Source of the DNA: Pecten maximus
Taxonomy: Eukaryota
Assembly: GCF_902652985.1 (NCBI RefSeq)
Contig: NC_047026.1
Coordinates: 21,762,001 to 21,826,000, forward strand
DNA length: 64,000 bases
Direction: 5' to 3'
Below the pieces are notes generated by a model that saw only the letters and a program-made list of their open reading frames with translations, made no database searches and was not told the origin of the DNA. A program made the position numbers and the translations under genes. Shown one piece after another: positions 1-64,000 of the stretch (within the stretch, counting starts at the first letter, position 1; each line of letters begins with the position of its first letter).

Positions 1-2390
1 TAAAATGATATTTAGTATCAATAGTTAACAAATCAACGGAGGATTTGTCAGCCTTAGAGTATTTTTTGTTAAAATCTAATTTAAGTTTCTGTCTACAAAC
101 AAATATTTTTTATTCCTCAACAGTATATAATTATCAACTTCAAAGCGGATTCCGTCAAAGCGATCCAGTTGCACAATGAATATTTTTATTTCAGCAGATA
201 TTTTAAGATTGTGATTAAACCATTGAAATGTATTCATTACTAAATTCCCAGAACAGTGGTGTTACTTTTCTCACTTTAGACTGAAAAAATATGGTTTGCA
301 AAATTGTTATGACATACTACAATGAATAAAAACGCTAAATGGACTCATTAAAATTTGGAGTAGAAAAAATTCAACGCAATACCCGAGTTCAGACTTGCAC
401 TATCACTCCCATCTTCGCTAGCCAAGGCTTCTGATTACGTTACACTCCACGAACCCTTGGCAAATATAGGCGTCAGTTCTGGCCCTCTAGCGGAGATTCA
501 AAATTACCACTCTTTACGCATGAACTTTTCGACCAATCAAAACGAGCGTTACCAATTTACTTCATCTGTGATGTTTACAAACACACACGGAGGCTTGTGT
601 CGTTTCGATGAGATATGTGATCAATGACTTAAATAAATTTATCAAACACTGCGAATGTTTCCCTACAGATTGTATGTCTCTGTATTTAGGTAAACTGCCA
701 TGACATAGTCGACAAGGTAGCTCTGTACTGGGTGCCGCAATTTTTGTTTACTGCAAAACCAAGCCTGAATGTAAAACGCGATTTGATTGGGTGCCCTGGG
801 ATTCCAGGGCGCGACGGTTTGAACACAACTATATCCGCCAAGGGTTCGTGGAGTGTAACGTAATCAGAAGCCTTGGCTAGCGAAGCTTATACCTCTTTAG
901 TTGGAGGAGGTAGTATATGACGCCCATGGGTGTACCTGTGTAGAGCTTGAATCGGAAGGGAGTCGGTGAGACCCACCGATACGAGTCCTGACCTAGAGTT
1001 GATCCCTACATTAACTGGAGTTTAACGACACGATTGCGATACGTAGGACGTTTTCATACTTTCTCATTATTTGGTATCTTTTTTGTGTACCGGGTTTTTG
1101 AAGAAAAAACAGTTATCGATATTCTTCATTTCTCGATATGCATGAACATTTAAGTATAACTGAGATGTGTCACGCAAGTCTAAAAGGCATCAAAGTAATT
1201 GTTTTACTTCTACTGGAACAATGCAGCATGCATTCACAGTATATTACATTGTTCTGGCCCTATCAAGCGGCAATTCAGAAGTGTATTTTAACTCCTTTTT
1301 GAAGAGCTTTTATTTTGGAAATAGATTCGAAAATTGGGCATTGGTAGATTTAATTGAATTGAATATTTGCTTACATCCTAATTTAATCATTTGTTTCTTT
1401 ACCAAATCCATGTATTACTGTTATTAAAAAAAATTCACTCACTAAAAAAGAGATATAGCAATTTTTGAAAAAAATATTTAGGAGGTTTAAAAATGCTATC
1501 TTGAATATGATTACAAAAAACTTTCTGCAAATGACAGGTATACCCTTATTTACATTTATTAACATTGACGTATTGTGAAGATGATTACATAAATAAATGC
1601 ATAACAATTGGTAAAACCAGAGACATCTATATATACTTCTCTGGTAGAACTGATTTTTGAATTAAGGATGTTATATTTGCAGCGTTTTAAAAGAGAACAA
1701 CTCTTGCATCTTTCAAAATCACGTCTATGATATTATCCGGAAGTTGGGGACCAATTTATTTTCTTTAGAGACTGGTACAAGACAACCTGGTAATAGACTC
1801 CTACTCTACTAATCAGGAAGTTATCAAGACGTATCATCATTGATGTTAATTTTCAGCAAGATAATAGTATTGGCCTGCTGGCATCTGTTGAGAAATTCTT
1901 TGAGGCAAAAGCTGTTCCAATTCAAAGAGCTTTATTCCTGTACATTCCAAAACTATTGATTTTTTTCTGAATACAAAAGGGGTTAAAGATATTTTTAACA
2001 TTTACATTTGAAAAAAGTCGGAAAAATCACGCGGGAATTGGGTCTTGTAGCAAAATTCGTTAACAATACGTGGGGGAGATAATTGTATTACCTTTCTTGG
2101 TAGCTAATAACACATAACTAGTATTTGTTTCAGTTTCGTGTTATATAATAACAAAAAGCAACATGTTATTTAAAGAGAATCGTCTTCCAATTCCTATATG
2201 TGTATTATATTTCACAGCATGGGAAACCATTATTCGCAGCGAAAGGAAATATCAAGAAGTTTACAAACTACTGGAAACCTGGAAAGATTAGTTAATAGCC
2301 TTACTCTTCCTTTCTCTGTGAATACAATATTTGGAGTATTAAATCAAACTTATTGATATGGCAGAGTTGATAATAAAATAAATTTATTTA
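1..2390 (+). pseudogene. Heavily decayed L1/Tx1-like LINE remnant (interrupted by a MITE)
   Basis: Degenerate RT-like patch near 140-200 (GFRQSDPVAQ, compare RGCRQGDPLSP) and AT-rich AATAAA end near 2372-2390; many stops and frameshifts. Confidence 0.3.
410..885. mobile_element. MITE (non-autonomous DNA transposon), copy 1, ~50-bp TIRs
   Basis: CTTCGCTAGCCAAGGCTTCTGATTACGTTACACTCCACGAACCCTTGGC and its reverse complement ending at 885; closely similar to the copy at 14472-14949. Confidence 0.9.
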
Positions 2391-2724
2391 TTTGAATACG
2401 TGTAGTCTTGCAAAACATATGTGCATTGTCTTATCTATTTTTAAATAATTTCCGCACTTCAAATTTCATTTCTTTTTTTTTCTTTTCAAACTGATCTTAG
2501 CACAAATCACCGTCACTTTTTAAATTCAAAACAAACATTCAATTTTAGAGATTGTTGTTTTTATGGTATTATTGTGTGTTTTTTTCAGAAGGACAACAGC
2601 AGAATTTTCCTCTTCCGCTAGCGCTCGCACCAATTGCTGCACTTTGTAAGAATGAATCAAATTCTTCATTTGTTTAAAAGTTACTATATGCTTAACGTGT
2701 TTATGTGTGTAGGGGGTGGGGTGG

Positions 2725-2726
<2 letters not shown>

Positions 2727-2792
<66 letters not shown>
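2727..2792. repeat. (CT)n microsatellite
   Basis: Uninterrupted CT/TC run of ~65 bp. Confidence 0.97.
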
Positions 2793-2798
<6 letters not shown>

Positions 2799-4431
2799 GT
2801 TTTATTTTTGTATTATTATGTAATCATTTCAGTGGCAGCAAGGGGGGATACCCCGATCTTTCCCCCGATCTGGCCGCCGACGATACCCGGTCCCCTCAGT
2901 AAGTAATGCCGTGGTGATACAGACAAACCTAGAGTACATGTATATGTAGTCTTTATTATATGTAATTCTTCACGGTAATTACTTAAAACCGTTCACATAT
3001 ACGTTATATGCTACTTTATTGACAGGACGCTTGGTGTAAACAAATCCAAAGTGTACACCGTAATTTTCCATAGTTTTCACTATGTTATTTTGTCATTTAT
3101 AACCATAATGAAAAGGCCAAATAAATAAACTTTTGCTACACATCGCAAATTTACAATGCACCCATATCACAAATTAGCTTGTATTTCGTTTTAATTCATT
3201 CGTTATTTATCCATTAATTTAGTATAATCATCTGACGGAAAAAAGAACTAGATGAATTTATGTTGTTAATATAAAATGAGTACAATGTATAATTAGAAAT
3301 AACGAAACAATGCACATGTATACAAAGAAAGCCGACATGGGATAAGAATGAAAGCACAGCGAGCGTTTTGTTTATGAGCTACCAAATTGTTACAGTTTTC
3401 CGCCCATGTTGGGGTATTTTTAAAACATGACTGTGGACACTTTTACATATCGTTAATAAGGGAAAATCTTAATTCTATGTTATGACATTATTTTCAGAAA
3501 GAAATAAAAAAAAGAATGAAAATGATATTTACAATATAGTTTTCTTGACATTTACACTGTATCTATCGTGTTCCGTTTCTTGTCATTTTTATACGTATTA
3601 CGTACATAATACCACATTGATATACAAACAAACTAATAGCATGAAATTAAAAATAAATATTTGATAATCGCCTAGATATTATGGTTTTTCCATTGATATC
3701 AATTGTGTCCTTGTAAAATTACAAAATTTTAATATTTAATGATAAAAATCAAAGGGGGTAACAAACCACCTTGCTGGAGATACGCTTACGGACCAGTTAC
3801 TTTATTCGAAACTGTTAAGGAAGAATGTCAAAATGAGTATCAAAGATGTCTTTGATAAACAAAAATGGGCACGCATGATGATACAAGACCGATTGAGAGG
3901 ATTTGATTGAGATTTTGCGACAGACTAAACTTACTTGTGCGTTATATAGCACTTCCAGATAAAAAGTACAATAAGATAGTTATTAATAGATATAAGTTAA
4001 CTAGAGTAAATAAAATACAAGTTACATCTGCAATTCTTATATTCTCAATGAAACACTATTCTCGGGAGTCGCAGTGAAGCATGCTAACTTCAGACTTATC
4101 AAAATTTATCAGTCAAGGTTAAATGGTAAAACGTCACGTTGTGCTATGTTTGAAAGCTTGAATGAGTATAAACCGAAAATCGCGTTTACAAAAGTTACAA
4201 ATCACTTATTTACATATACTGTTTCTATTTATTGCAGTACCCTCGAGCTGTTTTTGTTCGGTGCAATGTCTCCCCCATTATCGACATTTAAATTTTGAAT
4301 GTGGACGAATCGTGCCTTTGATTGGACTAGGTGGCTTTACGAGTAGGGCAGTCCGAAGGTTTTGGTGTTGTCCGGTTACTTTTCGGAAATAGGAATCCAT
4401 ATTTGGATACAGGAAATTATAGAACATGCTA

Positions 4432-4819
4432 ACATTCTGATCACGTGGGTACATTAAAAGTGAACACATTGATCACGTGAATATATTAAAAGTGGACACA
4501 TTGATCACGTGAATATATTAAAAGTGGACACATTGATCACGTGAATACATTAAAAGTGGACACATGGATCACGTGAATACATTAAAAGTGGACACATTGA
4601 TCACGTGAATACATTAAAAGTGGACAGTTTGATCACGTGAATATATTAAAAGTGGACAGTTTGATCACGTGAATACATTAAAAATGGACACATTGATCAC
4701 GTGAATACATTAAAAGTGGACACATGGATCACGTGAATACATTAAAAGTGGACACATTGATCACGTGAATACATTAAAAGTGGACACATTGATCACGGGA
4801 ATACATTAAAAGTGGACAT
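4432..4819. repeat. 32-bp minisatellite (~12 copies), TTGATCACGTGAATACATTAAAAGTGGACACA
   Basis: Direct inspection; nearly every unit carries TCACGTGA. Confidence 0.95.
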
Positions 4820-5694
4820 ATCTGTAACGTTGGCACTATAATTGCATATCTGTGAAAAATCTTCAAACGCAGTCAATCTTCATACATGTACAATAATAAT
4901 GTTAAAATGATTGACACGTATATATATGCTATTCAATATTTAACACGGAAATTATAGTCAGAACATTTTGATATTAAAGTTCACGTGGATATTCATAAAT
5001 TAACAGGAACAACAAAAATTATTTTAAAACTCGTTGCCATCCTCATTAAATTTGTATTTGGTTCTCGGAGATTTGTAGATGATATCCAAATAAAAGATAC
5101 AGATAATCTCGTGCTGTCCTGTTTGTGTGTTACATGTAGAGGACGCATCACAATATATACTTTTAACTTTAAAGACTGTCAAGATTTAAATTGTCTGAGT
5201 TGTGCGATCAAATCAATCATAACTTTATCATAATTACACGAGATTTGTGATTAGTGTGGTAATTCAATTAATGGAAAAGAAAAACAACTCCATAACTGTT
5301 AATAATTCCTAGAGGAAAGAACTCATATACATGTGAATGTATCTAATTAAACATTAGACCCACAACTCAATGCCGATTACCGTGAGGGCTTTCCAAGACT
5401 GGTCTTCTACATGTACATACTGTTTCTTTACTCGACGGTTCCACAAACATGTATATCGAGATTATTCGTCTATGGCAGCCGATATGTGCCAATTCGTTAT
5501 TTGATCCTACTCAAAATATCGGTATTTGCCGTCTTTTCGCCCCTAGTCGCGAAACCATTTTCATCGTCTTGTTGCTGCGAAAAGATGACAATTATCGTGG
5601 CCGTGCCCCGCGACACGAAAGAATGCGTTAAGGAAGACCATCATTATCGCGTGTCATTTGACTGCGACTTTTTTTCGTTCTGGTGCTAAGAAAG

Positions 5695-5895
5695 GACGAT
5701 GTTTAGCGGGGTGAAATAATGTAACACTGGAATATAAGCCGAAAAAACGATGTTTAGCGAGATGAAGTAATGTAACACCTGAATGTAGGCCGAAAAGACG
5801 ATGTTTAGCGGGTTGAAACAACGTAACACTGGAATATAGGCCGAAAAGGCGATGTTTAGCAAGGTGAAATAACTTAAAACAGGATTATAGGCCAA
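5695..5895. repeat. 51-bp tandem repeat (~4 diverged copies)
   Basis: ACGATGTTTAGCG..GTGAAATAATGTAACACTGGAATATAGGCCGAAAA; 17-aa periodicity in the spurious ORF 5686..5895. Confidence 0.85.
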
Positions 5896-6097
5896 AGAAG
5901 AACTTTATTTGAATCCAACATGTGCACATGTCGCTAAAGCAACACTGCTTTGGTTGGAAAATCAATATATAATGAGTAATGTCCTTCGTCTGCCTGTGTC
6001 ACGGTGACGTCATCGATTAGTGGCCATGCTGACAGAACTAGCCAGACACCATCATCTTTCGATGTAAACGCATTATGGTCGGATGTTTCAGCACGTT

Positions 6098-6276
6098 TTA
6101 ATCCAGAAAATTTGGCATAAAGGGTAGGAAACGTAGTATTTTGGAGTGTTTGTATTTTTCAAAGAAAATAGGATTATATATTTCATATCCTTCATTGAAT
6201 TCTGACGTATTGGTAAAATCTGTGTTGGTATCGTCTGGTGTCTCCCAGGCCGCGATACCTCGCTCCTCCCTGGTAC
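6098..6276 (-). CDS. SLC23 last coding exon (GTREERGIAAW...ILRFLPFMPNFLD*)
   Basis: GTREERG motif; TAA stop at 6098-6100. Confidence 0.88.
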
Positions 6277-9200
6277 CTGACGAACAAATGTATTAAAAAG
6301 AGTTTAATTCAACTAAGTTATGACAAGACGAGGAAGCTGCCATTTTATAAATAGGGATTTTTTTTTCAAAACAATTAAACGTTTTCTGCAGTCATTGGTA
6401 ATACTGACTCGGTATCTTGTCTGTCATAAATACATTTTGATTTTGATGAAGTCTTTCTAAATATGATACATTATCTACTCTTTCATATATTGAATGTTGT
6501 AAGTTCAAAAAATTATCTCATGCAATATTGTATATATTTAAAGTGAGATTCAGCTGAAATGACCAAAGGTTAGCCTACCTGGAATCGTATTATCAAGGAA
6601 GCACGCTAGGACACCACCAGCGAGATTAGGGTTCCCTAGCAACATCATGATGACGTCATCTGCGTCTCTACTACCTAAAGAAGTATACAGAAATTGTGAG
6701 AGCTCCGGAATTAATTTCCTTACAACATTATTATACTATTATTATATCTACCATGACAATTCAACCTAGGGCAAATATTGAGGAATTTTGTGTTAACACT
6801 ATTTAAAACACTATAAACTTGAAGAGCATAGTAATGGCTGAAAATGCACTAGATGTGTTTGATCTATGACGTCACATGACGAATGTTGTCGATTAAGCAG
6901 AAGACGCGTACCCTCCAGGAACACGTTGCTGTATTAGCATTTGAAGTTTTGAAATTTCTTCTTTTAAAAAAATTATATATTGTTGTGATTTTCCTTCGCG
7001 TTATCGGTTCTGATTAGAATTACAATTTTGTTAAGTTACTGGTATTTGTATCTGCCATGCCCAGGCGTATTGACAATTAATTTGAGATTGATCATATCAT
7101 ATGATTGTCATATATCATCACTCGGATATCATAAATCATCTCTTTGCTTTGCCTGCATCACCTGTGTTAATGACGTCATCATACGTCTGCACCCAGTGAG
7201 GGATCATCAGACCAACAAGTAGAGAGGTTCCGATGATCGTGACGTTCCGAGTGGACGATAAATCTACATGTTTAAGATTGGACAGGACGACGCCATTGAA
7301 AGCGCCAAACATGACGATGAGAACTCCGCCTAGCACCGGGTACGGTATGGTGATAAAAACAGCTGATACTTTTCCGATGACGCCGAATATGATGTAGATG
7401 AGGGCAACAGTTATAAATACATACCGACTTCCAACCTGAAAAATAGATACATTGTATATAAACATGTATCAATCATTCGGAATGAAATCAAGCCAATAAA
7501 TTACAGCAGTACGAAAGCCGATTACTGCTCAAATAGTTTGTCGTAATAACAACATAATTATCTCGTAATTACGACTTAGTTACCTCGTAATTACGACTTG
7601 GCATTGTATATTACGACCTGGTTATCTCGTAATTACGTCTGTAAATAATATGTTCATATACAAGTGTGCACGGTGAACATGTATAATCTCTGTTGGTATC
7701 CCATTTTCATTGTTTCGTAATTTATTTAAGTATTGTCCCCCTTGTCAGACATATGGCCCCTATTGACACAGATTGAAGTCTCCTAAGGGAACATACCTTT
7801 TTCAGACCTATTTCACATACTGACACAGCTTGAAGTCTACTGTACATACCCTTGTCAGACCTATGACGTCTACATACCCTTGTCAGACCTATGACGTCTA
7901 CATACACTTGTCAGACCAATGAAGTCTATTAACACTGTTTTAAGTTTACTGTACATACCCTTGTCAGACATGACGTCTATTAACACTGTTTTAAGTTTAC
8001 TGTACATACCCTTGTCAGACCTAGGACGTCTATTAACACTGTTTTAAGTTTACTGTACATACCCTTGTCAGACCTATGACGTCTATTAACACTGTTTTAA
8101 GTTTACTGTACATACCCTTGTCAGACATGACGTCTATTAACACTGTTTTAAGTTTACTGTACATACCCTTGTCAGACATGACGTCTATTAACACTGTTTT
8201 AAGTTTACTGTACATACCCTTGTCAGACCTATGACTCCAACGTTACCCCCGTACGTTGTAGTCGCGTGTCCACAACCAACAACCCCTGAAAGGGCACTAC
8301 ATAATCCTTCAATGGCGATACCGCGGTTAACGCCCTGTGCAGGAGGCGGGGGAACATTGCAGGTGGCAGCGCATGCGTAGTAATCACTTATAGAATCCAA
8401 TATCGAAACAATTGTTGCAACACAAAATCCAACAAATGCCGATATGCTGAAGTTGATTTTTCCAAACTGACCTAAAGGGAAAAAATGTTTCTTGTTAAAG
8501 GCACAGGCTAGAAACGTCCTTTTTAATATCATATCGCCACATAACCTATCTGGACTAATGGTTGCACAAGTAGTATATTGATTACAAAAACTGAACAATG
8601 TTTAACATATGTGAGGGAAATATAAAGAGGTATTAAAGACGTATTCCAATGATAAATCTTGCAATTGTAAAGAGACTAGTATCTTTGTTTTCTTCCCATT
8701 GATGATACTTTACAAAATATTTTCAGGAAGTACTTCGGACTTTTGGACGTGCATCATACTTGACTCTTTTGGCTTAGACTATGTCCTATATATTTGATTT
8801 ACATTAGTTTAAGGTGCAGTATCACAATAATGAGGAATCAGACGACCTTAATTCTAAGATTTGTTTACCTTTCCCCACGAACACCATACCACCTTTTATG
8901 GCGATTGCATACCGATCGATTGGCTGCATTAAAATCTAAAGTCACATGAAAACAGGATATACAAATGACAAGGAAACTTAAGGTCAATTATAGTGTCATC
9001 ATACTGTCATAACCTGGCCAAGGAAGCACAACATCCAACCCTGTAACAGTATAAATGTTATATTTTTGACCCGTTGATTAGGCATACAAGTGTATCTACC
9101 GGATCCGCTTTTATCTACGACGATGAAACAGTCATATAGTTCCATTGTTTTGTGTTACTGTGCCTTAATTACAAAATGGTTTGAGAAAAGACTAATTGAT

Positions 9201-12200
9201 ATTTGTATTCACCACCGCCACCCACGTTTTCTTAATTGGTTTCAGTTGATGGTATTTCTTTTTTATTACTGGCAGTCTCGTAATTTTTATCTATGTACCT
9301 GTACTGTTTTGTTTATCGACGCAGTGGTGTTTTTTTATTATCATCATTCTACTTTGCGGGTGCTAGAGTAAAAATGAATTGCTTGAGGTCTATATTAAAG
9401 ATGGCCACCCCGGAAGTAGATATACCTGATGTCTATTTTTATCCTATTTTACGTATAGCCAGTGACATTCTTATTTTGTTATTTGAATCAAACCTTTTTT
9501 TAAGGACGTTGGGCTATCGTGTTGTTGGATACCTACTGTGGACCTACCAATGATTAATGGAAATGACGTTATAGGGGGAATACGTCAATCGGTGTATACG
9601 GCGAGTCAGAATGTAGACTGTACGACAGGTAATTGGTTCACTGTAGACTTTACCTGGATAGGGAAAGTAGAACCAGCTGGCCCGATTGATGACGTCAACC
9701 CTTGTGTCTGTCCTGGAGTAATAGTCTTGACTATCCCGGCTCGTGCTGAACACCCCGGACGCTGTCAGTATGCCACACAGTAACCAACCTGTTACCAGAG
9801 CTATCAGGATCTGTGTATAGAATACGGCTATACGGTAATTATCAAATATTATTATAAAATAAATAATCATTTTTTGCTGTTTGTTCACAGAATGAAACTT
9901 TCTAATTCGTCTACTACCCCTGACCACTTAATTACATCAATGTTTGTCCATGATCATGTTAAAAAAGTACAACATAGGTGATCAATTATCCACACCCAAA
10001 AATAATAAGGAACAGCCGGGTAGACTGCCTCCACATGAATCCTTAAATAAACACGGATGTTGATTTAAACCCATACCATACCATAACATATCCGGAATAT
10101 CCATAGGCAAATTATCAGGAATGCAAAGCGTCACCGACAGATTTAATATATACATAACAAAGGTCAAACTCTATACTCTATAACAAAGATCAAATAAAAA
10201 ACACGTTGAACATCGAATATAAATACATATAAAAACAAACAATAGATCATTAACAATAAAATGTTTGGCAGCAGAATTTGTTAATATTACAAGTATTACA
10301 ACATTACACATTTACTTCAAACTAGAAAAACCAAACATGTTCAAGTAATAAGTATAAGATCCTCTGATATTGTATAACAAAAGGGGTTTTAAAGGTGGAT
10401 TCGTGTAGGCAAACAGGACACTATTGAAGAGTACTAGGCTTTTGTAGACATAACACCATTTTGGGGGTTTGATCGAAGATCTAACACCTTTTTAGAAGTA
10501 CTATGGTAGATCTCACATCTACCATAGTAACATAGTAGGAGTTCTGTTGTATTTCAATATTTTAAAATCATATTAACTATATTTCGTTTTGTTATTGTCG
10601 TATAAAGAATCACTGGTGTTAAATGTATTCATTCTGTTGTGTATTTGACACTGTATAGTACTCTGCTCCTTGAATAGGTTAAATAGTAAAATATTGTTTT
10701 CTTTTGAAACTATTTTTAATGGTTAATTCTAATACTGCTTGGGTAACTGAGATATGCTGTTTCCAATGTTACCCGACAGCGTTAGTAGGTAGTGATTGGA
10801 ATATTCGAGTTTTGACTTACATACATGTACCTCATGATAACCTGTTGTTGGTTATTCACAGTTTTTTCACTGTAAAATGTTTTTTTCTGAGAATATATAA
10901 CCACAAAATGCAAGTCTTACATTTAAATGATGTTATACTTCTAAGCCCAAAGTAATTTTACTCGTATAATACTACTGCAATGAATCTGTCAGTGTATCCT
11001 CGCTTTCGTTTTTGGTCGGTTAGACAATAGCTGTCGTGCAGACAGGGTCACGTTTCAGTGTTTCCGTTGGAGGGGTCACTACTCTTTGTCAAAAACTTCC
11101 GATCTAAGGAATAGTCCATGTAAAATGATATTTGAAATTTTGATACTTGCTTGTCACACGAATCATTGAGTCTAAGTAAATTAGCAAGTGTTTGTTTGTT
11201 GTACTTACAATGAAACAAATGCTAATAAATGCAAGCAAAAAAAAAGCCAAAGTAACATATCAATACACCATTCATGACTTCCGGTTGGTGTAGCTGTGTA
11301 CCACTACATGTGTGTCGTCTGCTACAAATTGTCCTAGTCTCTTTGTATATTATGCACGTACTTGTGCGTTCGGTAGGACGTTGATAATATTGGTCATAAA
11401 TGATATGTGGTAGAGTTAAAATTAGATAATTCAGTTTAATAAGGTTTATTGGTTTTAAGAGTTACTAATCATGTTATGGGTCTGAAGCGAGATTATCATG
11501 TGCTCAACTGTAACATTGTATGCACGTGTCACAGTATACGTACTAGGCTATAGCTAGCTAGTTTAATCACCTTGAAAAGACATTAATTTCAAGTAGGAAC
11601 ACTGTCCCCGAATAACATTCCGGGCTAGTGGTGTCAAGATACGTTAAGGCTACAACTGCATAGTGTATGAAACTTTTCCTACAGCGACATAAATAAAATA
11701 TATAATTATTGATAAACTATTTGTCAATTTAAGAAATCGGTGAATTACTAATATTGTTTTTATTTAATTATGTATTATTGATCAGTTAATAAGTAGAGTA
11801 TAATGTTATAATACAACTACATATACATGTATTTTGATGAAGTTTGCTAGGTACAATGTACATGTATTTGAACCAAGTGAAAATCATTTCCTCCAATTCA
11901 AATAACAGTAACAATTTATAAAATTGACATTTGCTTATAAAGATAAATCATTAGGATATCAATACTGCATTCTTTATTGTCAAAAAGGCAATTTTGAAGC
12001 AAAGAATATTTGGAACTGGTTGAATTATATATACATGTATATAAATTGTCAAGACTGTATTGGATCTTTGAATTTTTAAGGATAATTAGTATATGCGTGT
12101 ATAATAATCCGTTTTGTATGCATCTCTTGTTGTTGAATCTAATGTCTTGATTATCCTTAAAACTTTCATTAAAAAAAGCAGTCATTGCCCATTTATTCCT

Positions 12201-15200
12201 TACAAGTCTGTCATTTCGAATTTGAATTGTGAATTTCTGTTACCATAATTCTGTGTGTTCGGAAGTTTTATGAAGTTATATCAACAGCTGACGTCATTTA
12301 AGTCTATCAGACACCAACAGGCCTTTCAGACCTTTTATTGTTATTGCTATCATTTTAAAAAAAAGTATCTTCTGACCAGATATTTGTTATCATACGTCAT
12401 ATGGCAATGTGTTTTACCATCTACATTTTTATTTCATCGTCTTGTTTTACTATTGCAAAACCTGTGTGATGAAATATATTTAAAAGTTGTCATTTTGCAA
12501 AACCTAATAGGATGAAATATGCTATGAAAAACAACCTATGATAATTTACAGCGAACACCTGATGTAGAGAGTAGCGGATCACATATTACTTACAGCGAAC
12601 ACCTGATGTAGAGGGTAGCGGATCACATATTACTTACAGAGAACACCTGATGTAGAGGGTAGCGGTCACACGTTACTTACAGCGAACACCTGATGTAGAG
12701 GGTAGCGGATCACATATTACTTACAGAGAACACCTGATGTAGAGGGTAGCGGTCACACGTTACTTACAGCGAACACCTGATGTAGAGAGTAGCGGATCAC
12801 ATATTACTTACAGCGAACACCTGATGTAGAGGGTAGCGGATCACATATTACTTACAGAGAACACCTGATGTAGAGGGTAGCGGATCACATATTACTTACA
12901 GCGAACACCTGATGTAGAGGGTAGCGGATCACATATTACTTACAGCGAACACCTGATGTAGAGGGTAGCGGATCACATATTACTTACAGCGAACACCTGA
13001 TGTAGAGGGTAGCGGTCACACGTTACTTACAGAGAACACCTGATGTAGAGGGTAGCGGTCACACGTTACTTACAGCGAACACCTGATGTAGAGAGTAGCG
13101 GATCACATATTACTTACAGCGAACACCTGATGTAGAGGGTAGCGGATCACATATTACTTACAGCGAACACCTGATGTAGAGGATAGCGGTCACACGTTAC
13201 TTACAGCGAACACCTGATGTAGAGGGTATCGGATCACACGTTACTTACAGCGAACACCTGATGTAGAGGGTAGCGGATCACACATTACTTACAGCGAACA
13301 CCTGATGTAGAGGATAGCGGTCACACGTTACTTACAGCGAACACCTGATGTAGAGGGTAGCGGATCACACATTACTTACAGTGAACACCTGATGTAGAGG
13401 GTATCGGATCACACATTACTTACAGCGAACACCTGATGTAGAGGGTAGCGGATCACATATTACTTACAGCAAACACCTGATGTAGAGGGAAGCGGATCAC
13501 ACGTTACTTATAGCGAACACCTGATGTAGAGGGAAGCGGATCACACGTTACTTATAGCGAACACCTGATGTAGAGAGTAGCGGATCACACGTTACTTACA
13601 GCGAACACCTGATGTAGAGGGTAGCGGATTACATGACAATGTCGTTTCCGTGTGTATACAGGTATCGGCATCTCCCTCTTAGCTAAATATAACGATAGTA
13701 TAAGGGCTATCGCACTTGTCCTGAAGGAAATGAAAGTATTTATCAATGACATTTATTTCACTGAAACGGTAATACTAACGTTTTCTTTGCGTCAAAATTC
13801 ATGAAATATAGATTAAATTTCTTTTAATATAGCTCACAATAATAACTTAATGTTTATATAGACTATGCCTATGATCTATAAACTATAATCATCCCAGTTT
13901 AGCCGTAGTACTACTAAATTCAGTTAGCCCCCGGTTTAATAAGTGTTTCTGTGACAAACCATTTCTATCACTAATTGATGGATATACATGTACTGTATTG
14001 ATATCCAGCAAATGTAACCGATAAAAACAATCTTCGAGTCACGTCAAATTGATGTGAGAAAGAAATATGATCCATCTGTTAAATATAACATTGGAACAAA
14101 ATATATTCCTGACTGTAATCAGAGATCTACTCACAGTAATGAAATGCCCCAGTGAACCTGTGCAAATTTAGTAATGGATTTCACCATGAAAATGCCGAAT
14201 AGAAGGATGGTCGGAACAATGGTTACAGGGCCAATAAACTTCAGCAAGACTCCAACCAATCCAGTAGCTCCTATCAGGAAGTGTATGGCTCCAGCAGCCA
14301 ATAGACTGCCTTGTAACTAATAGAAAATAAGTGGTAAGAATTTTTCTTGCACTGGTTTCATTAATAACAAAGAAAACGCGACTTTTTATCTTTGTTCAAA
14401 GTTTCGCATTTGAAAAGTAAATATATAAGTGATCGTTTGATCCCGTTTAATGTATTAATCCCCATCGTGCACATCTTCGCTAGCCAAGGCTTCTGATTAC
14501 GTTACACTCCACGAACCCTTGGCAGATATAGGCGTCAGTTCTGGCCCTCTAGCGGAGATTCGAAATTACCACCCTTTACACATGAAATTTTTTACCAACC
14601 AAAACGAACGTTACCGATTTACTTCATCGGTGATGTTTACAAACGCACATGGAGGCTTGTGTCATTTTGATGAGATATGTGATCAATGACTTCTATTAAT
14701 TGATCAATCACTGCGAATGTTTCCCAATGATTGTACGTCTCTGTATTTAGATACAATACCATGACATAGTCGACAATGTAGCTCTGCACTGGGCGCCGCA
14801 ATTGTTGTTTACTGTGAAACCAAGCCTAGATGTAAAACGCGATTTGATTGGGTGCCCTGGGATTCCAGGGCACGACGGTTTGAACACGACTATATCTGCC
14901 AAGGGTTCGTGGAGTGTAACGTAATCAGAAGCCTTGGCTAGCGAAGATGCATCGTGCATTGCTACATGTAAACAATAATAAAGGAAAGGAATTTGTACTT
15001 ATCAAATTATCTTGTATGTATTATGATATATGTTGTCATTTACCCCCTGTACAGCTTCCAGAATGATTTCTTCAGTACCCTCTTGGAATACCGTTTCTGT
15101 CACGTTTGTGATGTTGTTGAAAACTGAAAGAGAATGATAGTTCTAGATGAATGTTGTTACCGCCAATTTGACATGGAACATTAATATGTTATATACTTCT

Positions 15201-18200
15201 GTGCTATGTAGATCGGAACATGTATGTAATATGACGCATGCTATCATAGACCTGTAATCGCCTGAGTGTTTCTTAACAAATCAATGTTTAAATAAATGGC
15301 GTTAATGTCCCATAATACTCAATCTAAAAAAACTTATTATATATACTCGACTGCACCTGACTCGTTATGTTACCTGTAATCGGTCGTGTTTTATTATGTT
15401 ACCTGTAATTGGACTTGTATTATTACACCTGTCTTTGTCTAAATCAGCCATTGCCAGTAGTGGGGCGACATAATCTGGGGAGGCTCCCTGGTACAGCGGC
15501 AGTCTGTCGGGACAAATGTTTAATGTAAATTGTAACTCTCCAGACAATCATTTCAAACACATCTCTTTAATGTTTAGGACGGTAATATACAATGTGAACC
15601 AATAAGATTACTTTTTCAAGCAGTATTATAATTATTACCGTTTAACTTTAAAAACTAAACCCGTTAGTTGTTGAAAAAAAAGGAAAGCTGGTTATCTAAT
15701 CCCTTACCTTATTAGCGTTTTCACGAAGTCAAATGAAGTCACTGCGCTTAGTTACCTTATTCCTAACTTGCCAATATGATCATTAGTGACCCCGTCATTA
15801 CGTTACCTTATTCCCAATGCCACCATCATCAGAATAGTAATGACTTTATTTTTACCTTATTCCCAATACTACCATCATAGCGAGTCCATTCCTTCCTCGG
15901 ATACCAATATGTCCATAACCATTATATGGGTTCCGTAACGTTACATGTACCTCATTCCAAACAGACAATTATTATAAACATGACAATCTCGAAACGTTAC
16001 CATATTCCAAATAGACAATTATTATAAACATGAAAATCTCGAAATGTTACCATATTCCAAATAGACAATAACTGCTGTATTCCGACGTTACCTTATTCCA
16101 TATATCAAATAATCTCGGTATAGACAGCAAAGACAGAGTTCGGAAAATGGATACGGACATACAAATGTACATCACATAAATATGAATTGAGCAATCATGT
16201 TTATAATTCATCTTATAATTATTTTTTCAATATTGGCCTAGTTATTACGCCTCGGTCAGCCTTATTTGCCATCGGCCGTTATAATATTCCAAATGATACT
16301 ATAATAGTGAATCTGTAGTTTTTAGTGTAACCATGACAAAAACATTGTTTCCGTTACTTTACTTTATTTCAACTGTCACCATCAGAAGGGTAGGGATTTC
16401 GTTACTTTACCTTATTCACAGTGTCACCATCAGAAGGGTAGTATTATTGTTACTTTACCTTATTCCCAGTGTAACTACCAGAAGGTTAGTTGTTCCGTTA
16501 CTTTATTCCCAGTGTAACAATCAGAAGGGTCGTGTTGTCGTTATTTTACCTTATTCACAGTGTCACCAATCAGAAGGGTAGTATTATTGTTACTTTACCT
16601 TATTCCCAGTGTAACTACCAGAAGGTTAGTTGTTACTTTACCTTATTCCCAGTGTAACAATCAGAAGGGTCGTGTTGTCGTTATTTTACCTTATTTCCAG
16701 TGTAACCATCAGAAGGGTAGTGATTATATTACTTTACTTTATTCCCAGTGTTACCATCAGAAGGCCAGTGATTCCGCTACTTTACCTTATTCCTAACGTC
16801 ACCATCAGCAGAGTAGTGATGCCGTTCATAAACAGAGTTGAGCTTAGAAGTTTGGCCTTGAAGTCCTCGTTTTCCTCTGCACACACAACCTGAGCCACCA
16901 GTAGGGACACGGCCAGAGATGTAGACAAGGACAACAGGGCTTGCTGTAAAAGAGGCTTGATTACGCAATCATTAGAATATTTTAGAGGATATCACTTTGT
17001 ACTCATATCAAAGAAGTCAAAGCATCATGTAAGTCCCTGATATAGGATTACCAAGTAGTGTTCACGTATCCCAAAAGTAAAACTCATTGTACGACAGGAA
17101 TGTGTAGTAATAATTTACCCCATACATCTGTGAAAGGTTAAGGAGTGTGTCGAAATATTAAGATTTTACAAAAATCAGTATACCAATAAGGGGCGGAATG
17201 GGTAAACGTCGTACCCGTCACTCTGCCTACGTACTGTTTAAGATTGCATTTGGACGAAACTTGTTATACATAAATCGGTATTATCATATTGGCGTATACG
17301 AAGGCGTATTGTATTGTTAGTCAGTATCAAATTACATACTGCACTTTTTTTTTAATTTTTTTTTTTTAGTTTTTTAATTTTTTTATGATGTCATTTTTAC
17401 ACTTTAAGACCTGTGCATTATGGATTCAATTGTTATCTTTGAAATGTAAAACGTTGTCTTGCTGGTTAAGTTGGCCTCAATACTTTTGTTTATATGTAAT
17501 ACCGGTATGCCAAACGATTTCGTAATTTTTACTCAAAATCGATAAAAGAGTACAAACTTGACGCCCGCTTCATCGAGGCACTTATTTTTATCTTCTAAAA
17601 GATATTTATTGAATTATCAGACAAAGAAGCTTTTATATTATCTCCTTTGACACTTCAATAAAGAAGTAGACATTTTCTATGTTAAAGTTTAAAAAAATGT
17701 CTTTTCTTTACATTTAATTATTTTTATACGTTATATTGCAAAAATGCATTTACGATGTGTAGTGACGAGTCTGATGTATGTACACAACTAGGAAGTGCTT
17801 CCGTTATAGTGCAATTGTACTGAAGCATACTGCCGTATCTTAAAAAAAATCCAAACTAACATTACTTTGGATTCCGAGCCATGTCGGAATTAAAGGCAAC
17901 GAACTTGTTGACCGCCAAGCAAAACATGCTTTAAATCTGCAACAAACAAATATCAAAATACCATATACAGATTTCAAAACTGTAATTAGTTCTGCCATCA
18001 AGAATAAATGGCAGCTACGCTGGTCTCTCGAGACGAGCAACAAACTTTTTAAAGTACAACCCGAAACTTAAAACATCAACACCAAGTCGGAAGGATCGTA
18101 GAGAGGAAATAGTCCTCTCTCGGCTCCGTACCGGGCACACATATCCTACTCATTCGTTCCTTTTAAAACGAGAAGATCAATATGTTATGCATGTGATGCT

Positions 18201-19157
18201 CAATTCACAGTGGAGCATTCTTTTAATAGAATGTTCCGATTTCAAGCACATTCGTGATGAATACTTTCGAGTCCCGGATATGAAAACCCTTTTCAGTTCC
18301 GTGGATTCGAAAACAATATTTAGCTACTTGAAAGACATCGATCTATTCTATAGACTTTGATATCTTTTACGTTACTCTCTTTGACGTTTTATTTATATAA
18401 CAAAGTTCACATAATCTGTTCGTATATATATGCATATTTTACCTTTTTTAACCAACTTTTTTTATCATAATGATCTAAATATACAATTCGAATGCTTTTA
18501 AAAAATGACCAATTGTATCTGTTTTTAAAGTTAAAAATAAAAACGATAGTATATTGTTTGGCCCTCAATGACCCTAGTTGTCGATGGGCCGTAAAACATA
18601 AACAAACAAACAATACTGCCGAAGACACTCAGCAGGACACCTTACCCGAACCAGACGTCAACTTCTCAAAATACTGTGTACTAAGCTGGAGTGGCAACTA
18701 CTGTTAGATACTCTGATATGTCTCGGCCAGGGGACAGGACCCAAGCCATCTTTATGGACGAACACTCATATAAAGGCCAACAGTGAGGCAATGGTCAAAT
18801 GAATTAAGATCCAACATTTAGTCGCCTCTTACGTGTAATGCAAAAGTACAATCCTATAGGGCACTTAAACCAAAACAAAGTGTAATGCAACGTAGCCACT
18901 GATGATTTCATGATTTATAAAACATTTCAATAAATTGTTTCTCTGAAAACGACACGTACCTGTAAGGCAAAGAGAACGGTGAGATGTATGGGAACTGGGT
19001 CACATATTTTATATAAGAGTCGATTCTCCTTTTCTACAATTGTTGTCACGTCAGTTGCATTGGTGATATTAATGGCAGGAAATAAGTCATCGTTTTCGTC
19101 ATCACGGCTATATTTGCTACTTGACAACGACAACGTCCGTTTTTCAGTATTGTCCAT
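6098..19157 (-). CDS. SLC23A1/2-like: SLC23/NAT-family nucleobase-ascorbate transporter, 11 coding exons: join(complement 18960-19157, 16786-16943, 15403-15503, 15044-15123, 14135-14316, 13600-13720, 9654-9810, 8218-8471, 7162-7435, 6579-6674, 6098-6276); 599 aa
   Basis: All introns are GT-AG with consistent phases; exon lengths sum to 1800 nt. Family motifs: LLYKICDPVP..LFALQ|Q, GIRLPLYQG, LQGSL, FIGPVTIVP, WFYFPYPGQFG, DSISDYYACA, VNRGIAIEG, NAT signature GNVGVIGLTRVGSR, GVVLSNL..VDLSSTRN, LDNTIPGTREERG, C-terminal LRFLPFMP. Orthology to vertebrate A1 versus A2 cannot be resolved by eye. Confidence 0.93.
6579..6674 (-). CDS. SLC23 coding exon 10 (GSRDADDVIMMLLGNPNLAGGVLACFLDNTIP)
   Basis: ctttag| acceptor, CAG|GTAGGC donor; LDNTIP motif. 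Confidence 0.9.
7162..7435 (-). CDS. SLC23 coding exon 9 (VGSRYVF...VDLSSTRN...INT)
   Basis: Within ORF 7136..7465; tttcag| acceptor. Confidence 0.92.
7540..7640. repeat. Short degenerate ~20-bp tandem repeat (TCTCGTAATTACGAC core)
   Basis: 4-5 copies containing the palindrome TCGTAATTACGA. Confidence 0.7.
7735..8235 (-). repeat. 51/54-bp minisatellite built from the SLC23 exon-8 end plus donor site
   Basis: Unit (minus) ATAGGTCTGACAAGG|GTATGTACAGTAAACTTAAAACAGTGTTAATAGACGTC. Confidence 0.93.
8218..8471 (-). CDS. SLC23 coding exon 8 (GQFG...DSISDYYACA...NRGIAIEG...GGNVGVIGLTR; NAT signature)
   Basis: Within ORF 8188..8598; AGG|GTATGT donor. Confidence 0.93.
9654..9810 (-). CDS. SLC23 coding exon 7 (ILIALVTGWLLCGILTASG...RTD...WFYFPYP)
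   Basis: Within ORF 9544..9927; GT-AG boundaries. Confidence 0.9.
12546..13630 (-). repeat. 43/44-bp minisatellite (~25 copies) built from the SLC23 exon-6 end plus donor site
   Basis: Unit (minus) ATCCGCTACCCTCTACATCAGGTGTTCGCT|GTAAGTAA(C/T)(G/A)TGTG. Confidence 0.96.
13600..13720 (-). CDS. SLC23 coding exon 6 (TSAIALILSLYL...IRYPLHQVFA)
   Basis: tttccttcag| acceptor, GCT|GTAAGT donor. Confidence 0.88.
14135..14316 (-). CDS. SLC23 coding exon 5 (LQGSLLAAGAIHFLIGATGLVGVLLKFIGPVTIVP...QVHWGISLL)
   Basis: Conserved LQGSL and FIGPVTIVP; GTGAGT donor. Confidence 0.9.
14472..14949. mobile_element. MITE copy 2 with CATC...GATG ends and 9-bp TSD CATCGTGCA (Mutator-like TSD length), in SLC23 intron 4
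   Basis: TSD at 14463-14471 and 14950-14958; ~55-bp TIRs. Confidence 0.92.
15044..15123 (-). CDS. SLC23 coding exon 4 (VFNNITNVTETVFQEGTEEIILEAVQG; extracellular loop with N-glycosylation sequons)
   Basis: ctttcag| acceptor, GGG|GTAAAT donor; phase bridges exons 3 and 5. Confidence 0.8.
15403..15503 (-). CDS. SLC23 coding exon 3 (RLPLYQGASPDYVAPLLAMADLDKDRC...)
   Basis: Within ORF 15365..15547; gacag| acceptor, CAG|GTAAC donor. Confidence 0.88.
15700..16790 (-). repeat. ~51-bp diverged tandem array built from the SLC23 exon-2 end plus donor; best preserved 16330-16790, decayed 15700-16100
   Basis: Recurrent TTACCTTATTCC (minus: GGAATAAG|GTAA) at ~50-bp spacing. Confidence 0.88.
16786..16943 (-). 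CDS. SLC23 coding exon 2 (QALLSLSTSLAVSLLVAQVVCAEENEDFKAKLLSSTLFMNGITTLLMVTLGIR)
   Basis: ttttacag| acceptor, AG|GTAAAG donor; manual translation of the minus strand. Confidence 0.9.
17790..18835 (-). mobile_element. Decayed mollusc-type SINE split by the LINE insertion
   Basis: Flanks join to TTATAGTGC..ACTGAAGCATACTGCCGAAGACAC...TATGTCTCGGCCAGGG, resembling the reverse complement of bivalve tRNA-SINEs (recalled, not searched). Confidence 0.45.
17836..18612 (+). mobile_element. 5'-truncated I-group (Nimb/I-like) LINE, RNase H C-terminus and zinc-knuckle region, decayed; 9-bp TSD ATACTGCCG
   Basis: Translates to WIPSHVGIKGNELVDRQAK...SRLRTGHT...C..C...TVEH; 3' stem-loop GGCCC...GGGCC and (AAAC)n tail; TSD at 17827-17835 and 18613-18621. 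Confidence 0.85.
18960..19157 (-). CDS. SLC23 coding exon 1 (MDNTEK...LFALQ); exon acceptor upstream at 19173-19174
   Basis: ORF 18927..19157; donor CAG|GTACGT at 18959; acceptor ttttcag just 5' of the ATG implies an upstream UTR exon. Confidence 0.85.
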
Positions 19158-19790
19158 TTTCCCTTTTCGATACTGAAAAGATATGTGATTTTCATGTGTA
19201 CAGAAAGAAAATATGATGTTGGATATTTCATTAAAAATACACGCAGTCTATATCATTATGTAAACAAAGAGATAAATAAGATGCTTGAATAATACAATCA
19301 CATACGAAAATTGTTCTTTACCTCATCTACACAAAGTATTTTTTTATTCTGATTTAGTTCTTATCCAAATTTCTTTACTAATATCAAAAAAACTCATCAT
19401 ATATATTTTAAATCATTTGAAAATAATACTCGAACAATTACAACAAATTATCTCAGCAAAATAATGCATGAGTTGTAACAAACGTTTCTGTTTAAGTTGT
19501 TTTCAAAAAAAGAAATCAAATAAAAAAAATGATGAAATTCTGGTCCGTTTCATAATTTCAAAGACAAAATACAACCTTTAAAGATATTGAACAACAGTAA
19601 TGAATTATGAAAAATTAGATATTTTGACATTAATTGATTTCATTCAAATACTACAAAAAATATATATAAATAACCAAACAATATATAAAACAATCGTGTC
19701 TATAAAAATGACAGCATGATGTCCTAATATAAGACTACGATATCTAATAATAAGACATTTGACAATAATCGTTTTCATTCAAATACTTAC

Positions 19791-20085
19791 AGTGAATTAA
19801 AAAATAAACGGTAACAAAATGTTAAACCGGCGGTAAATTATTTAAGGATTTAGATAATCAACCATTGCAGTGACACGGGTGAAAGATTCGATTTATAACA
19901 AAGATAACGTTTAAAAGAAAGTACGAAATGTGTTGGATTTTTTGGGTTTTTTTTTTTCTATGAGACTGGCTTATTTCGACTCCAATGGTTAGTGTTCTAC
20001 CACCAAAGTAATCGTGTGACGTCATCAAGACGTCATTTATTTATAACGTCATCATAGAGTTATTACACGTTTCTTACAGATAAAT
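19791..20085 (-). promoter_or_regulatory. Candidate 5'-UTR exon and promoter of the SLC23 gene
   Basis: GTAAGT donor at 19785-19790; full CRE TGACGTCA at 20017-20024 with nearby half-sites; several AGATAA motifs. Confidence 0.35.
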
Positions 20086-20247
20086 TGGAGTATAATCAAT
20101 TATTTACCATAGTATATCATGCCGTACATGTACAAGTAAAATAGTGTGTCGAATAATTGAATACTACACCGTAAATTCGCATTTGGCTATTGTATTCATA
20201 AACATATACATTAGACATGGTATGTGCTAAACAGCTAAACTGCTGAC

Positions 20248-20486
20248 AGTAGTCTAGGACATACGTATGGGTCATTTTTTCCCCTATATGTCTTTGCATG
20301 GCCGCCATCTTGATTGTGGAGGGAAACCGGAAGTGTAATCAATTGGACCTTTAAATAGTTAACAATGAAAAACCCCATTGTGTCAATATTAGTTTGGTTA
20401 TAACAATCGATTAAAGGTTTATTAGGATATTAGTTCAAAGGGTCGTAGACCCTTTATTATGAAGTACACCTGTTCAAGATGACACA
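20248..20486 (+). repeat. Polinton left TIR (~240 bp)
   Basis: Reverse complement of 29289-29549 apart from a few substitutions and one ~22-bp indel. Confidence 0.93.
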
Positions 20487-21549
20487 CTCAATTTGACCTT
20501 TAAATAGTTTACAGTGGAAAATCCCATTGTGTCAATCGATATTTTTTTTTGTCGTTTGTTGTATTTAAATCCTTTGTTATGTTTGGCTGGAATCACATCC
20601 CTAGTAGGGTTATGACTGCTCTATTTTAAATATATGACAAGGTGTGATGTCATGGTAACATAACATTACAAGTAACAATTAACCAATCATATTAATGTAC
20701 GTGTATACACAGTTTTTGTACCGATTGCGCAGACCATAAGTGAGCAATGCTACAACACGTCAGAAGACAAGGTGTATGTCATGGCAACATAACATTACAA
20801 ATAAAACAAACCAATTGTATTAATGATAATTACGGATTTCTCAAACCATACACTAATAAAGACTATTAATGCCACGAAACAAACACTTCTTTTTTATGTT
20901 AGCTGCGAATTTAAGGTGGAAGAAGTTCAACAGAAACGTACCTTCAAGGTAACTATCAATATAATTATCATATTTTTGTTATGTATAAATGCATTTAGAA
21001 AACATAGAAAATATATTTTTGTTTGCAAGGGGATACAATGTATGTACATGTTTTTAATTTTGTACCGAGAAATTGAAATATTTTTGTCTATACGCCCGAG
21101 TACATTTGTAAACAAGAACAGACTTGCGGACAATGGACGGGATTGCTACAGTAAACTATTAATATATTGTACGTTAATTTTTACCTAGACTGGCCACCAG
21201 ACCAGTTGTTTTGTTAAGAATTACCAAGCTAAATTCTAATACTAGATTATCTGCCCCTAGTTTGAAATCTAGAATCAGACATATCCTAGGGATCAAAACC
21301 ATAAAGCTCAATTTTATTTATAATTTTAATATTCTAGAGACAGGGGGCCAGTCTAATGTTTACCGGACTGTCCAAATTTATTTATTCATGCATATCTTTT
21401 ACCATCAAAGATGTAAGATAAAAAAAACAAAAAACAAAAAACAAAATACCAAATGTATGTACAATGATTTATTTACAAAATCGTATTAAATTTCATAGAC
21501 ATTAGCAATAAAAAATGTCAGAAAACTATACACTAAGAATATTATATAA

Positions 21550-22635
21550 TTATGCATCAACAGCATCATTTGCATTTATCCAGGATGAAAACTTAATTGG
21601 CCAGTGAAGCCATTTTACATACAGCTGTTTATTTCGCCCTTTACCTCTTGTTTTTAAAACTTTTTCAATTTTCCACATGTCATCGTCTCTAAGATCCACT
21701 TTCTGCAGTTCTGATTGATAAAAAGAACCCGTGATTTCAACATCATTGTAGTCTTTCAATCGGTAAATTGGCACAGATTGCCTCCAGAACCGTTTTGCTA
21801 TAGTAAATATTTCACCAGTCCATCTTTCATCATACTCGCGGGTAAATATGTTTCTCAAATATGTAATGCGCACGCTGTCACCGACGTTAAATCTGAATCT
21901 CATCTTCTTGTTGGGAATTGTGTTTTTTGTATGCCTGGACAAATATGTATCCAGTCTCACAGTTTCAGCGTTGTCCACTGTCACATCAGCTGGCGCAATG
22001 TCGATGGTGTTATGTATCGTTTGGTTATAACCGTCCACAAAACTCTGCAGTTGGTCAATGTAACGATACGATTGTTTGTACGTAAAGTATCTGTACAATT
22101 TTGTCTTAACGGTTTTCAGTACGCGCTCGCTAACGGCGGCCTTGACCTCTGATTGTGCATACATGTGCCTAATGTCTCGCGTGCGAAACAGGGACTGAAC
22201 AACTTTTGCTCTAAATTCTTGACCCTTGTCCGTCCTGATCCTACTTGGATGTCTCCCTTGGGTGAATATATCTTTAAATGCAATGGCCACTGAGTCACCT
22301 CTCAACCATAGAAATTTCGAGAACACATCGATGACAACCAAAACGTAGGAAAATTCGTCGTTGTATTTTGAAAACTTGACCATGTCGATGAGGTCAGCCG
22401 ACCACTGGTCATCTATTCCTGCGACGTTGATGTGACTTCTGTTCGCTGGTTTCCTGTTTGGTCGTTGTAAGCTGTATGCCTCGTGTCGCTGGAGCCATTT
22501 CCTTGTCTTGTATTTACTGATGTTGAATTTCCCTTCCTTTTTGACAAATCGATACACTTTGTCGGGTCCTGATAGACTTGCCGGTTTCGAGGGATTAAAG
22601 TAAATATCCCTCAGATAATCCTCCCAGGCAGCCAT
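21550..22635 (-). CDS. Polinton c-integrase (rve, DDE) with C-terminal chromodomain, 361 aa
   Basis: WSADLIDM (D), IDVFSK, IRTDKGQEF (D), AVSERVLKT (E), YNQTIH, WTGEIF, GSFYQSELQ, chromodomain IEKVLKTR...YVKWLHWP...SW. Probably a ~6-codon in-frame deletion at WLR^GDSV (inferred from family pattern). Confidence 0.93.
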   Translation of the reverse strand: MAAWEDYLRDIYFNPSKPASLSGPDKVYRFVKKEGKFNISKYKTRKWLQRHEAYSLQRPNRKPANRSHINVAGIDDQWSADLIDMVKFSKYNDEFSYVLVVIDVFSKFLWLRGDSVAIAFKDIFTQGRHPSRIRTDKGQEFRAKVVQSLFRTRDIRHMYAQSEVKAAVSERVLKTVKTKLYRYFTYKQSYRYIDQLQSFVDGYNQTIHNTIDIAPADVTVDNAETVRLDTYLSRHTKNTIPNKKMRFRFNVGDSVRITYLRNIFTREYDERWTGEIFTIAKRFWRQSVPIYRLKDYNDVEITGSFYQSELQKVDLRDDDMWKIEKVLKTRGKGRNKQLYVKWLHWPIKFSSWINANDAVDA

Positions 22636-22684
22636 GGTGTGTACCTTCCAAACTTATGATAGAATGCGTGCTTTTGCATAACTT

Positions 22685-24168
22685 TTATTCGTCCGCCTTT
22701 TCATCGTATTCTTCAAAGTCATCCTCGTCCTCCTCCTCATCCTCGTCACCAGAAGTTAATCCGTCGTCTTTATACATGTACTCCTGGAAATGATGTTTGT
22801 TCTTTAAAAGAGACATGCGTACAGAAGACCGAATGTTGTAGCCACCTCGTCTATACTTTTTCACGGATTCTATGGTTTTTGTATGAAGATTTCCACCTTT
22901 AATTTGAAAGATGTTGATTAGCGTCTGCGCGTATTCATTAAGGAATCCCATTAGATCGTCATCTTCCATCTTCTTATATGCCTTACATTCTGCTTCTTTC
23001 TTTGAAAATCACTGTCCTTTGTATTTGTCTACTCGTTTACTCCATTTCTCTTCGTTCTTGGATTTAGCTAGTTTGAGCTTCTTGGTGAAGTAATCATCCT
23101 CTTTTGAGTTTTCATTCTCTGTTTCGTTTTCAGAGATACCATAGTCACCAAAGGTACTAATCCTCTGTTTCTTTGTGGGACTATCGCCTTGGTCATTACC
23201 ATCCTCAAACTTTCTTTTATGAATACTGTTTTCTGGGCACCACCGTTTCACATGCCTCTGTAGATCATGAATGTTCTCAAACATCAGACCGCAATCGTCA
23301 CATGAATGCATTTCTAAGGGTTCTTCAGAACATTCACTGGCAACGGTATCCCCCAAATAATTATTAAATGCGGTTTCGTTTTGTGAGGGATTCTTACTCT
23401 CCTGGAGCTTTGTGGTGTACGTCTGCCCTAATGTACTTCCTTCAATAGAATGGGACCTTGGTTCCCCTTGTAGCTCCCTTTTGTTCTGTGTCGTGACCTC
23501 CGATTGGTCATTTAAAACGTCAGTGCGCAGGCGCAGATGTTCCGGAGTTTTAGGTTTTAAATCCACTAGTAAATAACCGTACGGTTTGCTGGTAGCCTGT
23601 TCAAAGTGACGCATAAAGTGTTTTGCGTTGTCGGGGTACATCTGTCGTGCTAGTGTCATGGTTTGTTGTCGATCAATGGGATTGTTAAAAAACCGCCAAA
23701 TAGTGGCAATTTCTTCTCTGTGTCGGATCTTTACTATAATAGAGGTTTTGGTTTATAGCAATGACCGACAAGTTCCGGTCTGACGGTTGTTTTAATGACG
23801 TTATATAGATGCTGCCATCGTTTATACAGCCATATAATTCGTTCTGGTGGTGGATTCAGTTTATCGATGTTGTCCTGTAATAGCTTTGTTACGAAATGCG
23901 TCTTCCCACAGGACGTCGGTCCGGACACAATCATCGTAAAAGGGTGTTCGAAACTAAACTGTTTCGAGTCTTCGGAGCTTTTATCCATTGTGATATGCAG
24001 TGCTCCCGGTGCTCTCGGTGCTCCCGGTGCTCCCGGTGCTCTCGGTGCTCCCGGTGCTCCTTTGATTTGTGCTTCGTCCACTGTTGAATGTTGTTTCTTG
24101 GTATGTCTTTGTATACTGTATCGGCTACAGAACGTCTTTTGACACTGTGGGCACGAAAAACTATACAT
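22685..24168 (-). pseudogene. Polinton packaging-type (A32/FtsK-like) ATPase fusion: N-terminal C2H2 finger, GAP repeats, ATPase, Zn-finger/acidic C-terminal domain; disrupted
   Basis: Walker A HPFTMIVSGPTSCGKT; Walker B region missing; alternate frame RNLSVIAINQNL...RRNCHYL; +1 frameshift in the T-run near 23690; ATPase C-terminus LARQMYP...ATSKPYGYLLVDL...RLRT; ORF 22685..22969 is in frame with 23009..23659 across one premature TGA. Confidence 0.85.
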
Positions 24169-24367
24169 CTTTACGCTCCAAGACTGCGAGTGAGAATGAT
24201 GTCTTGTTTAAATGTTTATAGATTTTATACCGTTAAGCAAAATGCATTGTTGGTAATTTCCACTGCATTGTGGGTAATTTCCACTGCATTATGGATACGA
24301 TATTGGTTATATTTTCAGGAGATTCCAGATCGGCATTCAGTGCCAGAGAATCTGTACAGACGACAAG

Positions 24368-27300
24368 ATGGGATATGACTGTAAGCAGTGCGGAGCTTCA
24401 TTTACCAAATCCAGCCTACTACAGGAACACAAAAGAATCAGGGGCCACGGAGACAAATTTAAATGTACTGTTTGTGGAAAATCCTTCGGGCGTAAGGATA
24501 ATTATGATAGACATTTGTTACGACATGCAGACTCATCATTATGTCAATGTGATGATTGTGGAATGCTATTTAGTAGAGGTGATAGCTTACAACGTCACCA
24601 GGAGCAGAAACATGGTCAGTCTGGAGGAGGTGTTAAGCGACATGCTGATGAGGAAAACATTGATCCAACACCTGTTAAGAAAACGGCAAAGACAACAGAC
24701 GACCTCTACTCTCTTCGTGTCATTAAAGAGACAAATATACCTAAATTTCAAACCTCAGCAACACATTACAAGGTAGATTTTGAAGATTTGGAAGTGCGCG
24801 GAGTTGTAGAAATTTTAAAAACACTGAAGAGCATTTTTCAGTCACTCATCAGGAATGTCACAGAATTCATGGAAAGCAATGATTTAGTTCGATTGTCCGT
24901 CGAATGCCCCGAGTTAGATTTCCCTATCTCACTACCTTTTATGAAAGTTTCAGCTTTGACGCCAGAGAGGTTACTGTCAGAGATAGAGCGCGTGTTGCAG
25001 TCATATGAACAGTTCGTTCTCGATCAAACTCTATATATGGAACTTGTTCATGTACATCTGCCAAAAGGTGGTGTAGGGAAACGATGTCATTTTGTTGATT
25101 TAGACAAGATGATAAAAAGCAAACGATGTTTCATCAGAATCCAAAACAACGACAATTTATGCTGCGCTAGAGCTCTCGTGACCGCCATAGCACGACATGA
25201 AAAGCATCCAAAATGGGAAAGAATACGGCATGGTGGAAAGATACAAGAAATATTAGCCAAGGAGCTCCATACAAAAGCCAGAATACCGTTGCAAAAGTGT
25301 GGAATTACAGAAATCAGATTATTTCAAGAAGTGATGCAAGACTACCAGATAGTAGTGCTGTCGAAGGAACACTTTAACGCCATCGTGTTTTCCGGACCCG
25401 AACGTGAAAAACAACTATACCTATACCATCATGACGACCATTACGATGTTGTTACAAGTATGCCTGCTTTTTTGAATAAGAATTATTATTGCACTCAATG
25501 CAAGAGGGGGTATGATCACAAGGAGAAACACAAGTGCAATGACCCCTGTGTCTATTGTCATCACATCCATCTCGAGGAAGTGGAGGAATGGAAGTATTGC
25601 CAAGATTGTAACAGGTATTTTAAACATAATCTGTGCTTCGACAGTCACAAGAAACCCTCTGTTTCAGGAAAAACAACTTGCGCCTCGTACTATCGATGCA
25701 AGAACTGTGATCAAGCCATCAATGTTGACATGCATAAAAAGGCACACGTGTGTGGTGAACGCTATTGTAAGACGTGCAAGGATTACTTTGATGAAGATCA
25801 TAAATGCTACATGCAAACAGTTGTAGCGGATGAACCATCGCAAAAGCAATGTGAGGGAACCAAACAACTCCAGACGTACATATTTTTCGACTTTGAATGT
25901 ACCCAAGACGACGTGATGGAGTGCGAAAGAGGTTATAAACCAGGAGCAGACAAGCGGTGTATCAACTGTAAAAAGTCTCGTTGTGGTTCATTCAGACATC
26001 AGCCGAATTTATGTGTGGTCCACAAAACGTGTGCTGCCTGCATAAACAGCGATGTAACATCTCAAGTGAATGCAAAAACTGTGGACCAAATGAGAAGATC
26101 TTTGGCGGACCCGAGACGACAAAGGACTTTTGTAAATGGTTGTTTTCGGAAGAAATTTTTGATGCCAAGGTCTTGTGTCATAGCTTTAAAGGTTATGATA
26201 GTTACCCTATCCTTGGATATCTATACCACAATGGGATGCTTCCTGAAGTTGTCACAAGTGGTTTCAAATACTTGAGTATTAATGTACCGCAATGCCGCAT
26301 TCGCTTTATTGACAGCATCAATTTCTTACCTATGGCTTTAGCAGAATTACCGAAAGCATTTGGAATCGAGGAACTAGCTAAGGGATACTTCCCTCATTTA
26401 TTCAATCGCAAGGAAAACCAGGAAATATGCATGTCACACTTACCTGATAAAAAATACTATCACCCAGATGGTATGAAGCCAAAAAGGAGAAAACCATTCA
26501 TGGAATGGTACAAAAATAACAAAGACCATTCATTCACCTTCCATGAAGAGCTTCTGAAGTATTGTCGATCTGACGTAGACATTCTCCGTAAGTGTTGCTT
26601 AAAATTTCGGAAAATGTTCATACAAATGACAAATAAAGATGGCAGTGCTGGAATCGACCCATTTCAGAATTGCATCACCATAGCATCTGCCTGCAATCTT
26701 GTGTACAGAACAATGTTTTTGGAGTCTGAAAGCATTGGTATCATACCACCACATGGATACAGACCGGAGGATAAACAATCTATCAAAGCAATGAAATGGC
26801 TGAAATTCATCGCAAATACTGAAGGTCTTAGAATTCAGCATGCATTACATGATGGAGAGAAAACAAATAGGACCTTACAAAGTCGATGGGTATACCGAAA
26901 ACAATGAAGGAAAAGAAACTGTCCTTGAATTCCACGGATGTTTCTGGCACGGTTGCACGAAATGTTATGCCCGTAGCACTATCAATACTGTAACCGAATG
27001 CACCATGGCCGACCTCCATATGAGAACGCTTGACAAACAACGCTATCTGCAAAATCTAGGGTACGAATACAGATGCATATGGGAATGCGACTTTGAACGG
27101 CAAAGTAAGGTTGATGAACTACTGAAGTCATTTTTAAAGACATTAGACGTTGAAGACCCCTTAGAACCAAGAGACGCTTTCTACGGAGGAAGAACGGAAG
27201 CATTTACTATGTATGCAGAAGCTTCAAAAAACAGACAGATCAAGTACTATGACGTAACATCCCTTTATCCATACATCAACAAAGTTGGGAAAGTACCATT

Positions 27301-28760
27301 GGGCCACCCTACCATCATCACAGAAAACTTTCAAAATATAGAGGAATACGAGGGTTTGATCAAATGCAAGATGATACCTCCAAGAAACTTATTCATACCC
27401 GTTCTTCCGTATCGCTCCAATGGAAAATTGCTGTTTCCGTTATGTCGTACGTGCGCCGAAGATTCATCAACAGCAAAGTGTTGTCATGGTGACCAAAAAA
27501 GGGCTATCACTGGAACATGGGTCACTGACGAATTGAAAACTGCCATCAGAAAAGGATACAGACTGTTGGAAACGTACGAAGTATGGCACTTTGAAAGCAT
27601 TTCACAATACGACACTGTTTTGAAAACTGGTGGTGTCTTCACTGAGTACGTAAACACCTTCCTGAAACTCAAACAAGAAGCTAGCGGATGGCCTAACTGG
27701 TGTAAAACTGACCATGATAAAGTAAAATACATCAATGACTTTTATGATAGAGAGGGCATACTTCTGGACAGAGAAAAAATCGAGGAAAATCCTGGGTTGA
27801 GGAGACTGGCCAAGCTCATGCTTAACAGGTAGACATTTTGCTTTATTTTTATTTTATTTTTTTATTTTTCTTAATTCTATTTGTATAGTACGATTTAATG
27901 TTATGTCGGTAGCAAAAGGAAATTTGAAACTTTAATCAAATATATTATTTTATATATTTACAATAAATGGTACATTCTTTTGATTTTTGTTTATATTTGA
28001 TCAGTTAAATTATGAATTGGAACAATTGAAAAACGTCTGTAAACAATTTATGTTTGTACATTACAGTTTCTGGGGAAAGTTTGGTCAACGCACAAGCATG
28101 ATACAGTCATCATATATATCTGACCAGTGTGAGTACTTTGACATGATGTCTAGTGACAGCCAAATCGTCAAAGATGTCAACTTTGTATCGGATGAGATGG
28201 TGAGGATGGATTGGAACTACGACAGTGATTTTCTGACAGCTTCTGGTCGCACAAATGTTGTAGTTGCTGCCTACACAACTGCACAGGCAAGACTCAAGCT
28301 GTATAGCTACCTGGAACCCCTGGATAGAAGTGCACTATATTGTGATACAGATTCAGTGGTGTTCACGGTGGAGCCAGGGCAATGGAAGCCTAATCTTGGA
28401 GATAATCTTGGTGATCTAACTGATGAGGTGGAAGGAACGAGCATTGTTAACTTTGTCACGGGAGGCCCAAAGAACTATGCATATACACTCTCAAAACCAA
28501 ATAAGGATGGTGAAATGAGTTGTTGCAAGGTTCGAGGAATAACTCTTAACTACAAAAACTCTCTAGAAATAAATTATGACACTGTGAAAGACATGGTTTG
28601 TGGCAAGAAGAAAAAGGTTACTGTGTGTGATGAACTCAAAACTTGTAGAGACAAACAATCATGTAACCTCTTGACAACATTGGAAAATAAGGATTATCAG
28701 ATTGTTTTTGACAAGCGTGTCATGTCCAACAAATATGTCACTCTTCCGTATGGAATGTGA
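24368..28760 (+). pseudogene. Protein-primed family B DNA polymerase (pPolB), ~1385 aa reconstructed; 2 frameshifts (~26064, ~26861) and 1 intron (27829-28066)
   Basis: ExoI FFDFECT, ExoII HSFKGYD, ExoIII YCRSDV, motif A YYDVTSLYP, motif B KLMLN|SFWGKFGQ, motif C YCDTDS, GGPKNY, KVRGITL, terminal TLPYG. Confidence 0.94.
27829..28066 (+). other. Spliceosomal GT-AG intron (238 bp) in the pPolB gene
   Basis: AACAG|GTAGAC ... AT-rich ... TTACAG|TTTCTGG; splicing yields AAC AGT TTC TGG GGA AAG = NSFWGK. Confidence 0.9.
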
Positions 28761-29288
28761 ATGTTTACGTATGGATGGCATGATAACATACCCCCAAACC
28801 AACTTAATGGTTGTATAAACGATAGTGTAACCATTCTATTTAGCAGGTTACGTTTGTCCATTGATACATGTGCAAGACATATTTATAATGTTCAACTGTA
28901 TTTTTCATATATAACATGTATCGTGTATGATGTGGAAGTTGATTTACTCCTTAACTGTATACATTGTATAAACCATTGATATGCTATTAAAAGGTTCATT
29001 AATCAATTACGTTTAAATTCCTTTTTGTTTTTATTCTTGTTGTTGAAGAGCAGATACGTATACATATGTAAGTTAAAAACTGTGGATCATTTTTTTATAA
29101 TGGTAGAGTTCATACTCAAATACAAATGGACAAACGTCTTATAATGTGACATTTATATTGTTTTAGATAATGATGTACCTATGACAATAACACAATAGCA
29201 ATGTAACGTTAGTGACGATAAAAGGATTTTTTTTTTAAACTGACCAGAGTTCCTTTCAGACAACGTTGTCACAATAGGATCATTAGAA

Positions 29289-29549
29289 TGTGTCATCTTG
29301 AACAGGTGTACTTCATAATAAAGGGTCTACGACCCTTTGAACTAATATCCTAATAGACCTTTAATCGATTGTTATAACTAAACCAATATTGACACAATGG
29401 GGTTTTTCATTGTTAACTATTTAAAGGTCCAATTGATTAACCTTTAATCAATTGTCATAACCACTTTCGGTTTCCCTCCACAATCAAGATGGCGGCCATG
29501 CAAAGACATATAGGGGAAAAAATGACCCATACGTATGTCCTAGACTACT
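29289..29549 (-). repeat. Polinton right TIR (~260 bp)
   Basis: Reverse complement of 20248-20486. Confidence 0.93.
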
Positions 29550-29717
29550 GCTGACGTTAAGCACAGTAATGGGACACATAAATAATGAGGCTTCTGTGTC
29601 TAGGATCAGTGATTAAGATACCACTGTAAATTCGGAAGTACTATTTCAGTCGATGCATGTCATATCGAATAAGAAATTTGTATTATGGCCAGTGTACTAC
29701 AAAGATAAAGTGAAAAG

Positions 29718-30621
29718 GTTACTAAAATGATTGTTTCATTCCTTCATACCTTACTAGAATGAGTATCCCATTCCTTACTACGTTACTAGTATGATAGTCT
29801 GATTCCTTCATACGTTACTAAAATGATTGTCTCATTCCTTCATACGTTACTAGAATGATTGTCTCATTCCTTACTACGTTACTAGAATGATTGTCTCATT
29901 CCTTCATACGTTACTAGAATGATTGTCCCATTCCTTCATACGTTACTAGAATGATTGTCTAATTCCTTCATACGTTACTAGAATGATTGTCTCATTCCTT
30001 ACTACGTTACTAGAATGATTGTCTCATTCCTTCATACGTTACTAGAATGATTGTCTCATTCCTTACTACGTTACTAGAATGATTGTCTCATTCCTTACTA
30101 CGTTACTAGAATGATTGTCTCATTCCTTCATACGTTTCTTAAATGATTGTCTCATTCCTTACTACGTTACTAGAATGATTGTCTCATTCCTTACTACGTT
30201 ACTAGAATGATTGCCTCATTCCTTCATACGTTACTAGAATGATTGTCTCATTCCTTACTACGTTACTATAATGATTGTCTCATTCCTTCATACGTTACTA
30301 GAATGATTGTCTCATTCCTTCATACGTTACTAGAATGATTGTCTCATTCCTTACTACGTTACTAGAATGATTGTCCCATTCCTTCATACGTTACTAGAAT
30401 GATTGTCTCATTCCTTCATACGTTACTAGAATGATTGTCTCATTCCTTCACACGTTACTAGAATGATTGTCTCATTCCTTCATACGTTACAAGAATGATT
30501 GTCTCATTCCTTACTACGTTACTAGAATGATTGTCTCATTCCTTCATACGTTACTAGAATAATTGTCTCATTCCTTCATACGTTACTAGAATGATTGTCT
30601 CATTCTTTCATACGTTACTAG
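29718..30621. repeat. 32-bp satellite, block 1 (~28 units), CGTTACTAGAATGATTGTCTCATTCCTT(CAT/ACT)A
   Basis: Direct inspection. Confidence 0.97.
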
Positions 30622-31911
30622 TGTAACGTAAACTGAGCGTGATTGCTGATATTTTCACGAGAAGACAGACTACAATATATACAAGATTTATTTACAATTT
30701 GTACAAGCATGTATATTAACATTTATTTATAAACACGCTCATTACACAATCTTACATACAGCACACTCTGATACATTCATAAGACACATAAGCATAAATA
30801 CATAAACATAGACACATAAGCATAAATACATAAACATAGACACCCTATTCCCTACAAGTCTCTCAAAGGCCACCACAGTTGAACATCGAGTCCACACAGT
30901 TACGTTGCTAAGCTCCAGGTGAACATGAACAACAAAGTCTCCATCATAAGTTCCTCACAATCCAATCAGTGCCGTCTTATACAGCGGAACAAAATCACGC
31001 AGTGCTCAATATATATTGTACTGAACATGGTCAGCATCCACAACAGGGAATCAACATTATAGTAGAACAGAATCTCTACGTCTGTAATGATTATACCAAG
31101 ACGTTGAATATCTCAACAACTGTGACGTCATCAATAACAATGTCACATCTCTGCCGCGATGTGTATCACCGCTCAGACATACCACGCAGGTTATGTCGGT
31201 CCATCCTTCCACAACAGGGAAGGTTCACAACAGGCATACAATTCATAGGACGAGTAGGATCTCGTAATACATAAATCAGTACAGCTATTCGGCCCTCGGC
31301 TCTAGGCCTCCATACCATAGGTGGGTAGTGTTCATGGTCTCATCAATTACGGTGTAGGCCCATCAAGCTACAACAATATAGTAATTACAATTTACTTAAC
31401 AGTTATATTTTATGTATTAAACTATTTAAACAATATATATTCCACACTACATATAAGCAAAACCATACTTGTAAACATACTAGATACTCGCGCTCATTTA
31501 CCGACGACACACAATACACCGCACGTGCCTCACTAGTACTAGGCCACGCCTAACAATACAGGTAACATTTAGCGACTATAAAACACTATAAACACACTCA
31601 AACTGGCAAATATAACAACAGACAACCTATTGATAACGTTATGGGGTAATATTGGGTTATATTTGATGGAAATACTTACCCCAATCTGTAGTTTGGGCGT
31701 CGAACAGGGCTACGCTCCAAATACCCGCTGCTAGGTTTTTTACCTGTCCGCCTGTACTCCCGCTTACCTGTTGCTAATGCGCACACACCCTGCCGCGGTC
31801 TCAACAGTTGAGAAACGGCGCGCAATTTAAAACTCTTAAACCAATACTCAGGACTAAAACAAATACATACAAGTTACAAATACTTACATACACCAGATAT
31901 GGCATGTGACA
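30622..31911 (-). repeat. 3' LTR (1290 bp; carries a 28-bp internal duplication absent from the 5' LTR)
   Basis: Direct repeat of 36660-37921 with about 11 substitutions counted by eye. Confidence 0.95.
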
Positions 31912-31990
31912 ACACGCCCCAACCAGAAGAATAAACGTTGTGGAGCTACTTTTATTCTCCAAAAAGTCACATGACAGAGTTTCCTAGCCA

Positions 31991-34900
31991 TCACATTCTG
32001 CTGAGGAAATCCGCACCAACGTTTTCACATCCTCTGATTGCACGTTTTCGGAATTTGTACGGTTGTAGTTGCAGTGCCCATCTCATTAACCTCGCATTCA
32101 CACCCTTCATCTTGTTCAAGTATATAAGTGGTTGATGATCTGTCTCCAACACGAACTCCTTCCCATAGATGTATTTTTGGAATTTCTGAATGGACCACAC
32201 TACAGCCAAACATTCCTTCTCAATCACGGAATATGCGCATTCACTGGACTTCAGTTTTCGGCTAGCATAAGCCACCGGAAGTAAATGGTCTCCCTCCATT
32301 TGCAGTAAAATACCGCCTATTCCCTTATCTGATGCATCGGTCTGGAGAGTGAATTCCGCTTCCAAGTCAGGTAACTTCAGTATTGGACTAGATGATAGGA
32401 TCTTCTTCAGAGTGTTGAACGCTCTCTCATGAGTGTCCTGCCATATCACCTTGTTTGGCATTCCCTTTCTTGTCAGGTCAGTCAATGGAACAGCAATAAC
32501 AGCAAAATTAGGGATGAATTTCCGGTAAAATCCGGCCAGACCCAGAAAAGATCGCACCTGCTTCTTCGTCGTTGGTCTCTCCGCTTCGCTGATTTCTTTG
32601 ACCTTGTCCGGGGTTGGTAGCAATCCTTGCTGTCCAACAATATGTCCCAAACACTCTAGACTACTATATCCAAGCGCGCATTTACTTGGTCTCGCTGTCA
32701 ATCCAGCCCCTTGCAGTCGTCTGAACAATTCTGCAAGTACAGAAACGTGCTCCTCCCATGTCTTCGTGTAGATTAACAGGTCGTCTATAAAACTGTCTAT
32801 GTTGGTCATTCCCCGAAGAAGTTTCCTCATCAATCGACAAAAAGTCGCTGGGGCGTTTACAAGACCAAATGGCATGACTGAGAATTCGAATAATCCAACA
32901 GGTGTTGAAAATGCCGTTTTCTGTCTGGAACTCTCTGACATAGGAACTTGCCAGTAGCCTTTACTAAGGTCAAGACGGGAAACATTGGTGACCCGCAAGT
33001 CGCGAGAAAATATCCTCGGCGTCTGGCATCGGTTCGGCGTCAAATACGGTTATCCGATTCAGGTGACGATAATCGACGCAAAACCTATTCGTGCCATCTT
33101 TCTTCCTTACGATCACAACCCCTGCCGAATAAGGAGACTTTGACGGATGAATAACTCCCATCTTCAACATCTTGTCTACCTCATCCCTGATAGTTTCCTT
33201 CATGTTGAATGGAATGTTGTGAGGCTTGAGTCTAACTGGTTCGGATGTTGTCGTCTTGATGTCATGCTCAACTAACGACGTATTCCCGGGCATATCAGTC
33301 AGAACATCAACAAATTCCTCCATCAGTTCTGTCAAATCCTTCCTTTGTGGTTTGGTCAACAGCTCAGAAACTAATACATCTTCAGCTGACTCCTTCCTCC
33401 CCAACTGAGGCATCGTAATATCCTCCAACAGACCATCTTCGTAATCAACCGTCTCCTCTTCCTCTTCATCCACTATGGACACACAAACAACAGACATAAT
33501 TCCGGATTGCTGACATGCAGAGTTCTCTCCCCTCTCAACGTATCTCCGTAGGAGGTTGGCATGCACAGTTTTCACCTTTCCATCAATGTCGACCTTATAA
33601 TCCATTGAACCCATCTTCTCTGTAATCCGGTATGGTCCTCGCCACTGCATCTCTAACTTGTTCCTCTTCGTTGGCAACAAAATCAAAACCTTCTGGCCAA
33701 CATTCAGTTGTCTTTCCTTAGTCTTCCGGTTATAGTAAGACGCTTGGCGGATCTTCGATGTCCGAAGTTGCTTCTGGGCCATCTCACAGGTGTCTTCTAG
33801 CTTTGCCTTCAGATCAATGACATACTGGTAGGTAGTCTTTGTCTCAGGATCCGGAACTTGTTTGGTCCAAAGCTCCTTTAAGATCATCATTGGCCCTCTG
33901 ACAGTACGATCATACAGCATCTCAAATGGTGAAAAGCCAAGACTCTCTTGGGGAACCTCACGATACGCGAATAGTAGTGCGTTGATATATTTATCCCAAT
34001 CCCTGGGTCTTTCAGCACACATCCGACGAAGCATTTGTTTAAAAGTTCCATTAAACCTCTCGACTAGGCCATTACACATCGGATGATAGGGTGTTGTGGT
34101 CAACTGGCGAATAGATAGTAAACGGCTTACCTCCCTCATGAGTTCTGATGTGAATTGAGCTCCCTGGTCTGTGAGTACCTCGCTTGGGACACCAACACGA
34201 CTATAAATATCGACCAGTGCCTCGGCGACACGCTCCGTCTCGATTCCTTTCAATGGTATGGCCTCTGGATATCTTGTGGCATAATCCACTAGTGTTAAGA
34301 TATAGCGGTTCCCACGGTCTGTAGCAGGTTGGAGTGGCCCCACCAGGTCAATAGCTACGCGCTGAAATGGCGTTCCAATGAGTGGTATAACCCCTAACGG
34401 AACCTTGGTCACCCTGCCCTTGGGAAATGTCCGTTGGCAGACATCACACGAGCGACAAAATCTTGTCACATCTGACGTCAACCCAGGCCAATAGAACTCT
34501 GATAATATCCGCTCGGTCGTCCGTTTCGCCGCTAAATGGCCAGACATCACAGAATCGTGAGCCAACTTCATCACAGCAGGTCTCAACTTGGTCGGTACCA
34601 CCAGCTGCTTAAACAGCCTTCCCTGTGCTGATGATGGACTCTGAAACTCTCTGTATAATAGACCCCTCTTGACATAGAAATGAGACTTACCGCCATCTGA
34701 TCGTATCTTCTTGTCATCATTCCTCGCCAATTGCCATAGCTTCACAAGACTGTCATCAGCTTCCTGTTCAGCTTTGATCTCATCAGGAGTAGCAAAGTTG
34801 TCTGCAGTAGGTACATTCAATGCGCGATAGGGTCGGTTCTCCTTCTGCCGTTGAGCCCTTGTCTGTACAGCAGCAACAGCTTCCACCTTCCAATCAGTAT

Positions 34901-36281
34901 CTGGATCTCTAGGCTGTCTCGCACCCTCGATGTTTCCAATAATTACATCATACAGTGGATTGTCCATACACCACGCCACGACAGAACCAACGTAATACGG
35001 TGTGTTGATAAAAACAGTAGCAATAGGAACCTCTAACTTAGAACCATCTGCTAGCTTACATGTTTGGGTCTCACCAGTCATCTGCTCTTCGCCAACTAAA
35101 CTCCGCTTGATTACCACTCCAGAACATCCGGTATCTCTTAACACTGACACAGGAGACTCATCAACACGACCATCTACAACCGGCATCTCATCAGACTTAG
35201 GAATCTTCACATAGCAGGATATGTTTACTCCAAAATGCTCGCTACGTCTACCAGTCGTAACTCCAACTTTACCACTACTTGACTTCTTCGGACAATTGTA
35301 AGACATGTGGTCTGGTTTCTTACAAATAAAACAATGTTTACCTCCAGTCTGTCCCTTCTTAAACTCCTTGGCATCAGAATGAGAATTGGAAGATTGCTGG
35401 TTCTTCATGCTAGACGAGGTCTTATCAAACTTCCGGGCTGGTCTTACAAAGTTAGACGCGTTCCCTCTAGCCTCAGCGAATTGGTCAGCTAATGTAGACA
35501 TCTCAACAATACTCTTGGGAATCCTCTCCTTAAGAAAAAGTTTCAACTCATTCCCACACGCCTGTAAGAATTGGTCTCTTACCATCAGGTCTCTCAGGCC
35601 ATCATACGTCTTATCAACGGATGCCATCTCCATCCACCTAACGAGGTCGCTCTCAAGCCGTACCGCGAACTGCGAAAAGGTCTCGCCTGTTTCCGGTCGC
35701 CCACTTCGGAATCTTTTCCTAAAGCTATCCTCGGTCATCTCGAAACGCTTTAACAATGCTCCCTTCAGCACATCATAGTCAAGACTCTGATCAACAGGCA
35801 ATCTAGAGAATACGTCCAGAGCTCTTCCCTTCAACAAAACACTAAGGTTCGAAGCCCATTGTGTGGTCTTGTTCCATCCTTGCGTTGTAGCATACCGCTC
35901 AAACCTTTGAAGGTAGGAATCAATATTATCCTTCCCCTCCTCAAAAGCAGGAAGTTTCGGTCCCCTCGCTGATACAGAAGGTGACTTACCTTGATCCATT
36001 TGTGGTTTCCTCTCCTCCTTCTCTAATAGTTCCATCTTTCTTGCATGATCTCTAGCAGCTCTTTCTTCTTTGTCCATCTCCAAAGCACGTTGCTCCTTCA
36101 ATATACTCAGCTTAATCTGCTCCACTTTTTGCTGTTCGTCCCATTCCTTCTGCTTCTGTTCCCGTTCACTCTGTCTCTCATCTCGCTCTCTATCCTGCTC
36201 ATCTTTGACAAACTTCTGTAAATCTGTGCCTTTGTACCCAAGCTCAGTTCCAATCTCCATAACAACTTTGACCGCCGTCAT
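31991..36281 (-). CDS. Gag-Pol polyprotein (SCAN-like capsid, CCHC, protease, integrase, RT, RNase H) with one frameshift at ~32980
   Basis: CFICKKPDHMSYNC; LRDTGCSG; HHCC (AHD..GHL..CDVC); IDLVGP/TDQG/VERFN; RFCVDYR, LDLSKGYWQ, MPFGL, FIDD; LQTDAS. Likely start MTAVK at 36281. Confidence 0.93.
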
Positions 36282-36636
36282 TTTGTCAATCTCAAAAGTC
36301 AGTACAAAACCTGCACCACAGTATTTGCTTGAAATAATATTTACAAAACACTGCATTGGTACACAACAACAACAACACAATGTACAAAATCCTGCAATAC
36401 ATCTAAAAATGAAAGATGATATATCAGCAAAGTACATAAAGTTTGACTTACCTGGAATCCATGTACAGCCACAGGTCTCCATCTGTTAGTAGCTACTTAA
36501 TGCCTATACTGTACCCCAGGACCTCCCCAGTATCATACTTACCATAAAGCAATATCACACTTTCTCGAAACAACTAACATACCCTCGTATACATAGCTAT
36601 CAACTCGCAAACACATTTCTCTCTCAACAATCGTTT

Positions 36637-36654
36637 ATCCCACCGCTGCCACCA
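36637..36654 (-). promoter_or_regulatory. Primer-binding site complementary to the tRNA-Leu(AAG/TAG) 3' end
   Basis: Minus-strand TGGTGGCAGCGGTGGGAT, 5 nt from the LTR; matches metazoan tRNA-Leu ...ATCCCACCGCTGCCACCA. Confidence 0.88.
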
Positions 36655-36659
36655 AAATT

Positions 36660-37921
36660 TGTAACGTAAACTGAGCGTGATTGCTGATATTTGCACGAGA
36701 AGACAGACTACAATATATACAAGATTTATTTACAATTTGTACAAGCATGTATATTAACATTTATTTATAAACACGCTCATTACACAATCTTACATACAAC
36801 ACACTCTGATACATTCATAAGACACATAAGCATAAATACATAAACATAGACACCCTATTCCCTACAAGTCTCTCAAAGGCCACCACAGTTGAACATCGAG
36901 TCCACACAGTTACGTTGCTAAGCTCCAGGTGAACATGAACAACAAAGTCTCCATCATAGGTTCCTCACAATCCAATCAGTGCCGTCTTATACAGCGGAAC
37001 AAAATCACGCAGTGCTCAATATATATTGTACTGAACATGGTCAGCATCCACAACAGGGAATCAACATTATAGTAGAACAGAATCTCTACGTCTGTAATGA
37101 TTATACCAAGACGTTGAATATCTCAACAACTGTGACGTCATCAATAACAATGTCACATCTCTACCGCGATGTGTATCACCGCTCAGACATACCACGCAGG
37201 TTATGTCGGTCCATCCTTCCAAAACAGGGAAGGTTCACAACAGGCATACAGTTCATAGGACGAGTAGGATCTCGTAATACATAAATCAGTACAGCTATTC
37301 GGCCCTCGGCTCTAGGCCTCCATACCATAGGTGGGTAGTGTTCATGGACTCATCAATTACGGTGTAGGCCCATCAAGCTACAACAATATAGTAATTACAA
37401 TTTACTTAACAGTTATATTTTATGTATTAAACTATTTAAACAATATATATTCCACACTACATATAAGCAAAACCATACTTGTAAACATACTAGATACTCG
37501 CGCTCATTTACCGACGACACACAATACACCGCACGTGCCTCACTAGTACTAGGTCACGCCTAACAATACAGGTAACATTTAGCGACTATAAAACACTATA
37601 AACACACTCAAACTGGCAAATATAACAACAGACAACCTATTGATAACGTTATGGGGTAATATTGGGTTATATTTGATGGAAATACTTACCCCAATCTGTA
37701 GTTTGGGCGTCGAACAGGGCTACGCTCCAAATACCCGCTGCTAGGTATTTTACCTGTCCGCCTGTACTCCCGCTTACCTGTTGCTCATGCGCACACACCC
37801 TGCCGCGGTCTCAACAGTTGAGAAACGGCGCGCAATTTAAAACTCTTAAACCAATACTCAGGACTAAAACAAATACATACAAGCTACAAATACTTACATA
37901 CACCAGATATGGCATGTGACA
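36660..37921 (-). repeat. 5' LTR (1262 bp)
   Basis: Starts TGTAACG and ends TGTGACA on the + strand; adjacent to the PBS. Confidence 0.95.
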
Positions 37922-40900
37922 ACTAGAATGATTGTCTCATTCCTTACTACGTTACTAGAATGATTGCTTCATTCCTTCATACGTTACTAGAATGATTGTC
38001 TCATTCCTTCATACGTTACTAGAATGATTGTCTCATTCCTTACTACGTTACTAGCATGATTGTCTCATTCCTTCATACGTTACTAGAATGATTGTCTCAT
38101 TCCTTACTACGTTACTAGAATGATTGTCTCATTCCTTCATACGTTACTAGAATGATTGTCTCATTCCTTCATACGTTACTAGAATGATTGTCTCATTCCT
38201 TACTACGTTACTAAAATGATTATCTCATTCCTTACTACGTTACTAGAATGATTGTCTCATTCCTTACTACGTTACTAGAATGATTTGTCTCATTCCTTAC
38301 TACGTTACTAGAATGATTGTCTGATTCCTTCATACGTTACTAGAATGATTGTCTCATTCCTTCATACGTTACTAGAATGATTGTCTCATTCCTTACTACG
38401 TTACTAGAATGATTGTCTCATTCCTTCATACGTTACTAGAATGATTGTCTCATTCCTTACTACGTTACTAAAATGATTATCTCATTCCTTACTACGTTAC
38501 TAGAATGATTGTCTCATTCCTTACTACGTTACTAGAATGATTGTCTCATTCCTTACTACGTTACTAGAATGATTGTCTGATTCCTTCATACGTTACTAGA
38601 ATGATTCTCTCATTCCTTCATACGTTACTAGAATGATTGTCTCATTCCTTCACACGTTACCAGAATGATTGTCTCATTCCTTACTACGTTACTAGAATGA
38701 TTGTCTCATTCCTTACTACGTTACTAGAATGATTGTCTCATTCCTTCATACGTTACCAGAATGATTGTCTCATTCCTTACTACGTTACTAGAATGATTGT
38801 ATCATTCCTTCATACGTTACTAGAATGATTGTCTCATTCCTTCATACGTTACTAGAATGATTGTCTCATTCCTTACTACGTTACTAGAATGATTGTCTCA
38901 TTCCTTCATACGTTACTAGAATGATTGTCTCATTCCTTACTACGTTACTAGAATGATTGTCCCATTCCTTCATACATTACTAGAATGATTATCTCATTCC
39001 TTACTACGTTACTAGAATGATTATCTCATTCCTTACTACGTTACTAGAATGATTGTCTCATTCCTTACTACGTTACTAGAATGATTGTCTTATTCCTTAC
39101 TACGTTACTAGAATGATTGTCTCATTCCTTACTACGTTACTAGAATGATTGTCTCATTCCTTCATACGTTACTAGAATGATTGTCTCATTCCTTCATACG
39201 TTACTAGAATGATTGCTTCATTCCTTCATACGTAACTAGAATGATTGTTCCATTCCTTCACACGTTACTAGAATTATTGTTTCATTCCTTCATACGTTAC
39301 TAGAATGATTATTTCATTCCTTCATACGTTACTAGAATGATTGTCTCATTCCTTCATACGTTACTAGAATGATTGTCTCATTCCTTACTACGTTACTAGA
39401 ATGATTGTCTCATTCCTTACTACGTTACTAGAATGATTGTCTCATTCCTTACTACGTTACTAGAATGATTGTCCCATTACTTCATACGTTACTAGAATTA
39501 TTGTTTCATTCCTTCATACGTTACTAGAATGATTATCTCATTCCTTCATACGTTACCAGAATGATTGTCTCATTCCTTACTACGTTACTAGAATGATTGT
39601 CTCATTCCTTCATACGTTACTAGAATGATTGTCCCATTCCTTCATACGTTACTAGAATGATTGTTTCATTCCTTCATACGTTACTAAAATGATTGTCTCA
39701 TTCCTTACTACGTTACTAGAATGATTGTCTCATTCCTTACTACGTTACTAGAATGATTGTCTCATTCCTTCATACGTTACTAGAATGATTGTCTCATTCC
39801 TTCATACGTTACTAGAATGATTGTCCCATTCCTTCATACGTTACTAGAATGATTGTCTCATTCCTTCATACGTTACTAGAATGATTGTCTCATTCCTTAC
39901 TACGTTACTAGAATGATTGTCTCATTCCTTCATACGTTACTAGAATGATTGTCTCATTCCTTCATACGTTACTAGAATGATTGTCTCATTCCTTCATACG
40001 TTACTAGAATGATTGTCTCATTCCTTACTACGTTACTAGAATGATTGTCTCATTCCTTACTACGTTACTAGAATGATTGTCTCATTCCTTCATACGTTAC
40101 TAGAGATTGTCTCATTCCTTACTACGTTACTAGAATGATTGTCCCATTCCTTACTACGTTACTAGAATGATTGTCTCATTCCTTACTACGTTACTAGAAT
40201 GATTGTCTCATTCCTTCATACCTTACTAGAATGATTGTCCCATTCCTTACTACGTTACTAGAATGATTGTCTTATTCCTTACTACGTTACTAGAATGATT
40301 GTCTCATTCCTTCATACGTTACTAGAATGATTGTCCCATTCCTTACTACGTTACTAGAATGATTGTCTCATTCCTTACTACGTTACTAGAATGATTGTTT
40401 CATTCCTTACTACGTTACTAGAATGATTGTCTCATTCCTTCATACGTTACTAGAATGATCGTCTCATTCCTTCATACGTTACTAGAATGATTGTTTCATT
40501 CCTTCATACGTTACTAGAATGATTGTCTCATTCCTTCATACGTTACTAGAATGATTGTTTCATTCCTTACTACGTTACTAGAATGATTGTCTTATTCCTT
40601 ACTACGTTACTAGAATGATTGTCTTATTCCTTCATACGTTACTAGAATGATTGTCTTATTCCTTACTACGTTACTAGAATGATTGTCTCATTCCTTCATA
40701 CGTTACTAGAATGATTATCTGATTCCTTCATACGTTACTAGAATGATTGTCCCATTCCTTACTACGTTACTAGAATGATTGTCTCATTCCTTCATACGTT
40801 ACCAGAATGATTGTTTCATTCCTTCATACGTTACTAGTATGATTGTCTCATTCCTTCATACGTTACCAGAATAATTGTCTCATTCCTTACTACGTTACTA

Positions 40901-43900
40901 GAATGATTGTCTCATTCCTTCATACGTTACTAGAATGATTGTCTCATTCCTTACTGCGTTACTAGAATGATTGTCTCATTCCTTACTACGTTACTAGAAT
41001 GATTGTCTCATTCCTTACTACGTTACTAGAATGATTGTCTCATTCCTTACTACGTTACTAAAATGATTGTCTCATTCCTTCCTACGTTACTAGAATGATT
41101 GTCTCATTCCTTCATACGTTACTAGAATGATTGTCTCATTCCTTACTGCGTTACTAGAATGATTGTCTCATTCCTTACTACGTTACTAGAATGATTGTCT
41201 CATTCCTTACTACGTTACTAAAATGATTGTCTCATTCCTTCATACGTTACTAGAATGATTGTTTCATTCCTTACTACGTTACTAGAATGATTGTTTCATT
41301 CCTTACTACGTTACTAGAATGATTGTCTCATTCCTTACTACGTTACTAGAATGATTGTCTCATTCCTTACTACGTTACTAGAATGATTATTTCATTCCTT
41401 CATACGTTACTAGAATGATTGTCTCATTCCTTACTACGTTACTAGAATGATTGTCTCATTCCTTACTACGTTACTAGAATGATTATCTCATTCCTTACTA
41501 CGTTACTAGAATGATTATCTCACTCCTTACTACGTTACTAGAATGATTGTCTCATTCCTTACTACGTTACTAGAATGATTGTCTCATTCCTTACTACGTT
41601 ACTAGAATGATTGTCTCATTCCTTCATACGTTACTAGAATGATTGTCTCATTCCTTACTACGTTACTAGAATAATTGTCTCATTCCTTACTACGTTACTA
41701 GAATGATTGTCTCATTCCTTACTACGTTACTAGAATGATTGTCTCATTCCTTCATACGTTACTAGAATGATTGTCTCATTCCTTCATACGTTACTAGAAT
41801 GATTGTCTCATTCCTTCATACGTTACTAGAATGATTGTCTCATTCCTTCATACGTTACCAGAATGATTGTCTCATTCCTTACTACGTTACTAGAATGATT
41901 GTCTCATTCCTTCATACGTTACTAGAATGATTGTCTCATTCCTTACTACGTTACTAGAATGATTGTCTCATTCCTTACTACGTTACTAGAATGATTGTCT
42001 CATTCCTTACTACGTTACTAGAATGATTGTCTCATTCCTTCATACGTTACTAGAATGATTGTCTCATTCCTTCATACGTTACTAGAATGATTGCTTCATT
42101 CCTTCATACGTTACTAGAATGATTGTTCTATTCCTTCACACGTTAGTAGAATTATTGTTTCATTCCTTCATATGTTACTAGAATGATTATCTCATTCCTT
42201 CATACGTTACTAGAATGATTGTCTCATTCCTTCATACGTTACTAGAATGATTGTCTCATTCCTTACTACGTTACTAGAATGATTGTCTCATTCCTTACTA
42301 CGTTACTAGAATGATTGTCCCATTCCTTCATACATTACTAGAATGATTATCTCATTCCTTACTACGTTACTAGAATGATTATCTCATTCCTTACTACGTT
42401 ACTAGAATGATTGTCTCATTCCTTACTACGTTACTAGAATGATTGTCTCATTCCTTACTACGTTACTAGAATGATTGTGTCATTCCTTCATACGTTACTA
42501 GAATGATTGTCTCATTCCTTACTACGTTACTAGAATAATTGTCTCATTCCTTACTACGTTACTAGAATGATTGTCTCATTCCTTACTACGTTACTAGAAT
42601 GATTGTCTCATTCCTTCATACGTTACTAGAATGATTGTCTCATTCCTTCATACGTTACTAGAATGATTGTCTCATTCCTTCATACGTTACTAGAATGATT
42701 GTCTCATTCCTTCATACGTTACCAGAATGATTGTCTCATTCCTTCATACGTTACTAGAATGATTGTCTCATTCCTTCATACGTTACTAGAATGATTGTAT
42801 CATTCCTTCATACGTTACTAGAATGATTGTCTCATTCCTTCATACGTTACTAGAATGATTGTCTCATTCCTTACTACGTTACTAGAATGATTGTCTCATT
42901 CCTTCATACGTTACTAGAATGATTGTCTCATTCCTTCATACGTTACTAGAATGATTGCTTCATTCCTTCATACGTTACTAGAATGATTGTTCCATTCCTT
43001 CACACGTTACTAGAATTATTGTTTCATTCCTTCATATGTTACTAGAATGATTATCTCATTCCTTCATACGTTACTAGAATGATTGTCTCATTCCTTCATA
43101 CGTTACTAGAATGATTGTCTCATTCCTTACTACGTTACTAGAATGATTGTCTCATTCCTTACTACGTTACTAGAATGATTGTCCCATTCCTTCATACATT
43201 ACTAGAATGATTGTATCATTCCTTACTACGTTACTAGAATGATTGTTTCATTCCTTCATACGTTACTAGAATGATTGTTTCATTCCTTACTACGTTACTA
43301 GAATGATTGTCCCATTCCTTCATACGTTACTAGAATGATTGTCTCATTCCTTCATACGTTACTAGAATGATTGTCCCATTCCTTCATACGTTACTAGAAT
43401 TATTGTTTCATTCCTTCATACGTTACTAGAATGATTGTCTCATTCCTTCATACGTTACTAGAATGATTGTCTCATTCCTTCATACATTACTAGAATGATT
43501 GTATCATTCCTTACTACGTTACTAGAATGATTGTTTCATTCCTTCATACGTTACTAGAATGATTGTCTCATTCCTTCATACATTACTAGAATGATTGTCT
43601 CATTCCTTACTACGTTACTAGAATGATTGTCCCATTCCTTCATACGTTACTAGAATTATTGTTTCATTCCTTCATACGTTACTAGAATGATTGTCTCATT
43701 CCTTCATACGTTACTAGAATGATTGTCTCATTCCTTCATACATTACTAGAATGATTGTATCATTCCTTACTACGTTACTAGAATGATTGTTTCATTCCTT
43801 CATACGTTACTAGAATGATTGTCTCATTCCTTCATACATTACTAGAATGATTGTCTCATTCCTTACTACGTTACTAGAATGATTGTCTTATTCCTTACTA

Positions 43901-44258
43901 CGTTACTAGAATGATTGTCTCATTCCTTACTACGTTACTAGAATGATTGTCTCATTCCTTACTACGTTACTAGAATGATTGTCTCATTCCTTACTACGTT
44001 ACTAGAATGATTGTCTCATTCCTTCATACGTTACTCGAATGATTGTCTCATTCCTTCATACATTACTAGGATGATTGTTTCATTCCTTCATACGATACTA
44101 TAATGATTGTCTCATTCCTTACTACGTTACTAGAATGATTGTCTCATTCCTTCATACATTACTAGAATGATTGTCTCATTCCTTCATACGTTACTAGAAT
44201 GATTGTTTCATTCCTTCATACGTTACTAGAATGATTGTCTCATTCCTTCATACGTTAC
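37922..44258. repeat. 32-bp satellite, block 2 (~198 units)
   Basis: Same unit as block 1; resumes in phase after the LTR. Confidence 0.97.
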
Positions 44259-44543
44259 AAACGCTACCCCGAAACTTGCAATAGACTGTGTTATATTTGA
44301 CCAACGTCTCATTGCCAGTTAGTGCTGTATTTGTAAAGCAACATTTGAACTGAATTCTTTACGTGTAATATATGTGTTTATTATAATTTCATAAGCACAT
44401 TCATCTACAGCTTCGTATCGCGTTGTAATGATCATTTCAAATGACTGTAATTGTGGTACACGCGGAACAAACAGTAACGCATAAAACAGGAACAGACTAA
44501 TGTGCACTACAAGCATTGAATTACCAGCAAACGCCTTCTCAAT

Positions 44544-45998
44544 ATGTCTTCAGACAGTCCATCACGAGAATCTGATGAAAACGGTGACTTTATCGAAGAA
44601 GAGATTAGCATGACGTCATCACAAATAGACAAAGGCGTTTTCGTTCTTCTAAATGAAATCGCGGGAGGACTTGATAGAAACGCATTTAAAGAAAAAGTTA
44701 AATCAATATACAAAAGCAAGTCCGAAGACCTAGCATGTATACGACAATCGCTGTACGATATCGCCATAGTCAATCGACCCGAGACACCTCGTGGTGAACT
44801 TGTTAGAAGAAGAAACGTGGGAAATACTACAGCAATTGATAAATTTGTGGATGATATTTATATACTATTTCACTATATTGACGGCAATATGGGTTTGTCC
44901 GATATACGTAATGTCATGTCTTACAAGGACCGGTCTCTTTCCACATGTGACACGACGCTTACGAACAACGGCAACGATGCAATTAATGAGTCCTTTAATG
45001 AGACAGCCCCCAAAGAAATTGGCTGTAACCCTAGAGATAATAATACACGGGCAGTGTTCAGCAAAATGGAAAAAGGGAGAGAACAGACGAAAGGAAGTGA
45101 ACTGGAAGGTGTAAACGCAGATTTATTGATATTAATTGTTGGAATGCGAGAAGAAATATTAGGTCAATTGAATGTCATTACAAAGGAGTACACGGAAGAA
45201 ATTCGCGAACTACGGTTAGAAGTGAAAGATCTTCGCGAAAGTGTATCAGCAAAGGACAAAACAATCAAAGCTCTGGAAACACGATTAGAACACATGAAGC
45301 AAAACGTCGTTAACACACCTGCCGTTGTACAGTCAGTTCCAACTACAACTGTATCATATGCAGATGTCACGCGCGTACCTCGGTCACTAGACACACCACG
45401 ACAGAATAGCAGTGGACAACAGTGCAATAGAGCTGGGGATATTACGCCAAATGGAAATGGACTCAGTGATCAAACCAAATCTCCTAAATACAATGATTCT
45501 GATCATTCGGCGAATACTGACGAGGATTATGAAGATGGGTATGTGTGTGCAGGAAACGCCGCAACTGGTGTCTTGTCAGTTACCGTTAGAGACTCTACAC
45601 CAAGAGGAACTCGTAAAGACTCGCGACATGTGTCTTTTCATGGATATAATACGCAACAACAACTTGGAATTGAAAGAAAACAATCGCAATATGAATTTCG
45701 TGGTGTGAAACGTAAACCTAGAATAAAAAGAATGATCATGTCGCGAATTACAGCAGATGCACCAGAGGAGGATGTAATCAATTCGGTTGTTTCCTACGCG
45801 GCAAACAGAGGTGTCAAAGTAACATTCATGCGTATTCTGAAATATTGGAACGACATAGAACACCCCACGTACACGGCGAAACTGAATATTCTTGAACAAG
45901 ACTACGCGTCAGCGACAGATCCCAACTTTTGGCCTGAAAATGTACTTATCCGTGAGTGGGAAGATCGTAAGAATAGATTCGAACAACAAAAATATTGA
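44544..45998 (+). CDS. LINE ORF1p, 484 aa (coiled coil plus C-terminal RRM-like domain)
   Basis: Heptad region EIRELRLEVKDLRESVSAKDKTIKALETRLE; VSYADV; terminal FWPENVLIREW motif typical of LINE ORF1. Confidence 0.85.
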   Translation: MSSDSPSRESDENGDFIEEEISMTSSQIDKGVFVLLNEIAGGLDRNAFKEKVKSIYKSKSEDLACIRQSLYDIAIVNRPETPRGELVRRRNVGNTTAIDKFVDDIYILFHYIDGNMGLSDIRNVMSYKDRSLSTCDTTLTNNGNDAINESFNETAPKEIGCNPRDNNTRAVFSKMEKGREQTKGSELEGVNADLLILIVGMREEILGQLNVITKEYTEEIRELRLEVKDLRESVSAKDKTIKALETRLEHMKQNVVNTPAVVQSVPTTTVSYADVTRVPRSLDTPRQNSSGQQCNRAGDITPNGNGLSDQTKSPKYNDSDHSANTDEDYEDGYVCAGNAATGVLSVTVRDSTPRGTRKDSRHVSFHGYNTQQQLGIERKQSQYEFRGVKRKPRIKRMIMSRITADAPEEDVINSVVSYAANRGVKVTFMRILKYWNDIEHPTYTAKLNILEQDYASATDPNFWPENVLIREWEDRKNRFEQQKY

Positions 45999-48900
45999 TG
46001 GATGTAAATACAGGATACGTACAACTGCTATATTCGCTATGTTCCTTTTTGCTTGTGAAGCTACTTACATGGAATACAAGAGGTGTGATGTATGGGACAC
46101 CTCTCTTGTCCGAAATTCTTCGAAATGTAGACATAGCCGTTGTTACCGAACATTGGTTGCCTCCTGAGCAATTAAATTTCTTGGAAAGTATTGACAGTAA
46201 CTTCAGGTCGTTTGGAAGATCTGATAATCGCATACCAATTGATATTGAACAAAGGTCGCATTTTCGTGGTTGTGGAGGTATAGCAGTTCTGTGGAGGAAT
46301 CATCTAAAAGTAACGCCACTTCTTAGTGAAGGTAGTGATCGCGTGATAGTAGTAGCTGTACAGCTACACGATAAATCATTCCTGTATGTCATTGGAGCCC
46401 TTTTACCTTCTACGAACCGCCCATTGTATGAATATCAGGAAGCTCTTGAATGCGTGTCTGATTTGTTTGATCGTTATAGTGAACAAGGGCAAATTATCAT
46501 ACTTGGAGATTTGAACGCGCATATTTCAAAGAAATTCGGCGAAAAAAATCATGAGCGTGCCAATGAAAGGGGATTAATACTTGAAAACTTCATCCATGAG
46601 AAACAACTTTTATCTGCGAACTCACAAGACTGGTCTTTAGGATGTGACTTTACGTTTGTATCATACGACGGGGAACACCATTCTCTTATTGACCATATTT
46701 TGGTTGAAAGCAGTAAGTGTGACTTGGTGGCATCTTGTGAAACACATGATGATCACTTCCTCAACGTATCCGACCACCTACCTGTTACCATTGATTATGA
46801 AGCGGAATTATGTGTTACTAGAACGCATACAAACGCCCCTCGGACAGTTAACTGGAAAAAGGCTACATTTGAAGAGAAAACTAAATATGTGTCACAGTTA
46901 GACGAGAGATTGAGCCATCTGCTAAATCTTCGTGATTCCAGTATCAATTTTGATCAGCTGGAAAGCATTGTTAAGTATATTGTAGCTACGATACGGGAGG
47001 CTGCTAACGCAAACCTACCAATAAAGAGATACCGCCCATTTCTTAAACCTTATTGGAATTACGGGCATGTTAAGGAATTACATAATGCTATGCGGCAACG
47101 TCGTGAAAATTGGTTGAAAGAAGGACGTCCAAGAGGACATAACTATGAATCGTACAAAGTATATAAAGAGTCAAAGCGCGAATTTAGAAAATCATTGGAC
47201 GAAGCGCGGAAAACATATGAGGAAAAACAGATGGAGGAACTACAAGAGGCAGCCGAAATAGATATTGGAACATTCTACAAGGCGGTCAGGAAAAAGAAAT
47301 GCCACAAATTTGCGTCAAATGAACTGCGTATCGAAAATGAGATCAGTCGCGATTCGGATACTAACAGGAAAGCATGGGCTGAACACTATAAAAACCTGGC
47401 GAAACCGGGTACGCAACCACATTTTGATGCTGATTTCAAAGAGGAAGTACAGCGTAACATCGGACAAATGTACATGAACAGTTTTAATAACCAGAACACT
47501 ATATGCAAGAAAAACATTCGGTTTGATGAATTAACAAAAGCAATTGGCGATATGAAAAATGGGAAAGCAGGTGGTCATGATAGCATTATTGTGGAACATA
47601 TTCGTTATGGAGGAACTGTGCTGAAGAAAGTCCTAGTCATTTTGTTTAACATTATTATTGATCTGGAGGATTATCCTAAACACTTCAAGAAGGGAATCGT
47701 CATTACACTATTCAAAGGTGGAAAGAAAGATCGTCTGGACATGCACAATTACAGAGACATTACGTTGACTCCTGTACTGCAAAAAATATTTGAAAAAATC
47801 ATGTATCAGCGAATTTCAAAATACTGTTTAAAAGTTGGATTCCCACACAAGCTACAACAGGGATTTAGACCTCAATGTGGCAGTATCACCGCTGCATTCA
47901 CTGCAAAAGAATCAATCTGCCATTTTTTGGAGCGCAATTCAAAAGTTTTCGCCGCGTTTCTGGACAACGCAAAAGCATTCAACAGTGTTTGGATAAATGG
48001 ATTACTCGTGAAGGTATATCGATTAGGCATAAACGGTAAATTCTGGCGGATTCTGCATAATTCGTTTGCTGATGTGACTGCGTGCGTTCTTTACGACGGG
48101 GAAACGAGCGATGCGTACCCTATAGAGCAAGGGGTCGGTCAAGGACGCACGCTCTCTGCTTGGCTCTTCCTGGCTATGATTGACGATTTGGCGGTTAGAT
48201 TGGAAGATTCAGGCCTTGGGTTACATGTGCAAAGTGTCCATATTCCGTGTGTCTTCCTAGCAGATGACACATTACTTCTAGCTGCGTCGATAAGAAGTCT
48301 GCAGATGCAACTAGACATTGTTCATGACTATGCAAAGCTATGGAGACTCAATTATAATTCAACAAAGTCGTCACTTATGCAGTTTTCAAACCGGAAACGA
48401 CCGCAAAGTGAGCCTACGACATCGTGTTCCTTAGGAAATACCGCAATTGGATGGGTAACGTCAAAAGTGTACGCAGGAATAACTTTATGCCATAACCTTA
48501 AACCCGATTTGCAAATCGCGAGTTCGTGCAAGAAAGGTCGTAAAGCTGTTAATAGTCTTATTAGTGTCGGTATACATCAAAACGGAATGAATCCTTTAAA
48601 AAGTGTACGGATCATCAAATCAGTTGTCCTTCCAACTATATTGTATGGATGTGAGCTATGGGCAGATCCAACTAAATCATCTAGCAAAGAGCTCGAGCGA
48701 ACACAGAGGTATGCAGCTAGAAGGTGTCAGGGTTTCGAAAAAACTTCATCTTCTGCAATAACAACAAGAGCGCTTGGACTTCCCGATGTTTGGTGCGAAG
48801 TCGAGAAACGAAAATTATTCTTTTGGAATAAGGTGTGCAATGCTAGCACTGATTTCGTTTGGAAAACTTTATTCCTTATCCGGGTGAGTAACTTTATATT

Positions 48901-49528
48901 TGGAAAGAACCCTTTTTGTAGAACCAGTTTTATTCGGGACATATCAGACACCATGATACGATTTGGAATACACTCATTCTTCCTTGAATTCGTTCTTTCA
49001 TCTTTGACATGCAACTCAAGACAGTGGAAACTCTTTGTTAAAAACGTTACCGAACAGTTTTATTTCAATGAGTGGTGCTATAAAAGTGAGAACAATTATC
49101 TACTGAAGTGCTATACTAGTATACACCCACACATTGGCCCAAATCCTCTTTGGGAATTAAGCTTGAAGTATCCAAACCTAACGTGGACAATAGCGGAATT
49201 AATAAAATTATCGTATAGGACAGAAGCCGAAAGAGTAACTTGTAAATTGTGTCGAAAAGAAACAGACAACATAGCAAAGCATTTTCTTGTGCAATGTCCA
49301 TATCTATTCAGCAGTAGAGATGTGCTATTGGAGCATGTTGTTAACACACTGAAAGTTAGTGATTACGTTAAATTGGATTCGCTGGAAGAAGATGAGCAGT
49401 ACTTGTTTCTGTTAGGAAGTAGAATGGTGATGGATATAGCCGATAGTGAGTGGGAGAACTGCATCACTGGAGTTGCGCACTGCGTAGAACAGATGCTATT
49501 TGAAGTTAGCACTTTTCTTGAGGCATAA
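45998..49528 (+). CDS. LINE ORF2p (APE endonuclease, reverse transcriptase, C-terminal CCHC)
   Basis: TWNTRG, TEHWL, GDLNAH, IDHI, SDHLP; KAGGHD, NYRDITL, QQGFR, FLDNAKAFNSV, QGVGQG, FLADD; CKLC...HFLVQC; no stops. Confidence 0.95.
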   Translation: MDVNTGYVQLLYSLCSFLLVKLLTWNTRGVMYGTPLLSEILRNVDIAVVTEHWLPPEQLNFLESIDSNFRSFGRSDNRIPIDIEQRSHFRGCGGIAVLWRNHLKVTPLLSEGSDRVIVVAVQLHDKSFLYVIGALLPSTNRPLYEYQEALECVSDLFDRYSEQGQIIILGDLNAHISKKFGEKNHERANERGLILENFIHEKQLLSANSQDWSLGCDFTFVSYDGEHHSLIDHILVESSKCDLVASCETHDDHFLNVSDHLPVTIDYEAELCVTRTHTNAPRTVNWKKATFEEKTKYVSQLDERLSHLLNLRDSSINFDQLESIVKYIVATIREAANANLPIKRYRPFLKPYWNYGHVKELHNAMRQRRENWLKEGRPRGHNYESYKVYKESKREFRKSLDEARKTYEEKQMEELQEAAEIDIGTFYKAVRKKKCHKFASNELRIENEISRDSDTNRKAWAEHYKNLAKPGTQPHFDADFKEEVQRNIGQMYMNSFNNQNTICKKNIRFDELTKAIGDMKNGKAGGHDSIIVEHIRYGGTVLKKVLVILFNIIIDLEDYPKHFKKGIVITLFKGGKKDRLDMHNYRDITLTPVLQKIFEKIMYQRISKYCLKVGFPHKLQQGFRPQCGSITAAFTAKESICHFLERNSKVFAAFLDNAKAFNSVWINGLLVKVYRLGINGKFWRILHNSFADVTACVLYDGETSDAYPIEQGVGQGRTLSAWLFLAMIDDLAVRLEDSGLGLHVQSVHIPCVFLADDTLLLAASIRSLQMQLDIVHDYAKLWRLNYNSTKSSLMQFSNRKRPQSEPTTSCSLGNTAIGWVTSKVYAGITLCHNLKPDLQIASSCKKGRKAVNSLISVGIHQNGMNPLKSVRIIKSVVLPTILYGCELWADPTKSSSKELERTQRYAARRCQGFEKTSSSAITTRALGLPDVWCEVEKRKLFFWNKVCNASTDFVWKTLFLIRVSNFIFGKNPFCRTSFIRDISDTMIRFGIHSFFLEFVLSSLTCNSRQWKLFVKNVTEQFYFNEWCYKSENNYLLKCYTSIHPHIGPNPLWELSLKYPNLTWTIAELIKLSYRTEAERVTCKLCRKETDNIAKHFLVQCPYLFSSRDVLLEHVVNTLKVSDYVKLDSLEEDEQYLFLLGSRMVMDIADSEWENCITGVAHCVEQMLFEVSTFLEA

Positions 49529-49710
49529 ATTTCTGTGTTTGAGATACCGGTGACACTGAATTATGTAAATAATCTGCAACGCTTATAATGTAGCAATGTA
49601 ACATGTATATATCATGTTTTCTTTACTTTATTCATGTTAATTAGTTCACTGATAAAAGACATGTAATCTCAAAATTGAGGAAATAAAGAATCTGTCTGTC
49701 TGTCTGTCTG

Positions 49711-50490
49711 TCCTTACTACGTTACTAGAACGATTGTCTCATTCTTTACTACGTTACTAGAATGATTAGTCTAATTCCTTCATACGTTACTAGAATGATT
49801 GTCTCATGCCTTCATACGTTACTAGAATGATTGTCTCAATCCTTCATACGTTACTAGAATGAGTGCCTCATTCCTTCATACGTTACTAGAATGAGTGCCT
49901 TATTCCTTCATACGTTACTAGAATGATTGTCTCATGCCTTCATACGTTACTAGAATGATTGTCTCATGCCTTCATACGTTACTAGAATGATTGTCTCATG
50001 CCTTACTACGTTACTAGAATGATTGTCTCATTCCTTACTACGTTACTAGAATGATTATCTTCATTACAATTACTATACGTTACTAGAATGAGTGTCTCAT
50101 TCCTTACTACGTTACTAGAATGATTGCTCATGCCTTCATACGTTACTAGAATGATTATCTCATGCCTTCATACGTTACTAGAATGATTGTTTCATTCCTT
50201 CATACGTTACTTCAATGATTGTTTCATTCCTTCATACGTTACTAGAATGTTTGTTTCATGCCTTCATACGTTACTAGAATGATTTTTTCATTCCTTCATA
50301 CGTTACTAGAATGATTGCCTCATTCCTTACTACGTTACTAGAATGATTGTCTCATTCCTTCATACGTTACTAGAATGATTGCCTCATTCCTTCATACGTT
50401 ACTAGAATGATTGCCTCATTCCTTCATACGTTACTAGAATGATTGCCTCATGCCTTCATACGTTACTAGAATGATTGCCTCATGCCTTCA
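49711..50490. repeat. 32-bp satellite, block 3 (~24 more diverged units)
   Basis: Same unit, with more variants toward the array edge. Confidence 0.95.
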
Positions 50491-51149
50491 TTAGACTAGT
50501 CTCATGGATTGTATAAGACACATGATATAACACCTATCAGTACCAATTAAGAGTAAGATACAGTAGAACCAAGGTATACTAAATTACATCATACAGACTT
50601 CTGGGACCCGTCAGTGATGGTAAGTTGTCAAAGTGTTGACTCCCAGGAGGCGACTGAGGAAAGTCAAACTGGTTGAAAGAAATATCAAAATCTGGATAGG
50701 GAGATGAAATAGCTCTATAATCGATACATTGAATGATTAAGAATTCAATATTTCAAACGAATGGATTATAATGTGTCATACAGATTAATGTTAATCCCGG
50801 GGACAAAAGCCAACCTGTAGTGTCTATCACCTGCAATCTCAGTGAATTACATAAAAAGACACAAAACATTAGCACCTTATATACAAATGAGATATAGCAT
50901 GATTCAAACGCTCAGAATATTGTTAACATCTATAGTAATGAACTAGTTAATGTATATATAGTTTCTTATTATCTGCTAGCGAAAATATATACCTGTTTCT
51001 TCGTGATCTGTGTATATCCCTACATCATTTTAAAGCTGTGCATCTCCTTATACTATTAGCATAGATCTTAATTTTATTTCTGATAGCAGATGTAGGAAGT
51101 AAGAAAGGAAGACACATTGGTTATTAACAATCAGCGCACATCCTTAAAT

Positions 51150-51275
51150 ACACACACGTTCATACATACATACATACATACATACGTACATTGTTCGTAC
51201 ATGCGTGCGTGCGTGCATACATACATATACACGAACGCACGCACGCACACACGCACGCACGCACGCACGCACGCA
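51150..51275. repeat. Compound (CATA)n/(CGCA)n microsatellite
   Basis: Direct inspection. Confidence 0.9.
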
Positions 51276-53034
51276 TAATTGATGAGTAGTGTCATTTCAA
51301 AAAAATGTCAACTTTATTGTAAGTTTTTCAACTTATATTAGCTTAATCACGCTTGTTCTTTCTGTGAGAGAAAACGGCTAAGTCGCCGTGGAAAGCCAAT
51401 GTGGTGGAGCAGGTGACCCTAATAGTTTTTCACCGCCGATCGTGGAAGGGGACCCATTTCCCACAAAAAAAAAAAAAACACACGGATGATAATAACGACT
51501 TCAGTATTGCTAATCAACACCTTTCAGACAAACAGCATTTGGGCAGTAGTAAATTTCCATAGCAGTAAGTATCGGGTACCTGGTCAAATATATATATAAA
51601 TACCTTAAAAGAAAATTTAACTACAAATATTTATGTCGTCTTTTTTAATGATGGAAAAACATGCTAAATCCGTGGACAGTTGTAAAATTACTGACATCAA
51701 ATGTTGAAGTGAAGATTTTGATGATACCAAATTTCACTCGGATACATTTCTCACCGATTTGCAATTATGCTTAATCTGAACGCATGTTGAAATCCACCAG
51801 TATTAGCACAAAGAGAATAGTCTGTCCAGAATTGGTACTAAAATTACATGTTTTGAGTTAGATACCTGGAAATGTAGTATCTGGGACAGTGAGGAAGTAC
51901 TCGTAAGCACTTCAGACCTGTCAGTATTTTAAATAATACTCTGTTTTCGGCTTAAATCCTATACAAAGTTTTCTCGAAAATCAGGAAAAATCCATTAAAA
52001 ATTACTTACCTTAAAATGAGGTCGGTTTCCATCAATATCTGTAACTTTGGTGTATTGGGAGCCACTAATAGTAAGCCCTTTCACCTTGCAATTATCAATG
52101 TCATCCATTTCAGTACAGACCAAGAAAGAACAGCGCCTTCTCTCTCACTCTGATCGTTGTCGTATGCTATCAAAAAAAATGTGCGGTTTTGAAATATGCT
52201 GCCATGCTTGTGAATTTTACAGCCGAAGCAAACCTACTTATACCTGAAGTATCTATTAATATTATGCGCACTAGCATTCGTTTTAAGTCTAAAAAGTCTA
52301 ATTTATTCCTGACATACACAAATTTCAGTCTCAGCATTATAGATACAGAGACTGTTACAAACTTCATTGAACGCCGCTTGACCAAAAGTATCCTTTGAAT
52401 TCCTAATTTTTCCTTATTTAGAAAAATACAGATAACTTCCTAATAGCTTCTGGTTTTTTAATAATGTCACAGGCTGTCAGAAGCGATATATGACAACTAT
52501 TGATATTTTCAATTAATTTATTTCAATCTCCAGATCTAAGATCATTAACGTATTTCCTTTCATGTTGTTCTCCTACTAAACATATCTAGAGAGCTGTCAC
52601 CTCCCTGCACTTGTGTTTAATGATACATATTTATTTCTACATTATACCAGAATGTATAAATATTTGATATGAAATACACAGACAAATATTTACAGTTTCA
52701 TGAGTATTAATTATGACTCGTTTTGTCTCGTTCGGCATCACAGTACACAATTTTACAAATCAAACTGAAGAACTACAGAAAATGTCCCTTTACACCTCTT
52801 ATGTACAAGGAATGCATTTGGGACATGGGCTATTTATGTATCTCGATCAGCAGACATTGGTAAGCCCAATAAATGGCCCGCTGTATCCATCTGCATATTG
52901 ATCGTAGAAGTCGACTAGAAATGGGGCCCCTAAAGAATCTGGGATTTTCTTCTGTCGTTTTTATATAGGGGACACAGAAGAAACAGAAACAGATATCCTT
53001 CCCCTTTTGCAACACTCAGGATCTTAATTCTCTC

Positions 53035-56000
53035 CTTTCTTTCCTCACTATTCCCTCTTCTGTGTCACTTCTTTTGTCACTATTCTGTCTTTCTGTGTCC
53101 CTTCTTTCTTCACTATTCTGTCTTTCTGTGTCCTTTCTTCCTTCACTATTCTGTCTTTCTGTGTCCCTTCTTTCTTCACTATTCTGTCTTTCTGTGTCCT
53201 TTCTTTCGTCACTATTCTGTCTTTCTGTGTCCTTTCTTTCTTCACTATTCTGTCTTCCTGTGTCCCTTCTTTCTTCACTATTCTGTCTTTCTGTGTCCCT
53301 TTCTTCACTATTCTGTCTTTCTGTGTCCCTTCTTTCTTCACTATTCTATCTTTCTGTGTCCTTTCTTTCTTCACTATTCTGTCTTCCTGTGTCCCTTCTT
53401 TCTTCACTATTCTGTCTTTCTTTCTCCTTTCTTTCTTCACTATTCTGTCTTTCTGTGTCCTTTCTTTCTTCACTATTCTGTCTTTCTGTGTCCTTTCTTT
53501 CCTCACTATTCTGTCTTTCTGTGTCCCTTCTTTCGTCACTATTCTGTCTACCTGTGTCTTTTCTTTCTTCACTATTCTGTCTTTCTGTGTCCTTTCTTTC
53601 TTCACTATTCTCTCTTTCTGTGTCCCTTCTTTCATCACTATTCTGTCTTTCTGTGTCCTTTCTTTCTTCACTATTCGGTCTTTCTGTGTCCCTTTCTTCA
53701 CTATTCTGTCTTTCTGTGTCCTTCCTTTTGTTACTATTGTCTTTCTGTGTCCTTTCTTTCCTCACTATTCTGTCTTTCTGTGTCCCTTTCTTCACTATTC
53801 TGTCTTTCTGTGTCCTTTCTTTCTTCACTATTCTCTCTTTCTGTGTCCCTTCTTTCGTCACTATTCTGTCTTTCTGTGTTTTTTTTTCTTTTGTCACTAT
53901 TCTGTCTTTCTGTGTCCTTTCTTTCTTCACTATTCTGTCTTTCTGTGTCCCTTTCTTCACTATTCTGTCTTTCTGTGTCCTTCCTTTTGTTACTATTGTC
54001 TTTCTGTGTCCTTTCTTTCCTCACTATTCTGTCTTTCTGTGTCCCTTTCTTCACTATTCTGTCTTTCTGTGTCCTTTCTTTCTTCACTATTCTGTCTTTC
54101 TGTGTCCTTTCTTTCCTCACTATTCTGTCTTTCTGTGTCCCTTCTTTCGTCACTATTCTGTCTACCTGTGTCTTTTCTTTCTTCACTATTCTGTCTTTCT
54201 GTGTCCCTTCTTTCGTCACTATTCTCTCTTTCTGTGTCCTTTCTTTCTTCACTATTCTCTCTTTCTGTGTCCTTTCTTTCTTCACTATTCTATCTTTCTG
54301 TGTTTTTTTTCTTTTGTCACTATTCTGTCTTTCTGTGTCCCTTCTTTCGTCACTATTCTGTCTTTCTGTGTCCTTTCTTTCTTCACTATTCTGTCTTTCT
54401 GTGTCCTTTCTTTCTTCACTATTCGGTCTTTCTGTGTTTTTTTTCTTTTGTCACTATTCTGTCTTTCTGTGTCCTTTCTTTCATCACTATTCTGTCTTTC
54501 TGTGTCCCTTTCTTCACTATTCTGTCTTTCTGTGTCCTTCCTTTTGTTACTATTGTCTTTCTGTGTCCTTTCTTTCTTCACTATTTTGTCTTTCTGTGTC
54601 CTTTCTTTCGTCACTATTCTGTCTTTCTGTGTCCCTTCTTTCCTCACTATTCTGTCTTTCTGTGTCCCTTCTTTCTTCACTATTCTGTCTTTCTGTGTCC
54701 CTTCTTTCCTCACTATTCTGTCTTCCTGTGTCCTTTCTTTCTTCATTATTCTGTCTTTCTGTGTCCCTTCTTTCCTCACAATTCTGTCTTTCTGTGTCCT
54801 TTCTTTCTTCACTATTCTGTCTTTCTGTGTCCTTTCTTTCGTCACTATTCTGTCTTCCTGTGTCCTTTCTTTCTTCACTATTCTGTCTTTCTGTGTCCTT
54901 TCTTTTTTCACTATTATGTCTTTCTGTGTCCTTTCTTTCTTCACTATTCGGTCTTTCTGTGTCCCTTTCTTCACTATTCTGTCTTTCTGTGTCCTTTTCT
55001 TTTTCTCACTATTCTGTCTTTCTGTGTCCCTTTCTTAAATATTTGTCTTTCTGTGTCCTTTTTTCTTAAAATTATTCTGTCTTTCTGTGTCTTTTTTCCC
55101 TCACTATTCGGTTTTTGTGTCCTTTCTTTCTTCACTATTCTGTCTTTCTGTGTCCTTTCTTTCCTCACTATTCTGTCTTTCTGTGTCCTTTCTTTCCTCA
55201 CTATTCTGTCTTTCTGTGTCCCTTCTTTCTTCACTATTCTGTCTTTCTGTGTCCTTTCTTTCCTCACTATTCGGTCTTTCTGTGTCCCTTTCTTTCTTCA
55301 CTATTCTGTCTTTCTGTGTCCTTTCTTTCCTCACTATTCTGTCTTTCTGTGTCCTTTCTTTCCTCACTATTCTGTCTTCCTGTTTCCTTTCTTTCTTCAC
55401 TATTCGGTCTTTCTGTGTCCCTTTCTTCACTATTCTGTCTTCCTGTGTCCCTTCTTTCGTCACTATTCTGTCTTTCTGTGTCCTTTCTTTCTTCACTATT
55501 CTGTCTTTCTGTGTCCTTTGTTTCTTCACTATTCTGTCTTTCTGTGTCCTTTGTTTCTTCACTATTCTGTCTTTCTGTGTTTTTTTTCTTTTGTCACTAT
55601 TCTGTCTTTCTGTGTCCTTTCTTTCTTCACTATTCTGTCTTTCTGTGTCCTTCCTTTTGTTACTATTGTCTTTCTGTGTCCTTTCTATCTTCACTATTCT
55701 GTCTTTCTGTGTCCTTTCTTTCGTCACTATTCTGTCTTTCTGTGTCCCTTCTTTCCTCACTATTCTGTCTATCTGTGTCCCTTCTTTCTTCACTATTCTG
55801 TCTTTCTGTGTCCCTTCTTTCCTCACTATTTTGTCTTCCTGTGTCCTTTCTTTCTTCACTATCCTGTCTTTCTGTGTCCCTTCTTTCTTCACTATTCTGT
55901 CTTTCTGTGTCCCTTCTTTCTTCACTATTCTGTCTTCCTGTTTCCTTTCTTTCTTCACTATTCTGTCTTTCTGTGTCCTATCTTTCTTCACTATTCTGTC

Positions 56001-56545
56001 TTTCTGTGTCCTTTCTTTTGTCACTATTCTGTCTTTCTGTGTCCTTTCTTTCTTCACTATTCTGTCTTCCTGTGTCCTTTCTTTCTTCACTATTCTGTCT
56101 TTCTGTGTCCTTTCTTCCTTCACTATTCTGTCTTTCTGTGTCCCTTCTTTCTTCACTATTCTGTCTTTCTGTGTCCCTTCTTTCTTCACTTTTTTGACTT
56201 TCTGCGTCCCTTCTTTCTTCACTATTCTGTCTTTCTGTGTCCCTTCTTTCATCACTATTCTGTCTTTCTGTATCCTTTCTTTCTTCACTATTCTGTCTTT
56301 TTGTGTTTTTTCTTTCTTCACTATTCTGTCTTTCTGTGTCCTTTCTTTCTTCACTATTCTGTCTTTCTGTGTCCTTTCTTTTTTCACTATTATGTCTTTC
56401 TGAGTCCTTTCTTTCCTCACTATTCTGTCATTCTGTGTCCGTTCTTTCTTCACTATTCTGTCTTTCTGAGTCCTTTCTTTCTTCACTATTCTGTCTTTCT
56501 GTGTCCCTTCTTTCTTCACTCTTCTGTCTTTCTGTGATTTGTTTC
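53035..56545. repeat. 33-bp polypyrimidine/polypurine satellite (~105 units), TCACTATTCTGTCTTTCTGTGTCCTTTCTTTCT, with 30- and 32-bp variants
   Basis: Direct inspection; produces the KKERTQKDRIV-type spurious ORFs. Confidence 0.96.
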
Positions 56546-57477
56546 CTTCTGTAGGTGTCTCCTTGACACCCCACCTCATATTACTCTAGCTATTGTAATG
56601 ACTCTAAATCCCTATAAACAAAACAAACAAGACATATCTTTAAAAAAGATAAACGGCATAGTTTTAATGTTTGTGGTTAATTATAATGTAAAACTGCTGG
56701 TGAAATAAATTAACGAACTAAAGCATTTCAAGCATGGATAACAAAATTATATTGGTTTGAATCATGTTTGGTGATAATAAGGCTACTTTTGAATCAGGAA
56801 TATAATGTTGTCAATCTGTCATTTGAAAAGATGCATCCACTTATTCAGCTTGCATTCAATCTTTCGTTTTTAACTGCATATCTGCATTTTGCATCTACCG
56901 CTACATTGACCAATCACATAATTCATCTTGACCAGTAACGCCACCTGTCGCGTCATATCCGAGCCAAAAGAATATTAGACGGCTATGCCGAAAAACAACT
57001 AATGTATCTGTATGGAGGGTTAAAAGGGACATAATTATATGTTTAACTTTTATTGTTTGTTTAACCATTTAACTCATTGTTTTGATTATTGTTCCTTTAT
57101 CTTTTATTTTTTTCATTTCTTTATTTTTACATCGTGATAAGTGTTGATATTTAATTTCTTTTATTCAGAGGTAAATAGTTTGTGTTTCTTTGTTTTATAT
57201 TCCTATTGCTGCAGACTGATGCTATAAACTAAGTAAAATTGTGTTTAACAATTTTAGATATAAGTCGGCTATTTCTATTTTGTGACCAAAAACATTGATT
57301 TAATATGTCATTTTTTCAGTTTCTGCTTGATAGTTTTATGGTTTTCAAATTTAGTGGTTTAATATCGCATTTTCTTCTTTTCCTATTTGATTATTTAAGT
57401 ATATTTTGTTTCACAACAACAATGTAAGTGTTTCAGAATTATGTCTCAAAAAACCCTTGATGCATTTTTTCAAACTA

Positions 57478-58464
57478 CAGTCAAACCTCGATGATTCGAA
57501 CTTCGTTGATTCGAATTTCTCGCTGTATCGAACTTTTTGCTTGGTCCCGATTTCCTTACTATATAACGCTGCTAACGAACCTATGCATGATTCGAATTTT
57601 TATAAATCGAAGTTTTCGATGTATCGAACTTTTTTCATGGCCCGTTAGCTATGATGTCATAGGTAATTGACATCTCATGATTCGAACAAAAGTTTACCTG
57701 TACTGACCACTGGACAGCTGTTGGTCGTGACCCCCGCGGCAAGATTTCACACTTCTCCCCTAGATGCCCTGACTGACAATAGGGATAACGATAGCGTGTG
57801 TTGTCACTCCCGATCATGGGGTTAATTAATAATCAGACCAATTTGATAGATAAAAGGTGTATTTAGAAGCCATGACATTTAATCACTGCGGTAAAACATT
57901 TCGGTAGTCGTCTCTGATAATCTTCGCCGCCATTGAAATCAGCGGTCTGTGAGTAAATTTTACGGAACTATAAAACAAGCGGATGAATTTTAAACACAAA
58001 CAATTAGCGATGTCTTCATTCATAAGTGTCACATTGCAAACTTATACATAAATATCCAAGTAAATCGATTATTTGTCATTCAATCATGCATTCTCCAACC
58101 GATCGGCATTCCGTATTTTATATGCACATAACGTAACCGCACGTGTCTTTAGCAGAAAAGCCTAACGACTTACGTAAGTGTGCATTGTACTTCTTTTGCT
58201 TTATCTGTTAAACGCGATATAAGTGTTTTGTAACCGATACATAGTTTGTTTAATTAATAAAATGCTTAGGTATAATTAATGAAATTAACTTTTGAGCCTG
58301 ACAGGCGACGATCATCACGAAGACACCGAGGACATGTAACGTTAACATATATGGTCATTATCAAGAAAACATCGATCTATTGTCAACCATGAATAATTCG
58401 AAGTCCCGCTGTTTCGAAGTTTTTCTTTTAGTCCCTTGAACTTCGAAACATCGAAGTTTGACTG
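57478..58464. mobile_element. Tc1/mariner (pogo/Tigger-like) MITE, 987 bp, TA TSD
   Basis: TA|CAGTCAAACCTCGATGATTCGAA ... TTCGAAACATCGAAGTTTGACTG|TA; subterminal TTCGAA repeats. Confidence 0.85.
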
Positions 58465-59189
58465 TATTCTAACACCAGGGGGCAGTAAAATCTAAACATA
58501 AATATATAATCTCGGGGCGCTCCCCAACAACCACCGACTGGTAACTTCACATTATGATTTTATCAAAATGGTTAAATCCTAGGCATTGTGCTTATTAGAT
58601 ATGTAATTATTAGTATTGAGACACCGTTTGTGTACCAATAAAATGTTTGTTTTTGACGATTTTTCCGTGTCGTTTTACGACATCGCTCAACTTTTGTGAC
58701 GGAAGTGGATTAATCAGCTAGACCAGCGTTCATCTTTTCGATAACAAATCTAATCTCTTACGGAGTCGTAGGTTTCCAGTAGGTTTCCTAGGTCTAGTGT
58801 AAATGTTACGTGTTCATTAACGTTTTAGAGACAGGCGACGTTTAAATATGTAATATTTAATGTCTTTATTGTTTGTTTGTTTAATGGAATTACTGTGTCG
58901 TTAGTTTATTCTTTGATGTCTTGATCAGCTGATATTTGTTTATGTTGTGTTCGAGAATCATATCTCGTACATATTAGCTTACGATGACACGAACTTTCAT
59001 GGAACTACGTATATACATGTACGTATACTGTATATGTACTTCAGTACACACTAGCAGTATATTAAATAATTCTTTTTCAGTAATAGAAGTTTTTTTCTCA
59101 AATTCTTAATGAAATATAGAATTCTAGATATGTTCTAATGCTTTAAATTTTGACAGTGTCAAATTATATCATCTGTTGCATTGATTAAT

Positions 59190-60090
59190 AAATGAAATAA
59201 GTTTTCAAATATATGTAAACCCTTCACTTTTATGCACCAAAGAAAGCAATATGCAAGAAAGCTGTTCTGACAAATTTTAGGCTAAAATATTGTCAATTAT
59301 TATGTTGCATTAGGAAAAATTCTGTTGCTTTGGGTGTATAGAAAGATGTCATGCATTTTTTTTATCTTTTAAAATTAAATCAATTTCAATTTATTACAAA
59401 GAAGTATAAGATAGAAAATCATTTGACAAAATCAAAGAGTTACCAGGTTTTAGCTATCACAATTTTACAAAATAGTTGACTTTGAAATTTCATGAATTAG
59501 TAAATTTTCAAATATCTATAAGTTGCTTTATTATCAATTCCATATCAACATATTTCATCCATTTGCTTACATGTGCCAAAGAAAACCATGTGCGAGGAAC
59601 CTGTTCTGAGAAAATTTTACTAAAATTATGTTGATTGTTATATCACATTAAGTTAATTAACTAATTTAGGGTGTGGAACCATGTTGTAGTTTTGTCTTTT
59701 GAATTTGTAATCAGTTTCAACTTATTACAAAAGGTATAATAGAAAACTACTTGTCAAAATTAAAGAATTACTAATATTTTGTTATCACTGTTGTTATCAA
59801 GATTTCATCTGCACATAGGTAGCAATTGGTAAATTTTGAAATATCTTTGCTTTAAATACCATTCCGACATATTTCAACCTTTCGCTTACATATACCAAAG
59901 AAAACAATGTGCAAGAAACCAATTCTGACAAATTTATACTTAAGTTTTTGGAACTATTATGTATTTATTGTGTTGCACTATGTTAAATTCAATGTTGGGG
60001 AACAGAGTAGTTGTTTTTTTATCTTTTGAATTTAAACTTTACTTATATAAAGGTATTATAGAAAATTATTTGACAAATTCAAACAATGAC
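59190..60090. repeat. Old tandem repeat, ~320-340-bp unit, ~3 diverged copies
   Basis: CCAAAGAAA..A.TGTGC.AG.AA.C..TTCTGA anchor at ~59237, ~59576 and ~59895. Confidence 0.7.
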
Positions 60091-60496
60091 CATGCAGGAT
60101 TTAATGATAAGCATTCTACAAGATAGTCTTCTTCATAATGTCATCTACACACAGATGAAATACAGTAACACTACAGTAGGACTAGTGTACATGTAAATAG
60201 TTTATATGTTTCTTTTTTTTAGGCCAACACCACCATATGCAAACATTTACATCAGGAAGGGTGTTACAAGTTGTTGGCCAAAGACTGCAGTTAATTTCCC
60301 TCTATATTCTACTGAAGAAACAAATTCAGGAATTTGAAACTTTACATAAAATCTGGTTTTAATTTCATATTGTAGAACTATTCTCTCAATATTAAACTAT
60401 TTTTATATTGGGATAACACCATTTTCTTTTATTTTCACATCTTTTACAATTGCAACTGTGACAATTAAAAAGTTTTAAACAGGTACTGAAATTGCA

Positions 60497-62837
60497 GTTA
60501 TAACCATATGTCCAAATGATAAGCCTTGGATGAATAACATTATCAGACTGAAAATGAGACAACGTAATAGAATACATAAAAAAAGCAAAACTAACAAATA
60601 ACCCCCACTTTTGGGAGGGATTTAGATTTTTAAGGAATGAAACGTTTGACTTAATTCGTGAAGCAAAGGGGAATTATATTAAAACTCTTGAAAACTCTTT
60701 AAATGAAAACACAGTCCCTTCAGACAAGTGGTGGAAGATAGCAAAGTCTATTACTAACTTCTCAAATAAATCTACATCGATTCCTCCTCTTGAATCCAAT
60801 GAACAACTTATCTGTCATCCTATTGATAAAGCAGAGCTCCTTAACAATCACTTTACTAATATTTCAACATCATCACCTGATCTTGAGTTGCCCCAGACAG
60901 CACAACCATATGCTCTCCACTCCTTAACTAATATTCATGTCACTGAGCAAGATGTAATGTACCAACTTAGTATCCTCAATGTAAACAAACCACCTGGCCC
61001 TGATGGTATTGTTCCTAAAATTGTAAAAAAGCTTAGTAACTATCTTATTCTACCTCTTAGTATTCTTTTCAACAAAACCCTAGAATCAGGAGTACTGCCA
61101 TATAGTTGGAAACAATCAAACATAAATGCTATATATAAAGGAAGTGGGTCATCTAATGATGTTTTAAACTATAGGCCAATATCTATAACTTCATGTTTCA
61201 GTAAAATAATGGAAAAAATTATATTTAAATATCTTTTTAATTATTTAATTGAAAATTCAATCTTAACAAAACACCAGTCTGGTTTTATACCAAGTGATTC
61301 CACAGTTAATCAATTGTTGCTTATTTATAATGAGATATCTAGTAATATGGACAAAGGAAAAGAGATCAGGTTTATTTTCTGTGATGTACGTAAAGCATTT
61401 GACAGAGTCTGGCATGAAGGTCTTATACAGAAGCTTAAAATGTATGGAATTGATGGAAATTTACTTTGATGGTTTCAAAATTATCTCTCAGACAGAATGC
61501 AAAGAGTCTCTACCGAAGGCTATCACTCTCAATTCAAAGTTGTAAATGCAGGGGTACCTCAAGGATCAGTTCTTGGACCTCTTCTCTTTCTCCTCTATAT
61601 AAATGACATCACTGATAATGTTTCAACTAATATCAAACTTTTTGCTGATGATACTTCTTTGTATGTAATAATAGATGATAATCCAGCACAAGCAGCACAA
61701 GCTCTAGCAGATGACCTCTCTAATATTAATGAATGGACAGGTATTTGGGACATTAATTTTAACCCTAACAAAACTAAATCAGTTATCTTTTCAAGAAAAC
61801 ACAACAAAGATCACCCTCCAATAACTTTCCAAAATAGACAAATTACAGACACAACAGTTCACAAACATCTTGGACTTACACTACAAGAAGACGCAACATG
61901 GAAAGAACATATCCTTAATATATATAGAAAAGCATACAGTATATTAAATATTCTTCGATACATAAAATTTAAAGTGAATCGTAAGTCTTTAATCAAAATA
62001 TATACAGCATTTATAAGACCAATTTTAGAATATGCAGACATAATCTGGGATAACTGCACTCACCAATCAAAACAATTATTAGAATCTGCTCAGTTAGAAG
62101 CAGCCAGAATCATTACAGGTCTCAGATCAGGAACATCACACAATAAATTATATGAAGAAATTGGCTGGGAATCTCTATCAGATAGAAGAAATAAACACAA
62201 ACACATAATGATGTACAAAATAATTCATGGACTATCACCACAATACTTACAAGATATCCTTATTCCTTTTATTAACAACCAAAATGATAACCCGTATTCC
62301 CTAAGACAATCACGACTCTTCAATCCTCCTCTATGCAGAACTAACAATTACTTTGACAGTTTCTTCCCCCAAATGTGCCGCATAACTAACAATGCTAATC
62401 CTGACCTCTTCAACTCTTCTTCTCTAGCAGCTTTTAAATGTAAACTTAATAATAATATTAATGCTGAATGCGAATCACTGCAAATTTTCAAATCTGAAGG
62501 AAATAGAAAGGCTAATATCATTATTTGTCAGCTTAGAAATTCATGTAGCAATTTAAATTTTGATTTATTTAATGATCATTTGTTAAACTCTCCCACCTGT
62601 GCCTGTGATATTGAAAATGAAACTGTTTCACATTATTTCTTTGATTGTCCTAGGTATAATGCTATTAGACATTCTCTGTTTACCTCAGTAGATAGTTATG
62701 CAAATCATAACCATTCTAACATCAGCACTTTCTTACAAGGTTGCCCTGACTGTGATAAGTTTGTAAATATACAAATACTAAATGATGTTCAATTGTTCAT
62801 TGGGAAATCGAGACGCTTTAATCTCTATATGCTTTAA
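60497..62837 (+). pseudogene. CR1-type ORF2 fragment (frameshift ~60580, in-frame stop 61467-61469)
   Basis: ORFs 60888..61469 and 61497..62837 are in the same frame, separated by one TGA. Confidence 0.88.
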
Positions 62838-63465
62838 ATATAAGTCATGGTATTATATATTATATATTATATTGTATTGTACTATGTTATATTATTTATA
62901 CCTTAAATTTTAATGAATATGGAGTATGTATGATTATACATGTCCTGAAATATCCCTTCATCTTCATTGGTCACATGTGTCAGCAGTTGAGTTAGTTAAG
63001 TCTTGTATATATATGAAGTATAGCGTCTGCTAAACATTTTGAGTAATAGTAATTTTTTCTGACAATTTTTGATATAATATTTTACATTTATATATATTAT
63101 TTTCGCTTAATTATTGACAGGCACGACCTGTGCATACATGCACATGGACTTTTGGTCAATGCCTGTCAATGAATAATTCTTCTAGATAAAGTTCATCTTA
63201 GATATTATCAAATATTATGTATACATGTATATATAAGCAAAATGTATGAATGATGTGTGAATGTTTATGTTTGAGTTATCTCCCTTAAATGTTAGTTATA
63301 CATGCAATTTTTTCATTTCATAGTCAATTTATATATTAATTTTATATTTATACATTCCAATTGCCACCACAGGAGAAAATTTATATAGGCTTGGCCTGTT
63401 ATTTTATCCTTTTGACAAATAACATCAAATGTCAATAAAATTTGTTGAAATGAAAAAAAAAAAAC
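60497..63465 (+). mobile_element. 5'-truncated CR1-type LINE (RT region and 3' UTR with poly-A); possible 8-bp TSD AAATTGCA
   Basis: DKPWMN..., KPPGPDGI, NYRPISITS, QSGF, DVRKAFDRVWH, AGVPQGSVLGPLLF, LFADD, C-terminal CAC...HYFFDC; AATAAA plus A-tail at 63434-63464; the flanks 60270-60470 and 63475-63650 are diverged copies of one repeat. Confidence 0.9.
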
Positions 63466-63691
63466 AAATTGCACGGCCTTTGACCGCAAGTAATTATCCT
63501 CTATGTTCTACTTAAAAAAAATTCATTAAAATGTTTTTGAGACTTTGCATAAAATATGGTTTTCATTTCATTTTGTAGAACTACTCTCTCAATTTCAAGC
63601 CATTTAGATATTAAGAAACAAATTTTCCACAATTTTCACTTCTTTGGTACTATTGCCACTGTAAGATAGTTAATTTATTATTTATTATTGA

Positions 63692-63910
63692 GGGGCCGCG
63701 GTAGCCGAGTGGTTAAGGTGTCATGACACTTAATATCACTAGCCATCCACCTCTGGGTTGCTAGTTCGAAACCTACGTTGGAAGTTAACTGGCCATGGTA
63801 CTGACCGTAGGCCGGTAAGTGTTTCTCCTGGTACTCAGGCTTTCCTCCACCTCTAAACCTGACACGTCCTTAAATGAACTTAGCTGTTAATAGGACGTTA
63901 AACCAAATAC
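63692..63910 (+). mobile_element. tRNA-derived SINE (V-domain-like)
   Basis: A box TAGCCGAGTGG, B-box-like AGTTCGAAACC, central TTTCTCC.GGTACTC.GGCTTTCCTCCACC, LINE-like 3' tail GCTGTTAATAGGACGTTAAACCAAA. Confidence 0.85.
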
Positions 63911-64000
63911 ACCAAGTATATTAGTATTATATATATAGAAGAAGTATAGTTTGAACAGTTATCCTGCAGAAGAAAAGGGAAGCTGACAATCAGTCCGGAA

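Follow-up and report, generated by a model that had tools for sequence, protein, structure and literature searches.

Does a 9.3 kb element with both ends of a Polinton/Maverick, and no capsid gene between them, represent a capsid-less transposon or the remains of something longer? Such an element lies at 20248-29549 (9,302 bp, AGTAGT...ACTACT) in the window analysed here, a 64,000-nucleotide stretch of Pecten maximus contig NC_047026.1, and the first-pass annotation, which described its termini as intact, offered both readings. Most likely this is a genomic fossil of an ordinary sort rather than a new minimal element, and we consider it probable that it derives from a bivalve-type Polinton by internal deletion, is dead and is decaying in place. 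Its features, in window positions, are:

20242..20247, unstranded: left copy of the target-site duplication, GCTGAC, 6 bp
20248..20489, plus strand: left TIR, 242 bp, starting AGTAGT
20490..21549, unstranded: AT-rich stretch, 30% GC, presumed site of the lost capsid/protease block
21550..22635, minus strand: RVE integrase with C-terminal chromodomain, 361 aa, frame open, private 6-residue deletion past residue 112
22685..24168, minus strand: pseudogenised packaging ATPase, Walker A kept, Walker B missing, frame changes, early stop
24368..27828, plus strand: pPolB part 1, three C2H2 fingers through polymerase motifs A and B
about 24746-25066, plus strand: terminal-protein-like domain of pPolB
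about 25100-25471, plus strand: vOTU protease fold of pPolB
about 26876-27091, plus strand: VSR-like insertion of pPolB (tentative label)
27829..28066, plus strand: GT...AG intron-like stretch in pPolB, 238 bp, ~20% GC, at a point in polymerase motif B where zero residues are missing
28067..28760, plus strand: pPolB part 2, motif C and C-terminus, frame open
28761..29285, unstranded: AT-rich 3' spacer, no coding signal found
29286..29549, minus strand: right TIR, 264 bp, finishing ACTACT
29550..29555, unstranded: right copy of the target-site duplication, GCTGAC

The RVE integrase joins TIR ends to host DNA, which yields the 6-bp duplication; replication of the linear element, starting at its ends, is the task of a pPolB that bears terminal-protein and vOTU domains. 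Sequence comparison of both ends bore out the TIRs, the AGTAGT termini and the perfect 6-bp duplication described at first pass. The two arms differ at 5 of 242 aligned bases, the right arm carrying 22 extra bases, and at 242 and 264 bp both fall within the Polinton/Maverick range of 100-1,500 bp (PMC10748475). GCTGAC on both flanks likewise falls within the 5-8 bp expected of the duplication, two flanking 6-mers being identical by chance at ~4e-4. The length of 9,302 bp falls short of the usual, though not obligatory, 13-25 kb, and the shortest elements in the 2014 table are ~10.3 kb (PMC4028283 Table S1). An Rfam scan of 20000-29800 gave 0 matches.

Neat ends and a perfect duplication are no guarantee of a working element. 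Three genes only were found inside, in the number and on the strands first described: an rve integrase with chromodomain (minus), an ATPase (minus) and pPolB (plus). The termini stand as described, but all three genes carry lesions, and the ATPase, listed as a fusion at first pass, is a gene separate from integrase-chromo: it stops at 22685, short of the integrase, which begins at 22635. The integrase is recognisably of the RVE type expected of a Polinton/Maverick despite its 6-residue gap, at which the residues are present in all 116 spanning homologues (119 aligned). It matched PF00665 at E=1.8e-6, below the curated cut-off, and shares 64-68% identity with full-length homologues; it is 64-65% identical to Mytilus proteins, and its cluster at 90% identity holds 1 member from 1 contig. 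A fold prediction from a 13-row alignment (pLDDT 54.8) was too poor for judging the deletion. A GTDB scan with the integrase alignment returned 78 pattern matches, 0 of them confirmed. Long integrase fusions, sought as a guide to neighbouring capsid genes, came to 3 proteins, none with a Pfam capsid domain, and the best 150 matches of a full HMMER scan with the integrase were all ≤549 aa.

The fusion partners of the ATPase are two C2H2 zinc fingers, the first followed by a short 9-bp repeat and then Walker A, and an acidic tail; 22685-23400, earlier suggested as a place to search for hidden genes, is this C-terminal extension and not capsid. Judged against one reference protein, Pinctada P0121, the ATPase has lost ~51 residues near 23.78 kb: P0121 residues 466-516, which include Walker B, have no counterpart, and the flanking matches meet at 23776/23777. 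No Walker B-type motif was found in six frames of 22600-24300, frame changes occur near 23.78 and 23.69 kb, and a stop at 23009-23011 ends the frame early. The intact packaging ATPase of a polintovirus or adintovirus is absent. That the element is a satellite, keeping its ATPase for packaging in helper Polinton capsids, is extremely unlikely: both ends are intact and the ATPase gene is recognisable, but it is out of frame and lacks Walker B, no helper is present within the window (no second TIR match), and a helper would presumably supply its own ATPase.

A PF03175 match identifies the pPolB family, and part 1 also includes the exonuclease. All 7 full-length homologues are colinear with the gene across four pieces and two frame changes, near 26.06 and 26.86 kb; it shares 63-65% identity with Ruditapes and Mya proteins, and its close homologues are ~1385 aa. 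In structural comparisons the OTU fold scored Z 10.4 (rmsd 3.1, 109 aligned) and a little-finger-like domain a middling Z 6.8 (rmsd 3.5, 101 aligned). The polymerase that marks a Polinton/Maverick, protein-primed, of family B and equipped with TP and vOTU domains, is present, as a frameshifted gene. One pPolB piece searched against a phage collection recovered 20 records, all at <60% identity and mostly polymerases of tectiviruses and archaeal viruses. We tentatively take the insertion to be VSR-like from its motif; weak phage matches and the name of one homologue are its other support. A VSR insertion is carried by the pPolB2 class (PMC10748475), and assignment to pPolB2 from this motif alone was rejected, the motif being insufficient because 2,559 of 2,598 mollusc copies are assigned pPolB1 (PMC10748475 Table S2).

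The interruption at 27829-28066, on which the first-pass annotation was silent, was considered as damage and rejected, as its ends are GT-AG, zero residues are lost and the site is common to other homologues: 5 of 111 homologue ORFs also end here, 104 run on. More unusual than the rest of this locus is the presence of an intron at a position that recurs in pPolB, given that intact vertebrate Mavericks are reported to be intronless.

Errors in the assembly could account for the single-base frame changes. That the whole element is an artefact, a Polinton collapsed or wrongly joined in assembly whose frame changes stem from sequencing error, is very unlikely, even with some frame changes close to short homopolymer runs in a repeat-rich region: the target duplication matches on both flanks, frames of 1,171 and 1,183 aa are open elsewhere in the window, and deletions such as the 18-bp and ~150-bp ones here are not typical of read errors.

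The TIR divergence corresponds to ~1% drift per copy (95% range 0.3-2.4%), from which 3.7 nonsense changes are predicted, with 1 observed (P(≤1)=0.11). Departures occur at 12 of 392 conserved pPolB columns against homologue medians summing to 6, and in amino-acid substitutions 9-21 of 35-42 homologues depart equally or more for each piece. The damage is consistent with neutral decay after insertion and, because the pPolB substitutions lie inside the homologue range, all three genes probably still worked in the recent past. Recent function of the three would also be expected from a capsid-less mobile parent. As all three are damaged, the copy as assembled has no working ATPase and no capacity for self-synthesis, and it shows neither the open pPolB nor the undamaged integrase of an autonomous capsid-less transposon.

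The spare stretches have 30% GC, vs. 41-42% in the genes, and their longest stop-to-stop frames are 127 and 72 aa. The earlier remark that they are too short for a major capsid protein is confirmed, 127 aa standing against an MCP length cut-off of 390 aa (PMC10748475), and the intact double jelly-roll major capsid gene of polintoviruses/adintoviruses is absent. Its companion claim, no capsid or protease, holds in that the space is too small for a capsid or adenain-like gene, but pPolB bears a vOTU cysteine-protease fold. On the integrase side, part of the TIR sequence recurs as a 49-bp copy (20488-20536), a direct repeat of 62 bp forms a pair (20636-20697 and 20766-20825) and, within 20490-21549, AATAAA signals lie downstream of the integrase. 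Searches for virion-gene remnants gave 0 relevant matches with Pfam in 69 frames, including 20490-21549 (run without a Polinton MCP/penton/protease positive control), and none with PHROGs in 14 frames (likewise without a Polinton positive control sequence). ESM Atlas returned nothing usable for 20805-21185 and 22688-23008 and was uninformative. The top score of a codon-bias scan of 20490-21549 was equalled by 16 of 200 shuffles, a test of little power because the median of the real genes was no higher. A tblastn search of 391 proteins against the spare stretches gave 1 match (E=0.008, integrase tail region), which we judged to be chance. With no capsid/protease remnant found in 20490-21549, the loss of the block looks clean.

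In the reconstruction we favour, the parent would be a canonical-type mollusc Polinton, probably ~15-16 kb, with the capsid/protease block downstream of the integrase, from which a single deletion of some 6-7 kb inside the element would have removed that block; the small lesions would have accumulated after insertion. For one mollusc assembly that shares the integrase-gap-pPolB layout, published table rows indirectly imply ~8 kb beyond the integrase and ~0.7 kb beyond pPolB, against 1.30 kb and 0.79 kb here, so this family, a putative relative, appears longer by ~6.5 kb on the integrase side. Its pPolB is shorter, 1163-1164 aa vs. ~1385 aa in the close homologues of ours; truncation of the 1163-aa ORFs by the intron was rejected, as a right arm of ~0.7 kb suits a complete gene. 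The integrase of vertebrate Mavericks stands at the head of a module that also holds mCP, PW, MCP and protease (PMC8097293). This longer family and the lesions in all genes support the internal-deletion option of the first-pass annotation. We lean towards a loss of the capsid block at the present locus, after insertion; its loss in a parent copy that later moved is a lesser possibility. The copy is prone to DNA loss, since internal deletions in both integrase and ATPase are proven. Clean loss is expected only sometimes from random post-insertion deletion, which counts against this reconstruction. Such a copy would yield no full-length polymerase or ATPase, and its ends could at most be mobilised in trans by an intact relative.

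The other option, a self-synthesizing capsid-less lineage with its packaging ATPase, finds no support in the present copy, where the ATPase is out of frame without Walker B, pPolB contains two frameshifts and a deletion private to this copy affects the integrase. That such a stable lineage exists, a pure transposon with pPolB, integrase and ATPase of which this copy is a decayed member, is unlikely: the single-member integrase cluster, the two further internal deletions and the extra length of the same-layout family, exactly on the integrase side, argue against it, as do 9 MCP-less elements that also lack ATPase and protease (PMC4028283), from which module loss tends to be concerted. It would accommodate a capsid block cleanly gone beside a complete integrase and sub-terminal repeats, two published elements with an equal presence/absence pattern, and a pPolB intron that points to nuclear expression; because decay after insertion explains the small lesions, all three genes may have worked in the parent. 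We give correspondingly little credence to a mobile bivalve sub-family which cleanly shed its virion module, has three working genes and a spliceosomal intron in motif B, and of which this copy is recently dead. A mobile short form, if true, would point to a role of the 'packaging' ATPase outside packaging, and short siblings with open frames would show, cleanly and in an animal, how a virus turns into a pure transposon, and would allow tests of what the ATPase was kept for. Read as a dead internal-deletion derivative the element matters little, because degraded copies are the rule (96% of vertebrate Maverick copies; PMC8097293) and capsid-less elements with an ATPase are already published, ATPase-positive, capsid-negative Polintons of ~11 kb having been tabulated in 2014 (PMC4028283).

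Compared with known systems, the element resembles bivalve Polintons/Mavericks in its TIRs, 6-bp duplication, rve-chromo integrase and pPolB of the ~1385-aa zinc finger-TP-vOTU type, and Pinctada P0121 in the zinc finger and acidic tail of its ATPase, but differs from the former in its 9.3 kb length, the lack of a recognised MCP, penton or adenain gene, three damaged genes and the intron-like interruption of pPolB. By table entries only, it is like P_Pd1.1 of Platynereis dumerilii (10,777 bp) and P_Gi1.2 of Glomus intraradices (11,019 bp), which are short and have an ATPase and no MCP, penton or protease (PMC4028283 Table S1). Their ATPase is scored '+', whereas that of our element is broken, and their hosts are other. 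Polinton-1N1_DR and Polinton-2N1_DR are multi-copy families. These two non-autonomous derivatives are also TIR-bounded without morphogenesis genes but, unlike our element, lack the ATPase as well (PMC4028283 Table S1). With adintoviruses/polintoviruses (PMC8502044, PMC4405056) the element shares a retrovirus-like integrase and an OTU-bearing PF03175-type polymerase, the 'Alpha' class (PMC8502044); unlike them it has no recognised virion genes and is therefore not a virus, and capsid-less variants keep the name Polinton (PMC4405056).

Polintons are replicated from their ends by a family B DNA polymerase that uses a protein primer (pPolB) and inserted by an integrase, leaving a 6-bp duplication. 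By the defining features of the family the element is a Polinton; it is neither a polintovirus nor an autonomous transposon. The first-pass annotation had proposed AGTAGT termini, paired terminal inverted repeats (TIRs), a perfect 6-bp duplication and three genes, all of which were recovered as follows, the genes by Pfam and homolog searches:

20248-29549: Polinton element, 9,302 bp, ends AGTAGT / ACTACT, GCTGAC on either flank
22635-21550, minus strand: rve-chromodomain integrase
24168-22685, minus strand: ATPase
24368-28760, plus strand: pPolB
27829-28066, plus strand: GT...AG intron-like stretch in pPolB, 238 bp, ~20% GC, a zero-residue gap in polymerase motif B

The chance of two 6-mers matching, as GCTGAC does on both flanks, is ~4 in 10,000. 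The TIRs (242 and 264 bp) differ by five mismatches, and the right arm is longer by a 22-bp extra piece, 20 of whose 22 bases agree with another part of that arm. No second copy occurs within the 64-kb window. Bivalves (Mytilus, Ruditapes, Mya, Mercenaria and Pinctada) supply the best homologs that carry a name, which suggests a molluscan host.

The surrounding DNA is rich in other repeats. Tandem arrays of 32-bp period lie at 29718-30621 (starting ~50-170 bp past the right end of the Polinton), 37922-44258, 49718-50491 and 4438-4818, two of which flank an LTR retrotransposon (31991-36485, minus) with a SCAN domain, the order gag-protease-integrase-RT-RNase H with integrase ahead of RT, and one RT frame change, which we take to be Gmr1-like. 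A LINE-like element (44520-49528, plus), possibly young, has an open ORF1 (492 aa) and an endonuclease-RT ORF2 (1,183 aa), whilst a reverse transcriptase at 60558-62837 (plus) is broken by a stop. A 33-bp tandem repeat (53033-56536, 107 copies, very strong strand skew) contains a 1,169-aa open frame with no Pfam match, and two copies of a ~480-bp MITE-like element (410-885 and 14472-14949) end in 57-64-bp inverted repeats. Five exons at 7139-16991 (minus) match PF00860, the xanthine/uracil/ascorbate permease family; measured from the most 5' of these exons, the Polinton lies ~3 kb upstream.

All three Polinton genes are damaged, leaving the earlier suggestion of a self-synthesizing, capsid-less lineage that keeps a packaging ATPase unsupported for this copy. 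The integrase lacks six residues after position 112, present in all 116 spanning homologs (119 aligned), and its fold prediction was too poor to show the effect of their loss. Judged against one reference, the Pinctada homolog P0121, the ATPase matches to residue 465 and resumes at 517 with zero DNA between; the absent 51 residues contain the Walker B ATPase motif, which is missing from every frame of 22600-24300. The ATPase reading frame changes at this gap and a second time near 23.69 kb, and its tail is cut by a stop at 23009-23011. In pPolB, the alignments of 7/7 full-length homologs fall into four colinear pieces, and the frame changes near 26.06 and 26.86 kb. Read from its sequence, the copy as assembled would yield no full polymerase and no full ATPase. 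Errors in the assembly could account for single-base frame changes, and two other retroelements in the window likewise have a break; open frames of 1,171 and 1,183 aa survive elsewhere in it, and we consider an assembly artefact very improbable.

Among 120 homologs, 111 reach the pPolB intron-like site, where 104 run on (these may be intronless or spliced), two differ and five end, with the same residue-then-stop pattern though scattered over the FastTree tree. A search of titles alone found none on a spliceosomal intron in a Polinton DNA polymerase, which may be reported already; vertebrate Maverick copies are 96% degraded and the intact ones intronless, as reported in PMC8097293.

On the assumption that the two TIRs started out identical, five mismatches in 242 give ~1% drift per copy (0.3-2.4%). 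Nonsense changes number one against 3.7 predicted in 2,193 codons (P=0.11), and at columns shared by ≥90% of full-length homologs this copy departs at 12/392 against homolog medians totalling 6; per piece, a departure as large is seen in 9-21 of 35-42 homologs. On these counts the genes probably still worked until fairly recent times, with neutral decay thereafter, a timing that applies to the small lesions, not to the loss of the capsid block.

The non-coding spare stretches (20490-21549 and 28761-29285) are, as first described, AT-rich (30% GC against 41-42% in genes) and too short for a major capsid protein (MCP): they hold 69 stop-to-stop frames of ≥20 aa, the longest 127 aa, and cannot accommodate an intact MCP gene. 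Pfam found no capsid or protease family in these frames (11 matches, weak and unrelated), and PHROGs, ESM Atlas and Rfam nothing further on virion genes; short remnants may nevertheless be present, since the searches ran without a Polinton capsid or adenain control sequence and codon bias gave a test of little power. The stretch 22685-23400, which the first-pass annotation had marked for a remote-homology check, corresponds by alignment to the C-terminal ATPase extension in P0121. The claim that no protease gene is present concerns the adenain-like type; the N-terminal region of pPolB is predicted to contain one protease-type domain, of OTU type: the model (pLDDT 84) resembles OTU proteases (Z 10.4, rmsd 3.1, 109 aligned; best Foldseek E 3e-4), and a little-finger-like domain precedes it, matching the TP-vOTU layout of PMC11071308. 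The 'Alpha' polymerase class, OTU-PF03175, is defined in PMC8502044, and VSR insertions are described in 10.1101/2023.08.22.554363 and PMC10748475.

We favour, as the most probable history, a full-length Polinton that pPolB would have copied starting at its ends and integrase would have inserted, duplicating GCTGAC; one deletion, here or in a parent copy, would have removed the virion block, and the smaller deletions, frame changes and stop, themselves observed, would have accumulated afterwards. The clean loss of the capsid block is the main support for a capsid-less lineage, which we consider unlikely. Some Polinton groups shed capsid genes to become transposons (PMC4405056). At 90% identity the integrase cluster consists of one member on a single contig, which hints weakly against a young family; a GTDB scan gave no match. 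Gene-deficient polintons are still mobile in trans (10.1101/2025.02.07.637071); a helper-packaged satellite is the least probable reading of this damaged copy.

Among 72 published Polintons the MCP gene is full in 46 and split in 13, and nine without MCP have neither ATPase nor protease (PMC4028283); in Table S1 of that paper, P_Pd1.1 (10,777 bp) and P_Gi1.2 (11,019 bp) share the gene pattern of the element. Bivalve Polintons are mentioned, without gene content, in the accessible parts of PMC9976758 and PMC10294476. For parent size, we used ~590 of ~850 rows for GCA_016746295.1 in PMC10748475 Supplementary Table 3, which carry no capsid data. This mollusc assembly has undergone a very large Polinton expansion, with ~850 integrase-linked pPolB1 copies, most of them 1163-1164 aa long. 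In most of the rows used, the integrase is 1.6-1.9 kb upstream of where pPolB starts, close to the 1.73 kb of this element; elsewhere among the mollusc rows the gap is 4.1-4.3 kb or the integrase is downstream of pPolB, so mollusc layouts vary. In 51 rows with the landmark ≤15 kb from the contig start (two plus-strand rows without their own upstream integrase dropped), 17 of 23 with the integrase side toward the start lay at ≥8.05 kb and three between 1.3 and 8 kb, against 16 of 28 between 1.3 and 8 kb (lowest 0.7 kb) for the pPolB side (Fisher P=0.0015, with the 8-kb threshold set after seeing the data). The TIR flag was true in 17/17 rows at ≥8 kb and 2/6 below, a loose flag that was also set for one row whose copy breaks off within the integrase. 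From these distributions, copies in that family would extend ~8 kb past the integrase on one side and ~0.7 kb past pPolB on the other, against 1.30 kb and 0.79 kb here, its kinship to the element being assumed. In vertebrate Mavericks the integrase heads a module with mCP, PW, MCP and protease (PMC8097293), a gene order that a capsid-block loss directly downstream of the integrase would fit.

Follow-up and report, generated by a model that had tools for sequence, protein, structure and literature searches.

Polinton/Maverick elements, the closest described systems to the locus considered here, share with it a pPolB DNA polymerase (PF03175), an rve integrase, a packaging-type ATPase, which is broken in the present copy, and long terminal inverted repeats (TIRs). 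According to the accessible portions of the respective papers, vertebrate Mavericks carry (AGT)2...(ACT)2 ends and a 6-bp target-site duplication (TSD), their core genes being intronless (PMC8097293), and nematode Mavericks likewise have intronless core genes, with introns in cargo only (10.1101/2022.07.12.499685). Introners have been described inside eupolintoviral elements of dinoflagellates (PMC12166617, in the sections available), and group I introns occur in PLVs (PMC12220804, as far as the available text goes). Our literature search found no account of spliceosomal introns in the pPolB of animal Polintons; none appears in the accessible parts of 10.1101/2023.08.22.554363, 10.64898/2026.10.13.758929, PMC6431247, PMC8502044 and the PLV papers, and the founding papers, Repbase and supplements may contain some. 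Since core genes are described as intronless, ORF-based surveys would score intron-split elements as broken. Where and how spliceosomal introns arise is a long-open question, and what is new here is a cluster of introns at near positions together with their restriction to the polymerase gene.

The window analysed, a 64,000-nt stretch of the Pecten maximus genome (NC_047026.1, positions 21,762,001 to 21,826,000), contains one Polinton/Maverick element (Table 1), recognised by PF03175, a retroviral-like integrase, long TIRs of about 240–260 bp, AGTAGT/ACTACT ends and a 6-bp TSD, ends and TSD being the same as in vertebrate Mavericks. Just inside the left TIR, part of the TIR sequence is repeated over 49 nt (20488–20536, pair I7). 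The rve and Chromo matches of the integrase both fall under the curated cut-offs, and this protein shows 38–39% identity to the integrases of relatives. In the polymerase, exon 1 matches PF03175 in two pieces above the cut-off (E = 4e-21 and 8e-20), and the polymerase shows 57–60% identity to that of an intron-free relative, L013 (57% in exon 2). tblastn gave no match to capsid or protease genes in the element, which thus lacks the mark of a polintovirus, that is, of a capsid-encoding Polinton.

Table 1. Features of the Polinton/Maverick element in the window.
Feature	Coordinates	Strand	Remarks
Left 6-bp target-site duplication, GCTGAC	20242..20247	.	
Polinton/Maverick element	20248..29549	.	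9,302 bp, ends AGTAGT...ACTACT; without capsid or protease gene
Left terminal inverted repeat	20248..20489	.	pairs I1 and I2, 96–99% complementary
High-copy host repeat in non-coding left arm	21186..21362		many high-depth contigs, loose ends on both sides
Retroviral-like integrase with C-terminal chromodomain	21550..22653	-	rve E=1.8e-6, Chromo E=0.002
Small acidic ORF, no family	22685..23008	-	
Packaging-type ATPase, broken	23009..24207	-	172/230 profile columns, 2 frameshifts, part missing
pPolB exon 1: N-terminal C2H2 fingers, exonuclease, palm to motif B	24278..27828	+	
GT-AG intron	27829..28066	+	238 nt, phase 2, in Ser codon after motif-B Asn
pPolB exon 2: rest of motif B, motif C, C-terminus, stop	28067..28760	+	
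Right terminal inverted repeat	29286..29549	.	pairs I1 and I2
Right 6-bp target-site duplication, GCTGAC	29550..29555	.	perfect match to left

Exon 1 contains two frameshifts, near 26011–26047 and near 26861–26865, both upstream of the intron. Because of these two lesions, the broken ATPase and the lack of any capsid or protease remnant, the window copy is a dead deletion derivative, a breakage outside the intron that the original prediction overlooked. Any role of the intron therefore belongs to the parent family. Two gene models of Mizuhopecten yessoensis (P0188 and P0046), 81–90% identical to the window polymerase, are unbroken across the 26861 frameshift and stop before motif B. A second intron proposed by the aligner at 25913–26049 was rejected, as relatives align straight through it and it merely skips a frameshift.

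A 32-nt tandem array (29603–30766 and from 37804 onward, about 245 overlapping matches) starts just right of the Polinton, and between its two blocks sits a Gypsy-type LTR retrotransposon (31991–36485, minus strand) with two ORFs and a SCAN domain in gag. The window also holds a LINE (44520–49528, plus strand) with ORF1 and an endonuclease-reverse transcriptase ORF2, a second, stop-split reverse transcriptase (60558–62837, plus strand), two copies of a MITE-like element of about 475 bp with inverted ends of 57–64 nt (410–885 and 14472–14949), and a very T-rich segment (52934–56585, AT skew near -0.78), probably a simple repeat, in which both strands contain long frames free of stops.

The original prediction had placed a 238-nt intron with a phase-2 split Ser codon inside motif B of this polymerase, and the ends of the insert, the reading frame and the profile scores all bear it out. 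The insert opens with GT at 27829 and closes with AG at 28066; exon 1 ends in AG and exon 2 opens with T. Read straight across position 27829, the frame encounters one Arg codon and then TAG, so that unspliced RNA would indeed meet a stop at once, as had been foreseen. The GC content of the insert is 20%, versus 41% and 43% in the flanking 238-nt stretches; its three frames contain six, six and two stops, and its length is not a multiple of three. Its last 62 nt contain no AG other than the terminal one, and a YTNAY-like word is found at -20. Scored against a profile built from 84 intron-free motif-B stretches, excision at 27829/28066 reached +43.6, compared with -11.4 for the next-best GT/AG pair and -54.0 without excision; as the profile favours exactly these ends, they are beyond chance. 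Furthermore, the RefSeq model XP_033756183.1 (P0001, Pecten maximus), which is a gene model and not a read, splices precisely there: it contains the final 274 residues of exon 1, joined through a single Ser to the complete 230 residues encoded by exon 2. Existing annotation thus already counts the insert as an intron.

Several properties liken the insert to U2-type introns and support the spliceosomal character claimed at the outset: a GT donor, a pyrimidine-rich YAG acceptor, exact restoration of the frame, the splicing of the RefSeq model at the same joint, a site kept in six further loci and 12 homologous proteins, and an intron sequence that diverges faster than the exons in two sister groups. 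A search of positions 20200–29600 against Rfam at the gathering score gave no match that would point to a self-splicing group I or II intron, and the 238 nt contain no TIR of the kind expected from an introner or transposon. A chance AT-rich insertion or a small mobile element that inactivated this copy and merely looks like an intron is hardly credible. In its favour, the copy is inactive on other grounds, and a 4-nt direct repeat does flank the insert; however, the repeat is what the splice consensus gives and is also present in L033 and L067, the exact GT-AG ends rebuild motif B, the identical site recurs in the loci and proteins just mentioned, and there is neither a TIR, nor an Rfam match, nor a second copy within the window or the 130 loci described below. 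One of the circumstances named beforehand as speaking against an intron, an insert private to this copy and bearing TIRs, was thus not encountered. Judged from its sequence, the insert is most likely a canonical GT-AG, working host-type (U2) intron.

Relatives were fetched by a degenerate pattern whose last codon is the motif-B Asn and which did not demand an intron. This yielded 130 loci, namely five viral loci, 118 metagenomic loci (about half of the matches in that collection) and seven from genome bins; searching viral contigs for related loci gave no result. Ten of the 130 have a polymerase of a distinct and probably non-Polinton kind and were excluded, and the remaining 120 were aligned with the window by a splice-aware, profile-based procedure. 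Before counting, 75 low-confidence introns proposed by the aligner were removed, and the in-frame intron of L006 and the GC-AG intron of L107 were restored by a looser rule, which also lets in some doubtful sites elsewhere in the polymerase and therefore weakens the enrichment reported below. A canonical, frame-restoring motif-B intron was present in 21 of the 120 loci, at four positions within 9 nt. Counted from the end of the Asn codon, six loci carry it at +2, as does the window, five at +7, two at +8 and eight at +10 (one of them GC-AG), the last three sites lying 5, 6 and 8 nt downstream of +2. The check on relatives proposed with the prediction thus found the window position shared by six other loci. 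These introns are 52–158 nt long with 19–42% GC. The other 99 loci lack a motif-B intron, one of them ending just after a possible donor. Clustered at 75% protein identity, 12 of 76 clusters, window included, contain a motif-B intron.

A protein search for ORF-called homologues, a length-limited set that favours fragments, gave a similar picture. Twelve of the 93 homologues read Arg after the motif-B Asn and then a stop or non-homologous sequence, as expected of an unspliced +2 intron, and 38 read through motif B; no spliced read-through member was seen in the clusters of the intron-bearing homologues. Homologues ending in 'SF' and then a stop were not counted as introns, since their cluster mates read through and the stops are probably nonsense or frameshift lesions. 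One +7 cluster includes proteins of the coral Montipora; the pattern is therefore not confined to molluscs. Two further observations concern the collection itself. The intron-free and degraded locus L046 has a 4-nt insertion exactly between the motif-B Asn and Ser codons. Seven bacterial GTDB bins (L124–L130) contain animal-type Polinton polymerase DNA, in one case (L126, a Cytophagales bin) with spliceosomal introns, and this DNA is probably host contamination.

To place the introns on a phylogeny, a quick LG+G4 tree including partial rows was computed from 74 of the 121 aligned rows, short, degraded, long-branch and near-identical rows having been dropped. Seventeen rows bear the intron, and the 57 intron-free rows lie between the intron-bearing groups. 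The intron state changes 10 times on this tree, at least seven of these changes being forced by the starred branches; by position there are three changes for +2, four for +10 and two for +7, and such counts do not separate gain from loss. Grouping into a single clade was rejected for the full set of 17 intron rows (AU p=2e-5) as well as for the +2 set of six (AU p=2e-47), p-values being only descriptive here because Polintons may recombine, the trees are quick ones with partial rows, and the events are not strictly independent. The window groups with six intron-free loci with 100% support, and the loci nearest to it (57–64% identity) have no motif-B intron, so that the window intron is not ancestral to its clade. 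The long, host-adapted nuclear residence that had been read from the intron can consequently be upheld only in part, given these intron-free neighbours and the capsid and protease genes kept by intron-bearing relatives.

The intron sequences tell a similar story. Similarity between introns is confined to sister groups, with none between lineages, and the window intron resembles no other (best z 3.2). In five +10 sister loci the introns are 57–76% identical versus 86–92% for the exons, and in three +2 sister loci 44–53% versus 73–81%, the intron ends being kept in both groups. The order is reversed for L016 and L107 (exon 56%, intron 66%), where a second intron lies inside the compared flank, and the difference is small for L014 and L067 (69% vs 59%). 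Tandem duplication of exon sequence was considered as a source of the introns and rejected, the flanks being dissimilar for 21 of 22 introns with one weak exception.

No single gene can carry introns at all four of these positions within 9 nt, and at least three of them must therefore have come about by new gain or by sliding. We favour the view that the window intron is one of several independent gains at motif B and not a regulatory switch, and consider it probable, if far from certain. The strongest competitor would be descent of these animal Polintons from an ancestor with a single old intron in motif B, which was lost many times and in some lineages slid by a few bases. Such an ancestor would account for the recurrence of +2 in distant lineages; the distances from +7 to +10 (3 nt) and from +2 to +8 (6 nt) would suit stepwise sliding, the +7 and +10 groups are close on the tree (85% support), and sliding accounts for 9 of 31 near-intron pairs in Drosophila according to the accessible part of PMC2891723. 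Against this stand the intron-free rows between the intron-bearing groups, which do not agree with the first criterion for sliding in that same part of PMC2891723, the lack of any intron sequence similarity between positions, and the recurrence of both +7 and +10 in separate groups, by which convergence is required anyway. Hence we regard a single ancestral intron as unlikely, though it deserves to be taken seriously. Spread of a few original introns between diverged Polintons, by recombination starting in the best-conserved DNA, strikes us as improbable. It would explain why distant lineages have identical sites, as well as the association with conserved columns described below; yet introns are unlike between lineages, even allowing for their fast decay, and spread alone does not produce four positions.

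Independent gain raises the question of why the same few codons are hit. Leaving out the window's own event, four motif-B codons hold 9 of the 37 intron events in the polymerase core, versus an expected share of 0.9% calculated from coverage and proto-splice context; by distinct positions only, the share is 4 of 12 versus 2.2% expected (p=1e-4). Here too the figures are descriptive, since the events are not fully independent of one another. Motif B is not unique in this respect, motif A being similarly favoured: events per covering locus amount to 0.10 and 0.12 at the motif-A Ser site and at profile columns 659–664, and to 0.12 at motif B. Moreover, the 21 sites outside motif B sit in more conserved columns than chance would give (p=0.009). 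As to splice signals, +10 is the strongest cryptic donor among 2,181 sites in intron-free loci (37% of them), and the proto-splice context of +2 and +7 is unremarkable (78th and 44th percentile). Frameshift scars, used as a test of break repair, show no clear enrichment at motif B (3 of 51 columns versus 1.8%, p=0.065).

The introns are also unevenly distributed among the genes of the elements. In 11 loci with an intron-bearing pPolB, 30 high-confidence introns were found in 8,514 polymerase codons, and none in 7,322 aligned codons of the capsid-like, protease, integrase and ATPase genes of the same loci (p about 2e-5 when conditioned on one intron per locus, some loci being kin). Four loci (L022, L030, L075 and L126) have polymerases with four to six introns each, and their capsid, protease, integrase or ATPase genes are intron-free where present on the contig. 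Relatives retain genes for a major-capsid-like protein, a putative minor capsid protein and a cysteine protease, five intron-bearing loci (L022, L033, L069, L082 and L126) among them, and intron gain is therefore not tied to capsid loss. The names of these genes are to be read with care: the major-capsid cluster resembles double jelly-roll clusters, which is a lead only, the protease has a weak Peptidase_C5 match, and the minor-capsid label follows from size and place.

The original prediction also gave the intron a possible role as a switch that operates by tissue or in the germline. The third intron of the P element provides the precedent, its splicing being switched in the germline. By that analogy, retention of the window intron would lead to an immediate stop and destroy the enzyme; the motif-B intron is the only confident pPolB intron in the window, the L069 group and L024; and one presumed-RNA contig (27774–27968), which may be DNA, runs unspliced over the donor. 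Nevertheless, we consider a switch very unlikely. The motif-B intron is missing from most relatives, the donors of those that have it are mostly strong consensus sites, which regulated retention does not predict, and no part of the model needs motif B; an intron with a stop would be just as effective against the enzyme anywhere upstream of motif C. The window copy, moreover, can make no polymerase. The claimed dependence of polymerase expression on host splicing would apply to an intact copy. Contigs from four presumed-RNA runs (three samples, two studies) barely cover the gene, and none shows the 27828/28067 joint, which speaks neither for nor against splicing.

Independent gain, which we prefer, could be pictured as follows. 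The intact parent element would be transcribed in the nucleus and its transcript spliced by the host. An insertion into a catalytic motif would survive only when cleanly spliced, and each gain would then be passed down within its subfamily. Conserved stretches of the polymerase may act as recurrent insertion points, the inserts arriving by break repair or being guided by the spliceosome to codons that resemble splice sites. A selective advantage of carrying an intron in the one long nuclear transcript might add to this. By analogy such a benefit is plausible because HUSH silences intronless mobile elements, according to vertebrate data in the available part of PMC8770142, although it would leave the position of the introns unexplained.

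A more speculative possibility, which we rate as doubtful, is that the catalytic motifs of Polinton polymerases are a recurring target of DNA cutting and that the introns are repair scars by which elements escape. The cutter might be a homing-type nuclease of a rival element, or a host nuclease directed at the least changeable viral sequence; inserts that can be spliced out would preserve the enzyme and destroy the target, leading to repeated intron birth. Such cutting fits the spread of positions and the missing homology between introns. If it did occur, Polintons would allow the birth of introns under conflict to be followed in nature.

Of the related loci sampled, about one in six is interrupted in motif B alone. 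Gain that recurs at a few motifs of a single gene, and not in the genes beside it, would provide a compact test bed for the origin of spliceosomal introns. The distribution among genes further implies a contrast with the capsid module, in that the polymerase gene tolerates or favours being spliced in the nucleus, and this bears on the cellular site at which each gene is expressed.

In viral polymerases, group I introns and inteins tend to sit in the best-conserved motifs, a preference to which that of the present introns may be likened. The inserts described here differ from them in being 52–238 nt long, AT-rich and bounded by GT-AG, and the window insert has stops in all three forward frames and no Rfam match. 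In contrast to vertebrate and nematode Mavericks, the window element has a polymerase with an intron of spliceosomal type and is without capsid and protease genes. With the dinoflagellate introners, as presented in the accessible sections of PMC12166617, our loci share the occurrence of spliceosomal introns within Polinton-like elements; those introners are copies of transposons that generate introns and are common in the genome of their host, whereas the present introns are unlike between lineages, lack TIRs and cluster at polymerase motifs. Finally, the near-intron pairs of PMC2891723, in the part available, which go back to sliding or to duplication at proto-splice sites, likewise comprise several intron positions within a few nucleotides, but here four such positions fall within 9 nt, with intron-free lineages between them.
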